DNA of 63,686 nucleotides, counting the filler, from Welwitschia mirabilis (Eukaryota), in the NCBI GenBank assembly GCA_051453625.1. It is 5 parts of one record of this genome, joined end to end, with 100 filler letters (N's around TTAATTAATTAA, not from the genome) between each part and the next. Parts side by side here need not be neighbours in the genome. Positions count along the whole stretch, not along the records: positions 50,891 to 61,956 come from JBOZIK010000001.1; 4 more parts are not named here. One strand, 5' to 3'. Shown piece by piece: positions 1 to 63,686 of the stretch (its first letter is position 1; each line of letters opens with the position of its first letter). Under the pieces are notes generated by a model. It was not told the DNA's origin, made no database searches, and was given only the letters and a program-made list of their open reading frames with translations. Both the position numbers and the translations under genes were made by a program.

Positions 1-17
1 TTTGAAAAATGGAGAAG

Positions 18-1113
18 TATTCCAGCACCAAATTAAGTGTATTTGATAGGGTATTCTAAGTTATTTTGCAGGTAAATTAGTAAGATAAATGTTTAGTTCC
101 CATGATAATGGAGAACCGGGATGAAAAGAATGAAAACATGTAATTTCTAGATAGACTACACACATTTTGTGCAGATGTGAATAAATGACATTTTAGATAA
201 TAATTTTCATTAAACAACAAGTGATTGGACTGACTGAATATTAATAAAAGACCATCGTCCACCTAATTGTCTAGACGTTAGTATGGACGACATTACTAAC
301 TAGTCGATAACACTTCACATGCAATTCATAGGTAGTTAAACTAGAGTAGATGAGAACATCTAATTATTAGTTAACATTATATCCTATATCGTCTAGACAA
401 TCAGAAGGACGACATTGTTTTCTTACACTTTTACTAATGTTCATCTGAGTTGTCGCTACTTTATTACGACTTTTATTTGCATGTTAGTTAGGGTTTTTCC
501 TATGCTTTTCTATCATTTTCCCTTCCTTTTCTGTCTATAAATAAGGGTCTCTCCCTCGATTCCTAATCATCTTCAAAAATACCTAACATACTTGTAACAG
601 GAGATCTTGGGACTAAAGAACCATTCTGTAATTGCAAAGAGATGTTTCCTTGGTGTTGGATGGCATTTTCTACATTGAGAAGTAGCTACTTTGTAATATA
701 GAAGTGATAGTATTTCTTATAATAAAATATTTTATTTTCTATACATGATATTCTCCCTCATAGTTTATATTATTTTAGATTTCGTGATAAGCTTATTTTT
801 TAATATAGATTATGAAAGCAGCCTTTGTCAAAGTTGAGCTTAATTAGTTTAGATGCATTGTTATTTCCTTTTCTAGATTAGTTTTGCATAAGTATGTTTT
901 ATTTTAATTCCATCATTGAAATTTATTTCAGTAGGTTAGGGTTACATATTTTTCTCTTAAAAGCAACTCTTTTATTTTCATACTTTTGCCTTCCACAGAT
1001 TATGACATTTGGATTACTCCCATCTATACTAGTGTATTGTGTTTGTGCATATTATTTGTGATTAATAGGATTCAGATTAGAATGTAAACATATCATAAAT
1101 ATGCACCGCAATA
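18..1113 (+). repeat. LTR, family A (Athila-related); probably the 3' LTR of an element extending upstream
   Basis: Start TATTCCAGCACCAAATTAAG aligns with TGTTGCAACGCCAACTTAAG at 36395. TATA box CTATAAATA at ~535. End CACCGCAATA. Reverse-complement homologue at 60860-61955. No TSD match; purine-rich tract immediately upstream. Confidence 0.75.
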
Positions 1114-2660
1114 GCCTACTAAAAGAAAAAATTGATGTATTTATTCCCCTCTTTAAGGCACTTAATCCTTAATCTTTTTCTCCAATAATTTTCCTCATTT
1201 GCATTTATTTCTTGAAGTTTCATGAGGCATCTGTATTTCCTATTATAGAAGGAATTCTAATCTCCCCATTCATTCCACTTGTAATAGATTGGCAGCATGC
1301 CACAAACAAGTGACACATGACCATACTGTACCTAGGCCTATATCTGGCTCACTTAACCATAAAGCTTGGTTAGGTGCTTCTCCCTCCTCCTAAGTGTAAT
1401 GGATTAGCTGGTCACTCACTCTTATCTAACATACAAATAGTGTGACCAATAGTTGGTAGCCTATGAGTTGAAGAAGAGCACATGAATAGGATCTGTATCC
1501 TTTTGTACAAGTGAATAGTTTGGAAGCATTGGATTGTGGTGATTATGGTGCTTATATCTTGTATACCCATGGTGGGTTACCTCTCTACTAACCTGTAGGA
1601 CGGTATAAAGGCCATTCTTACTCAGCTTGAATTTGCTATAACTCTTCCTTTAGTTCCCTTTTCAATTTGAATCTCTTCTTATTCTTTCTTTGTCAATTCT
1701 TAATATGAGCTTTAAGGATGTTTAAGCCTCTATAGAGAAATATGAAAGGATGCGTACCATCGTATTAATTCTAGATCTTCTTGACTACGGTTCTGGTTTC
1801 TCATAATTCAATAACATTCCATCCAAAATAGGCTCTAGGCATCATTATCTCCCCTATTATATATTTAATTAGCTAATGATCTAAGGCCCTTCTATTTAGA
1901 TTATAAGCTTTAATTAAAAGCTTTACTATGTCCTTTCTATTGAGGATTTTTATGTCTTAAACATTTTCTAATTGCCTCCCATCTTCTTATTGGACCAAGT
2001 GTATTTGCATCCTATAAGTGATATGTCTAATAGAGCATTTTGCATCATAAAATCTCTGAGAATAGCTACCCCTCTTGCTATTACAGTTTTCACCTCATGT
2101 TTTCTCTTAATGATGAAGACNNNNNNNNNNNNNNNNNNNNNNNNNNNNNNNNNNNNNNNNNNNNNNNNNNNNNNNNNNNNNNNNNNNNNNNNNNNNNNNN
2201 NNNNNNNNNNNNNNNNNNNNAGAATAGCTACCCCTCTTGCTATTACAGTTTTCATCTCATGTTTTCTCTTAATGATGAAGACATTAGTTAAAGTCCCTTA
2301 TTATTAACTACTTGATCTTATTTCCACTACCCTTTGAAGGTCCTCTAGTGTGGAGGCTTTGTCTAAGTTATTCTAATAGCTATAAATATTTATAATGGTC
2401 CATCCTTTTTCATTTAGAAATATAGTTAATTGATTATTGCTATTATTAACTAGTTCTACCTCCTTATTCGTGAGGGTTATAAGACCTTTTGAGTTTCCTT
2501 GTGCTGTGGAGGTAAAAATGCTCTATTAAAAATTTTCTAATTTTATGCCATCTGGTATTTTTATTTCTTGTAAATAGACTAAGCTAATGTTAAATTTACT
2601 GGTCAAATCTTTTAGGGTCTTTTTCTTATAGGAGGATCCTAATCCCCTATAAATAATTCT
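1114..2660 (-). pseudogene. L1-like LINE ORF2 fragment (APE endonuclease plus linker), decayed
   Basis: Minus-strand translations RGLGSSYKKKTLKDLTSKFNISLVYLQEIK (~2650-2560), LLDISLIGCKYTWSN (~2030-1985), RRALDH (~1880) and EENYWRKRLRIKCLKEGNKYINFF (~1200-1128) match plant L1 ORF2 motifs. Confidence 0.85.
1280..1622. repeat. ~340-bp GC-richer insertion interrupting the LINE (small solo LTR or TRIM-like)
   Basis: Breaks LINE coding continuity. Begins TGTAA, ends CTTAC(T), has TATA-like TACAAATAG at ~1432. No clear TSD. Confidence 0.35.
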
Positions 2661-3519
2661 TTAGCATCTCTATCATTTAGCATTTTAATTAATAGAAAAT
2701 TTAGTTTCTTTCCATATTTTCTTTCTTTTAATTCTTTTAAGTATAATAAATTATAATTTAAACAAAAATTAATTAATAATTTGATAATATTTTACTATAT
2801 AAGTTTAAAAAAGATAATAATTAGAGTCTTAATGCATAAAAATAAAAATTATTTAATAAATTTTTAATACAATTAATTAGGAAATCCCAGCACTATATGG
2901 AAGCACTACTTATATCTTATGAAGCTATTTTCATACCCACTGTCATGAGGATTTTGTGGGATTGGGATGGGAAACAACTCACTAAATTTAAGCAATGAGC
3001 TAGAACCTTTACCTATCATGTTAATTTTAAACATTATGTTGAAGTGGTAAGTGTAATAAAACTTTTAAATGTTTTTTAAAAGTGTATAAAAATACTTAAA
3101 TGTTTAGAAACAAAATGACCATAAAATATTTTCAACAAAGAAGCAATAGATAAGAAAAATGCCCATATGTGATAAGAGAGAGAAAAGCCAATGTACTATA
3201 ATATTTGAAATAAAATAATATGTATTAGTATTACATCTAGATTAGCATACTTATTTGATGTATGATATAATTTACATATTACACAAAGCTACAACTCTTT
3301 ATAAATAATTATTAATAGTTATGTAACTTTATTATGAGTGAGTTTAATTTTTCTAATTAATATTATTTTACTAGATTAGGAGTTTGTTAAAAATTTTGGA
3401 AATTTTTTTTCATCGGAACAACTTTATAATAGATACAAAAAGTATCTTAAAGATGAAACATATTAGTAAAAATGTGTTTTGTATTTTTTAATTTCATTGT
3501 TNNNNNNNNNNTAGCCATC

Positions 3520-5000
3520 ATACTTTCAAGTGTTTATCTTTAATTTGTAAAGCTTCAATTAATTTCTTATACTTATTTCTACTTATTAGTTTTATCAATC
3601 TATCTGCCTTTTACCATTGTATGTTGATGTAGTAGGATTTGATAAATGCTTCTAAGTAAAGATTCCTAATATAGTGGAATATCTTTAATATGCTTTATTA
3701 TTTCATGGAATATTAGATTCTTTATGAGTTTAACTAAACACTAATTATTACAATGAGTGGAAATTAGTACTTATACTTCTTTGCTTCGGTTACTTAAATT
3801 TGATAGATCCACTTTATTTCACACCACAAAATCATAGATGTGATGTATTTTCTTTACTAGAAAAAAGTGTAGTTGTCTTCTATTTTTAGCTTAACCATAA
3901 AAAAATATTTCCATTAAACTATGTAATATAACTTGTGGTATAACCTCTATATTCAACTCTACTTTAATATAGATTTCTGGTGTAAACAACTTCATTTTTC
4001 TTTTCTAAATATTATACCAAATTTTTTTGTTTCAATAAGATACTTCATTTATTACATTTATCACCAAATTAATATATGTTTTGTTTAAAGAATACATGAT
4101 TCTCCAAGCTTATTAATAGTAAATCTAATATCTAGTCTTCTATTCATCAAATGTATTAATTTTCCTATCAACTATAAAATTTTATGACCTCAACTTTTTA
4201 ATTTATTTTTTAGGATTTATTTCTATACTTGGATTCATTAGCCTACTGCTCATCAATAATTTTTTAATTGTATTTTTCAAGTATTTTATTGATACATTTT
4301 ACTTAAAACATTTTTATTATTTCATAATTCTTTAATATTAGAAATCTTAAAAAAATTATTAAGAGATCTGAGGCTAGATGTTTTAAATTTTTGATTAAGA
4401 AAATCCCTAACTTCTTTAATCCTTATTTCATGATCCCTTATTAATATGATGTCATCTACATAAAGTAATAGTATTACACCTCTTTTTTATTTGTTATGTG
4501 ATTTTATGTAGATATTTATGTCTATTGATAACTTCTTGAATCTCTATCTTTTAGGAATATGTTAATATTTTTAAACCATATTCTAGAATCTTCTTGTATG
4601 CTATAAAGGAATTTTTTTTTAATAAGTAGAATATTATTTCTTAGTCCTTGGTTTTAATCCTTCAAATTGAGTTATGTATATTTCTTATTTAATATTTTCA
4701 TATAGAAATGAATATTTAATATTAAATTAAGATAAATTCCAATTACATTGGATTATTAAGGATAGAATGTATGAATTTTAGTTGTAAGTGAAAATGTTTC
4801 ATTCTAGTTAATTCCTTTATTTTAGATGAAAACTTTAATAACAAACCATATTTCGTACTTATTGGCTATACCATATTAGCTATGTTTGATATGAATTATG
4901 TTAATTAACTTCTTTATTTCTTTAGTTAGTTTTTAAGTTTGATTCTTTAAGAGCATATCTTACTTGGTCATAGTAAAAATATGGCTATGTTTCTATCTGA
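3520..5000 (-). pseudogene. Ty1/copia pol remnant (RT and RNase H)
   Basis: Minus strand: KYEIWFVIKVFI*NKGIN*NETFS (decayed KYKARLVAKGFTQ..GIDY.ETFS, ~4860-4790), SRIWFKNIN (~4580), LLLYVDD (4451-4471), RNase H-like GSIKFK*PKQRSIST (~3790). Confidence 0.85.
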
Positions 5001-5299
5001 ATATTAAGATTTGGTAATACAATATCATTCTTGAAACATAAATTTTATGAAGCCACACTCCAATTTTACCAAATAAAAATAGGATTTTCATTTGTAGTAT
5101 AGTCCCATTGTATTTCTTCTAAGGAATAGATCCAATAAACTACTATAAATAAAGCAAAAACTCAAATGAAATGAAAGAGATTTTAGAGAAAAGAGAATAC
5201 GAAGAAAAAGAAATATTTAAGGAGCATAAAACTTGAAGCCAGAGATGAAGCATACTATTAGAATCTAGCATGAACACAATATTAGTGACAAGAGTTCCT

Positions 5300-8200
5300 A
5301 CAACAAAAATATACTTTTTCTATTATTAAACTAAAAATATTAACCTTCATTAAAGCTTGAGCATGGTGACATAATCACATTTACTAGATGAGTGTTGGTA
5401 AAGAACTTAAGTCATTTTAGCTCTCATAGCATATCTATATAAGCATGACAAGTAGGTAAAATCCCCAAAGAACATCAAGCATTATTATAAACCATAGGTT
5501 AAGATGAAAGCATGAAGAAATCACCTAGAAATAATATAAAAATCTTAACATACTTAGTACGAACTCATACATAACAAGTATATAATAATATCTACACTTT
5601 TTATCAAAAATATTTTATCAAAGATGAACTACCATTTTTCTAACTTATTTAAAGCATTAAAAGTATGTTACCAACCATACTTAAAATCAAGAGATTAAAA
5701 TAAAAAAATAGTATTTTATTAAATGAAATAGAGAAAAGATATAATACATGAATAGAAAACATCAAGATATAGGTAAAATGTCATGTTACCCTTAAGGGAT
5801 ATCCCATCCTGAGGGAATGATTTAGAAGAAAGAATGCATCAGTCTTAGAATAAAGTACAATGGAATAGCATGGAATGGAATTTAGCCTAGTATAAAAAAA
5901 GATGTTATAAAGTGAGGTGATTCACCCTTTTTATAGTAAAGGCTAGGCTAAAGTTTTAAATTATTAGGGTCTTGCTGGTTAGGGTTTTCACATGTAGAGT
6001 CAGTCACTTTAAAAATGAAGTTCATGGCAAATTCTAGTATAATGAGTGACTTGATTCATAATAAAAAACAACTTGGTTTTCCATGATAAGTCTAGGCCAT
6101 AAGTTTTGGAGTGAAATTCTTTAAACTATTGACACTATTATAAGTAATAGGTGGACCCCTTCTTTTGGAATTTGCACCAAAATATAATTAAAAGCCTAGA
6201 AATATCATTAAGAAAAGTATAAAATTAAACATGAGATTAAAAAGAGCATAAGAGAAATTTTTATGATTACATTAGCTAAATTACTATCTTGACTTAAATA
6301 AATTAGCTTAAAATAATCAAAATAAATTATAATTTTCATAAGCTATCACACCCCTAACCAACATTTTGATAATCTCTTAGAAAAACATATGATAAAGAAT
6401 GACTAATATATAAAAATTTCTAAGTAAAAACATTCTAGATTAATGTGACAATGATAAAAACTTTAAAAATTTTGATCAATTTATGAAAAAATAAGGTAGT
6501 AAAAATAATTTTAAAGTGCAAATCCCATATTTCCTAATCAAGGTTAAGATTTATTATCAAAGTTTAATAAGATAGAAAAATATATGTAGGTTTTAGTAAT
6601 AACTTAATAAAAACATTAAAAGAGAGATGATTCATTTCATGTCATCTTATTAAAACTAGAAAAACAAAAATAAAACTAATGCAAAACAAAACTATAATAC
6701 ATAAGAGAAGAAAAAAACAAAAATGCTAAAAGATGCATGAAGTAAAACAAAATTTTATGAGAGATGGCTAAGTAAAGGGGATCCAAAAATGATTGTTATA
6801 GATGAAAGTTATAGAGGATAATGAAAGGTAAATAGTTAAGAGGGAGAAAGATGAAAATGAATATGATGAAGTGTCAAAATGAAATAGAAAATTAATAAAG
6901 ACTAAGTTAAAGTCTATTTTTATAAAAGATTCTAACATGTCACTAACCTAAGATGATTATAGACCTAAATAAGAAGCCATGTGAGGAATTATGGGATCAA
7001 TAAGAAGAAAGTAATAGCAATGCTAATGAGATCTCATTGCAATAATAGTTTTCTATGACATAATATTTTAGATTGAGAAAAGTAAATAGGTAAGGTTATA
7101 ATGATTATGGAAACTTAGTAAGTGAGGTCATGAAATGCCTTGAAGGCTCAATGTAATGAAATATCACTAAAATCCAAGCTAAAATATCATTTAGTTTCAA
7201 TTATAATTTAGACAAATTTGGTCCTAGCATGATTCATGGATGGAGAGACTTTATCATTAAATTCTTTTTTCCCCTTTAAGTATGCTTACTCATAGAGATG
7301 GAAGGGTGAGTGAATGTGGTATGGGAAGGGGAAATGCATGAGAAATGAAGCACATGAAGATGAAACTAAAACTCTATCATAAATTATATTAATAAATGAA
7401 ACTATGAAACTAAATCAATGGACTTATCTATTAAAATTTTCATGATTTTTAAATTAATTTCTATGGAAAAAGACTTAACAAGACAAATTTTCATTAAAAG
7501 CATAATGCATAAGGTCATTAGAAAGTGGTTTTAATTCTAAGAAAGATTTGTATTCTTCATTAAATCTTGAATTTTGGTTATAAGATTAAGATGAAATAAA
7601 AACATTTTGCTTATGAAAATGTTAAAAAGAAGGAAATGATTCTACATATGATGAATCATGCACATGTTCTTCTTCTCATAATGATTGTTAAATGACTCAC
7701 CCTTAATTCGATGGCTATCCTTAAGTGGTTGCTCATCCTCTAGGTCATTGTTAATTTCCTTTCTATTCCTAAATGGTATGACTTAAGTATCATAGATTTT
7801 ATTATTATCTATATTTTCTATTATTTGAATACTTTTAGAATTAGTGTGATGTTCCAAATTTCGTTAAATTAGTTTTCATTGATAAAATTATAATAAAGCC
7901 TTTAATAATAACACAAGCGTTTAAAAAAATTAAGAATATACAATAATCTATCTATGAATAAATCCATTCTTTGTTAATCATTGATAAAATGAAACCTTTC
8001 CATATTAAATAGAGGCTTTAGTAAGTGAATTGGCAAAATCATATTACCTTTAACATCTAGTTTGTGAGACTGCTAGGGAACCAAACTAGCCTATCAAGAA
8101 TTAAGTATACTTGTTAAACGCCATGCATGTCTTTTAATTCTTTATTATCTATGTTTTAACAATGGTGAATGGTTATCTTAATGTTTCATAGAAATTGTAA

Positions 8201-9323
8201 CTATCCATAATTAGGTATAATTAGTTCCACAAGGATCATACCCTTTGAATGATAAATTTACATCTTTAATAAAGATAACAATTAACATTAACAACATGAA
8301 CATGGGGTATTATTTTCTTCAAATGAAAAGGAATTATAATAGACTTCCCCTTAAAAATTAACATTCATTCTTGAATTATTATTCTATAATAGAATTTTTC
8401 TTAATACTTGCTTGTCCTTCTTCAAATTCTTCATCCTTTTCTTGTTCTACTATAATATTTAAAAATAAGTTAAGATTTATATTCATTAGAAAATATTTTT
8501 GGAAATGTTTGTCATATAATTTCTTGATTTTCCCAACTATAGTGGTTACAATGAGATCTTTCAATTAATACTTTTCTAATAATTTTTCCTTATATTATTC
8601 TATGATGCTAGTTATTCTAGTAGTTATGGAAAATTATTGTTTTACCTACATATAGTAGTTGGTCTTTCAACAAGCTTCTTATGGCAAATTTAGTTCTAAT
8701 AAATAAATACAATTTTCCAACCTTAGTGGAAGGGTACCTATCAAATCATTTATAACTTCCTCTAGGTTATAGTGTATATGATATTTTACTAATCTTTGAA
8801 ATTCATCCTAATGTTTATCTAAACTCATTTTTCCTAATGATAATTGCAGTCTCCTATCTTTAAGAAAATAATCTAGAATAAATGCTTTTTAAAACTCTTT
8901 TATGAAATCTGACCAATGTATGTAGTTATTCTTTAATGTACTGAGATGGCCTCATCATGTTGCTATAGCTTTGGCATAATGACTTTATAACTTAATTTGT
9001 AAATTTTTTAGCTTGAAATGATTTTTAATATAGTGTAATCATTTAAAAGATGCTTCACAAGGGCACCTACATACATTTGAATTTTCACTTTTTTAATATA
9101 TTCTAATAATTCATGAACTTATATTCCATAAAAACCATTTTTTATAGTGAATGAAATTTAATATTCATATTGAGTTACTCTTTTATGTATATTGGCTTTT
9201 TTTATTAGTAGCTCTAGGGACTATGAGGATCACCTTCCTAATTAATGTATCTTATTGTTTTAAGCCTAGATGATGAGTTAAATTTGAGATTATAATTCTT
9301 GTATACTTTTCTCTCATGATTGA
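5300..9323 (-). mobile_element. Element E: old Ty3/gypsy-type remnant (gag plus non-coding 3' region); host of element B, resumes at 44588
   Basis: Retrotrans_gag-like translation HWSDFIKEF*KAFILDYFLKDRRLQLSLGKMSLDKH*DEFQRL at ~8925-8790. Internal TTAGGGGTGTGATAG motif at ~6345 resembles the one in B at ~39885. No recognisable RT. Left boundary uncertain. Confidence 0.5.
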
Positions 9324-10580
9324 TGTTGCACTGACAAATTATATATATTTGATAGTGTATTTTAAGTAGTTTTGCATGACATTAGATAAGTTTATGATGA
9401 GTTTTAATGATAATGAAGAGATAAAGAAAATATCACAAAAACATGCAATCTTTATTACATTTAATAACATTTAAAGAAAATTGCAATACTTCCTATCTGA
9501 AGTAGAAATTATATAATTAAATAGGCTAATATAACATAATAAACATATTTACAAATTCAATCATCCAATTATCATCTAAAAAATAGTACAAATAATAGAA
9601 GAAGTTATGCTATTTTGAACGATCACTAGACCAAACTGGCAAGAAATGTAGATCATGTATGATAAGGCATCATCTCTTATAATATCTAGATTACTAATAG
9701 GATGAAATCTAAAAATAAGTATTTACCAAAATTCATCCAACTTTTGCCATGTATCATATGCTTTCTTACATGATCATTAGGGTTTTACTACATCGATTAC
9801 TATTTGCTATTTTAGAGTTTTGTTTATAATAAATACCTCCTTTACCCTTGACTTTGACTTTATCTTCTTTGACATTGGAAATTATTATGATAGAAGATTG
9901 AAGGGTAGGAAACCCATTCTTTATTGTTATAGAGAAATGGCTTCCTTGGTGTTAAGACGTACATTCTTCATTGAGGTGATACTATTTTGTAAAATGAATT
10001 TTGATTCAAATTAATCAAAACTCTATTTCTATTTTTATATATTTTGTTTTATGCATCTCTCTTATGGTTTGTGTTGCTTATGATTTTGTGATAGCTTCAT
10101 TCGTGATATAGATCATGAACAAAACCTTTGTTAAGGTTAATACTAGTAGTTTAGGTGCATTATATTTTACTTCCTAGATTAAATTGCATTGTCTTCATAT
10201 CCTATTTAATGCATCTGATAGCTTAAGTTGGTTTTAATCTTGTAATGGCTTTTTTAAATTGATCTAAGTTATACAGGATTAATATCTATGATGGGTTGAT
10301 TTGGAAATTGAATAAATGTTACATTTAGATTAGTATTACATCTCATTTACATAGTGTATTTACTTACATTATTTACTTTGCATTATTATTTTATTCTACT
10401 TAGAAAGTGCACAAATATTTCATTTAAAATCAATTCCCTTTCTTCTTATTTGTGTCTTTAATTGATTAGAACATTCAGATCACTTCTATCTATATTAGTA
10501 TGTTGTGTTTTAAAATATATATTAGTGATTCATAAGATTTAATAAGATTGTAAAATATTACAAAAATATACATTTTAAAA
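9324..10580 (+). repeat. 5' LTR of element B
   Basis: Starts TGTTGCA and aligns along its length with 43331-44587. Followed by decayed PBS TCTTGGTATTATTCCTAAGGA. Confidence 0.85.
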
Positions 10581-11562
10581 TCTTGGTATTATTCCTAAGG
10601 AAGGATGCTTAGAGTTCGAGGATTGTTATCACTTAGATAAGAAGTTTGGATTTCAGTTTAGATATTTGTTTGTAGTAGCTTTGTATCTTTATAGTAAGAC
10701 TATAGGTTCTTTTTTCACATTTTTTAATTTGTATTCTGAAAATAACACCTTGTTAATCCCCTTATCATCTAGATGATACACGACAACAATGGCTTATGAA
10801 ACTAGGATTTTTCATTTTCATAAGAGCTAGGGTATTTTCCATCATCTCCTCTATTGTCTAGATGACTCTGAGGANNNNNNNNNNNNNNNNNNNNNNNNNN
10901 NNNNNNNNNNNNNNNNNNNNNNNNNNNNNNNNNNNNNNNNNNNNNNNNNNNNNNNNNNNNNNNNNNNNNNNNNNNNNNNNNNNNNNNNNNNNNNNNNNNN
11001 NNNNNNNNNNNNNNNNNNNNNNNNNNNNNNNNNNNNNNNNNNNNNNNNNNNNNNNNNNNNNNNNNNNNNNNNNNNNNNNNNNNNNNNNNNNNNNNNNNNN
11101 NNNNNNNNNNNNNNNNNNNNNNNNNNNNNNNNNNNNNNNNNNNNNNNNNNNNNNNNNNNNNNNNNNNNNNNNNNNNNNNNNNNNNNNNNNNNNNNNNNNN
11201 NNNNNNNNNNNNNNNNNNNNNNNNNNNNNNNNNNNNNNNNNNNNNNNNNNNNNNNNNNNNNNNNNNNNNNNNNNNNNNNNNNNNNNNNNNNNNNNNNNNN
11301 NNNNNNNNNNNNNNNNNNNNNNNNNNNNNNNNNNNNNNNNNNNNNNNNNNNNNNNNNNNNNNNNNNNNNNNNNNNNNNNNNNNNNNNNNNNNNNNNNNNN
11401 NNNNNNNNNNNNNNNNNNNNNNNNNNNNTCAATTTTTATTTTGTATTATTTAAAACTTTACATTTTGGTCTTTTTCATTTTTGGTTTTGTTTGTATCTTT
11501 TATCATCTAGATACATCGTTTGAACGACCATTAAAATGATGTTTACAAAAATAGAATTTAGC

Positions 11563-11970
11563 ATGCTGGGACATGGTAAACTTAGGTAAAAAGATAAAAT
11601 ATTAGATAGAGTAAATTCTAATCAAAGAAAACATCTAATAAGATTTAAATGACTATGAACTAAACCCAGGTATGCAACCACAAGTATGCAAAGCATTCTA
11701 AGAAATAAGTAATAATATTTTTTTACATTTATTATTTTAGAATCTAACTTTGTAAAGAAATTTTTTTAAAAAAAGGTTTAGAAGTAAATAGCATTATTAT
11801 AATGTCAAATTTTATGGAAAAATAGAAATAAGTATCTTTTCCTAATCCTCCTATAATGATAAGGATCTCTAATACACTCAATAATTCAAATGCTAATGTC
11901 ACTCTTAAAAAACTAATTACAAATAAAAAACATGAAATCTAAGATTCTTTAGACCTACCTCTTGATGATG
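11563..11970 (+). pseudogene. Element B gag, N-terminal part (cut by element C)
   Basis: Homologous to the gag start of C at 13654. Ends ..LDLPLDD at the TSD and continues at 21467. Confidence 0.7.
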
Positions 11971-13224
11971 TGTTGTAATGCCAATTTGTAGGAATTTGAT
12001 GGTATATTTTAAATGCTTTTGTAGAATAGTTACACAGGTTTTGATGTAATACTAATGACTATAGAGGTTTTACAAGATGATTAGTAAAACATATGATTCT
12101 TAGTGTTTTTGGCATTTTCTCAGGCTTATTCTGACACTGCATATTTGGAATAATACTTCATAATACAAAATCCTAATTTACCTTGATATTAAATAGAAGG
12201 AAGACTATCATCCCCTATGTCATCCACACGATATGCAGGATGATGATACTACTGATATGGATAAAAGCTGTAGGGCTAACAGTAGGGCATGAAGATATTT
12301 GGCATAGGGTGATATCCTCCATGTCATCTTAATGATAGTCAGGGTGATAGCTATTTTTGTATAATCAGAAAGAAATATCTTTGTAATGGGGTCAAGTAAC
12401 CCATGTAGGCTGTTAGGGTTTCTTCTCCAACTTCTAGGGTTTTGTCTTTAGAACCTAAATACAAAACTATAAATACCCTTCTCCTCCTTTATTTTTATTT
12501 TCATCTTTTGCACCTGATACACTTGTGATGGAAGATTGAAGGGAAAGAGGTTCATACAGATCTACAAAAAGGAGTTTCCTTGGTGTTAGGCTGAGTATCT
12601 TCCATTGAGGTGTTTTTATTTTATTTCTAAGTGAATGTAATTTCCTAAATACTCTTGTTAATCAATATAATTGTTATTTCATTTTCATTCTGTATGTTCC
12701 TTATGATTTACATTGATCATAGTTTATTGTGAAAACTCAGTGATTTATCTAGATTGTAAATGCAACCTTTATTAAAGTTAACCTTGTTTAGTATTAGATT
12801 TGCATTATTTTTTCATTCTATTTCATATTGCATTCATTCTTCTACTTGATAGATCTCATAGTTTATGTTGGTTAATAACTAGTTGAATGCTCTTCTTAAT
12901 TGATCTAAATTATAGACAATATAGTCCTTGTAATAGAAAGACTAAGATCTAAGTAGAATCCATTACATTTCATTTCCATTCACTTGCATTACCATTTTCA
13001 TTCACTTGCATTTTAGTTACTTGTTTATTTATTTCTAGTTTTTATAAGATAAAAGATCTAAAAATATATTAGAAATCAATTTTCTAACTCTAAGCGTAGT
13101 GTCTTTATTGGGATTACAACATTTGGGTGAACTCCAATCTATACTAGCATGTGTTTTTTGCAACTTTTTTGGTTTATAAATTTACTTAAAGGACTTCAGC
13201 ATTGCATAAATTCATACTACAACA
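11971..13224 (+). repeat. 5' LTR of element C
   Basis: TGTTGTAATG...CTACAACA, TATA box CTATAAATA at ~12467, homologous to 20181-21461. Confidence 0.9.
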
Positions 13225-13246
13225 TTTCGGTGCCATTGCCAGGAAA
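13225..13246 (+). promoter_or_regulatory. Primer-binding site of C (tRNA-Asp type, typical of Athila)
   Basis: TTTCGGTGCCATTGCCAGGAAA immediately after the LTR, close to the Athila consensus TTTGGCGCCGTTGCCGGGGA. Confidence 0.8.
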
Positions 13247-13653
13247 GGCCACAAGGAGCTAGGAGAATTATCATTAATCAAATAAGTACCTTGAATCTAT
13301 TATTTAGGATATTTATTTAAATTAATGCTATGTTTATAGTATAGTTTAAAGTAGATTTATTTTTGCATGATTTTATTTTTCATAATTTTTCTTAAGGATC
13401 CTATCATTTTCTCTATTGTTCCGACAACATAGGTCACAACAATTTAAAATTTTAAATTGTTTTTCTTTATAATAAACTATTGTTGTATCTATCATCACCA
13501 CAACAGTCTAGATGATAGTCTAATTTTCTTCTATTAGAATTTTTATAGTTTCATATTTTATTACTATGATCATCATTCTTCTTGTTATCACCATAACTAG
13601 ATGGATGATAGTCTGCTATTTTTCATTTCAGCTTTTTTGTTAGTTGATTAAGC

Positions 13654-16600
13654 ATGCAGGGATATGATGAATTCTAGTAAAAAGATAAAATATTAGAAAG
13701 AACAGAACCTGATTGAAGAAAACATCAGAGAAGGATTATTCAACTTCAAGCTAAATCTAGATACACAAACCCTAGGTATGTAAATTCCTAGAATTGAAGA
13801 AAAAGTCTTTCTACTTTTATTATTTTAGAATCAGATTTTCCAAAAGAAAATTGTAGTGTATAAGTGGATTGTATTATTTCTTCGAATATGTTGAAATCAT
13901 CATAAAAATAAAAGTAAGTTGCTTCATCTAATATTCTAATCATAATAGGAACTTCTTCCTCAAATGTAAACATTACTCTTAAGAATTTAGTTGTAAATGA
14001 AAAATGTAAAATTTAAATTCCTTTTGATTTACCTTTTGGAAACAATGTAGAATTAAAAAATTTAAGTGCTTATCCAAATTTTTTAGAGGAACTATAGGAA
14101 GATCCTTTTCAACATTTAGCTAACATTGAAAAACTTGTGATTGCCTCAGAAAATGGAAAGAAACATATTAGTGACCATACTTATATGATTATTTTTCCAG
14201 CCACACTTACAAGAAGAGCAAAAGTTTAACTTAAAACTATTTCACATAAAAGTCTTAAATCTTGGAGTCAGGTGCAAGAAGTATTTATTAAAAGATTTTT
14301 GAGTGAAAGTTTCATGAGGAAGAGAAGAAAATGATTAACTAACTTTCAATAACAAACTCATGAAGATTATGCAACAACTTATGAACATTTTATAATCGCT
14401 AGCCATTCCAACCCTAATGATGAATTTTGTAAAGAAGAGCTACTAGATCAGTTTTATAATGGATTGAATGCTTCAACAAAATAACTAATACATTTTCTTG
14501 TGGAGGAAACTTGCTGAATTTAGGAATGGAGGATGCATGGAATGTGCTAAAAAATTTGGTATAAATAAGTCAAACTTAGCCTAAACCCACTAAAGAAAAT
14601 CGTACTATAGAATAAATTCTAAAGGATTTAAAAGAAGTAAAACATAACAAAGAAGAAGAAGGGAAGGACTTAAACAACATAATGAAAGATTCTACTACTA
14701 CTTTGAAGAAGTATACACAAATGATAATTGATGCAAAGGTAGTAAAAAATGAAATTTTAACTTCAAATTGTGAAATTTATGAAGATGAATCTCATTTAAC
14801 AAAAGAATACCCTTTATTATCAACTTGTAAGGAAAGGATGTTTGAGGAATTTTGTGCCTTCAACCAAAAAACACCCAATTTCAAAAATCAACTACAATTT
14901 CAACAAATATTAGGAGGGTAATATCAATGAAAACCATTTGAAATTAGATTCAAGAATCCCAACTTTCAACCTAATTTTTAACAAAATTAGAATGATGCAC
15001 TTAGAGAATCCATAGAAGAGATGAGAAAAGTATAGGAGAAGACTAATAGCAATATTGAGAACCTAGTAAATGTGCTTCAATAAACAATGCTTACCAATAA
15101 AAGATTATAAGTGTCTCTTACATCTCAACCAATACCTAACTCAAATGAAGTTAGAAGAGATTTAAAAGTAGTAGCAAGAAATATAAAGGATACAAAACCT
15201 CCTACCCATGATGTTTTAACTTCTAGAGATAATGAAATAAATAAGGAAGATGATGTGGAAATTTTAGATTCATATAACCTTCCACTAACAAAGAAAAGAA
15301 ATCATTCACTCCTTAGCTTAATAGATTAAATACAAATCCTATATTTGATTAACATCTAAAAGCTTTGATGTAAGAAGTTAACATCAACCTACCCTTTTGA
15401 AACCTCTGAAAATCCTAAATATTCTAAGTTATAGAAAGATTTAGTAAGATTAAAGTAAAAACGTATCATGCCTACTAAAATATTTCTTGCCTAATCTCTT
15501 TATAACTTAGTTATGTAAAAATGCCCTAAATTCAAAGACCCTAGGGATGTAACTGTAAGTGTTACCTTAGAAGGAAATAAAAGAATTTAGAAATCTTTGA
15601 TTTACATAGGAGCAAGTGTAAAAATCATACCTCTCAACATATGTAAAAGACTTGGGTTAGAAAATAGAGTTGAACCTACATTGATCATCTTAGAATTAGC
15701 TAATACCTCAATCAAGAAACCATTAGGAATTACCAAAGACCTAGTTATCCAAATTGAGGAAGATTTTTATCCCATTAATGTCGTCATATTAAAGATACAA
15801 CATGATAGAGGATATCCACTACTCTTAGAAAGCCTTTTATGAAACTACCCATTGTATCATTGACATACAATCTGGGATGATAAGATACCATTTTGATAAC
15901 AAAAAAATTACTATTAGAGTTTTTAATACTATTGAGAAAGACACAAGAACTTGAGTTTAACTTTGAAGATGAATTAAAACCAACCTTGTTTTTATAACAT
16001 CAACCAATAGAAGAGAGATTAATCATTCTTCATAAACCAACTTTGTATGATAAGCCCACTAAAACCAACTGTTTGAAGTCAAAGAATGAAGAACACCTAG
16101 AATGGGAAGAAGCTCAACATCTTTACTCAATAGAAAAACCTTTTGAAGAGTGTTGTCCCATGTCTATTATCTTCACAACAGATGGGATGACAACCCAAAA
16201 TACCACTCATGAACTTAAGAAATTATCCCAAGTATTAAAATACATTTTTCTTTTCGAAAATCACATAAAACCTTTGATAATTAGTGACCTTCTTACTTCT
16301 TAATAAGAATCCAATTTGATCTCACTCTTAAATTGAAAGAAAAATGCCTTTGCTTAGACACATAAAGACTTAGATGCCATTCCTCTTTTCACAGTTTAAT
16401 ATGAAATCTACCTTGAAGATAATGCTAAACCTATTAGACAACCCTAAAGAAGATTAAATACAACCCTTAAATAAATCATTAACAATGAAGTCATTGAACT
16501 TATGGATGCTAGAATTATATATTCCATATCCGATAGTGAGTGGGTTAGTTCTTTAATAGTAGCTCTAAAGAAAGAGGGGAAATGAAGAATATGCATCAAT

Positions 16601-18533
16601 TTTAGAAACCTTATCAGGTTACTAAAATGATCATTGCTCTTTACCATTTATTGATTAAGTTCTTGATAGAATCCAAGTCATGGCTACTATTATTTTCTTG
16701 ATAGGTATAGTGAATATAATTAGATTTGTATAGCAAGTGAAGACCAAGTTAAAACCACTTTCATCTCTCTTTTTGAAACCTTTACTTTTAAATAAATGCC
16801 CTTTGGACTTTGCAATGCCCCTGAAACCTTTTAATGAGACATGTTGAGAATATTTTCTAATATGATAGAATACTCTATTAAAATTTTTATGGATGAATTC
16901 TCCATCTTTGGTGATTATTTTAAATAAACTATAGTGAGATTAGGAAAGTTCCTAGATTAATGTCTTAAGAGTGGTTTACATTTGAGTTGGAAAAAAAGCT
17001 TTTCCCTTGTCCAACATGGAATTGTTTTAGGTCATCACATTTCAAAAGAAGGAATTAGGATGGACCCCACAATAGTGGATATCATTGAAAACCTTAACCC
17101 TCCAAATAATGTCAAACAAGTTAGATCTTTCCTTGGACATGTTGGTTTCTATCAATGATTCATTCATGATTATGCTAAAACTTATAAAACTTTCCATTCC
17201 TTACTTGAAAAAGATGTTAAATTCAATTGGAATTATTCATGTCATTTGCATTTAAAACCCTCAAGGAAAACATCCCTTCTAAACCTATTATCATAGGTCT
17301 CGATTGGAATAAAAACTTTAAACTTATGTATGATGTAATTAATATTACTGTAGGAGGGGTTCTTAGTCAAAAATATGAAAATGGTTTCTAGGTTATATCT
17401 TATCTTAGTAAAACTTTATCAAGTACCTAATCCAACTATAGTACCACTGAGAGAGAAATGATTGCTATTATCTTTTGTTTAGATCATCTTCGACATTATC
17501 TTCTTAGTTTTTATATTAATGTGTATACAGATCATGCATCCATCTACTATCTTATGGCTAGAAAAGATTTGAGTGCTAACTTATTAGGTGGATCCTTCTA
17601 ATGGAAGAATTTAATCTTACCATCATTGATAAGGCTAGAAAACATAACAGTGCTGCTGATCATCTTTCTCAACTTTCTTACTTCCATGATGAAACTCCCA
17701 TTAATGAATTTTTTCCTGATGAGTAACTCTTTGCAATTAAATAATTATATGCTATCTTATCTTCTTACCCCACTCCTTGGTATGCTGACATCGTGAATTA
17801 CCTTGTGACTATGAAAACTCCTTAACATTGGAATCATAATCAATGCAAAAATTTTTTCTATAGGATCAATGACTATGAATGGAACAAACCCCATATTTAT
17901 AGATGTTGCAAATATTAAATTATGTGTAAATGTGTGCCTATATGGAAAACCTTATAAATCTTAACATTTTGCCATGGTAAGGCATGTGGAGGGTACTTTA
18001 GTGGCCAAAATACTATCATTAAAATTCTTCACTCTAGTTTTTATTGGCCTACTCTTTTCAGAGATTCATTTAACTTTTCTAGGAAGTGTGATGCATGTCA
18101 ACGCTATAGTAGCCTAAATCATTCTCATGATATGCTTCTCAAACCCATACTTGAATTTAAACCTTTTGATTATTAGGGAATTGACTTTGTAGGTCCAATT
18201 ACATCACCTTTTCATGAGAAAAATTATATCCTTGTAGTTGTGTATTATGTTACTAAGTGGGTTAAAGCTATTCTTACTACCAAAAATGATGCTTGAACTA
18301 TTTACCACTTTGTTCTAATTCATATTTTTTTAATGATTTGGTTTTTCACAAATTATCATTAGTGATCAAGGAACTTATTTCATTAATCACCTCTTTCGAA
18401 AACTTCTTTTATCCATTTATGTTAAACATAGAATTGCTTGTGCTTATCATCCTCAAACTAATGGTCAAGCTGAAAATGTAAATAAAGAAATTAAAAAAAT
18501 GCTTAAAAAATTAGTCTCTATCAATAAGAAAAC
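13654..18533 (+). pseudogene. Element C gag-pol (gag, aspartic protease, RT, RNase H, integrase), many stops and frameshifts
   Basis: gag EDPFQHL (~14100), protease LIYIGASV (~15600), RT MPFGLCNAP (~16800) and IFMDEF (~16885), RH VYTDHASI (~17525), IN WYADIVNYL, HHCC region and GIDFVGP (~18180). Domain order is gypsy-type. Confidence 0.9.
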
Positions 18534-18999
18534 NNNNNNNNNNNNNNNNNNNNNNNNNNNNNNNNNNNNNNNNNNNNNNNNNNNNNNNNNNNNNNNNNNN
18601 NNNNNNNNNNNNNNNNNNNNNNNNNNNNNNNNNCATAAAGTGGATATCATTAAAAACATTAATCCTTTAATTAATGTCAAATAAGTTAGATCTTTCCTTA
18701 AACATGTTGGTTTGTATCGACGATTCATTCATGATTATGCTAAAATTTATAAACCTCTCAACTTGTTACTTGAAAAATATGTTAAATTTTATTGGAATTA
18801 TTCATGCTAACTTGCATTTAAAACCCTTGAGAAAAACATTTCTTTTGAACCTATTATTATAGGTTCTAATTAGAGTAAATACTTTAAACTTATGTGTGAT
18901 AAAAGCAACATTGCTGTAGAAAGGGGTTCTTAGCCAAAAAATATGAAAATGATTTNNNNNNNNNNNNNNNNNNNNNNNNNNNNNNNNNNNNNNNNNNNN

Positions 19000-19011
19000 T
19001 TAATTAATTAA
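19000..19011. other. Artificial scaffold spacer TTAATTAATTAA inside N gaps (also at 36530, 50835, 62001)
   Basis: Identical 12-mer centred in 100-base gaps, giving stop codons in all six frames. Confidence 0.9.
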
Positions 19012-20167
19012 NNNNNNNNNNNNNNNNNNNNNNNNNNNNNNNNNNNNNNNNNNNNTATCCATTTTCATTTTTATTTTTCTTTAGTTATTTTATTGGATTT
19101 CCAAAGTCATTATTCATACTTTTACATCGTCATATTATGGAACTAATCATTTTCTAGTTCTTTTTATTTATCCATTTTTTTTAGAGGATTATTATTTTCT
19201 TTATGATAGGTTTCCATGATTTAATAAGTTTCAATTCTTCTTTTCCATTAGTTTAAACACATTTGAGAAGTCTGTGATCATTGTTTATTCTCATTTAGTA
19301 CATTTTATTGTACTATCACCTTTTCTGTTTCCACCATGAGGTTGATTTTTAGGCTATTTCTTTACTTTTTCCCTCTTTTTGATTTTCCTTTTATTTTTCT
19401 TTGTATTTGTAGATTTTTCTGATTTCATCTTCCTCTTCAAACAGCTAATTTGATGACTGTCATTCCACTTTTACCATTTCAATAATAGATGAGATGATAT
19501 TCCTCTTACATTCTTGGTGTAATCTAGGATGTCTTTCTTCTCTTGGGGGAGGGGGAGGGGAGAGGAGGGGAGGGGAGGGAAAGGGTAGAACACCTTTTTA
19601 GGCATTATTCTATACTTTTCAGTATAAATTTTTCAAATTATAAGCTTTTATGATCTAACTTTATGATAGGTTATTTGGATTAGTTTTTCATATTATTTGA
19701 ATAAATATATGGAAAATTCATGAACCTTATCTGTTAGGATCCAACAACACACTCACAAATTTTTTTCATAGCCATGTTTCAGATCATCTAAAACATGCTA
19801 TATCTACTCTTGTCCTTTGCATTTTTGATGATACTAGTGAATTGAAAGACATCATTCTTTGGAATATATCACTACTTAAGCCTATCACAATAGCCCATTA
19901 TCAATATTTCTATAATATACATACACAATTTCATTTCATGAGCCCTCAAAGTTACATTTGTATGATTTCTATATGTGTATATCATTTATTTAGTCTATAG
20001 TGACATGCTTAAGTAGGGGGATTAGGAAAGTTCTTTAACATTTTTATCAGTTATCCATTTACATGATTTAATGGAACTTAATTTACATCTTTTCAGCACT
20101 ATTTTATCTTAGTCAAATTAGCTTATAATCTAGTTGATTGCTTACTTTATTAGGGACTGATAAGGCT

Positions 20168-20180
20168 AAGTAGGGGGATA
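20168..20180 (+). promoter_or_regulatory. Polypurine tract of C
   Basis: AAGTAGGGGGATA abutting the TG of the 3' LTR. Confidence 0.8.
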
Positions 20181-21461
20181 TGTTACAATGCTAATTTGTA
20201 GAAATTTGATAGTGTATTTTGAGTGCTTTTGCAGAACATTTACACAGGTTTTAATGTAATACTAATGAATATGGATATCTGACAGGATGATCAGTAAAAC
20301 ATGTGATTCTTAGCATTTTTGGCAGTTTCTCAGGCTTATTCTAACACTATATATTTGGAAGAAGACTAAATAATACAAAAGACTAATTTACCTTAGAAAT
20401 TAGATATAAGGAAGACTATCATCCCCTATGTCATCCCCATGACATGCAGGATGATAAAACTATTAACATGGATAGAAGATGTAGAGCTAATAGCAGGGCA
20501 TGAGGATATTCGATATAGGGTGACATCCCCCATATCATTTCAATGATAGTTAAGATGACAGCTATTTTTATATAGCTGAGAAGAAATATCTTTATAATGG
20601 GATCAAGCGAAATATCTTTATAATGGGGTCTAGTGATCCATATGAGCTATTAGTATTTCTTTTCTAACTTTTAGGGTTTTGTTTCTAGAACCTCAATACA
20701 AAACTATAAATACCCTTCTCCTCTTTCATGTCTGTTTCCATCTTTTATACCTAATATAATTGTGATGGAAGATTAAAGGTCAAGAGATCCATCTAGATCT
20801 ACAGAAAGGAGTATCCTTGGTGTTAGGCTGAGTCTCTTTCATTGAGGTGATGTTATTCTATTTATAAGTGGATGTAATATTCCTGAATACTCTTTTTCAT
20901 TAATAAAATTATTACTTCATTTTTATTATGTATGTCCCTTTTGGTTTACATTGATTATTGCTGATTGTGAAAACTCTATGATTTATCTAGATCATAAGGA
21001 CAACCTTTATTAAGGCTGACCTTGTTTAGTATTAGATTTGTATTGTTTTTCCATTCCATTCATATTGCATTCATTCTTTTACTTAGTATATCTCATAGTT
21101 TATATTAATTAAGAACTAGTTGAATACTCTTCTTAATTGATCTAAATTATAGAGAAGATATTCCTTGTGATAGAAATACTAATATCTAAGTAGAATCCAT
21201 TGCATTTCATTTCCATTTACTTGCATCATCATTTTCATTCACTTGCATTTCATTTACTTGGTTATTTATTTCCATTTTTTATAAGATAAAAGATCTAAAA
21301 ATATATTGGAAACTGATTCTCTAACTCTAAACCTAATGCCTTCTTTGGGATTATGACATTTGGATGAACTCTCATCTATACTAGCGTGTGTTTTCTGCAA
21401 GTTATTTGATTTACAGATTTACTTAAAGAACTTCAAGATTGCATAAATTCACAGTGCAACA
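20181..21461 (+). repeat. 3' LTR of element C
   Basis: TGTTACAATG...GTGCAACA. Carries a 26-bp tandem duplication (~20583-20634) absent from the 5' LTR. Confidence 0.9.
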
Positions 21462-21466
21462 TGATG

Positions 21467-24400
21467 ATATCAAGTTAAAAACTTTAAATGCATAACCTAT
21501 TTTTAATAGAGAAATTGATAAAGGTTTCTTCAATATATAGCCAACATCGAATAACTAGTGCTTACATTAGGAAATGGTTAAAAAACAAATTAATTATTAT
21601 ACTTATATGGTTACCTTTTTCATCATATTAAAAGGAAAAGTAAAATTATGGCTAATAACTATTCTTCATAAAAGCTTAAAAACATGAAACCAAGTTTAAA
21701 AAGCCTTTAAAAAAAGATTTATGAGTGAAACAAAAATAAGAAAAAGAAAGAAAGAGGTAATAAATCTCAAACAACAATCTAATAAATATTATGCTACTAC
21801 TTATGAATGATTTTTCATTATAATTCATTCTAATCCTATTGATTATTTTACTCAAAAAGAATTAATAAACTATTTTTATAGTGGATCAAATAGCTAAACT
21901 AAATAACTTATAGATTTTTCATGTAGTAAAAATTTAATAAATCTCACTTTAGAAAGTGCATGGAGGTTGTTAGAAGAATTAGTAGAAGTAAGTGAAACAT
22001 GACCTAAATGAATATCTAAAGAAAATCATAGTATAGGCCAAACCATGAAAGATCTTAAAGAATTAAAATGGGAAAAGGAAGAAGTAAAAATAAAAAAATA
22101 ACTAATAAATGTAATTAAGAATTTGACAACAACATTGAAAAAATACATTTAAATGATTTTAAATGTAAAAGTGGCAATTGAAAATAATGTTTCATACAAC
22201 TTATGATTTGTGTGAAGACAACTATCATGTAACTAAAGAATGTATTTTATTATCAACTTACAAATAGAAAATCTATGAATAAGTGTTTACTTTTAATTAA
22301 AAGTCTTCAAACTATAGAAATCAAAACCAAAATCAAAATCAATTTCAACCTAAAATGAATGGACAATCTAACTTTTAATATTTTGAGAATAAATTTAAGA
22401 ACTTTCAAATAAATCATCCAAATTTCCAATCATTTATAAATAGATTTAAGAATTCTAAATTTTAATCAAACAAATCAAAATTCCAATCAAGTAGTTCAAA
22501 TTATCAAGTAAGTACATCAAATTCTCAAAATCAAAATAATCCACTTGGAAATTCCATTAATGAACTAAGAAAATCTTAATAAAAGACAAACTTAAAATTA
22601 AAAATCTACTAAATGTTCTTCAAAAACCTATGATTGCAAATTAAAGACCATAAGGACCACTTAAAACATAACATTTACCTAACCTAATAAAGTAAGAAAA
22701 GATTATAAGGTTGTATACCACCTCCTACCCATAAGGCTTTACCTTCTAAAAATGATAGGAAATATAAAAAAGAAGAAGAGGATATTGAAATCTTAGAAAA
22801 TCATAACTTCCCTTATCCTTTAAGTGATAAGCTTAATAAGAAAAATTCTTCTCAATATAAAGAAAAGTAACTTACCATCCCTTGTCTTGATATATTAAAT
22901 ACCAATTCTACATTTGATGATCATCTTAAAGCCTTAATACAAGATGTAAGCATAAATTTATCCTTTTGGAAACTCTTATGAGATGTGGAAATACCTAATT
23001 AGGAGGGGAAAAAATGAACCATATCTAGTGAAGTATTCTTAGCCTAATCTATAACCAAGTTAATTTTATAAAATGTCTAAAATTTAAGGATTGTGTGGTA
23101 GCAATCGTTAGTATCACTTTAGAAGAAAATTAAAAAATTAAGAAACCCTTAATTAATATAGGATAAAGTATTAATATTATTCTTTTATTCATTTGTCAAA
23201 GACTTGGTTTGAAAAGTAGAATTGATCCTAGATGTATTATCTTAAATTAGTAGCTATATCAGTGAAAAAATCCTTAAGAGTAATAAATGATTTGATAATT
23301 CAAATAGAGGAAGCATTCTATCCAATAAATGTAGTTGTGATTAAAGTTAAGCATAATGAAGATTATTTACTACTTATAGATAGAGCATTTTATGCAATAA
23401 CTCATTGNNNNNNNNNNNNNNNNNNNNNNNNNNNNNNNNNNNNNNNNNNNNNNNNNNNNNNNNNNNNNNNNNNNNNNNNNNNNNNNNNNNNNNNNNNNNN
23501 NNNNNNNNNNNNNNNNNNNNNNNNNNNNNNNNNNNNNNNNNNNNNNNNNNNNNNNNNNNNNNNNNNNNNNNNNNNNNNNNNNNNNNNNNNNNNNNNNNNN
23601 NNNNNNNNNNNNNNNNNNNNNNNNNNNNNNNNNNNNNNNNNNNNNNNNNNNNNNNNNNNNNNNNNNNNNNNNNNNNNNNNNNNNNNNNNNNNNNNNNNNN
23701 NNNNNNNNNNNNNNNNNNNNNNNNNNNNNNNNNNNNNNNNNNNNNNNNNNNNNNNNNNNNNNNNNNNNNNNNNNNNNNNNNNNNNNNNNNNNNNNNNNNN
23801 NNNNNNNNNNNNNNNNNNNNNNNNNNNNNNNNNNNNNNNNNNNNNNNNNNNNNNNNNNNNNNNNNNNNNNNNNNNNNNNNNNNNNNNNNNNNNNNNNNNN
23901 NNNNNNNNNNNNNNNNNNNNNNNNNNNNNNNNNNNNNNNNNNNNNNNNNNNNNNNNNNNNNNNNNNNNNNNNNNNNNNNNNNNNNNNNNNNNNNNNNNNN
24001 NNNNNNNNNNNNNNNNNNNNNNNNNNNNNNNNNNNNNNNNNNNNNNNNNNNNNNNNNNNNNNNNNNNNNNNNNNNNNNNNNNNNNNNNNNNNNNNNNNNN
24101 NNNNNNNNNNNNNNNNNNNNNNNNNNNNCCATTATAGTTTTCCACTAAAAAAGACTTAAGTAATGAGTGGAATGTAGAGGAAAAAATTAAATAAACATTA
24201 TTTTTACAGCATCATCCACTTAAAGAGAGATGGTTAATGCTTTGTAAGCCTATCATTTATGATGATTAATTTGAAGTAGAAAATTTAGAAGCTTTCATTC
24301 ATGATGAACTCAATTATGAACATTTAGGAACTAACTATTTTGATTAGGAAAATGAATAAACAGAACCTATACTCTATGAATAAGTCTAACATCTGAAAAC

Positions 24401-26194
24401 AACTGAGATTCCATATTTTGAGGGAGGCCATCCACCCATGTAATCTGGACAATGGTTAGATATGATAGTCAAATTTAAGAAAAAATAACAAAAAACTTAA
24501 AAATTTAATTAAATTTGAAACCTTTACCTAGTGGACTAAAATATATATTTATGCATGATGATCAAAATAAATCATTGATAATAAATAAGAATCTTTTCCA
24601 TTAATAAGAATTAATTTTAATATCACTTTTGAATTCTAAGATTAATGCATTCACTTGAAAATTCCTACTTTCATATTTCAACATAAAATATACCTTGAGG
24701 ATAATGTAAAACTAGTTAGGCAACCCTAAATAAGACTAAATATAGCCCTTAAACAAGTTATAAAATATGAAATCATTAAATTAATGGATGATAAAATTAT
24801 TTATATCATATTTGATAGTTAATGAGTTAGATCTTTGATGGTAGTACATAAAAAATATGGGATGTAGAGAATGTGTATTGATGTTAGAAAGATTAATGAA
24901 GTAATAAAGAAAGATCATTATGCTTTATGTTTTATTAACCAAATACTTGATAGAATCCAAGGACATACATTTTATTACTTTATTGATGGATGTAAAGATT
25001 ATAATCAAGTTTGTATAGCTAATGAGGATCAAGAAAAAATAACTTTCACTTTATCTTTTAGAGCATTTAGATTTAGACGCATGCTATTTAAACTTAATAA
25101 TGCCCCTTGTACTTTTTAACATGTAATGATGGGTATCATTTTTGATATGTTAGAGGATTTAATTGAAATTTTTATGAATGACTTCTCAATCTTTGGTGAA
25201 AATTTTTAATAAATCTTAGAAAGGTTAGAAAAAGTCCTTGATAGATGCATTAAGAGTGGCCTACATTTGAGTTGGGAAAAGAGTTTCTTTCTAACTAATA
25301 ATGGAATTATTTTAGATCACTAAATTTCTAACAAGGAAATTAAAATAACTCCTCTAATAAATGTAAAATACTTTAAATTTTTTCTTGATTATTATAATTT
25401 TTCTCATTGTTTTATTTAGGATTATGCTAAAATTTATAAATCCCTTTACTTATTACTTGAAAAAGAAAATAAATTTAAATGAAATAAATCTTGTCAGCTT
25501 GCTTTTGAAACACTTAAAGATAAAATCTCTTTTTCACCTATTATAACTAGACCTAATTGGGATAAAGATTTTAAATTAATTTATAATGCTAGTAATATTA
25601 CTATGGATAGGGTTCTTAAATAAAAGTATAAAAATTATTTTAAAGTTATATATTTTTATAGAAAAATTTTATCTAAAGCTCAGTCAAATTATAAAACTAC
25701 TAGGAAAGAAATACTAGTAAGAATATTTTACCTTGATAATCTTAAACAGTATCTTTTAGGCTTTTATACAAATGTTTATACTAAATATGCAACCATTAGA
25801 TACCTCATGATTAGGAAAGAGTCTATTACTAGACCCATTAGATGGATCCTCCTTATGTAATAATTTAACCTTATTATCATTGATAAAATAAGAAAACATA
25901 ATAGTGTAGTAAATCATTTTTTATGTCTTTCTTCCTATGTTGTTAATCTTATGATTAATGATTCTTTTCTAGATGAACAAAGTTTCACCATATCTTCTAC
26001 TCATCCTCCTCTTTGGTATGCTGATATAGTTAATTATCTTATTACTATGAAGATAGCACAACATTGGAGTCATAGTCAAAGAAAATCTTTTTAATATAAA
26101 TAGGTAATAATGAATGGATAAAGTCACATCTTTACCATAGGTGAAAAAACCAAATAATAAGAAAATGTATGTCTAAATGGGAAAAATTAGACAT
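21467..26194 (+). pseudogene. Element B gag (rest), protease, RT, RNase H and integrase N-terminus
   Basis: ORF-track fragments 23232 (protease region) and 24871-25119 (MCIDVRKINEVIKKDHY..FIDGCKDYNQV..NNAPCTF), IFMNDF at ~25170, WYADIVNYL at ~26015. Confidence 0.88.
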
Positions 26195-27439
26195 TGTTGT
26201 AGTGTGAATTTATCTAATCCTGAAGTCCTTTAGGTAAACCTAAAAATCAAATTACTTACAAAAAAACACACGCTAGTATAGATGGGAGTTCATCCAAATG
26301 TCATAATACCAATGAGGGCACGAGGATCAGAGTTAAAGAATTGATTTTCAAAGGTATTTTTAGTTTTTTTATTTTTTTAATAACTAAAAGTAAATAACAA
26401 AGTAAAATGTAATGAAAAGTAAATGAAGATAAAATGCAAATGGAAGTGGAATGGATTCTATTAGATCTTAATCCTCTTATCACAAGAACAAGTTTTTGTA
26501 TAATTCAAATTAATTAATAAGAGTACTCATCTTGTTCCTAATTAATGTGAACTATGAGATATAGAAAGTAGAATTATGAAATGCAATGTGGAGTAGAAAT
26601 AGAATAATAATACAAATATAAACTAATCCAAGCCCACTTTGATAAAGATTACCCTTATGGTGTAAATAAATTATAGAATTGTCACTTTAAACTATAATAA
26701 ACTTAAACCATCAGGGACATAAATAGAATTGAAATAAAAAGAGTANNNNNNNNNNNNNNNNNNNNNNNNNNNNNNNNNNNNNNNNNNNNNNNNNNNNNNN
26801 NNNNNNNNNNNNNNNNNNNNNNNNNNNNNNNNNNNNNNNNNNNNNNNNNNNNNNNNNNNNNNNNNNNNNNNNNNNNNNNNNNNNNNNNNNNNNNNNNNNN
26901 NNNNNNNNNNNNNNNNNAAAAGATGGAAATAAAATAAAGTAGAATAAGGGTATTTATAGTTTTACATTAAAGTTCTAGAAGCTCAACCCTAAAAGCCAGA
27001 AAAGAAATCCTAATAATCCAAATGGGTCGCTTGACTCCATTACATAAATAATTCTTTTAGACCATAGGAAAATAGCTATCATCCTAACTATCATGAGTAC
27101 AATAGAGGGAATATCACCGATATCAAAAGGTACTTCATCAACTTCATGCCCATTGTCAACCCCACAGCTTTTATCCATGTTAGCAGTGTTAGCATCCTAC
27201 CTGTCATAGGAATAACAGAGGGAACAGTAGGCTTCCTTATCTCTAATCTCAAAGGTAAGTTAATCTTTTGCATGATAACTCCTTCTTCTAAGTCTGTAGT
27301 ATTAGAATAAGAATAACATGTTTCAATGTTCATCCTATCATATCTTCATGATCATAAGTATTACATCCAAACCTATATAAACGTCTAACAAAAGCACTCA
27401 AAATACACCATCAAATTCTTACAAATTGGCATCACAACA
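26195..27439 (-). repeat. 3' LTR of D2, with adjacent PPT at 27440-27452
   Basis: Reverse complement of the C-family LTR, followed by TAGCCCCCTACTT (reverse-complement PPT). Confidence 0.85.
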
Positions 27440-30299
27440 TAGCCCCCTACTTAGCCTTATTAGTCCCTGATAAAGTAAGTAACCAAATATATTATGAGCC
27501 AATTTGACTAAGATAANNNNNNNNNNNNNNNNNNNNNNNNNNNNNNNNNNNNNNNNNNNNNNNNNNNNNNNNNNNNNNNNNNNNNNNNNNNNNNNNNNNN
27601 NNNNNNNNNNNNNNNNNNNNNNNNNNNNNNNNNNNNNNNNNNNNNNNNNNNNNNNNNNNNNNNNNNNNNNNNNNNNNNNNNNNNNNNNNNNNNNNNNNNN
27701 NNNNNNNNNNNNNNNNNNNNNNNNNNNNNNNNNNNNNNNNNNNNNNNNNNNNNNNNNNNNNNNNNNNNNNNNNNNNNNNNNNNNNNNNNNNNNNNNNNNN
27801 NNNNNNNNNNNNNNNNNNNNNNNNNNNNNNNNNNNNNNNNNNNNNNNNNNNNNNNNNNNNNNNNNNNNNNNNNNNNNNNNNNNNNNNNNNNNNNNNNNNN
27901 NNNNNNNNNNNNNNNNNNNNNNNNNNNNNNNNNNNNNNNNNNNNNNNNNNNNNNNNNNNNNNNNNNNNNNNNNNNNNNNNNNNNNNNNNNNNNNNNNNNN
28001 NNNNNNNNNNNNNNNNNNNNNNNNNNNNNNNNNNNNNNNNNNNNNNNNNNNNNNNNNNNNNNNNNNNNNNNNNNNNNNNNNNNNNNNNNNNNNNNNNNNN
28101 NNNNNNNNNNNNNNNNNNNNNNNNNNNNNNNNNNNNNNNNNNNNNNNNNNNNNNNNNNNNNNNNNNNNNNNNNNNNNNNNNNNNNNNNNNNNNNNNNNNN
28201 NNNNNNNNNNNNNNNNNNNNNNNNNNNNNNNNNNNNNNNNNNNNNNNNNTCATACAATATAGAAATCATAAAATGTAACATTGATAGCTTAGGGAATGAT
28301 AATGTGTATGCATATTATAGAAATAGAGATAATGGAATAATGTAACAGACTTAAGTAGTGCTAATCTCGAAAGAGTGATACATTTAAGTTCATTAGTGTA
28401 ATTCATAAGGGCAGAGGATAAGAGTAACTATAGCATTTCTTGTTTTTTAAGATAATTTAAAATATAGTTATGGAAAAACTTTGTAAGTGTGATACTATAC
28501 TCCTGCAAGATAAAGTCCATAAATTTATTTAAGTAACATGAAATCAATCCAAATAGCTCATCATATATATGTAATGTGAAATCTTAAAACATGATCCTTT
28601 CAAAATTTTATGCACAAAATCATAGAATAAAGCCTAGAAAGATGTCCTACCCCCTAAAGAAGAAGCAAAACATCCCAAATTATATTAAAGATAATGGATG
28701 AGTATCATTCCATCTATCATAGGAATGAAAAACATGGGATGACAGTGATCACATAAGCTATTTAGAGAGAAAAGATAAATGAAAAAAATTTAGAAAATAG
28801 GCAAACACACAAAAAATAGTAAAAAAATAGAAAGAATGTAGAAAGTGAAGAAATAGCCTAGAGAACATGCTCATGATGGAGAGGGATGCATGGAGAAAAG
28901 TGTAAAAATAGAAGAAAATGCACTAAGTAGAAAGAAATAATGCTCATAAACTATACAAATGTGCTCAAACTCATGGAAAAAAGAAGAACTAGAACTCATC
29001 AGATCCTAGGAACCTATCAAGAAGAGAACAAAGATCCTCTAGGTAAACTAGAAAAATATATTAATAAGAAATAAGAAAATGATTTGATCCTTAATATTAC
29101 GTAGAAATTGTATGGAAAATAACTTTTAAAAATCCAACAAAATAGCTAAAGAAAAAAAAAATNNNNNNNNNNNNNNNNNNNNNNNNNNNNNNNNNNNNNN
29201 NNNNNNNNNNNNNNNNNNNNNNNNNNNNNNNNNNNNNNNNNNNNNNNNNNNNNNNNNNNNNNAATGCTTTGATACATAATATTACGTAGAAAATGTATGG
29301 AAAATAACTTTGAAAAATCCAACAAAATAGCTAAAGAAAAAAAAAATAAAAATGGACAACTAAGAACATGAAGAAAATTGCTTACTTACTCTAAATTCTA
29401 ACCTAAAAAATTCCCTTGGCAACAAGCATAAAATAACTTGATGAAAGATTCATAATAGTATGTGAAAATATATAAAGTACCACTTAAATAAGGATGATTA
29501 TGATGACGTCAAGTATGTCTAATATCATCAAACAATGAATGATAAGATAAAAAGCTGTTAAAATAGGAACTTAGAAGCTATCATATCAAAATAACATGAG
29601 AATCCAAAAAGTAGAGTGATCATGTGGAAGTACTGTAAATAAATAAAATGAGTCTAGTAAATAAGTAATACCTCTAATGACACCAAGAACATCACTAATA
29701 TCATAGCCTCAAAATGAAATTTATTTGACCATAATAAGGGAAGTGCAACCATTGTCAGAGGAGTAAGGACTTATAAAGCATGGCCAACTACACCCCCAGT
29801 GGAGTTCTCATAGCTACCATATCGTACTACCAAAGGTCCCTCTCAAGAAAATTTGTCATGGTGCACTTATGATAGGACATCATGATGATCATATTTTTGA
29901 GATACAACATGAAAGAGCATGGTCTTTATTTCTTTTCTGCTTTTTTTTATTTCTTTTCTTCTTTTTTTCCTTTTTCTTTTTTTTTTAAAGTAACATTCCA
30001 TATGACCAAGTACTTGTAAGAATAAAAGTGAAGTAATGACATGAGTAACAAAGTAAGAACATAGAAAAACAACTAATTAATTACACCATTGAAAGATAAA
30101 AAAATAACCAAGGAATTTTCTTTCAAAATGAAGCTTATAAACATACAAAGATCTAAAGATTAGATGAAGCCAATCTTATCATCTAAATGTCTAAGTAAAA
30201 TATTACTAATTATGGAAACTTCATAAGTAAATACATATGTCAAGTTAAAAATATTCAAATGATAACATGACGTTTGCCTAAGAAATAAGCTAAGAAGGA

Positions 30300-33200
30300 A
30301 TTTAGATAATCACAAAAGGAAGGTCCTCCTCATTGAGAGGGGCTTCCCAAATTAGTGCTTTTATTATGTTCAAGATTTTATCAGAAGATAACTCATAATG
30401 TTTTAACCTTTATCCATTAACTTTTTAAATTTCTCTAGCGTTTGAATTAGAAATTTTAATTAAACCATTTAAACATACTTTTTCAATAAGATAAGGACTA
30501 AACCATTTAGAAGTTACCTCATTATGCAAAAGGTGTATTCAGGTGTTATACAGAAAGACAAGTTGACTAGGTTCAAACTACTTATGAATAATATTTTTAT
30601 CATGTCTGAACTTGGTTTAAGATTTATAAATGAGTTAATGATGTAAAGCATGAATTTGTTTTCATCTAAATGATTATCTTGGGCTGATCAAGTTATAAGG
30701 TTTTCATTCAAGTCTACAAGGTTAAGTTAATGGGTGAATTGATTAGAATTATAATAAACATTAACTAATAAAATAAAAATTTTTCTATACACAAGTTCAT
30801 ATGATGAGAAACTTAGAGAGTTATGCCAAGTAGTACGGTAAGTCTAAAGAGCATTATTAAGTTTAGAGGACCATGTTTTCTTATTGACAGAGACTAATTT
30901 TTGGAGCATCTTTTTAATTTCTTTATTTGAGTTTTTAACTTGATAATTAGTTTGAGGGTAATAAACACAAGTAATTCTATGTTCAACACCAATGGATAAA
31001 GGAAGTTTTTAAAAAATGTGGTTAATGAAATGAGTTTCCTGATCACTAATGATAATTCATGGAAAACCAAAACATTAAAAGATATGAGTTTGAACAAAGT
31101 TGCAAATGGTTTGAGCATCACTTTTAACAGTAGAAACAGAATCTACCCACTTGATAACATAATCCATAGCTACAAAGATATAATTCTTGTCATGAAAAGA
31201 TGGTGTAATAGGTCCTACAAAGCTAATTCCCTAATAATCAAAAGGTTTACATTCAAGTATAGGTTTAAGAGGCATATCGTGAGAATGAGTTAGGTTGCCA
31301 TAACATTGACATGCATCACACCTTCTAGCAAAGTCATATAAAACTTTAAAAAGAGTAGGCCAATAAAAACAAAAGTAAATAATTTTCATAATAGTCTTTT
31401 GGCCACTAAAGTATCCCCACATACTTCATCATGATAAATTTTAAGGATTTCTAAGCTTTTCCACTTAGGTATACATTTATGCATGATTTGATTTTTGCAG
31501 TGTATATAAAGATGGGGTTCATTCCACTCATAGTTATTGATCTATGGAGAAAATATTTTCATTGATTATGGTTCCAATGATAAAACATTTTTATAGTAAT
31601 AAGGTAATTCACAATATCAGCATACCAAGGAGCAAGATGAGTAGAAGCGATAGCATAAAGTTACTTAATTGTAAAGAGTTATTCATTTGAAAAGAATCAT
31701 TTATGGGGAGTTCATCATGAGAGCAAGAAAGTTGAGATAGATGATTGTTAACATTGTTATGTCTTTTGGCCTTATCAATGATGGTGAGATTAAATTATTT
31801 CATGATAAGAATTCACCTAATAAGTCTAGCACTAGAATCATTTTTATTCATAAGATAGCTAATGGTTGTGTGATCTGTGTAAACATAAATGTTAAAGCCA
31901 AGAAGATAATGTCCAGGATGATCTAAGAAAAAGATGATGGCAAGCATTTCTCTCTCAGTATTAGTATAGTTAGATTGGACTTTAAGATAAGATATGACTT
32001 TAAATAATTTTCATGCTTTTATCAAAGAACCCTCCTCACCCCTACAACAATGTTGCTTACATCACACATAAGTTCAAAATCTTTACTTTAATCAGGACTT
32101 GTGATAATATTTTTAGAAGAAATGTTTTCTTTAAGAGTTTTAAATGCAAGTTGGCATGAATTATTCTAATTGAATTTAAAATCTTTTTCAAGTTAGGAGT
32201 GGAGAAGTTTACAAATTCTGACATAATCATGAATAAAACATCTATAAAACCAACATAACTAAAAAAAATCTAACTTGTTTGACATTATTTAAAGGGCTAA
32301 GTTTTTTAATGATATCAACTTTTGTGGGATCCATCCTAATCCCTTCTTTTAAAATGTGATGATCTAAGACAATTCCATGGTTGACAAGGAGAAAAATCTT
32401 TTTACAACTCAAATGTAATCCACTCTCAATAAATCAATCTAGGACTTTCTGTATCCTCTCTATAGTTTGTTCAAAAGTATCACCAAAGATGAAGAAATAT
32501 CCATAAATATTTCAATAGAATCCTTTATCATGTCAGAAAATATTCCATCATGGCTTGTTAAAAGGTTCCAAGGGCATTGCAAATAAAGAGCATTCATCTA
32601 AAATTAAAGGTTTCAAAGAGTGAGGTAAAAGTGGTTATAGCTTAATATTTACTTCCTATGAAACTTTGATTATAGCCACTATATCCATCAAGAAAATAAT
32701 AGTAGGCATGGCCTTGAATTCTATCAAGTACTTTATTAAAAAAAGGATAAAGGATAATGATCCTTTTTAGTGACCTTATTAAGTTTTCTAAAATTGACGC
32801 ACATTTGCTATTTTGTCCTTTCTTACTAGGAATGATATGTTTTTATTTTATTTTTACTAAGTCCTTCCAAAACTTAGAATATTTAGGATTTTTTTATAAG
32901 AGTTTCCAAAAAGGAAAGTTAATGTTTACCTCTTGCATCAAAGTTTTCAAGTGTTTATCAAAGGTAGGGTTTATATTTAATTAATTAAGCTAAGAAGTGA
33001 ATGGTTTATTCCCTTTATTTTCTTATGAGGGATTTTTAGTGGAGGCTTTAGTAGGTGATGTTAATGAAAACTTATATGAATCCAAAATTTCTACATAATC
33101 TTATTCATTCATTTTATTATTTGTAGAAGTTAAAACCTCATGGATAGGAAGTATTGTATCATTTTCACTTCATGTTACTACCTTTATATCTCTCTTACCT

Positions 33201-34740
33201 TTAGTTGGATTAGGTAAAGGTTTAGATGCAAGATACCCTTGTAGTTATTAGTTAACAATAAATATTTCTTAAAGCACATTTACTAAGTTTTCAATATTTT
33301 TGTTAATCTTTTTAATGTTGTTATTGGTTCTTTCAAGATTGCTATTACTCTTATCCTAGATTTTTTTTTTTATTCTTATATGAATTCCTTAAGTGGATTA
33401 TTCTAATTTTGTTGAAAGTTTGAATTTTTAAATCTATTTTCAAAAGGATTTCATATTAATTATCCATCTAATCTTTGTTGAAATTCATATTAGCTTTTGA
33501 AGTTAGGTGTTAAGCACAAAATTTATTAAGTATCCTTTCTTTACAAGTTGGTAAAAATGGGCATTATTTCATTAGATGAGAGTTATCTTTATAAAATTTC
33601 ATAATTTGAAGTTAAGTTTTCTTCATTACTGCTTTTACATCAACTATTATTTATGCATACTTCTCTAAAGTGGTAGTAAAATCTTTCATCAAGTTAGTTG
33701 AGTCCTCTCTTTTCTCTTCCTTTTCATGTTTAACTTTCTTTAAATCTTTTAAAATTTAATCTACAGTTTGATTTTCCTTAGTGGGTTTAGGCTAAGTTTC
33801 TCTTATTTCCATAAGATTTTTCAACAAACTCTATGCTTCTTTTAAGACTAAGTTTAACAAGTTGCCTTCACAATAGAATTTTATAAGTTATTTAGTTGGA
33901 GCATTTAATCCACTATAGAAATAATATACTAGATCTTCTTTACAGAATTCATCAATAGGATTAGAGTGGTTAGCTATTATATAACATTTATAAGCTATTG
34001 GATAATCTCATAAGGTTGTTGTTAAAAGTTGGTTACTTCTTTTCTTCTCTTTCTCATGGAACTTTCACTCAAAAATTATTTGATAAATACTTTTTGTACT
34101 TGACTCTAAGATTTAAAGCTTTTGTATAAAATGGTTTTAAGCTAAATTGTTGCTCTTTCTCTAAGTGTGTCTAGAAAAATAATCATATAGTTATGATTAG
34201 TAATATATTTCTTCCTATTTCCCAAAGTAAGTACAAGTTATTCAATATCAGCCAAATGTTTAAATGGATCTTCCTCAGATTCCCCTAAAAAAGTTGGATA
34301 TGTAGTTAAATTTCTTAATTCTACATCATCTCCAAGAGGTAAATCAAAGGGATTTTGAATTTTACATTTTCTATTGATCATTAAATATCTAAGAGTAATG
34401 CTTACATTCAAGGAAGAAGTTTCTATTATGATTAGAATATTATATGAAGTAACTTACTTTTGTTTTTACAAATATTTTAATATGTTTGACATATTTGAAG
34501 AAGAAACAACATGATCTACTTTTATACTATAATTTTCTTTTATAAAATTTGATGATAAAATAATACAAATAGAAAAATCTTCTTTTTTAATTCTAGGAAT
34601 TTGTGTACCTGGGGTATGTGTACTTGGATTTAGCTTAAAGTTGAATAACCTTTCTTTGATATTTTCTTTGATAAGGTTTCATTCTCTCTAATATTTTATC
34701 TTCCTACCAATATTTAGCATGTCCCTGCATACTCAAGTAA
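30300..34740 (-). pseudogene. D1 gag-pol remnant (gag, RT, RH, IN) with the protease deleted
   Basis: IN ORF fragment 31231-31422 (GYFSGQKT..FYWPTLFK..RRCDACQ), RT on the minus strand ~32810-32100, gag ~34740-33300, all homologous to C. Confidence 0.88.
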
Positions 34741-35304
34741 TAAATAGAAAACTAAAATAAAAATAATAGACTATCATCCACCTGGTCTTGGGAATGATTG
34801 GGAGAACAATGATCATAGTAATAGAAAAATGAAACTCAAAAAAATTACCAAAAGAAAAAAACTATACTATCATCCTAACTATGATGGGGATGAGAGAGAA
34901 GACGATAGTAACTTCATTACTAAACTATGAATAGAAGAAATTTTCAATTAATTATAAAGTACTAAATGCAAAACTATAGACTGTCGTCAATCTGTCATGG
35001 AAACAACAAAGAAAATGACATCGATTTTATTATTGAAATAAGAACAAAAGAAAAATTGTGAAAGTAGAAATTAGTTTTGAAATTATAGAACTGTCATGTC
35101 TAATATCATTAGAATGGTAAAGAGAATGACATCATCCCTAAAACCTATGAAAAATAAAACTTTTCTAAAGTAAACCTATTCTAAGTTACACTAAAAATAT
35201 AGCGCTAATTCAAATAAATAACTTGAATAAAATATTTAAGATACTTATCTAATTAGTGATTATTATCTAGCTCCTTGTGGCCTTCTCTGGTAAAAGTAGA
35301 AAAA

Positions 35305-35749
35305 TGTTGCGATGTGAATTTATACAATCTTAAAGTCCTTTAGATAAATCTATGAATCAAATAACTTGTAGAAAAACACATGCTAGTGTAGACGGGAGTT
35401 CACCTAAATGTCATAATCCCAATGAAGGCACTAGGCTAAGAGTTAGAGAATTGATTTTCAAGATATTTCTAGTCTTTTTATCTTATAAAAACTAAAAGTA
35501 AATAATAAAGTAAATACAATGAAAAGTAAATGAAGATGAAATGCAAATAGAAGTAAAATGAATTCTATTGGTATCTAGTTCTTCTGTCACAAGAACTAGC
35601 TTCTTCATAATTTAGATCAATTAAGAAGAATACTCAACTTATTCCTAATTAACATAAACTATGAGATAGATGAAGTAGAACATGGAATTTCATGTGAAAT
35701 GGAAATGGAATAACAATGCAAATCTAAACTAACCAAAGTCAATTTTAAC
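35305..35749 (-). repeat. 5' LTR of D1 (partial, ends at gap), with decayed PBS at ~35283-35304
   Basis: TGTTGCGATGTGAATTT start as in other C-family LTRs, preceded by a 5' leader homologous to 13225-13650. Confidence 0.8.
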
Positions 35750-36394
35750 NNNNNNNNNNNNNNNNNNNNNNNNNNNNNNNNNNNNNNNNNNNNNNNNNNN
35801 NNNNNNNNNNNNNNNNNNNNNNNNNNNNNNNNNNNNNNNNNNNNNNNNNATTAATAAAAGTAGAAAAATCTTCTACTTTAATTCTAGGAATTTGCATACC
35901 TAAATGTGCATACCTGGATTTATCTTGAAGTCAAATAATTCTTCTCTGATATTTTCTTTGATTAGGTTCCACTCTATTAGATATTTTGTCTTCCTACCAG
36001 AATTTGCCATGTTCTTGCATGATTAGATAGCAAATAAAAGAAATGAAATCAAAGATAATTAACTATTGTCTACCTTGTCATGGGGATGACAGGGAGGATG
36101 ACCATCATAGTAATAAAAAACTAAAACTTAAAAAAAAAAACAAAAGTAAAAAGCTATACTATCATCCAGGCTATCATTGGGATGATAGAGAATATGATAG
36201 TAACTTTATTACTAAATTATGAATAGAAAAAAAGTACAAATTAATTGTGAATTATCCAAAGTAAAACTATAGACTATCATTTAGGATATCATGGGGATGA
36301 TAAATAAGATGACAAAAACTTTATTATTAAAATAAGAACAAAAGAAAAATTGCAAAAGTAAAAATTAATTTTGAAATTGCAGAACTATTCTGTC

Positions 36395-36657
36395 TGTTGC
36401 AACGCCAACTTAAGTCTATGTGATAGGGTATTTTGAGTTGTTTTGCAGATAAACTAACAGATAAATGCCTAGTTCCTAGGACAATNNNNNNNNNNNNNNN
36501 NNNNNNNNNNNNNNNNNNNNNNNNNNNNNTTAATTAATTAANNNNNNNNNNNNNNNNNNNNNNNNNNNNNNNNNNNNNNNNNNNNGTTTGCATCTTATTT
36601 ATAATTAACAGGATTGAAATTGAAATGTGAACTATTGCACAAATACATACCACAATA
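36395..36657 (+). repeat. Family A LTR ends flanking a scaffold gap, inserted in the 5' leader of D2
   Basis: 36395-36485 matches the start and 36586-36657 the end of LTR 18-1113. Flanks CTGTC/GTATC form an imperfect TSD. The D2 leader is collinear on both sides. Confidence 0.7.
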
Positions 36658-36867
36658 GTATCCAATGTTATTGGGATGACAGGGAGGATGATAGAGTTTT
36701 CTAAAAAATATAAAAAATAAAAATTATGAAAATAAACCTAGTCTAAACTATACTTAAAAATACAACACTAATTCAAATACATAATATAAGCAAAAACTTC
36801 AAAGTACCTATCTAGTTAGTGATAATTCACAAACTCCTTATGGACTTCCCTAGCAACAACATCAAAA

Positions 36868-38098
36868 TGTTTTGATGTAAATTTATGTAATCATGAAGTC
36901 CTTTAGATAAAATTGTAAATCATATTACTTGTAGAAAAACATATGCTAGTATAGATAGCAGTTCATCTGAATACCATAATTCCAACAAAGGCACTAGGTT
37001 CAGAGTTAAAAAATTGATTTCTAAAGGTATTTTGGTTTTTTTATCTTTTTAATAACTAAAGGTACTTAAAAAATTAAAATGCAATACAAAGTGAAAGAGA
37101 TAAAATGAAAATGAAAATAGAATGGATTTTATTAGATCCTAATCCTCCTATTACAAGAACAAGCTTCTCTCTAATTTAAATTAATTAAGAAGAGTATTTA
37201 ACTTATTCCCAATTAATGTGAACTATGAGATATACCAAGTAGAATTATAGAATGCAATGTGGAGTAGAAATGGAATAATAATTCAAATCTAAACTAACCC
37301 AAGTCAACTTTAACAAAGGTTATCCTTATGATCTAAATAAATTATATAATTATCACTTTAAACTATAATCAACTTAAATCATAAGGGACATAAATAGAAC
37401 TAAAATGAAAAGAGTAATTATATTAATTCAAAGAGTAATTGTATTAATTCAATAAACTTTACATCCACTTACAATAGAATAGCAGCACCTCAATGGAAGA
37501 TACTCAACCTAACACTAAAGGAAATCCTTTCTGTAGCTACTATATAGAATTTTTATCCTTTAATCTTCCATCATAAGCATATCAGGTATAAAATAGGAAA
37601 ACAAAAATGAAGGAGAGAATGTCACCCTAAAAGTAAAAAGAAAAAAACCCTAACAGTCCAAATGAGTCACTTGACCTCATTACAAAGATAATTATTTTTG
37701 ATTATAAAAAAACAGCTATTGTCCTAATTATTATGGGGAGAGGGGATGTCATCCTACAATAAAAGATGCTTCATTAACTTCATGCCCCATTTTCAATCCT
37801 ACAACGTTTTTTTATGTCAATAGTGTTGTCATCCTTCCTGCCATGGGGATGACATAGAGGACGATAAGCTTCCTTATCTTCAATCTTAAATGTAACTTAG
37901 CCTTTTGCATGATGAATTCTTCTTTCAAATATGTAGTATTATAATAAGCCTAATAAACCTTCAAATATACTAAGAATCACATGTTTCAATGATCATCCTA
38001 TCAGATCTCTATAATCATTGCATGAAAAACCTATATAAATGTCCTACAAAAGCACTCAAAATACATCATCAAATTTCTATAAATTGGCATTGCAATTA
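36868..38098 (-). repeat. 5' LTR of D2, with PBS at ~36846-36867
   Basis: Full-length reverse-complement C-family LTR. TTCCCTAGCAACAACATCAAAA is a decayed reverse-complement tRNA-Asp PBS. Confidence 0.85.
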
Positions 38099-38103
38099 GA
38101 CAT

Positions 38104-39250
38104 CCTTCATCTTTATCATAGTGATGTTTGTAGAGGTTATTTCAATGGACATAAAATAGTAATAAAAGTTCTTCACTCTAATTTTTATTAGCCTATTCTT
38201 TTTTAGGACTATTTTGATTTTGCTAGAATGTGTGATGCTTGTTAATGTTATAGTATTCTTATTCATTACTATGATAGGGCCATTAAACCTATTCTTATAT
38301 ATAAAAATTTTAGTTACTAGGAAATTTATTTTATATGCCTTATTAAACTACCTTCTAAGAATAAGAATTACATTTTATTAATTATTGATTATGTTACTAA
38401 ATAGGTTGAAGCTATTCCTACTTTTATGGATAATATCCAAACTATTTGCAATTTTACTAGAAATCATGTTTTTAATTTTTTGATTTGTTTTAGAATTATT
38501 ATTAGTGATTAAGAAACTCATTTTATAAATCATATTTTAGGAGACTTCTTTTATCCATTAGACGTGAATACAAAGTAGCTATTGCTTATCATCTACAAAC
38601 TAATGGTTAACCTAAAAATGCAAATAGACAAATAAACAAAATGCTTCAAAATCTTATCTATATTAATAAGAAATCTTAGGCTTCTAAAATTAATGATGTT
38701 CTTTGGGCTTACAATACTACTTGGCATAATTCTCTTTATTTTTTACTTTATTAGCTTGTGTACAAAAAATTTTGTATTTTACGAGTTGATGTGTATTATA
38801 CTCTTATTGTTCTTTCCCTCAACTTAAGTTTGTAGACTTTCATGAAAATTTTAAAAATAGATTAGTCCAACTTAATAATTTAAATGAAAAATATACTCAT
38901 GCCATATATCGTTAACTCATTCATAAAGCCCAAGCTAAGTTTAAACATGATAAAAAGATACTTCATAAAAAGTTTGAACTTGATTAACTGGTTCTTTTAT
39001 ACAATACTAGAATGCATATTTTACATAATAAGTTGAACTCTAAATTATTAGATCCTTATCTTATAGAAATGATATATCTTAATAACTCAGTTAAGATCTC
39101 CAACTTATATACTAAGGATATTTAGAAAGTTAATAAACAAATGTTGAAATCATATGAAAAACCTTCTAATGTAATCTTAAATAGGATAAAAGCACTTATC
39201 TTGGAGATTTTCTTCCATGAGGAGAACTTTTTTCCTACCATTATCTAAAT
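38104..39250 (+). pseudogene. Element B integrase core and C-terminus
   Basis: AIAYHLQTNG (~38580), LWAYNTTW (~38700), GPY/F-like DPYLI (~39050). No chromodomain seen. Confidence 0.85.
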
Positions 39251-40779
39251 TCTCTCTTAGCTAGTTCCTTTAGTGGATGTTATGATATTATTTGATTATC
39301 TTCAACTTGACTTATGTATTTGCTTTATGAAGTTTTCATGACTAGTATTCATACTTAATTATTTTATAGTGATAATATTAGGTTCACCTAATCTTAAGAC
39401 ATTAATATAAGATATTTGATTATTTAAAAGTGTTTTTAATCTTTTATATCACTTCTTTATCTTCATCATTTATAGTATGTGATTATGTGATATTGATTTA
39501 TTCACACAAAAAAGAAAGAAAGAAAGAAAGAAAAAGAAATAAAGATAAAGAATAATGACCATGATCTATTTTATCTATGCTAAAATATAGTCACCGTGAT
39601 GTCCTACATACCAAGGTAAACATTTCTAAAAGAAACCTTTGGTAACATGGTAGTTGTAGAAACTCCACTAGGGAGTTAATTGGTTCTACATCGAGTTGGT
39701 TCCACATCGAGGGTCCTTAATTCTCTGATTATGATTATGCTCCCTTCATGATAGAAGATAGTAATAAAAGCTTAAGAGTATGGGATAAGTAGTGTTTTTA
39801 GTATTATTAGAGGAATTACTTATTTATTAGACTCCTAGTATTCCCACATGATCATTTTACTTTTAAGGATTAGGAAGTATTTTGGGGTGTGAGCAGGTGA
39901 GTTCATTTCTAAGCAACTTTTGGTCTTATCATTGATTATTTAAATCACTTGATCTTTGTTATTGTTATAATCACTACCGTTTCAAATGGAATTTTATGGA
40001 TTTAGTGCATTTTATCATGCATATTTGCTTAGGTTACTTTATGATGTCTTGCTAGGTATGCTATCTTCTTCATATCCCTAGTTGTCTATTTTCATTCTAT
40101 TTTTTATTTGGTTATTTGGTTTGTTATTTTAAATTTATTTCTATAATTTTTCATCATCAATTTTAGGACCTTATCATTTGGTAGTTTTCTTATTATTATT
40201 CTCATTTTCACTCATTTTATTTTATCAAATAAAGTTGATTTTCTTTTAGAATTTTGATGAGATGATATTCTTTATGATTTTTATGATATTACTTTAAGTC
40301 CTTTAAAGTTCTACATAATTTTAATATCATTTTTTAGCTTGGGAACATTTTTTAAGTTTTCTTTATTATGATTCATCTTATTAGTACATTTTCATTGCCT
40401 TATCTTTTAATTATTGGAGTTTTCCTTATTACTGATCCTTATTCATCACGATTCTTCATCATTCCTTATCTTTTGGATTTTTTAATAGATTCTAATATCT
40501 TCATACTGATATTTGAGCCTAAAATTTTTTATTGATATTTTTATTTTTCTAAAACTTTCAAAGTTCCATCATTCACCTAATCATCTAGATGACTTGATAA
40601 ATGATAGCTTGACTTTTTTAATAGTTATCCTAGAATAGATGATGAAACTAGATGACAGTGTGTTAAAACTATGGCTTGAACCTTTTTTACACCATTTTCT
40701 TTGTTCTTGCATCGTTTTTATCCATTCTTTTAAGAGACAATTATCATTTTTAGTTCTACCAACAACTTGGATATTTCAC

Positions 40780-42777
40780 CCATGAGTTTAGCACCCCAGA
40801 TTATGAGATTTTATTGAATTTATCAAATTGAGTTATTTTTTTATTCCTTATTAATTTTAACTTTTTCTCCCATTTTTAATCTTTTAAAGCCTAGTTCTCA
40901 TTTATATCATTCATTTTTTCATGCTCTTTAATTTACTACTTACAGATCTGATTTCATCGAGTATTTTGTGAGGTATCTGATTCTTTGCATTTTATGAGGT
41001 AGAATTAGTTTTTTAATTTTTGAAACTCATTTTATCAAAAGCCATAAGTTAAAACATAGTGGTCCTTATTGATAAATTTATCAACATGACAAGGTCTATG
41101 CTTCTAATGGATTAGAGTTTTGATTTGAGCACTTTTATTTGTGATCTTTTATAAGGCCCACTTATTTTTTACTTTTTTCTTTTTCTCACATTTCAAACTT
41201 TTATTTCACATGATTAGGTATACAAGACATATTATTTTTTTTAAGAAGGAGGAAGACATATTTTTATAATTTTATATAAAAAACTGATTTTTGGGATTAT
41301 TTAGAGATTTACATGAGAAACATTTTTAGTAATTTTTACTTTATGTCAGGAGATGCTCTTTACATTGTAATTGAGTAGGCCATGTACATGATGAGCTAGA
41401 CAGGTTCGATCTATGTTTATACAAATAGCTTCTATCTATCTAAAGAAATACTTTAGTGATTTTATAAATAGGATTGAGCCAGAAGTAGATCAAAGATTGA
41501 CTGAGATATAGCTTTGATGGATTGTGGATGTACATAGAGTCTACTATGCCTCTGAGACTAGAAAGTTCTATAACATGATGCGAATTAAGAGGGGATTTAA
41601 CACTCATGACTGTTTGATTAATTGTGATTCATAGCCATGATATATTTATTCTCATGAGCCACTTCTCCATAATTACTAAGTTAGATGGCATTGGAAGCAT
41701 ATGTATCCATTTACCTAAAGGTATAGAGAATTATCATGCTTATGGCATAGTATTTGATAAATTAACTGATGTTATTGATAATAGGTAGGGAGTTTTGGTG
41801 ATACATTTATCGCTTTCCTATCAAATTCTACACAGAGGATTAATCCATAACACCATTCCTTCCTTTTATATTAATGATGCCATGGTAGCATATTTACAGA
41901 TGCTGGTAGTATTTAGATATGAGGAGCAAATAGATCTTTTGATGTTAATTTAGAGGAGACTTAGAATAATGANNNNNNNNNNNNNNNNNNNNNNNNNNNN
42001 NNNNNNNNNNNNNNNNNNNNNNNNNNNNNNNNNNNNNNNNNNNNNNNNNNNNNNNNNNNNNNNNNNNNNNNNCTTAGAATAATGATTGAGGCTCATTAGA
42101 TATAAACTCTAGGATATCCATGACTTTGCTCAGCTATGTTCAGATACTTTAGTATACCTAAGCCTATGGAAAGTAGAGATTTACACATCCTTAGATATCA
42201 TCTCATTACTTAAGAATATGGACATCTAGATTTTAAAAGAGGTAGAGAGACTTTAAGTATAGAGACCTATGGTTGGTGTGACCATTGAGTAGATATAGGT
42301 TCTCCTAGTGGACATAGTATAGGGCCTTAGAGAGGCTACGAACAAGGCTTTACTAAACTACATTAGAGGATATCCACTATTGAGAGGAGAGTTTAGCATA
42401 TGAGGGAGCAGTTGATAAATGTGCATGATTGCATATTATGCATTGAGCATGGTATTACTATTAACATCTTAGAGGTAGTTAAAGCATAGGGAGATGAGNN
42501 NNNNNNNNNNNNNNNNNNNNNNNNNNNNNNNNNNNNNNNNNNNNNNNNNNNNNNNNNNNNNNNNNNNNNNNNNNNNNNNNNNNNNNNNNNNNNNNNNNTG
42601 ATTGCATATTATGCATTGAGCATGGTATTACTATTAACATCTTAGAGGTAGTTAAAGCATAGGGAGATGAGATTACATGATCTATTATGATAGTAATTAG
42701 CCATCATTTTTCTATAGATCCTGAGCATCTTCCATCTTCTCCACCTACACCTAAGCCTAAAGGACATCAAGAGTTAA
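40780..42777 (+). pseudogene. Element B additional ORF downstream of pol (Athila env-like / plant transposon protein), decayed
   Basis: Translations WIVDVHRVYYASETRKFYN (~41520), LSLSYQILHRGLIHNTIP (~41810), TLGYP*LCSAMFRYFSIP (~42105), coiled-coil-like RISTIERRV*HMREQL (~42370), Pro-rich tail. Start position approximate. Confidence 0.65.
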
Positions 42778-43330
42778 TTTTGACATGATAAGGGGAGTGA
42801 TTTATTATATTGTATTATGTATCTTCCCTTCATATATTATACTTAAAGACTTATGGTTTTATATAGACATTATTTTTCAGTATCATTATTATGTCCACTT
42901 TTATTTTGAGATATTGTGTACATCATTTACATATTATGGAGAGATTTTATGTTAATGATATTTTATGATAAACATGATTATTTCTATGATGTGCTATACA
43001 TTTAAGTAGGGTGCTATTAAGTTTACTATATTTTAATGTTTATCTTTCTAAAAGATTTGCATAGGCTTTTGTTTTTTAAGAACATTTTTAAGCCATCATC
43101 CCTTCCATTGTTTTAATGATGACTAGGATAAAAGTATAACCACTTACTCTAAACAAGTAAAACATTAAGTTATCTATTTATAACATTTCTATTTTGTATT
43201 TTAAGATTTATGAGACTATTTTTGAGTTTAATTTTAGTTTTCTAGATGATTTATCTTTAGTTAATTTAGTTTATAATTTTGGTTATTGACTTGGTTTTCT
43301 CAGGGATTGGAAAGGCTAAATAAGAGGATA

Positions 43331-44587
43331 TGTTGTGATACCAAATTATATCTATTTTATAGGATATTTTAAGTAGTTTTGTAAGACATTAGATATGTTA
43401 TACTAAGTTTTGACGACAATGAAGAGCTAAAGCAAATATCACAAAAACATGTAATCTTTATTACATCTGATAGCATTTAAGGAAAATTGCAATACTTTCT
43501 ATCTGGAGTAGAAATACTATAATTAAAGAGGCTTATATAATACAAGAAACATATTTATAAATTCCATCTTCTACCTTATTATCTGAATGATAGTGCAAAT
43601 GATAGAAGAAGTTATGCTGGTTAGGATACTTACTGGAGCAAACTGATAGCTGATGTAGATCTTCTATGATGTGGCATTGTCTCTTGTAATTTCCAGATGA
43701 CTAGTAAGACAATACTAAAAAATAACTATTTACCAAAATTTACCAAACTTTTATCATGTATCATACATCTTCTTGTGCGACTGTTAGGGTTTTATCATGT
43801 TTGTTAGTATTTTCTATTTGTAGAGTCTCATTTGTAGAAAACACTTCCTTTATCATCAATTCTAGTTTTATCTTCTTTAATAGTAGAAATTCTCATGATA
43901 GAAGATCAAAGGATAGGAGATAATCCTTGTTTGTTGTAGATAAACTTCTTCCTTAGTGTTGAACTATGTATTCTTCATTGAGGTTCTACTGCTTTGTAGC
44001 ATGAATGTTGGTTTAAATTAATTAAAACTCTTTTTCTCTTTTCATATCTTTTATTATGTGCATCTTCCTTATGGTTTATTTATTTATGATTTTGTGATAG
44101 CTTCATCTCTAATATAGATCACAAGGATAACCTTTATCAAGGTTGATACTAGTAGTTTAGATTATTGAATTTCATTTCCTATATTAACTTGCATTGTTTT
44201 TATATTTAGTTCAAAACACCTGATAGATTAGGTTGGCCTTGGTTTGGTAGTGGCTTTACTTGATTGATCTAGGTTATATAGGGTCAATCTTTATAATAGG
44301 TTGATTTGGTAATTGAATATATGCTTCATTTAGATTTGTCTTGCATCTCATTTACATAGTATATTTACTTGCATTATTTACTTTACATTGTTATTTTGTT
44401 CTACTTAGTAAGTGCATAAATATTTCATTTGAGCTCAATTCTATTTCTTCTTTCTCATGCCTTAAATGGGTTATAACATTTAGATCACTTCCATCTATAT
44501 TAGTGTATTGTATTTTACAATATATATCTGTGATTGATAGATTTAATAAGAATGAAAAATATTACCTAATAAATGTGCATCACAATA
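43331..44587 (+). repeat. 3' LTR of element B, with PPT AAATAAGAGGATA at 43318-43330
   Basis: TGTTGTGATA...CATCACAATA, homologous to 9324-10580. Confidence 0.85.
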
Positions 44588-45034
44588 GTTGATCTCCTGG
44601 TACTTATAGAATTAATTTTACTTTTTCATTTTATTCTTTTTACAAGGCTTCTATATTAAAATGATTAGTTTTAAAATAGATGTAAACCTTATTAAGTCAT
44701 CACTCTAAAGTAACAATATGAGCATTTGCATGATCCTCCATAATCCATTAATGTATGCATTGCCTTAGTACAACCTGCTTCTTCACCTATTACTTAACCT
44801 TTTTATAACTTAAATATTTTATTAGTTTCTAATTTTGTAATTTATAACTATTGCAATAGTTATTTTCCAAAATGAAATTTTATAAGAGAAGAGTAAGATC
44901 TAGATTTTTCAAACTAAAAGTTTATTTTTTCTTCCTCCCTTATTACATTAAAGATCTCACTTATAAATGTAACCATAATATTAGGTTTTTATTAGAGTTT
45001 TTATGTATCCCTAGGTGTCTGACCATGGTGTGCA

Positions 45035-45397
45035 TATAAGTCTTAGTAATTTACCCTTTAACATGGAAATACACTCTCTTCTAAGGAAAATATAGAGTGT
45101 ATGAGGGAAAACATTAGGTATGAAGCCTATAATAAAAGAGTTTCTATGTGAGGAAAGTACATTATTATAGAAGTAGTTAATTTACTACTACATATCCTAT
45201 AGAAGATAGGGCTTATTATGTGCATTACATATCTTATAATGCTAAGTAAAAACATGTACTACACCTTCCATAGTATTAGGTCATAATTGTACTACACATT
45301 CCATAATACTAGGATTAGGAGTGCCTTTAATCAAAGACTCTAAAGTCAAATGGAGTCCATAATGTACAAGAAAGAATGAGTTTAAATCAACTTAATA
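45035..45397 (-). repeat. Probable short LTR (3' LTR of the adjacent copia)
   Basis: Decayed termini TATAAG...CTTAATA, an internal direct repeat with 33-bp period (45255 and 45288), located just after the RNase H end. No clear PPT. Confidence 0.4.
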
Positions 45398-45419
45398 TTA
45401 ATTCAATCTTGGATTTGAA

Positions 45420-48400
45420 ATACTAGAACTTATCTCAACCAAGTTATTTGGTAAGGATATTAAGAGTTTACTCTATAGTCAAATAGTATACTAGTGTAAT
45501 GACTTTATTTTGTATAAGTTCCCTAATTTTGTGGATCTCACATAAAATTATTTTTTCCTATTATGATGCATTAGATATTTTGCTAGCAAATTGCTAATTG
45601 CTTGTTAATGAAGAGCTCTATTGTCTTAGTCTATTTTAATTATACTAGTTCTAAAGCATTCAAGTTCTTTACATGCCATAGAAGTAGTTGTATATTTTGG
45701 CCCAGTACAACATCAATCTATTGTTTTCTAATGCTTTGATTATCATGAAAAGGGTGATGTCCCTAAGAACATAACATACCCTGATGTTGATAGAGAGGTA
45801 TCACTTTCTCTAGCAACATATGAATCATATTATATATTTAAGATGAATTAAAAGTTTCTTTTATATGTTAGACCTAAATATTTGGTCTTCTTTAAGTATC
45901 TCAGCACTCTCTTTATAGAATTCAAATGAGTTACCTTGGGTGCATGGAAATATCTTAATAATACACCAATAACATATGATATATCTTGTATAATATTTAT
46001 TACATAAATTAAACTTGAGACCATTCTTCCATATTTAGTCTTACTTATAGGTTCTAAATCTTCATATACAGATATCTTGGAATTCATTTCTAAAGGAGTC
46101 ATATCATCCTTTGCATTTTATATCCCAGATTTATCAACTAGATCTATGATTTATTTCTTATAAGTTAAAAATATCCAATATTTTTTATGAATAATCTCTA
46201 CATCCAAGTAAAATCTTACTAATTTGAAATTACAAATTTTGAATGCTTTACTTAAAGCAATCTTTATTATTTTCACATCTTCTTCATTAGTTTTAGTTAT
46301 TAACATATCGTCTAGATATATTGATATATATGTGTATTTAATTCCATTAAATTTTATAAATAATGTGACATCCACACCTCAATAATCACATAATATAAAT
46401 CAAATAAAACTTAGATAATTTACAAGATTAGTATACCATGCTCTTAGTGCTTGTTTTAATTCATATAGTAAGTTGATCAATCTATAAACTTTTTGTTATT
46501 TGTTTTTAACTTTAAATCCTTATGGTGGCATCATGTCAATTTATTATATTAAATATTCATGTATAAAGGTAGTCTTTATATCTAATAGATAAATCTTTCA
46601 TCCTCTTTGTGTAGCCAAAGTAATCACTATTTTAATGGTAGCCCATTTTGCAGTCAACACAAAGATCTTATTATAATCAAATTCTTTCTTCTAAGGTAGG
46701 AAAATAACAACAAGCTAAGATTTATGTCACTTAAGAGCATTTTAACTATTATATTTCTTGTATAAAATCTATTTTTAAGGTAACTCTATGCATATTAACT
46801 AAAGATCTACCAACTCTAAGGTATCATTTCCAAGAAGACTATCATATTCTTCTTGTGTAGAGTTTTTCTAGTTATTATGTTGAATATAATTCTTACATGA
46901 GTTTAGTTTATCATAAAATATTACATGCAAATTATCATTATCATTATCATGAGATTTATGTAAGCCTTGTTTGATTTGAGTTTTACTCTTCTCATCATTG
47001 CAAATATCTTGAAGTATAAACTATAGTTAAGTACTTTAACATCATCTCTAGGTAGTATCAATTTTTTTTTTTTTTTTGAAGAATCCATTAAATTTCTACT
47101 AAAACCATAATCAAGTGTGTTGAAAGCACTAGAGGTTATAAAGTAAATGTACCACTAGTAGAAATTAAAGCATCATTGATGATCACATATTACCCCTCTA
47201 TCATAAGACATTAAACATCAATATGGTCACTAGGTTTTAGAAAGGATAACACTTTGAGAGATAATCATTATTTAATGCTTCTAAAAAGATGACATTACAA
47301 GAAAACAATGATCTTCTGATGCTCTAGAAGATATACTTAATAATCCTTCTAGTTAGCTAGATATTTCATATTTCATAAAGATGTTGATGCAAGCTTGTGC
47401 TCCAATCTTTTCATGATGTTTACATAAAATATGGATGTAGCACATATAACAAAAAGCATGGAAATGATTTAACTTCATCTTATATCCATACCACATTTTA
47501 GCTAGAAATACTCCTTTTTTAGTATATCAACTAATGTGGTTATTAAGATACATAGCTGTTTCATTACGTTATTCCAATGATAGGTCTTACAACCATGGAA
47601 ATATGTCATGGAACAAACCATATCCATGATAGTATAATTTACTCACTCAACATTTCCATTTTATTGAGATGTCTCAAGGAAGGTTTTTAAATGTTGAATT
47701 TATTTAGAAGAAAGAAAGTTCTTAAACTTAGTAGATGAGTACTTACCATTAATATTTGAGTAAAAATTTTTAATCCAACATTTAGCTTGTTTTCCACTTT
47801 AGTTTTAAACTTTTTGAAAATTTTCAAAGTATGAGATTTGGATTTAATAAAATATAGCCAAGTCATTCAAGAATAGTTATCAATAAAAAAGATAAAATAA
47901 TATAATATATGAAGGGTAGAAACTAGCATAGGTTCATATAGATACTGTGAATAAGTGAAAGCTTTCAATCAACACATCACTTATTTAATGAAAATTATTA
48001 TCTAGTTTATTTATCCATAATACATGCTTCACAATGAGGAAAATCCCATGGAATGAATGAAAGAAGCCAGTGGCCATGTCATGTATCATAATTATTATGC
48101 AAGAAGTAATATGTTATAATCAATCATGCCATAATAGCAAGTTAGAGATCTCATCTTGGAAAATAGCATAAGAAATTTCTCACATTCTGATATAACCATG
48201 AATATGAATAAGATTTCCATTCATGTAGCCTTTCATGATCAGTTATTGATTACTATTATAAATATCCATTGAGTACTTCATCATATAAATTGAGTGATCT
48301 TCTCACACTAGAGTAAAAATCAATAGAAGATGCAACCTAAAAGAAGAAATGTATAGAATATAAGAAATAATATGTGAAGAGAGCAATGTTAAGTCAAGGG

Positions 48401-49270
48401 TAACTAAATCATAGCCTTTTATAGAAACTAGAGTTTTATCTACTAAATAAACTCGACTCAATACTTTAATAAAGTTATCAAAATAATTCTATCAATAAGT
48501 CATGTAATGCATTTCACCTNNNNNNNNNNNNNNNNNNNNNNNNNNNNNNNNNNNNNNNNNNNNNNNNNNNNNNNNNNNNNNNNNNNNNNNNNNNNNNNNN
48601 NNNNNNNNNNNNNNNNNNNAATAAGTCATGTAATGCATTTCACCTATGTCAAGAACCCATATTGCATTGTGAGGCATGTGCATACTCATACTAATAAATT
48701 GAAAATTGTCAAATGATAATTTTACTTAAAATTTTAAACATCATCAAGAGAATTAGATTATTTAGTAATTGGATTTTTCTTAGGTGTAGACTTTATCTTA
48801 TTTCAAGATATCCTACCAAGTTCTATGGTACGATCTTGTCTTTTGCATTATTGAGCACTAATATTTATTTTTATTTGGATTGACAATATTTTAAAATTTC
48901 TTTTTATTTGGTTAAGTCTAATTAGGATTTTTATTTTCTTATTTTTATAAAGCCTCTTATCATGATAAAATTCCTCTTATGGATAAGATTTGCTAGTAGA
49001 TGATTTTGATTGACAAGAAGGTCCACGAGAATAAAAAACTTTGGATGTGGTATTAGAGGAAGAAGATCCCATGAAGTTAAATTTTACTTCTATAGTAATA
49101 ATATTCATACTAGGTATGTTAAAGTTCATATTCTATAGCTACTTACTTCTATGAAGAGTTAAAATGTAGCTATAAAGAGATAAATCCTTTAAACAATAAT
49201 GAATCAAGTTGACATAATGAACATATACTTGATTCTTTAGTCTATTTTAGTAACATTTGCCTTAATATCC
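45420..49270 (-). pseudogene. Ty1/copia gag-pol remnant (gag C-terminus, protease, integrase, RT, RNase H)
   Basis: Protease WVLDIGEMHYMT (~48660-48625), IN YFIFFIDNYS*MTWLYFIKSKS (~47900-47835), RT LYELKQALRAWY (~46470-46435) and ISIYLDDML (~46330-46300), ORF 45848-46102 (VKRVLRYLK-like). Domain order is copia-type. Confidence 0.9.
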
Positions 49271-49278
49271 ATCATATC

Positions 49279-49420
49279 TCCTACCGTAACCAGCATGTTG
49301 GCATCTCACTAATATAGAAAGGGCCCGAGTGCCCGTGTTGCATTTTAGGATGTAGGGCGAGAAAGGTGGTAAGGCCGCTAACACCTGTAAACCGCTCCTC
49401 GTCTAAGCTATGAGCTAGCA
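49279..49420. other. Short GC- and CpG-rich island of foreign-looking DNA truncating the copia gag
   Basis: About 7 CpG in ~130 bp against near absence in the flanks. Origin not identifiable by eye. Confidence 0.45.
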
Positions 49421-49735
49421 TATTTTACTATTCTCATAATGAAGGATGTTCATGCTTATAATGAGGTTGATTAATTATATATCATTCTTCACATAAATGT
49501 ATCCCATAAAGTATAGTAGTTGGTATAATTTCACTTGCTCATATTAACCAATTTTTTATGTAGAGTGGTCACTGATTTTTGTGTTATACCTGTAAGCTTG
49601 CTATCAATGACTTTTCATGCATATTTTTCATTGTTATTCTAAAGAAGAAATACACTTTATTGAAAAAATATCTATCAACTCCATAAATGCACATTATAAA
49701 CATGAAGTATTCATTTTCTTTCTCCCAACTCTAAT

Positions 49736-49793
49736 TGTTGTGGTGTGAATTCTTATGATCTCGAAGTCCCTTAGATAAACCTGTAGCTCATAT
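49736..49793 (-). repeat. Terminal fragment of a C-family Athila LTR, cut by the next insertion
   Basis: TGTTGTGGTGTGAATT..GAAGTCCCTTAGATAAACCTGTA matches the LTR ends at 26195, 35305 and 58703. Confidence 0.75.
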
Positions 49794-50790
49794 TGTTGAG
49801 AACCTATTGTCATTGATTAAGTTAATGATTTTTTGTGAGTTAGTCTTTTCTGTAGGTAACTTCTAGAACTGGGTGGCTAATTTATAAAGTCAGATGATCA
49901 CATGTTTAAGAATTGTAATACTGCTTCAAAAGCAAAAAACTGCGCATGATTTTCTGGGCGACCAAACACTAACAACATAAAGAAGACTAGTTAATACATG
50001 GGAGACTGTCATAATAACATAGGTAACCATATTTCACTCAAACTAATATAATTTGATATACTTACAAGCGATCAAATATATTCATATGGGCGATAGCATG
50101 ACATGCGATGAATTATAACCTGATAGAAATATGGGTGACCATAAATATTCATACAGGTAACCGTATGACATGCGGTGAACTCCAACTTGATAGAAATACC
50201 GGTGACCACAGATATTCATAAGGATAACTTGATGATATGCAGTGAACTCCATCTAAATAGAAATACAGACAACCATAGATATTCAGAGGGGTAACATTAT
50301 AACATGTAGCAAGAATCTTACTGACAGTAGTACGAGTAACCAACCATAACTATATAAGCGACTTAACAAAGGGCGACCACGTATTTACATAAGAGTAACC
50401 ACTTTTGGACCATATCCTATACTGAGAAAATATGCAACAAGCAAGGGCGACTGAATGTAATAACAAGGGCAACTATAGTTTTGGTCCACCAAACACTCTA
50501 AAAGGTCAACCATATGATGGAAAAATATAACCATTTTCAACATAATGGTTCTTTAGCAAAAGCACAATAGTTCTCTAGAAAAGTACAATAGTTCTTTTAC
50601 CTCTAAGAAAATGGTCATATGATACATCTCAAGTATAAAAGCTTTCTTATAAACACTAGAAGATACTGATACTATTCTTGTAAAATCAGAGATTGAATAA
50701 GCACTGATACACTTTTCATTCACACATCTGAACATGCTGATAAGGTTTAGATTTCTGATGTACTTACTCTTAGCATTTTCTTAAGAAGAA
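49794..50790 (+). repeat. LTR of a different family (copia/Sirevirus-like), truncated by a gap
   Basis: Starts TGTTGAGAAC, U3 rich in GGTGACC/GGTAACC/GGGCGACC motifs, TATA-like TATAAAAG at ~50634. Confidence 0.55.
50075..50300 (+). repeat. 67-bp tandem repeat, about 3.3 copies
   Basis: ATATTCA recurs at 50078, 50145, 50212 and 50279 with conserved intervening sequence (ATGACATGCGGTGAACTCC..GATAGAAATA..GGTGACCA). Confidence 0.9.
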
Positions 50791-50890
50791 NNNNNNNNNN
50801 NNNNNNNNNNNNNNNNNNNNNNNNNNNNNNNNNNTTAATTAATTAANNNNNNNNNNNNNNNNNNNNNNNNNNNNNNNNNNNNNNNNNNNN

Positions 50891-53800
50891 AACATTGATA
50901 AGTAATCCAAGATAATAGTGTCTATGATGATCAAGATAAAAAAAATGATGGCAAGCATTTCCCTTTTAGTAGTAATATAGTTGGACTGGATCTTAAACAA
51001 ATTTTTAGTAATATAAGATATGACTTGAAGAACATTTTCACATTTTTAATTAAGAACTCCACCCACAACAATGTCTTTCACATCACACATAAGTTTAAAA
51101 TATTTTGTTAAATTGGGACCTGTGATAGTAGATTTAGAATAAATGTTACCATTAAGTGTTTTAAAATTAAGTTGACATGAATTATCCTAATCAAATTTAG
51201 CTTCTTTATAAATTAATGACTGAAGGGTTTTATAAACCTTAACGTAATCTTAAGTAAAACGATAATAGAAACTAGCATAATTAATGAATGATCTAATTTA
51301 TTTGACATTAGTTAAAGGATTAATGTTTTTAATAATACTAACTTTTATAAGATCCATCTTAATTCCCTCATTAGAGATGTTATGACCTAAAATAATTTCA
51401 TTGTTGATAAGGAAAAAACTTTTTTCCCAGTTTAGGTGTAGGCTACTCTTTATACATTAATTCAAGACTTTCTCTAACCTTTCTAAGATTTGTTTAAAAG
51501 TTTTACTAAAGATAGAGAAGTCATCTATAAATATTTAAATATCTTATATCATCTCATGAAAAATACTCATCATTACTCATTGGAAATTCCTAGGAACACT
51601 ACAAAGTTCAAAAGGCATTCTTCTAAAAACAAAAGTTCTAAAGAGAGAGATAAAACTAGTTTTTGCTTGGTCTTCACTTACTATGAAAACTTGATTATAG
51701 CCACTATACCCATTAAGAAAATAATAGTAGGCATGTTCTTAGATTCTATCAAGTACTTAATTAAGAAAGGGTAAAGAAAAATGATCATTTTTAATGATCT
51801 CAGTAGGTTTTCTAAAATTAATGCACATTCTCCATTTCCCATCCTTTTTAGAAACTAGTATTAAGGGGGTAATCCACTCACTATTAAATATAACATAAAT
51901 GAACCTAACATTTATAAATTTAATAATTTCATCTTTAATAACTTGCTTAAGGGCTGAGTTAATCCTACATTAGGGTTACCTAACTAATTTAGCATTATCT
52001 TCAATGTAGATTTTGTGTTGAATTTTAGAAGGATTAATGGTAGTTAAGTCTTTATAAGTCTAAGTAAAAGCATTTTCCTTACAATTCAAAAGTAAGATGA
52101 AGTTATATTCCTATTGAGAAGTAAGAAGATCACTTATTATCAAAGGCTTCTTTAGATTATGACATAGAAAAACATATTTCAGACGTCTGGGTAACTCTTT
52201 TAGTTCTAAGTTGGAATTTTCGAGTTTTGTTACTGAATTGCCATCAATGAATTTTATTTTAGACTCTTATAGGGACAATAGTAGGGGATTACTTCCTTAA
52301 AAATGGTTTTTCATTAAGTAAACATGTTGGATTTCTTTTCCATTTAAAAATCCCTCATCCTCATGCTCAAAATAGTGTATTTCAGTCAAGTCATCATATA
52401 AAGTTAATTCATGTAGTGTTATTAACCTCTTCTCAATTTCACGATGCTGTAAAAATAAGGTTGGTTTAAGTCCTTATTCTAAGTTATACTAATCTCCCAC
52501 TTCTTTTTTAGTAGCATTAAAAACTATAATAGTAAGCTTCTTATTGCCTATGTAACATTCCATCATTCTGGTTTATGTGTTAATAATATAGTAGATAGTT
52601 GTACAAAAGTCTCTTCCTAAAAGTAGTGGATAATCTCCATCATGTTCTATATCAATGATAACCATGTCTTTAAGGTAAAAATCTTTTTTTATTTGAATAA
52701 TAAATCTCTTAATAATTATAAATATTTCTTAATTAAAGTATTAGCTAAGATGATTTGTATAGGTTCCACTCTATTTTCCAACCTAAGTCCTTTTACATAT
52801 GTAAAGAGGCATGATGTTGACACTGGTTCCTATGTCAACAAAATCTTTTTAAATTATTTTATTTTTTTCCCAAATTAACATTTAATTTTGATTCCCTATG
52901 GTCTTTGAATTTAATATACTTTTTCATGACTGTTGGAAATAGGTTAAGCAAATAAGACCTTACTAGAAATGGTATGTTTTTGCTTTCTTCTAACTAGGTC
53001 TTTTCACAACTTAGAATATTTAGTATTTTCTTGTAATGATTTTCAAAAACATAATTCTATATTTACCTCTTACATTAAGACCTTCAAGTACTTATCATAG
53101 GTAGGATTTGTGTTTATTCTATCAAGCCAAGGAGTAGATGTTTCTTCTCTTTGTTTTCTTGTAAAGAATTTTTAGTGGTAGGCTTATCATTTAATGTTGA
53201 AGGGATATTATATGTTTTCAAAAGTTTTGCATCATTTTCTTCCTTAATTTTTTGATGATTTTTGAAAGTCAAAGCCTCATGAGTAGGAGGTCTTGTATCA
53301 TTTCTACTTCTTATTACTAGCTTTAAATCTTTCTTAGCTTCTTTTGCATTGGGTAAAGGTTGAGATGCAAGAGATCCTTATGGTCTTTGATTGGCTAACA
53401 TTGTTTATTAAAGCATATTCACTAAGTTCTCAATATTATTATTAGTCTTTTCTAGCATTTTTTTCAATTCTTCTATTGAATCTCTAAATGAGTCATTTTG
53501 AATTGGTTAAAGGTTGAGATTACTTGGTTAGAAGTTTGAATTTCTAAATCTATTCACAAAAGTTTTCAATGTGATTATCCACCTAAGAATTATTGAAATT
53601 ATGGTTGGCATTTAAAGTTAGATGTTCTTTGATTAAATGCACATACTTTTCAAACATTATTTCTTTACAAGTTGGTAACTAAGTATACTCTTTAGTTGGA
53701 TGAGAGTTATTTTTACATATATCATATTTTGAAGTTATCTTTTTCTCTTTTACTATCTATGCATAAACTATTATTGAAGTGTACTTCTCCAACGTGGTAT

Positions 53801-55283
53801 TGAAATCTTTAATCATATTAGTTGAATCACTTTTCTCTTCTTCCTTATCATGTTTTACCTCCTTTAAATAATTTATGATTTATCCTATAGTTTTATTTTC
53901 CTTAGAAATGGGTTTTAGCTAGGTTTGACTTATTTTTACTAGATTTTCCAATAAATTCCATGAATCATCTAAAGTTAAGTTCATTAAGTTGCCATCATAA
54001 AAAAAGTCTACAAGTTGTCTATTTTGATTAGTCAATAGACTATAGAAATAATTTATTAATTCTTCTTTACAAAATTCATCAACAAAATTGGAATGGATAG
54101 CTATGATAGAATGATCATAAGTAATGACATAATCCTTTGGAGGTTATTGTTAGAAGTTGGTAACTTACTTCCTTATTTTTTTCATGGTACCTTCATCCAA
54201 AAATCATTTAATAAAAAGTTCTTGCACTTTAACTCCATAATTTAAAACACTTTTATGGAATGATTTTAAGCCAAAGTTTTGCTTTTCCTCTAAGTTTGAT
54301 AAAAAATACAACCATATAAGTATGATCACTAATACATTTCTTCCCATTATTTAAGGTAAGTAAAGTTATTTAATGTTGGCTAGATGTTTAAAAGGGTCCT
54401 CTTTAGGTTTCCTTAAAAATGTTGGATATCTGTTTAAGTTTCTTAATTCTACATTATCACTAGAAGATAAATCAAAAAGAATTTAGATTCCATATTATCT
54501 TTTAGAAATTAAATCTCTAAGCATAGCATTTCCATTTGAAGTTAAATTTGCTATCATGATTGGTATACTAGATGAAGCAAATTTTTTTTTATTTTTGTAA
54601 TGATTTTAACATAAATGAAAAATAAATTATATGAATTTTGTTTTAAAAAATTTGACTCTGAAATAATAAAAGGAGAAAAATATTCTTCTTTAGTTCTTGA
54701 AATTTGCTCACTTGGGTGTGTGTACCTAGATTTTATTTGAAGTTAAATAACCCTTTCTGATATTTTTCTCAATTAACTTCCACTTTCTCTAAAATTTTGT
54801 CTTTCTACTAGAAATCACCATGTTCCTACATACTTCAAATAGAAAATAAAAATTAAAATATAAAAAAACTAACATTCATCTACCTAGTTATGGAGACAAA
54901 AAAAGGAACAATGATTAGAAAAATAGAGGATTACTAAAAATAGAGAAAATTATTGAAATTAGAAAATAAGGCCATCGTCCATCTTTTTATGGGGATGATA
55001 GTAAGGATGACAACACATTATTCTGTTATTAAGGAAAAAATGTAGGAAGAAAATAAATTAAAAAAAACTATGACTCTCATTCTTAGTATCGTGTGGATGA
55101 CTAAGGGAATGATAATACTAATTAAAGCTATGAAAAAGAAAAATTACCAAAATAAACCTACCAAACTAGAATAAAAATATAGCACTATTTTAGATAAATA
55201 ACCTAAACCAAAATCTAAAGTACTTATCTAGATAATGATAATCATCCAACTTCTTATGACCTTTCCTGAAAATAGTGCAAAAA
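50891..55283 (-). pseudogene. Element G: Athila-type internal region (leader, gag, protease, RT, RNase H start)
   Basis: Protease LVDIGTSVNIMPL (~52840-52800), RT IYIDDF (~51535-51515), RH LMCDVK (~51090), decayed PBS at 55262-55283. Collinear with C. Confidence 0.88.
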
Positions 55284-55854
55284 TGTTATAGTGTGAATTT
55301 GTATAATATTTAAGTCCCTAGGTAAAAATTGTAAAATAGAATACTTCCAAAAAAACACATATTAATATAAATAAGAATAAATCTAAATGTCATAATCCAT
55401 TAAAGGCTAAAGTTAGAGGATTGATTTTACAAAGTATTTTTGATATTTTTACTTTAGTAAATAAAAATAAAAAACAATGTAAATGTTATGCAAGATGAAT
55501 GATGATGAAATGGAATCAATAAAATGCAAGTGTGATAATTATATTTAAATTCCAAACCTTTTTTGTAACAAGAATTAGCCCTTATAAATTAGATCAATTA
55601 GAAAGTGTTATCACTTGTCCCTAATTAACATATCCTATAAGATGTATCAAACAAAATGTGGATAAATGCATATATGAAAATGAAATGAAATGAAATGAAA
55701 TGCAATATCTAAACTAATAATACTAACCTTAATAAAGGTTTCCCTTATGATCTAAATAAACTATAAAATTATCATTCAATCATAATCAACTTAAACCATA
55801 AGGGAGGTTCACATAATAAAAGTAATAATAGTTCTTGTATTAATCATCAATTAA
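55284..55854 (-). repeat. 5' LTR of G (partial, interrupted at 55855)
   Basis: TGTTATAGTGTGAATTT start. Homology to the C-family LTR stops at ~55845. Confidence 0.8.
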
Positions 55855-56090
55855 CATTAGTATCAGAAATATGGGCTTTTAAGGCATTTCTTCAAAAAAT
55901 GCCTTTAAAACAATTTCCTTAAAATCCCACATGCTTTTAAGGAATTTTTGAGGCATTTTAATAAAAATGCCTTAAAAGGCCTTGTAAGGCATTTTTTCAA
56001 GAAACACCTTAAATCATTTTATGGCATTTTAGCAAATAAATACCTTACAAGAATTTTAAAGATTTTTAGAAATAAATGCCTTAAAATGTA
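55855..56090. mobile_element. CACTA/EnSpm-like terminus with subterminal repeats
   Basis: CATTAGTATCAGAAAT (decayed CACTAGT..) followed by about 10 copies of TTTAAGGCATTT / AAATGCCTTAAA in alternating orientation. The other end is not found in the window. Confidence 0.7.
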
Positions 56091-56853
56091 CAACTTAGAT
56101 TTTAAAAAATACCACATAGAACTAAAAGAAAATTTACCACACAAAATGCATTTGAATGGGCATGATTAAAATGAGTCTGTTGAAATATTTTCTATTAATA
56201 ACATTCTCAATATCATGAAATATTTAAAAAATAATATATTTTAATTTTCACATACTCTAAAAATTCCATTTTCAAACCTACTTAACAAAGTTAGAAGTGA
56301 AAATTCAAACATGGTTAATCTCAAAAATTTTAGTGTACAGCCCATCTACATTTCTATTCCTAGTTTTTTATTAAAAAATATTATTTTCACTATTATATTT
56401 TAATGAAAATAAATAAACCATTGCTTAAGAGCAAGGGTATTAAGTAAGGTATTACATGCTTAAATAGTCTTAATTTAAAGAAGCCAAATGCCTAATTTTT
56501 TTGGTTTCAAAGTATTTACTCTAAATGATCAATGTGTGTACTATGTACTATGTAAAGTCTCAATGTTAACTCCTAAATTTCGTTGTTAGGCTCTTCATCT
56601 TTAAATTACTTTTATTTCATATCACATCTAGAAGATTTATTCAGATTTTCATCTCCATTTTTTCTTAACCTTGGGCTACTAAGAGCAGTAGTAAAAGTGT
56701 GATAAAAGAAGGCATCAAAAAAGTTTACTTTTGAATTATCTATCTAAAAAAAGAAACTTCTTATTCAAATCAAATAAGACAAAAAAGTTTCAAATTAAAA
56801 GGAACTAATTGTAAGCATTGATAAATTAATAATACCTTCATATTTCTAGATCA

Positions 56854-57197
56854 TTATGGAGAAGACTGCTTACTAATAATAAAGGCTTGTAGAAAAATTT
56901 GAGCAGCTTTTGTTTGTTCTAGTGTTCTAGAGATTAGAACCATAGCTTTGAACATCCTAGGTATAGGATCATGCACAATAACCTTTGCACCAGAAATCTG
57001 AAATTATATAAAATTAGTCATATAGCATTAAACAAATCTCTGAATATTTAAAAATAAAAATTGATTAGTACTTTATTTAGCTAAACCTATCTAATTTGAT
57101 TCAAATTGCTATTATTCTTGCAATAAAGGAATCTATTATATGCTTAGGAATATGTACTTCAATAGTAGTATTGGTAATAGCTACTGATTTACTTGCA
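56854..57197 (-). pseudogene. Two-exon fragment encoding the last KH domain of a HEN4-like (hnRNP K/PCBP-type) plant RNA-binding protein
   Basis: Exon 57197-57087: SKSVAITNTTIEVHIPKHIIDS-(frameshift)-KNNSNLNQIR* (CAG>TAG). GT-AG intron 57086-56998. Exon 56997-56854: ISGAKVIVHDPIPRMFKAMVLISRTLEQTKAAQIFLQAFIISKQSSP*. Possible 3' UTR intron at 56835-56744. Confidence 0.85.
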
Positions 57198-58702
57198 TTA
57201 TACAACATTAAATTTTCAATGTATCCCTTTCAAAATAATAATACATGGCAATATAACGACTACATAACATAACCACTGAATGAAATAACAGTTAGATGCA
57301 TAACAATTAGATGAAAAAAGGTTATAAATCCACCTCTTCAAACTAATACTCAAATCAAAGGAGATAGCAAAATTGGGTTATGTATACTTAGATGAAAAAA
57401 GGTTATAAATCCTAGTTTCTTCCATGGTTTTAACAACATGTTCCTCTTTAGATTTTATTCCTCAAGGTATCTACATTATCGATCGGGAATAAGAAGGCTC
57501 GATATTCTCTCTTAAGAAGAATGAAATAATAGTTTCTATAAGGATAGGCATTGGCGAAGTTAATTCTAAAGTTCAAGAGAAAGTTCCAAAATTAAAAGAT
57601 GATATTGAAACTAAGGGAAGGAACTTAGAATATTTAGGGCCTATATCCTTAAATAGTAAAGAAGACCAAAAAGGTTAAAGGACCTGCTAGAATACTAGAT
57701 TATATCAGTTAGATAGTAGAAAGAACTCAAAGTTCTTGAAATAAAATAGAAATTCCAATGAAAAAAAGTGGAAGCATTTCAATCCCCTTAAAATGAACAT
57801 TGTAGCTAAATAGAAGAAATTCAGTAACTACCAAAAGAAAAAAAAAGAAAAAGAAAAAGAAAAAGAAATAGGGCAACCTCACTTGATGTCAATATCATTA
57901 CATTCTAGAAATGAAGCAATTAGTGTTATCCACTTACAAGTGTTTGATTCCATATAGAACCTTTGATATTGATCACTTGATATCATAGAATTTGAGTATT
58001 TAAGATTTTCCTAAGAAGAGAAGTGGTGGTTATTGCTCAATTTTATTTTTACCTATGTTCTTGATTACGATACTCTTTATCTTCTTCATTCATAAAGGTC
58101 ATTAGCACATTAACTTACTCTTGTATAAGCATGTTGATAAATCACTACATATTTATTATTCATTTATCCATCATCTCTCTATAACAATAGCACCATCTTA
58201 AAAAAGAAAAAAAACCATATTCATCTCTTAAATCACTGCATAATAGGATATCCCTAAAAAGGAATAATATCATTAGCTTTATTAAATATATCTTAAGGTT
58301 ACTTGTGATCTTCCACATCATGTATTCCATCACTTTATGAGCTCTATGATTTTGTGTATTGTTTTTGCACATTTTCATTCTTGTGAAATGCATTATTTAT
58401 GTATTTTAATATCTTTTCCATTTTAATATTCAACCCCTATGTTATTCTATTCATAATAAGTTTACCTAAAATGGATTCATTTTTCTTAAAAGAATAAGAA
58501 AACAAACAAGAAATTAATTATATTATTGCTTAAAGAGTTGTAGATGGAGTTATAAGGCCACTGAGAAGGATGTTAACGTAATAAAACCCTCACTTAGATT
58601 TTACTTTAACATCCAATCATGAGTTTGTAGTCTTCTTGGATATCTAAATTGTTGATTAAGAAGAACAAAGCTTGATATTATCTCTTAAGATGGATGAACT
58701 AC

Positions 58703-60161
58703 TATTGCGGTGTGAATTTATGTAATCTTGAAGTCCTTTAGGTAAACCTGCAAATTATATAACTTGCAGAAAAACACATGCTAGTATAGTCAGGAGTTCA
58801 CCCAAATGTCGTAATCCCAACAAAGGCACTAGGCTCAGAGTTAGAGAATTGATTTTCAAAGGTAGTTTTTGGTATTTTATTTTTTACTTAACTGAAAGTA
58901 AATAGTAAAATGAATGCAATGCAAGATGGATGAATATGAAATGCAAGTGAATGGAAATGGAAATGAATGAATTCACATGGTTCTTAATCTTTCTGTTACA
59001 AGAACTAGCTTCTAGGCTTTTTGTCATAAAGACTATTCTTTCTATAATTCATATCAATCAAGAAGAGTATCTACTAATTTTTAATCAACATAAACTATGA
59101 GATCTACCAAGAAAAATATGCAGTATGCAATATAAAATGGAAATGCAATGCAATCCTACTACTAACCAAGATCAACCTTAACAAAGTTTGCCCTCATGAT
59201 ATAAATAAATCCAAGATTATCACTAACTATGATCAACTTAAACCATAAGAGACATTCACATAATTGAAGTGAAAAGAGTAATTGTATTGATTCAAAATAA
59301 TTTTACATCTACTTACATCAGAATAATAGCACCTTAATATAAGAGACATAGCCTAACACCAAGGAAACCCCTTTCTATAGCTACTGGATAGACCTCCTAC
59401 CTTCAAGATTCTATTACAAGCATATCAAGTATAAAAGATGATTTGAAATTAAAGGAGGAAAGGGTATTTATAGTTTTACAAAGAACCATAACCTTAGACA
59501 TTAATTAAGGGAATCTTAGCCACCCACATGGCCTATTTGGCACTTTTTATAATGAAATTTACTACCACAGTGTAAAAATAGTTGTCCTATTTGTTGTCCA
59601 ATCGATAGAGGGGACAACACTACCTTAACAGCTTGGGTTATGTGCCTGTGCTTCCATGGGTTACCCGGGCATGTTACTGATGCTATCGTCCTATTGGTCA
59701 TCAACACGATAGAGGGGATGATGCCTTGGATTATGTGCCCATGTGCTACTATTAATCTCGTGGGTTGTACTCACATCCGTTGTCTTGCCTGTCGTCCAAA
59801 CGACATAGGGAACGATGCACTATTACCATGTATTGCTGTCCAAGTGTTGCTCATGTGCTATTCCTGTGTAGCTACCATAATGAACTATCGTCCCGACTGT
59901 CGTGAGGACAACAGTGGGGATGACACTTTTCCCAATCTCCTCAAGTAGTGTACATTGGTATTCCTTTTCCTTAGTCCTTCTTCAATATGCTGAGTATTAG
60001 AATATGTCTAAAAGTTTGTCCAATTATGCCAAGAATTACATGTTTTTATGATCATCATATCGTATCTTCATAATTAGCAGAATTGCATTAAAACCTATAT
60101 AAATGTCCTACAAAAATACTTCAAATACACCATCAAATTCCTATAAATTGGCATCACAACA
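58703..60161 (-). repeat. 3' LTR of Athila-type element H (longer, CpG-richer subfamily), with PPT at 60162-60175
   Basis: TATTGCGGTGTGAATTT...GGCATCACAACA, followed by a reverse-complement PPT and the same 3' region as 27440-27516. Confidence 0.88.
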
Positions 60162-60531
60162 TAGCCTTCTATTTAGCCTTGTCAGTCGCTGACAAAGTAG
60201 GAAATCAATTAGATTGCGAGCCAATTTGACTAAGATAATCATCAATTAAAAAAATGGAATTTGAGTTATATTTATAATGCAGAAATAGATGACAAAAAGC
60301 CATTAATACAATTACTACTGTAGTTGTAAGCAACCTACTTAAACTCATCACAATAGTCCAAATAAATATCATACACATAACAAGTTAGAGTGATAGTTTC
60401 AAAAAATGATAATTTGTAGACATAATGCTGANNNNNNNNNNNNNNNNNNNNNNNNNNNNNNNNNNNNNNNNNNNNNNNNNNNNNNNNNNNNNNNNNNNNN
60501 NNNNNNNNNNNNNNNNNNNNNNNNNNNNNNN

Positions 60532-60859
60532 TTTTACATTCAAGCTTCCATCACAAGAATATCAAGTAAAAAAGATGGTTTGAAAGTAAAGGAGGAAAGG
60601 GTATTTATAGTTTTACAATGAACCATAATCCTAGATATTTGTTAAGAAAACCCTAGCCACTCACATTCCCATTTGACACTTTTTATAATGAAATTTACTA
60701 CCATGGTGTAAAAAGAGTTGTCGTCCTATCTGTCATCCACATGACAGAGGGGACAACGCCACCTTAATGCCTTAAGTTATGTGCCATGATCTCCTTTGAG
60801 TTGCCTGCACATGTTATTAATGTTGTTGTCCTATCAGTCGTCCACACGATAGAGGAGAC
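60532..60859 (-). repeat. Second H-subfamily LTR fragment (possibly the 5' LTR of H), cut by a family A insertion
   Basis: Collinear with ~59395-59720. Confidence 0.75.
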
Positions 60860-61955
60860 TATTGCGATGTATATTTATGCAATGTTTTATGTTTCAATTT
60901 TAATCCTATTAATTATAAATAAGATGTAAAATACAACATGCTAGTATAGACGGAGTGATCTGAATGTCGTAATTCCATCGAAGGCCAATGGTGTGGACAA
61001 TAAAGAGTTTATTTCCAAAAATAAATATGTAACTTTATTCAACTAAAATAAATTATAGTGCATGAAAATAAAAGATGCTGATGAAAACTAATCTAAGANN
61101 NNNNNNNNNNNNNNNNNNNNNNNNNNNNNNNNNNNNNNNNNNNNNNNNNNNNNNNNNNNNNNNNNNNNNNNNNNNNNNNNNNNNNNNNNNNNNNNNNNNN
61201 NNNNNNNNNNNNNNNNNNNNNNNNNNNNNNNNNNNNNNNNNNNNNNNNNNNNNNNNNNNNNNNNNNNNNNNNNNNNNNNNNNNNNNNNNNNNNNNNNNNN
61301 NNNNNNNNNNNNNNNNNNNNNNNNNNNNNNNNNNNNNNNNNNNNNNNNNNNNNNNNNNNNNNNNNNNNNNNNNNNNNNNNNNNNNNNNGGTATATAAAGA
61401 ATTCATTTTCAAAAAGAAATGTATAACTCTATTCTACTGAAATAAATTGTAATGCATGAAAATTGAAATAACAATGCAAAACTACCCTATAAAAAGAAAC
61501 AACAATGCACCTGATCTAATTAAGCTCAATCTTAATGAAGGTTACCCTTATAATCTATATAATTAAAGAAACTTATAATGAATCTATAACAACATAAACT
61601 ATAAGGGATAAGTTCCTGCAATTATTGATAAAAAAGAATAATTCATATTAAAATAGAAAAGGCATCTGTATCACAAAGTAGTCATTCCTCAAAGGATGAT
61701 ACGCCGTCCAACACCAAGGTAACATCTCTCTGGATTACAAGATGGTTCTCCGATCCTAAGATCTCTTGCATGAGAATGTCAGGTACTGTCGAAGATGATC
61801 AGGAATTAGGGGGGAAACCTTTATTTATAAACAAAAAGGAAAAGTAAACTGATAGAAAGGTAAAGTAGAAACTCTTGCTAACATGCAAAGGAAAGTCACA
61901 AATAATAGGCAACAATTTGGGAATACATTCTATAAAAGAAATAGGGAATAATGTC
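60860..61955 (-). repeat. Family A LTR (partial, gapped)
   Basis: Reverse complement of 18-1113, e.g. 61700-61785 versus 585-670. Confidence 0.8.
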
Positions 61956-62056
61956 ANNNNNNNNNNNNNNNNNNNNNNNNNNNNNNNNNNNNNNNNNNNN
62001 TTAATTAATTAANNNNNNNNNNNNNNNNNNNNNNNNNNNNNNNNNNNNNNNNNNNN

Positions 62057-63420
62057 AATTAAATAATTTTATACTATCTCATCTTCTTATCCCCTCCTTA
62101 TGCTGATATCATGAATTACCTTATGACTATGAAAACTCCTTAGCATTGGAACCATAATGAATGCAAAACTTTTCTCCATAGGATCAGTGACTATGAATGG
62201 AATAGACCTCATCTTTATAAACATTACAAAGATCAAATTATGTGTTAATGTGAACCTAATGGAAAACATTAAAAATCTTAAAACTTTTTCATGGTGGAGT
62301 TTGTGGAGGATACTTTAGTTGCCAAAAGATCATAATGAAAATTCTTCACTCTAGTTTTTATTGGCCTACTCTTTTCAAAGATTCATTTGACTTTTCTTAG
62401 AAGTGTGATGCTTATCAATGCTATGGTAGCCTAACTGATTCTCATGATATGTCATTCAAACTCATACTTGAATATGAACCTTTTTATTTTTGGGAAATCA
62501 TCTTTGTAGGCCTAATTATACCACCTTCCAATGAGAAAAATTATATCCTAGTAGCTATGGATTATGTTACTAAGTGGATTGAAGTTGTTTCTACCACCAA
62601 TACTAATGCCTGAACCATTTACAACTTTGTTTAAACTCATATTTTATAATGATTTGGATTTCTATGAATTATCATTAGTGATCAAGAAACTCTTTCATTA
62701 ATCACCTCTTTTGAAAATGTTTTTTAACCATTGGTATTGAACATAACATTTCTTATGCCTATCATCCTCAAACCAATGGTCAAGCTAAAAATGCAAATAG
62801 AGAAATCAAGAAAATGCTTTAAAAATGGTCTCTATTAATAAGAAAACTTGGTATTCTAAACTTAATGATGTTATTTGGGCTTACCATACTACTTCTCATA
62901 ACTCTCTAGGTTTCTCATCCTATAAAATTGTGTTTGGAAAAGTGTGTATGTTACCAGTTAATGTTTGCTATAATTCTTATTGGTTTACCTATCAACTGAA
63001 TCTTATTAACTTGAATGAAAACCTTAAAATTCATTTAGCCCAACATGACCATTTACATGAAAAATGTACTCATGCCTTACATCATCAACTCATTCATAAA
63101 ACTCAAACCAAGTTATAACATGATAAAAAAATTATTCATAAATAGTTTAAAGCTAGTCAACTTGTCTTGTTGTATAACACTCAAGTACACCTTTTATACA
63201 ACAGTTAACTTCTACATGATTAGGTTCTTATCATATCAAAAAAGTACACTCAAATGGCTTAGTTGAAATCTTCGATTTAAATCCTAGAGAAATCCAAAAG
63301 ATTAATGAATAGAGGTTAAAAATTTATGAGTCATCTCCTAATAAAATCTTAAACATGATAGAAGCACATGTTTTGGAACCCCCTCTTCATAAGAAGAAAC
63401 TTTCTTTTGCCATTATCTAA
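62057..63420 (+). pseudogene. Athila-type integrase remnant (another C-family copy), followed by its 3' non-coding region to the window end
   Basis: YADIMNYL, FYWPTLFKD, YILVAMDYVTKWIEVV, AYHPQTNGQAK, and ORF 62825-63118 (WYSKLNDVIWAYHT). Collinear with 17740-18530. Confidence 0.9.
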
Positions 63421-63686
63421 ATTCTTTCCTAACTCTTTCCTTTGGTAAACATCATGTTCTTACTTGAATATCTTTAACTTGACATATGTACTTACTTATA
63501 AAGTTTCCATGATGAGTAATATTTTACTTGGGTATTTTCAATGATAAAATTAGCTTCATCAAATTTTCAAATATTTGTATGTCTATGAACTTCATTCAGA
63601 AGGAAGATGCCTTGGTTATTTTATTCTCTTTTAATGATGTGAGTAAATTAGTTGTTTATGCAAGATCCTACTTTATTACTCATCTC

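Follow-up and report, generated by a model that had tools for sequence, protein, structure and literature searches.

It is well documented that plant DNA transposons capture gene fragments and spread them. The closest described systems are Pack-CACTA and other fragment-bearing CACTA elements, such as Arabidopsis Pack-CACTA1, those of the soybean Tgm-Express1 type, and Chenopodium Jozin with its AP2 or neprosin fragments. These carry an intron-bearing host fragment with no transposase nearby, hold it a few hundred bp inside a hairpin-capable array in which short subterminal repeats stand in direct and inverted orientation, and occur in moderate copy number; the locus studied here resembles them in each of these respects. 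In the excerpts of PMC2613891, PMC8978399 and PMC6379663, CACTA subterminal regions are defined by such an architecture, and the gene fragments of CACTA elements lie close by.

Our analysis concerns a stretch of 63,686 nucleotides of Welwitschia mirabilis DNA, hereafter the window. The locus derives from an expressed HEN4-like 5xKH RNA-binding gene, of which it holds an incomplete intron, the two final coding exons through the stop codon, and the complete, intron-containing 3′ UTR. We give an even chance to the reading that it is a dead transduplicate of the 3′ end of this gene, lying beside the subterminal array of a high-copy TIR transposon, most likely a CACTA (En/Spm) element. Our search found no literature linking HEN4, a transposon and a gene fragment.

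A HEN4-like gene fragment that kept its introns

A first-pass annotation of this DNA had described a HEN4-like KH fragment with introns, which protein search, tblastn and the RNA splicing of a paralogue all confirm. On the minus strand, positions 57226-56854 hold two pseudo-exons parted, as had been claimed, by an 89-nt GT-AG intron (56998..57086), read from the sequence and from the ends of RNA reads. Pseudo-exon A (57087..57226, minus strand; start approximate, with a predicted acceptor at 57228-57227) reads ..SVAITNTTIEVHIPKHIIDS and, after a 1-nt frameshift near 57127/57128, LYCKNNSNLNQIR and TAG; in the sequence its 3′ end is AGA TAG with GT directly after. Pseudo-exon B (56836..56997, minus strand) reads ISGAKVIVHDP..LQAFIISKQSSP, with coding sequence at 56997-56857, a TAA at 56856-56854 and then 18 nt of 3′ UTR. 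The intron formerly regarded as a probable 3′ UTR intron (56679..56835, minus strand; 157 nt, GT..AG) is confirmed by joints in both RNA runs, and the last 3′ UTR exon occupies 56140..56678 on the same strand, with RNA coverage from the paralogue beginning at ~56138-56156. From stop to stop, the open reading frames are 57229..57101 (..SVAITNTTIEVHIPKHIIDSFIARIIAI) and 57003..56854 (FQISGAKVIVHDP..AAQIFLQAFIISKQSSP).

All three lesions to which inactivation had been ascribed were seen in tblastn or in the contig and RNA alignments. The frameshift is visible in the contig alignments and in tblastn, where the pieces of pseudo-exon A fall in two frames. An in-frame TAG stands at 57089-57087, where the expressed paralogue reads CAG (RNA loose end at 57000), and the GxxG loop is lost, with YCKNNSNL instead of YGENGSNL. 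The fragment has no protein output.

Since both introns are kept, the fragment was, as first proposed, copied from the 3′ end of the gene at the DNA level and is not a retrocopy; it includes the last KH_1 domain along with the native stop and 3′ UTR. A retrocopy, or transduction by an LTR retrotransposon, would suit the start of RNA-level similarity near the transcript 3′ end (~56138). However, both GT..AG introns lie where the RNA of the paralogue is spliced, which already contradicts this reading, and no poly(A) tract or A-run lies beside 56138. As for transduction, both flanking LTR elements face away and the fragment is outside both. We consider such an origin extremely improbable.

In a search of 1.84 billion proteins, exon B by itself had 40 matches at E<=1e-3, the best at 4.6e-9, and each of these fell at or close to the C-terminus of the protein. 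All 17 long homologues used in tblastn matched 57000-56857 (lowest summed E, 7e-17) and aligned only to 57229-56857, and the next best match in the window had E=0.69. Judged by these comparisons, the homology of the fragment to KH proteins is far above chance. The pseudo-exons encode the C-terminal KH_1 domain of the plant 5xKH HEN4/HEN4-like proteins, down to the native stop; sources give the family name as HEN4, HEN4-like, RCF3-like or At4g18375. In short homologues, the matching segment makes up a full KH_1 domain (profile positions 1-65), to which the pseudo-exons align at E=7e-17, and the counterpart of pseudo-exon B in homologues covers profile positions of about 27-65. Pfam did not detect KH in either pseudo-exon taken singly, a word-indexed protein search with exon B gave nothing in the 'longer' or 'near' length classes, and a PDB sequence search returned 0 matches. 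Similar to the 5xKH proteins, the fragment has the last KH_1, the C-terminal tail (..LQAFI(L/I)S.QSSP*), the stop position and an intron directly ahead of ISGAK, and exon B is 48-66% identical. In contrast to them, it has ~90 of ~650-700 residues and bears the frameshift, the in-frame TAG and the lost GxxG loop. Public protein sets hold many short 'proteins' that consist of the last exon alone.

Each of the eight long homologues tested has 4-5 KH_1 stretches, whereas the window holds only the last KH domain of the 4-5 in an intact gene. Since only a 3′ piece is present in the window and DNA similarity to other genomic copies ends ~100 nt upstream of exon A, this is a DNA-level fragment rather than a whole gene. 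It could also be what is left, at the 3′ end, of a gene that was once duplicated in full and then lost its upstream exons, or was cut off from them, when LTR retrotransposons inserted. Indeed, exon A has a gypsy-type element starting 1.5 kb upstream of it, 3,632 bases are masked as N runs, and the window extends no further than 63686. Nevertheless, tblastn with the long homologues found no upstream KH exon anywhere in the window, 57230-63686 included, where the first-pass annotation had reasoned that collinear upstream exons would speak against a capture. Similarity to other copies stops at ~57325-57343 inside an intron, yet unique DNA runs on to 58710. Taken together, these observations argue against a broken whole-gene duplicate, as does the multi-copy state of the fragment, and we regard this origin as very unlikely. 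Among the 122 window ORFs of at least 55 aa, nine have Pfam domains, all of them retroelement domains; within the limits of that scan, this fits the earlier view of the fragment as the only clearly host-derived sequence in the window.

An expressed paralogue and many decayed copies

An expressed, intact-reading paralogue of the fragment exists. RNA reads from two runs chosen by species label (X13 and X16) span 56138-57209, break at 57000 and go on into exon A sequence (..ENGSNLNQIRQ|ISG..); 77 reads (X13) and 115 reads (X16) end at 57000 and then continue with exon A. Joints of the UTR intron (56673->56838 and 56679->56838) occur in both runs, and RNA depth over the last 3′ UTR exon is 6-69 per strand class. 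At the variant sites listed, the RNA reads show the non-window letter, save for 1-2 reads at a few sites. At 57127, among the alignments listed, an extra T was present in 0/15 and 0/20 RNA reads, where the aligner may have put the gap elsewhere. Because paralogue RNA is spliced at the junction of the fragment, the exon model is confirmed, as are the change from CAG to TAG and the decay of the GxxG loop. This makes the locus a clean case, in which the RNA of the parent gene confirms a pseudo-exon model base by base. Transcription of the window copy itself was not detectable in X13 and X16, a further difference from the 5xKH family.

The fragment is also multi-copy, which is new here. Using two DNA runs aligned as contigs (X1 and X5), we found a summed depth over 56138-57343 of ~58-155 vs ~7.8 (X1) for the locus's own contigs, or roughly 6-25 times as much, summed contig depth not being the same as copy number. 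Single sites of the fragment are covered by 10-19 distinct contigs, and paralogous pieces at 81-83% identity run across both introns. An extra T behind 57127 is present in three contigs (X1) and five contigs (X5), and the depth with this frame-restoring base is 15.6/47.6 (X1) and 24.9/53.3 (X5). Since part of the depth lacks the base, several copies seem to share the frameshift, which suggests, without proving it, that the fragment had been inactivated before it spread. The window has A or T where the RNA has G or C at 114 (X13) and 102 (X16) places, vs 47 and 35 for the reverse; between the window and other DNA copies (X1) the counts are symmetric (255 vs 299).

The hairpin array and the edges of the locus

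To the left of the fragment lies a 12-mer array of the subterminal-repeat type (55873..56086), in which AAATGCCTTAAA stands in both orientations and forms about five 36-nt hairpin units; it belongs to a high-copy family. At <=2 mismatches, the 12-mer has 40 matches in the window vs 23.4 expected, and 11 of these cluster within 208 bp (55878-56085; six on the plus and five on the minus strand), with no second cluster in the window. Word depth in the array is ~10,000 vs ~7.8 for the locus's own contigs (~1,000x), and many 'goes back' and 'skips' joints begin at 55873-55877. One CACTA trait, closely spaced direct and inverted short subterminal repeats, is present here. Another is internal DNA from a host gene without a transposase: ORFs of at least 55 aa in 55845-58710 have no Pfam match, and none of the 122 window ORFs has a CACTA transposase domain. 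A text search of the literature found no published match to the 12-mer, and of seven papers with matches to the 12-14-mers the six listed concern neither plants nor transposons. Metagenome matches to the hairpin unit, at six loci with one isolated hairpin each, proved unrelated.

The distance between fragment and array is 55-280 bp. In each DNA run a single contig connects 55972 with 56138 (depth 8.5-8.8), with only 27 letters on the shorter side, and this hints at a second locus where the array adjoins the fragment; the linkage of array and cargo in other copies rests on this single joint. With a ~100-fold gap in depth between array and fragment, and a further difference between the fragment and the DNA at 57344-58710, they need not be one unit.

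The proposed terminus is uncertain. At 55855..55872 (plus strand; CATTAGTATCAGAAATATGG) it reads CATTA, four of the five bases of CACTA, which at this one locus is indistinguishable from chance. Its 15-mer at <=3 mismatches has 11 matches vs 9.9 expected, and the 21-nt end, searched on both strands, matches only itself. Of the 'decayed CACTA terminus' with alternating 12-bp repeats described earlier, the array stands as real and high-copy, and the end reads only CATTA; a search for the second CACTA end found no inverted partner within the window, beyond which it may lie. High-copy alignments start at 55873-55877 and not at 55855, and the best-supported loose ends include no pile before 55855. 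To the left is a truncated LTR of a gypsy-type element (55292..55854, minus strand, by self-BLAST) with its first ~900 nt missing. In-window repeat similarity ends at 55841-55854, and other copies of this LTR continue in the alignment where this one stops; the orientation of the family was taken from a plus-strand element with RT/RNaseH/integrase at 11970-21459. Because the truncated LTR stops at the 55855 boundary, this boundary could be a deletion breakpoint.

Other readings of this junction were tried and rejected. A tRNA-Met primer binding site reading of TAGTATCAGAAA, directly after the LTR, was discarded because its matches are at chance level (21 vs 29.5 expected) and the LTR faces the wrong way by family orientation. 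Neither the left LTR nor the internal region of its family continued significantly into 55855-55900 (z -1.3 to 2.4). An exact 13-mer, AATCATCAATTAA, occurs at 55842-55854 and 60237-60249, where neither long target duplication nor deletion junction models fitted; if every 13-mer around the junction is considered, we estimate that roughly one match of this kind would be expected. A weak similarity of 55838-55900 to 8266-8323 (12-nt exact core; local score 63 vs 35.9+-4.2 on simple shuffles) was treated as probable chance, since 8266-8323 lacks the 12-mer array and repeats.

On the right, multi-copy similarity ends with an upstream intron piece (57227..57343, minus strand) that has no RNA. DNA depth falls from 104/93 (57210-57343) to 16.5/4.7 (57344-57477), and the longest piece of a paralogous contig reaches 57325. 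At this edge of the multi-copy zone lies a perfect 25-nt direct repeat (57307..57412, plus strand; 57307-57331 and 57388-57412, with 56 nt between), which may be a repair or template-switch scar. Low-copy DNA without coding signal (57344..58710) then fills the space up to the right-hand element's LTR end, with depth of 13-51 and paralogous contigs at ~83-85% identity; it shows no RNA, no Pfam match in the ORF scan and no KH similarity in tblastn. The right-hand element, called element H in the first-pass annotation, is also gypsy-type. Its 3′ LTR is at 58711..60161 (minus strand, by self-BLAST) and its internal 3′ end at 60162-60431 (minus strand), where 60225-60431 aligns (z=10.6) to the sequence that precedes the 3′ LTR in the reference element.

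These edges bear on whether a transposon was involved at all. A transposon-independent ectopic duplication (double-strand-break repair filler, for instance, or a small segmental duplication), placed beside an unrelated high-copy array in a transposon-rich region, would explain the strongly unlike depths of array, fragment and right-hand DNA, the unproven link between array and fragment, a left boundary that may be an LTR deletion, and the 25-nt repeat, which resembles repair scars. However, the raised depth of the fragment at similar divergence is hard to obtain without a mobile carrier, the depth partly lacking the frame-restoring base points to spread after inactivation, and the fragment begins within ~55 bp of the last array unit. 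We hold this alternative to be a credible but clearly minor one.

We think it slightly less probable again that another mobile carrier (a Helitron, MULE, hAT or PIF) brought in the fragment, the array being the end of that element or a neighbouring insertion. The terminal five bases are not CACTA, the putative flank here, TAA, is what PIF/Harbinger elements usually duplicate, and Pack-type elements are reported from all plant TIR superfamilies (both in the excerpts of PMC8903248). Against this, 55845-58710 contains no long terminal inverted repeat, and a scan for perfect stems of at least 6 on both strands of 55800-58760 found, the array's own hairpin aside, no GC-rich hairpin followed by CTRR as expected of a Helitron. 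Moreover, the excerpts of PMC2613891 and PMC8978399 describe dense arrays of short subterminal repeats, direct and inverted, as most typical of CACTA elements.

Proposed history and known systems

Based upon these observations, we infer that array and fragment form a single element of the CACTA type, and that events followed a particular order. A non-autonomous element would have captured the fragment, which would then have lost its reading frame. The element may afterwards have multiplied to roughly ten or more copies, all of which would have decayed through C>T/G>A changes, and LTR retrotransposons probably inserted later around the window copy. A Pack-CACTA origin, as first proposed, is plausible: the host-derived, DNA-level fragment and the subterminal-type array fit it, while the putative CACTA carrier is represented by one CATTA end, with neither a partner end nor a transposase in the window.

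A moderately repeated piece of an RNA-processing gene could confuse gene annotation. A regulatory role through putative small RNAs is possible. In its specific form, the 10-20 decayed copies would constitute a transposon-borne family of HEN4-like 3′ ends with the full parental 3′ UTR, whose putative 24-/21-nt small RNAs might act in trans on the single expressed parent, or whose cargo might shield the element from silencing ('camouflage'). We think this very unlikely; if true, the target parent gene would itself be an RNA-processing factor.

In comparison with known Pack-CACTA elements, the locus differs in having a single end whose first five bases are CATTA, with no partner TIR seen in the window, and an array ~100x more abundant than the fragment. 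It differs from Pack-MULE and Helitron captures in having no long TIRs and, by the perfect-stem scan, no Helitron-type 3′ hairpin followed by CTRR. With these it shares DNA-level capture of an exon-intron fragment, followed by amplification and decay. In this respect the locus is one more, decayed, example of a known phenomenon, the duplication of gene fragments by mobile DNA.

Identity and expression of the gene fragment

Two stop-to-stop ORFs on the minus strand, ..SVAITNTTIEVHIPKHIIDS.. (57229-57101) and FQISGAKVIVHDPIPRMFKAMVLISRTLEQTKAAQIFLQAFIISKQSSP* (57003-56854), carry what is left of the coding sequence. Singly, neither was matched in Pfam, a word-indexed protein search or PDB, as each is too short or decayed. 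However, when the 49-aa piece was run through HMMER against all 1.84 billion representatives, 40 proteins matched at E<=1e-3, the best of them at 4.6e-9, and in 40 of 40 the matched site was the C-terminus or close by. Seventeen of these proteins are long (355-700 aa), and all eight of the long ones scanned contain 4-5 KH_1 stretches; relatives are named HEN4, HEN4-like, RCF3-like or At4g18375 in their source databases. In short relatives restricted to this C-terminal end, KH_1 is still matched in full, from profile position 1 to 65 of 66. When the long proteins were compared with the window by tblastn, 17 of 17 matched 57000-56857, with linked matches at 57205-57128 and, in a different frame, at 57134-57090 (best summed E 7e-17). 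This bears out the host HEN4-like KH-domain origin proposed in the first-pass annotation. With matches confined to the 57229-56857 region, what the locus holds of the gene is the final KH domain together with the native C-terminal tail and stop, and nothing more. A broken copy of the whole gene would carry further upstream KH exons in collinear order, but tblastn found none in the rest of the window (nothing better than E=0.69). Similarity also ends within the upstream intron although another 1.4 kb of unique DNA follows on the right, which argues against such a copy.

Among the 40 HMMER matches, 23 are shorter than 200 aa, and many (P0003, P0009, P0014, P0018, P0029 and others) consist solely of the last one or two exons after junk translation. 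Plant assemblies thus frequently list lone HEN4-like 3' ends as genes.

Comparison with the rest of the genome was made by aligning public sequencing runs to the stretch. Two DNA contig sets (X1 and X5), which bear two organism labels, were aligned to 55200-59200 at 80% likeness, as were the RNA-seq runs X13 and X16. RNA on the gene-fragment locus was confined to 56138-57209 in both runs. RNA letters at the variant sites listed differ from the window, save for 1-2 reads at a few sites; position 56327, for example, has the non-window letter in 28/28 and 25/25 reads. The transcripts therefore derive from a paralogue, and the window copy is not detectably expressed in X13 and X16.

Spliced RNA also confirmed the exon model. 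At 57000, 77 and 115 reads end and continue as a 30-nt consensus equal to window 57090-57119 with five differences. The minus-strand product reads GAG AAT GGC AGC AAT TTG AAT CAA ATC AGA CAG joined to ATT TCT GG (ENGSNLNQIRQ, then ISG). This sequence places the predicted 89-nt GT-AG coding intron at 57086-56998, and shows that the window has TAG (57089-57087) where the expressed gene has CAG, and CKNN where it keeps the G-x-x-G loop, as had been read from the DNA. The suspected 3' UTR intron (157 nt; GT at 56835-34, AG at 56680-79) was likewise recovered: both RNA runs have joints, 56673->56838 and 56679->56838, that flank its ends within a few bases. Because both introns are retained, a processed retrocopy is ruled out and the locus is a DNA-level copy. 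A broken whole gene and a retro-origin together are very unlikely.

Decay and multiplication

All six differences within the 33-nt spliced stretch are window A/T against RNA G/C. Over the whole alignment, transitions with window A/T and RNA G/C number 114 in X13 and 102 in X16, and those in the opposite direction 47 and 35, whereas the two directions are balanced between the window and other DNA copies (255 vs 299, X1). C>T/G>A change has therefore decayed both this copy and the related DNA copies, as is expected for methylated, silent DNA.

The locus's own contigs have a depth of ~7.7-7.9 (X1) and ~4.5-5.2 (X5), while summed depth over 56138-57343 is 58-155 (X1) and 74-163 (X5). Single sites are covered by 10-19 different contigs (19 at 56747, 10 at 57180), and the longest paralogous pieces (56518-57039, 56655-57221 and 56781-57325) are 81-83% alike, introns included. 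Depth drops to 16.5/4.7 at 57344-57477 and is 3-51 from there to 58683. Summed contig depth does not equal copy number, and these values are taken only to show that the fragment is present in at least several and at most a few tens of copies. The inactivating frameshift is confirmed by the change of frame between the tblastn pieces, and an extra T behind 57127 restores the frame (..DSIYCKNNSNL..). Three X1 contigs carry this T, accounting for 15.6 of a depth of 47.6, as do five X5 contigs (24.9 of 53.3). The window's frameshift is therefore probably common to most of the other depth, which suggests that inactivation of the fragment came before its multiplication. One reservation is that an insertion exactly behind 57127 occurs in 0/15 and 0/20 RNA reads among the rows listed, though the aligner may have shifted the gap.

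A perfect 25-nt direct repeat (57307-57331 and 57388-57412) brackets 56 nt where multi-copy similarity ends, and may be a repair or template-switch scar. Within this spacer, 57347-57374 is 75% like 56762-56789 of the 3' UTR intron.

The flanking retroelements and the 12-mer array

The window is AT-rich (G+C 17-33% in 2-kb steps), contains 22 N runs (3,632 bases) and is made of nested old repeats with a mutual likeness of 65-86%. Of the 122 stop-to-stop ORFs that reach 55 aa or more, nine match Pfam; all nine match retroelement domains (RVT_1, RVT_2, RT_RNaseH, Integrase_H2C2, SH3_retrovirus), and no DNA-transposase domain was found among these ORFs. Copia-type remnants (RVT_2, SH3_retrovirus) at 45851-47526, minus strand, are the sole non-gypsy protein signal.

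In-window repeats end at 55841-55854 and resume at 58705-58711; 55855-58704 has no second copy within the window. A fairly complete gypsy-type element on the plus strand at 11970-21459 (LTRs ~1.25 kb, 82-86% alike) served as reference, and its plus-strand RNaseH and integrase remnants (17221-18173) orient both flanking elements as minus. Of its 5' LTR, the left element (E1) retains just the final ~555 nt, and other copies extend past its stop. In the right element (E2) the 3' LTR is complete (60161->58711) and follows the 3' end of the internal region, of which 60225-60431 aligns to the reference (z=10.6). The gene fragment therefore lies between two retroelements and inside neither, and E2 inserted into low-copy DNA beyond it. 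The E1 LTR may have been cut when a TIR element inserted at 55854/55855, or else by deletion; the portion it lacks was not observed further right in the window. Retroelement sequence continuing past 55855 and TAGTATCAGAAA as a primer-binding site were both tested and rejected.

The exact 13-mer AATCATCAATTAA occurs in the window only at 55842-55854, abutting the left boundary of the unique segment, and at 60237-60249, in the E2 internal region 76-88 nt from the LTR. Neither an insertion nor a deletion model fits this pair, which may be due to chance. The second copy of a 64-nt direct repeat (77% identity; 57468-57531 and 58641-58704, spacing 1,173 nt) ends at the E2 LTR, and an (AAAAGA)n microsatellite of 6.3 units lies at 57833-57868. 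The flanking LTR family reaches a summed contig depth of 37,000-168,000 at 58684-59200 and an RNA depth of 1-8 per strand class (X13); it is thus very abundant and weakly transcribed.

Forty matches to the 12-mer AAATGCCTTAAA (at most 2 mismatches) occur in the window against 23.4 expected, 11 of them at 55878-56085 (six plus, five minus), where they pair as about five 36-nt hairpin units. No second cluster exists in the window. Array depth is ~10,000 in the DNA runs, with many joints that go back or skip by 34-108 nt, starting at 55873-55877, as expected for many copies with varying unit number. Close-set direct and inverted subterminal repeats able to form stem-loops are described as the hallmark of CACTA ends, with gene fragments immediately inside such ends in some cases (PMC2613891, PMC8978399, PMC6379663, PMC8903248). 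The array is thus genuine, and its type fits a CACTA subterminal region.

Of the decayed CACTA terminus suggested earlier, only this part is established. The proposed end at 55855 begins CATTA, the 21-nt end sequence has no further match on either strand within the window, and looser end patterns in the window occur at chance frequency. In the aligned runs, the loose ends with the best support lie at 55910 and 56013, not 55855. A joint 55972->56138 was found in one contig per DNA run at single-copy depth, and 56138 is the first base of RNA similarity. This joint may point to another locus with array and fragment adjacent, but its shorter side is only 27 letters long.

Segment 8266-8323 resembles 55838-55900 (~70%) and shares with it an exact 12-nt core, CAATTAACATTA, across the proposed terminus. 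The 12-mer array is absent at 8266-8323, and in-window repeats are absent from 7000-9322. If real, this similarity would argue against a transposon end at 55855.

Carrier and comparison with known systems

A CACTA-type carrier is the likeliest single reading, at about even odds. Another mobile carrier is rather unlikely: neither a Helitron-type hairpin with CTRR (perfect stems, 55800-58760) nor a long TIR (55845-58710) was found. Duplication without any carrier is also unlikely, if a little less so. Capture of gene fragments is well known, and our literature search found no report linking HEN4 to transposon capture; the locus is one more case of a known phenomenon, of modest importance.

The locus works like a Pack-type transduplicate. 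The Pack-CACTA capture put forward by the first-pass annotation stands in part: like such elements, the locus has an array of subterminal repeats and carries host-gene cargo but no transposase. As to the TIR, the candidate end reads CATTA and has no partner in the window, beyond which the other end may lie. As to copies with common ends and cargo, the 55972->56138 joint may point to one.
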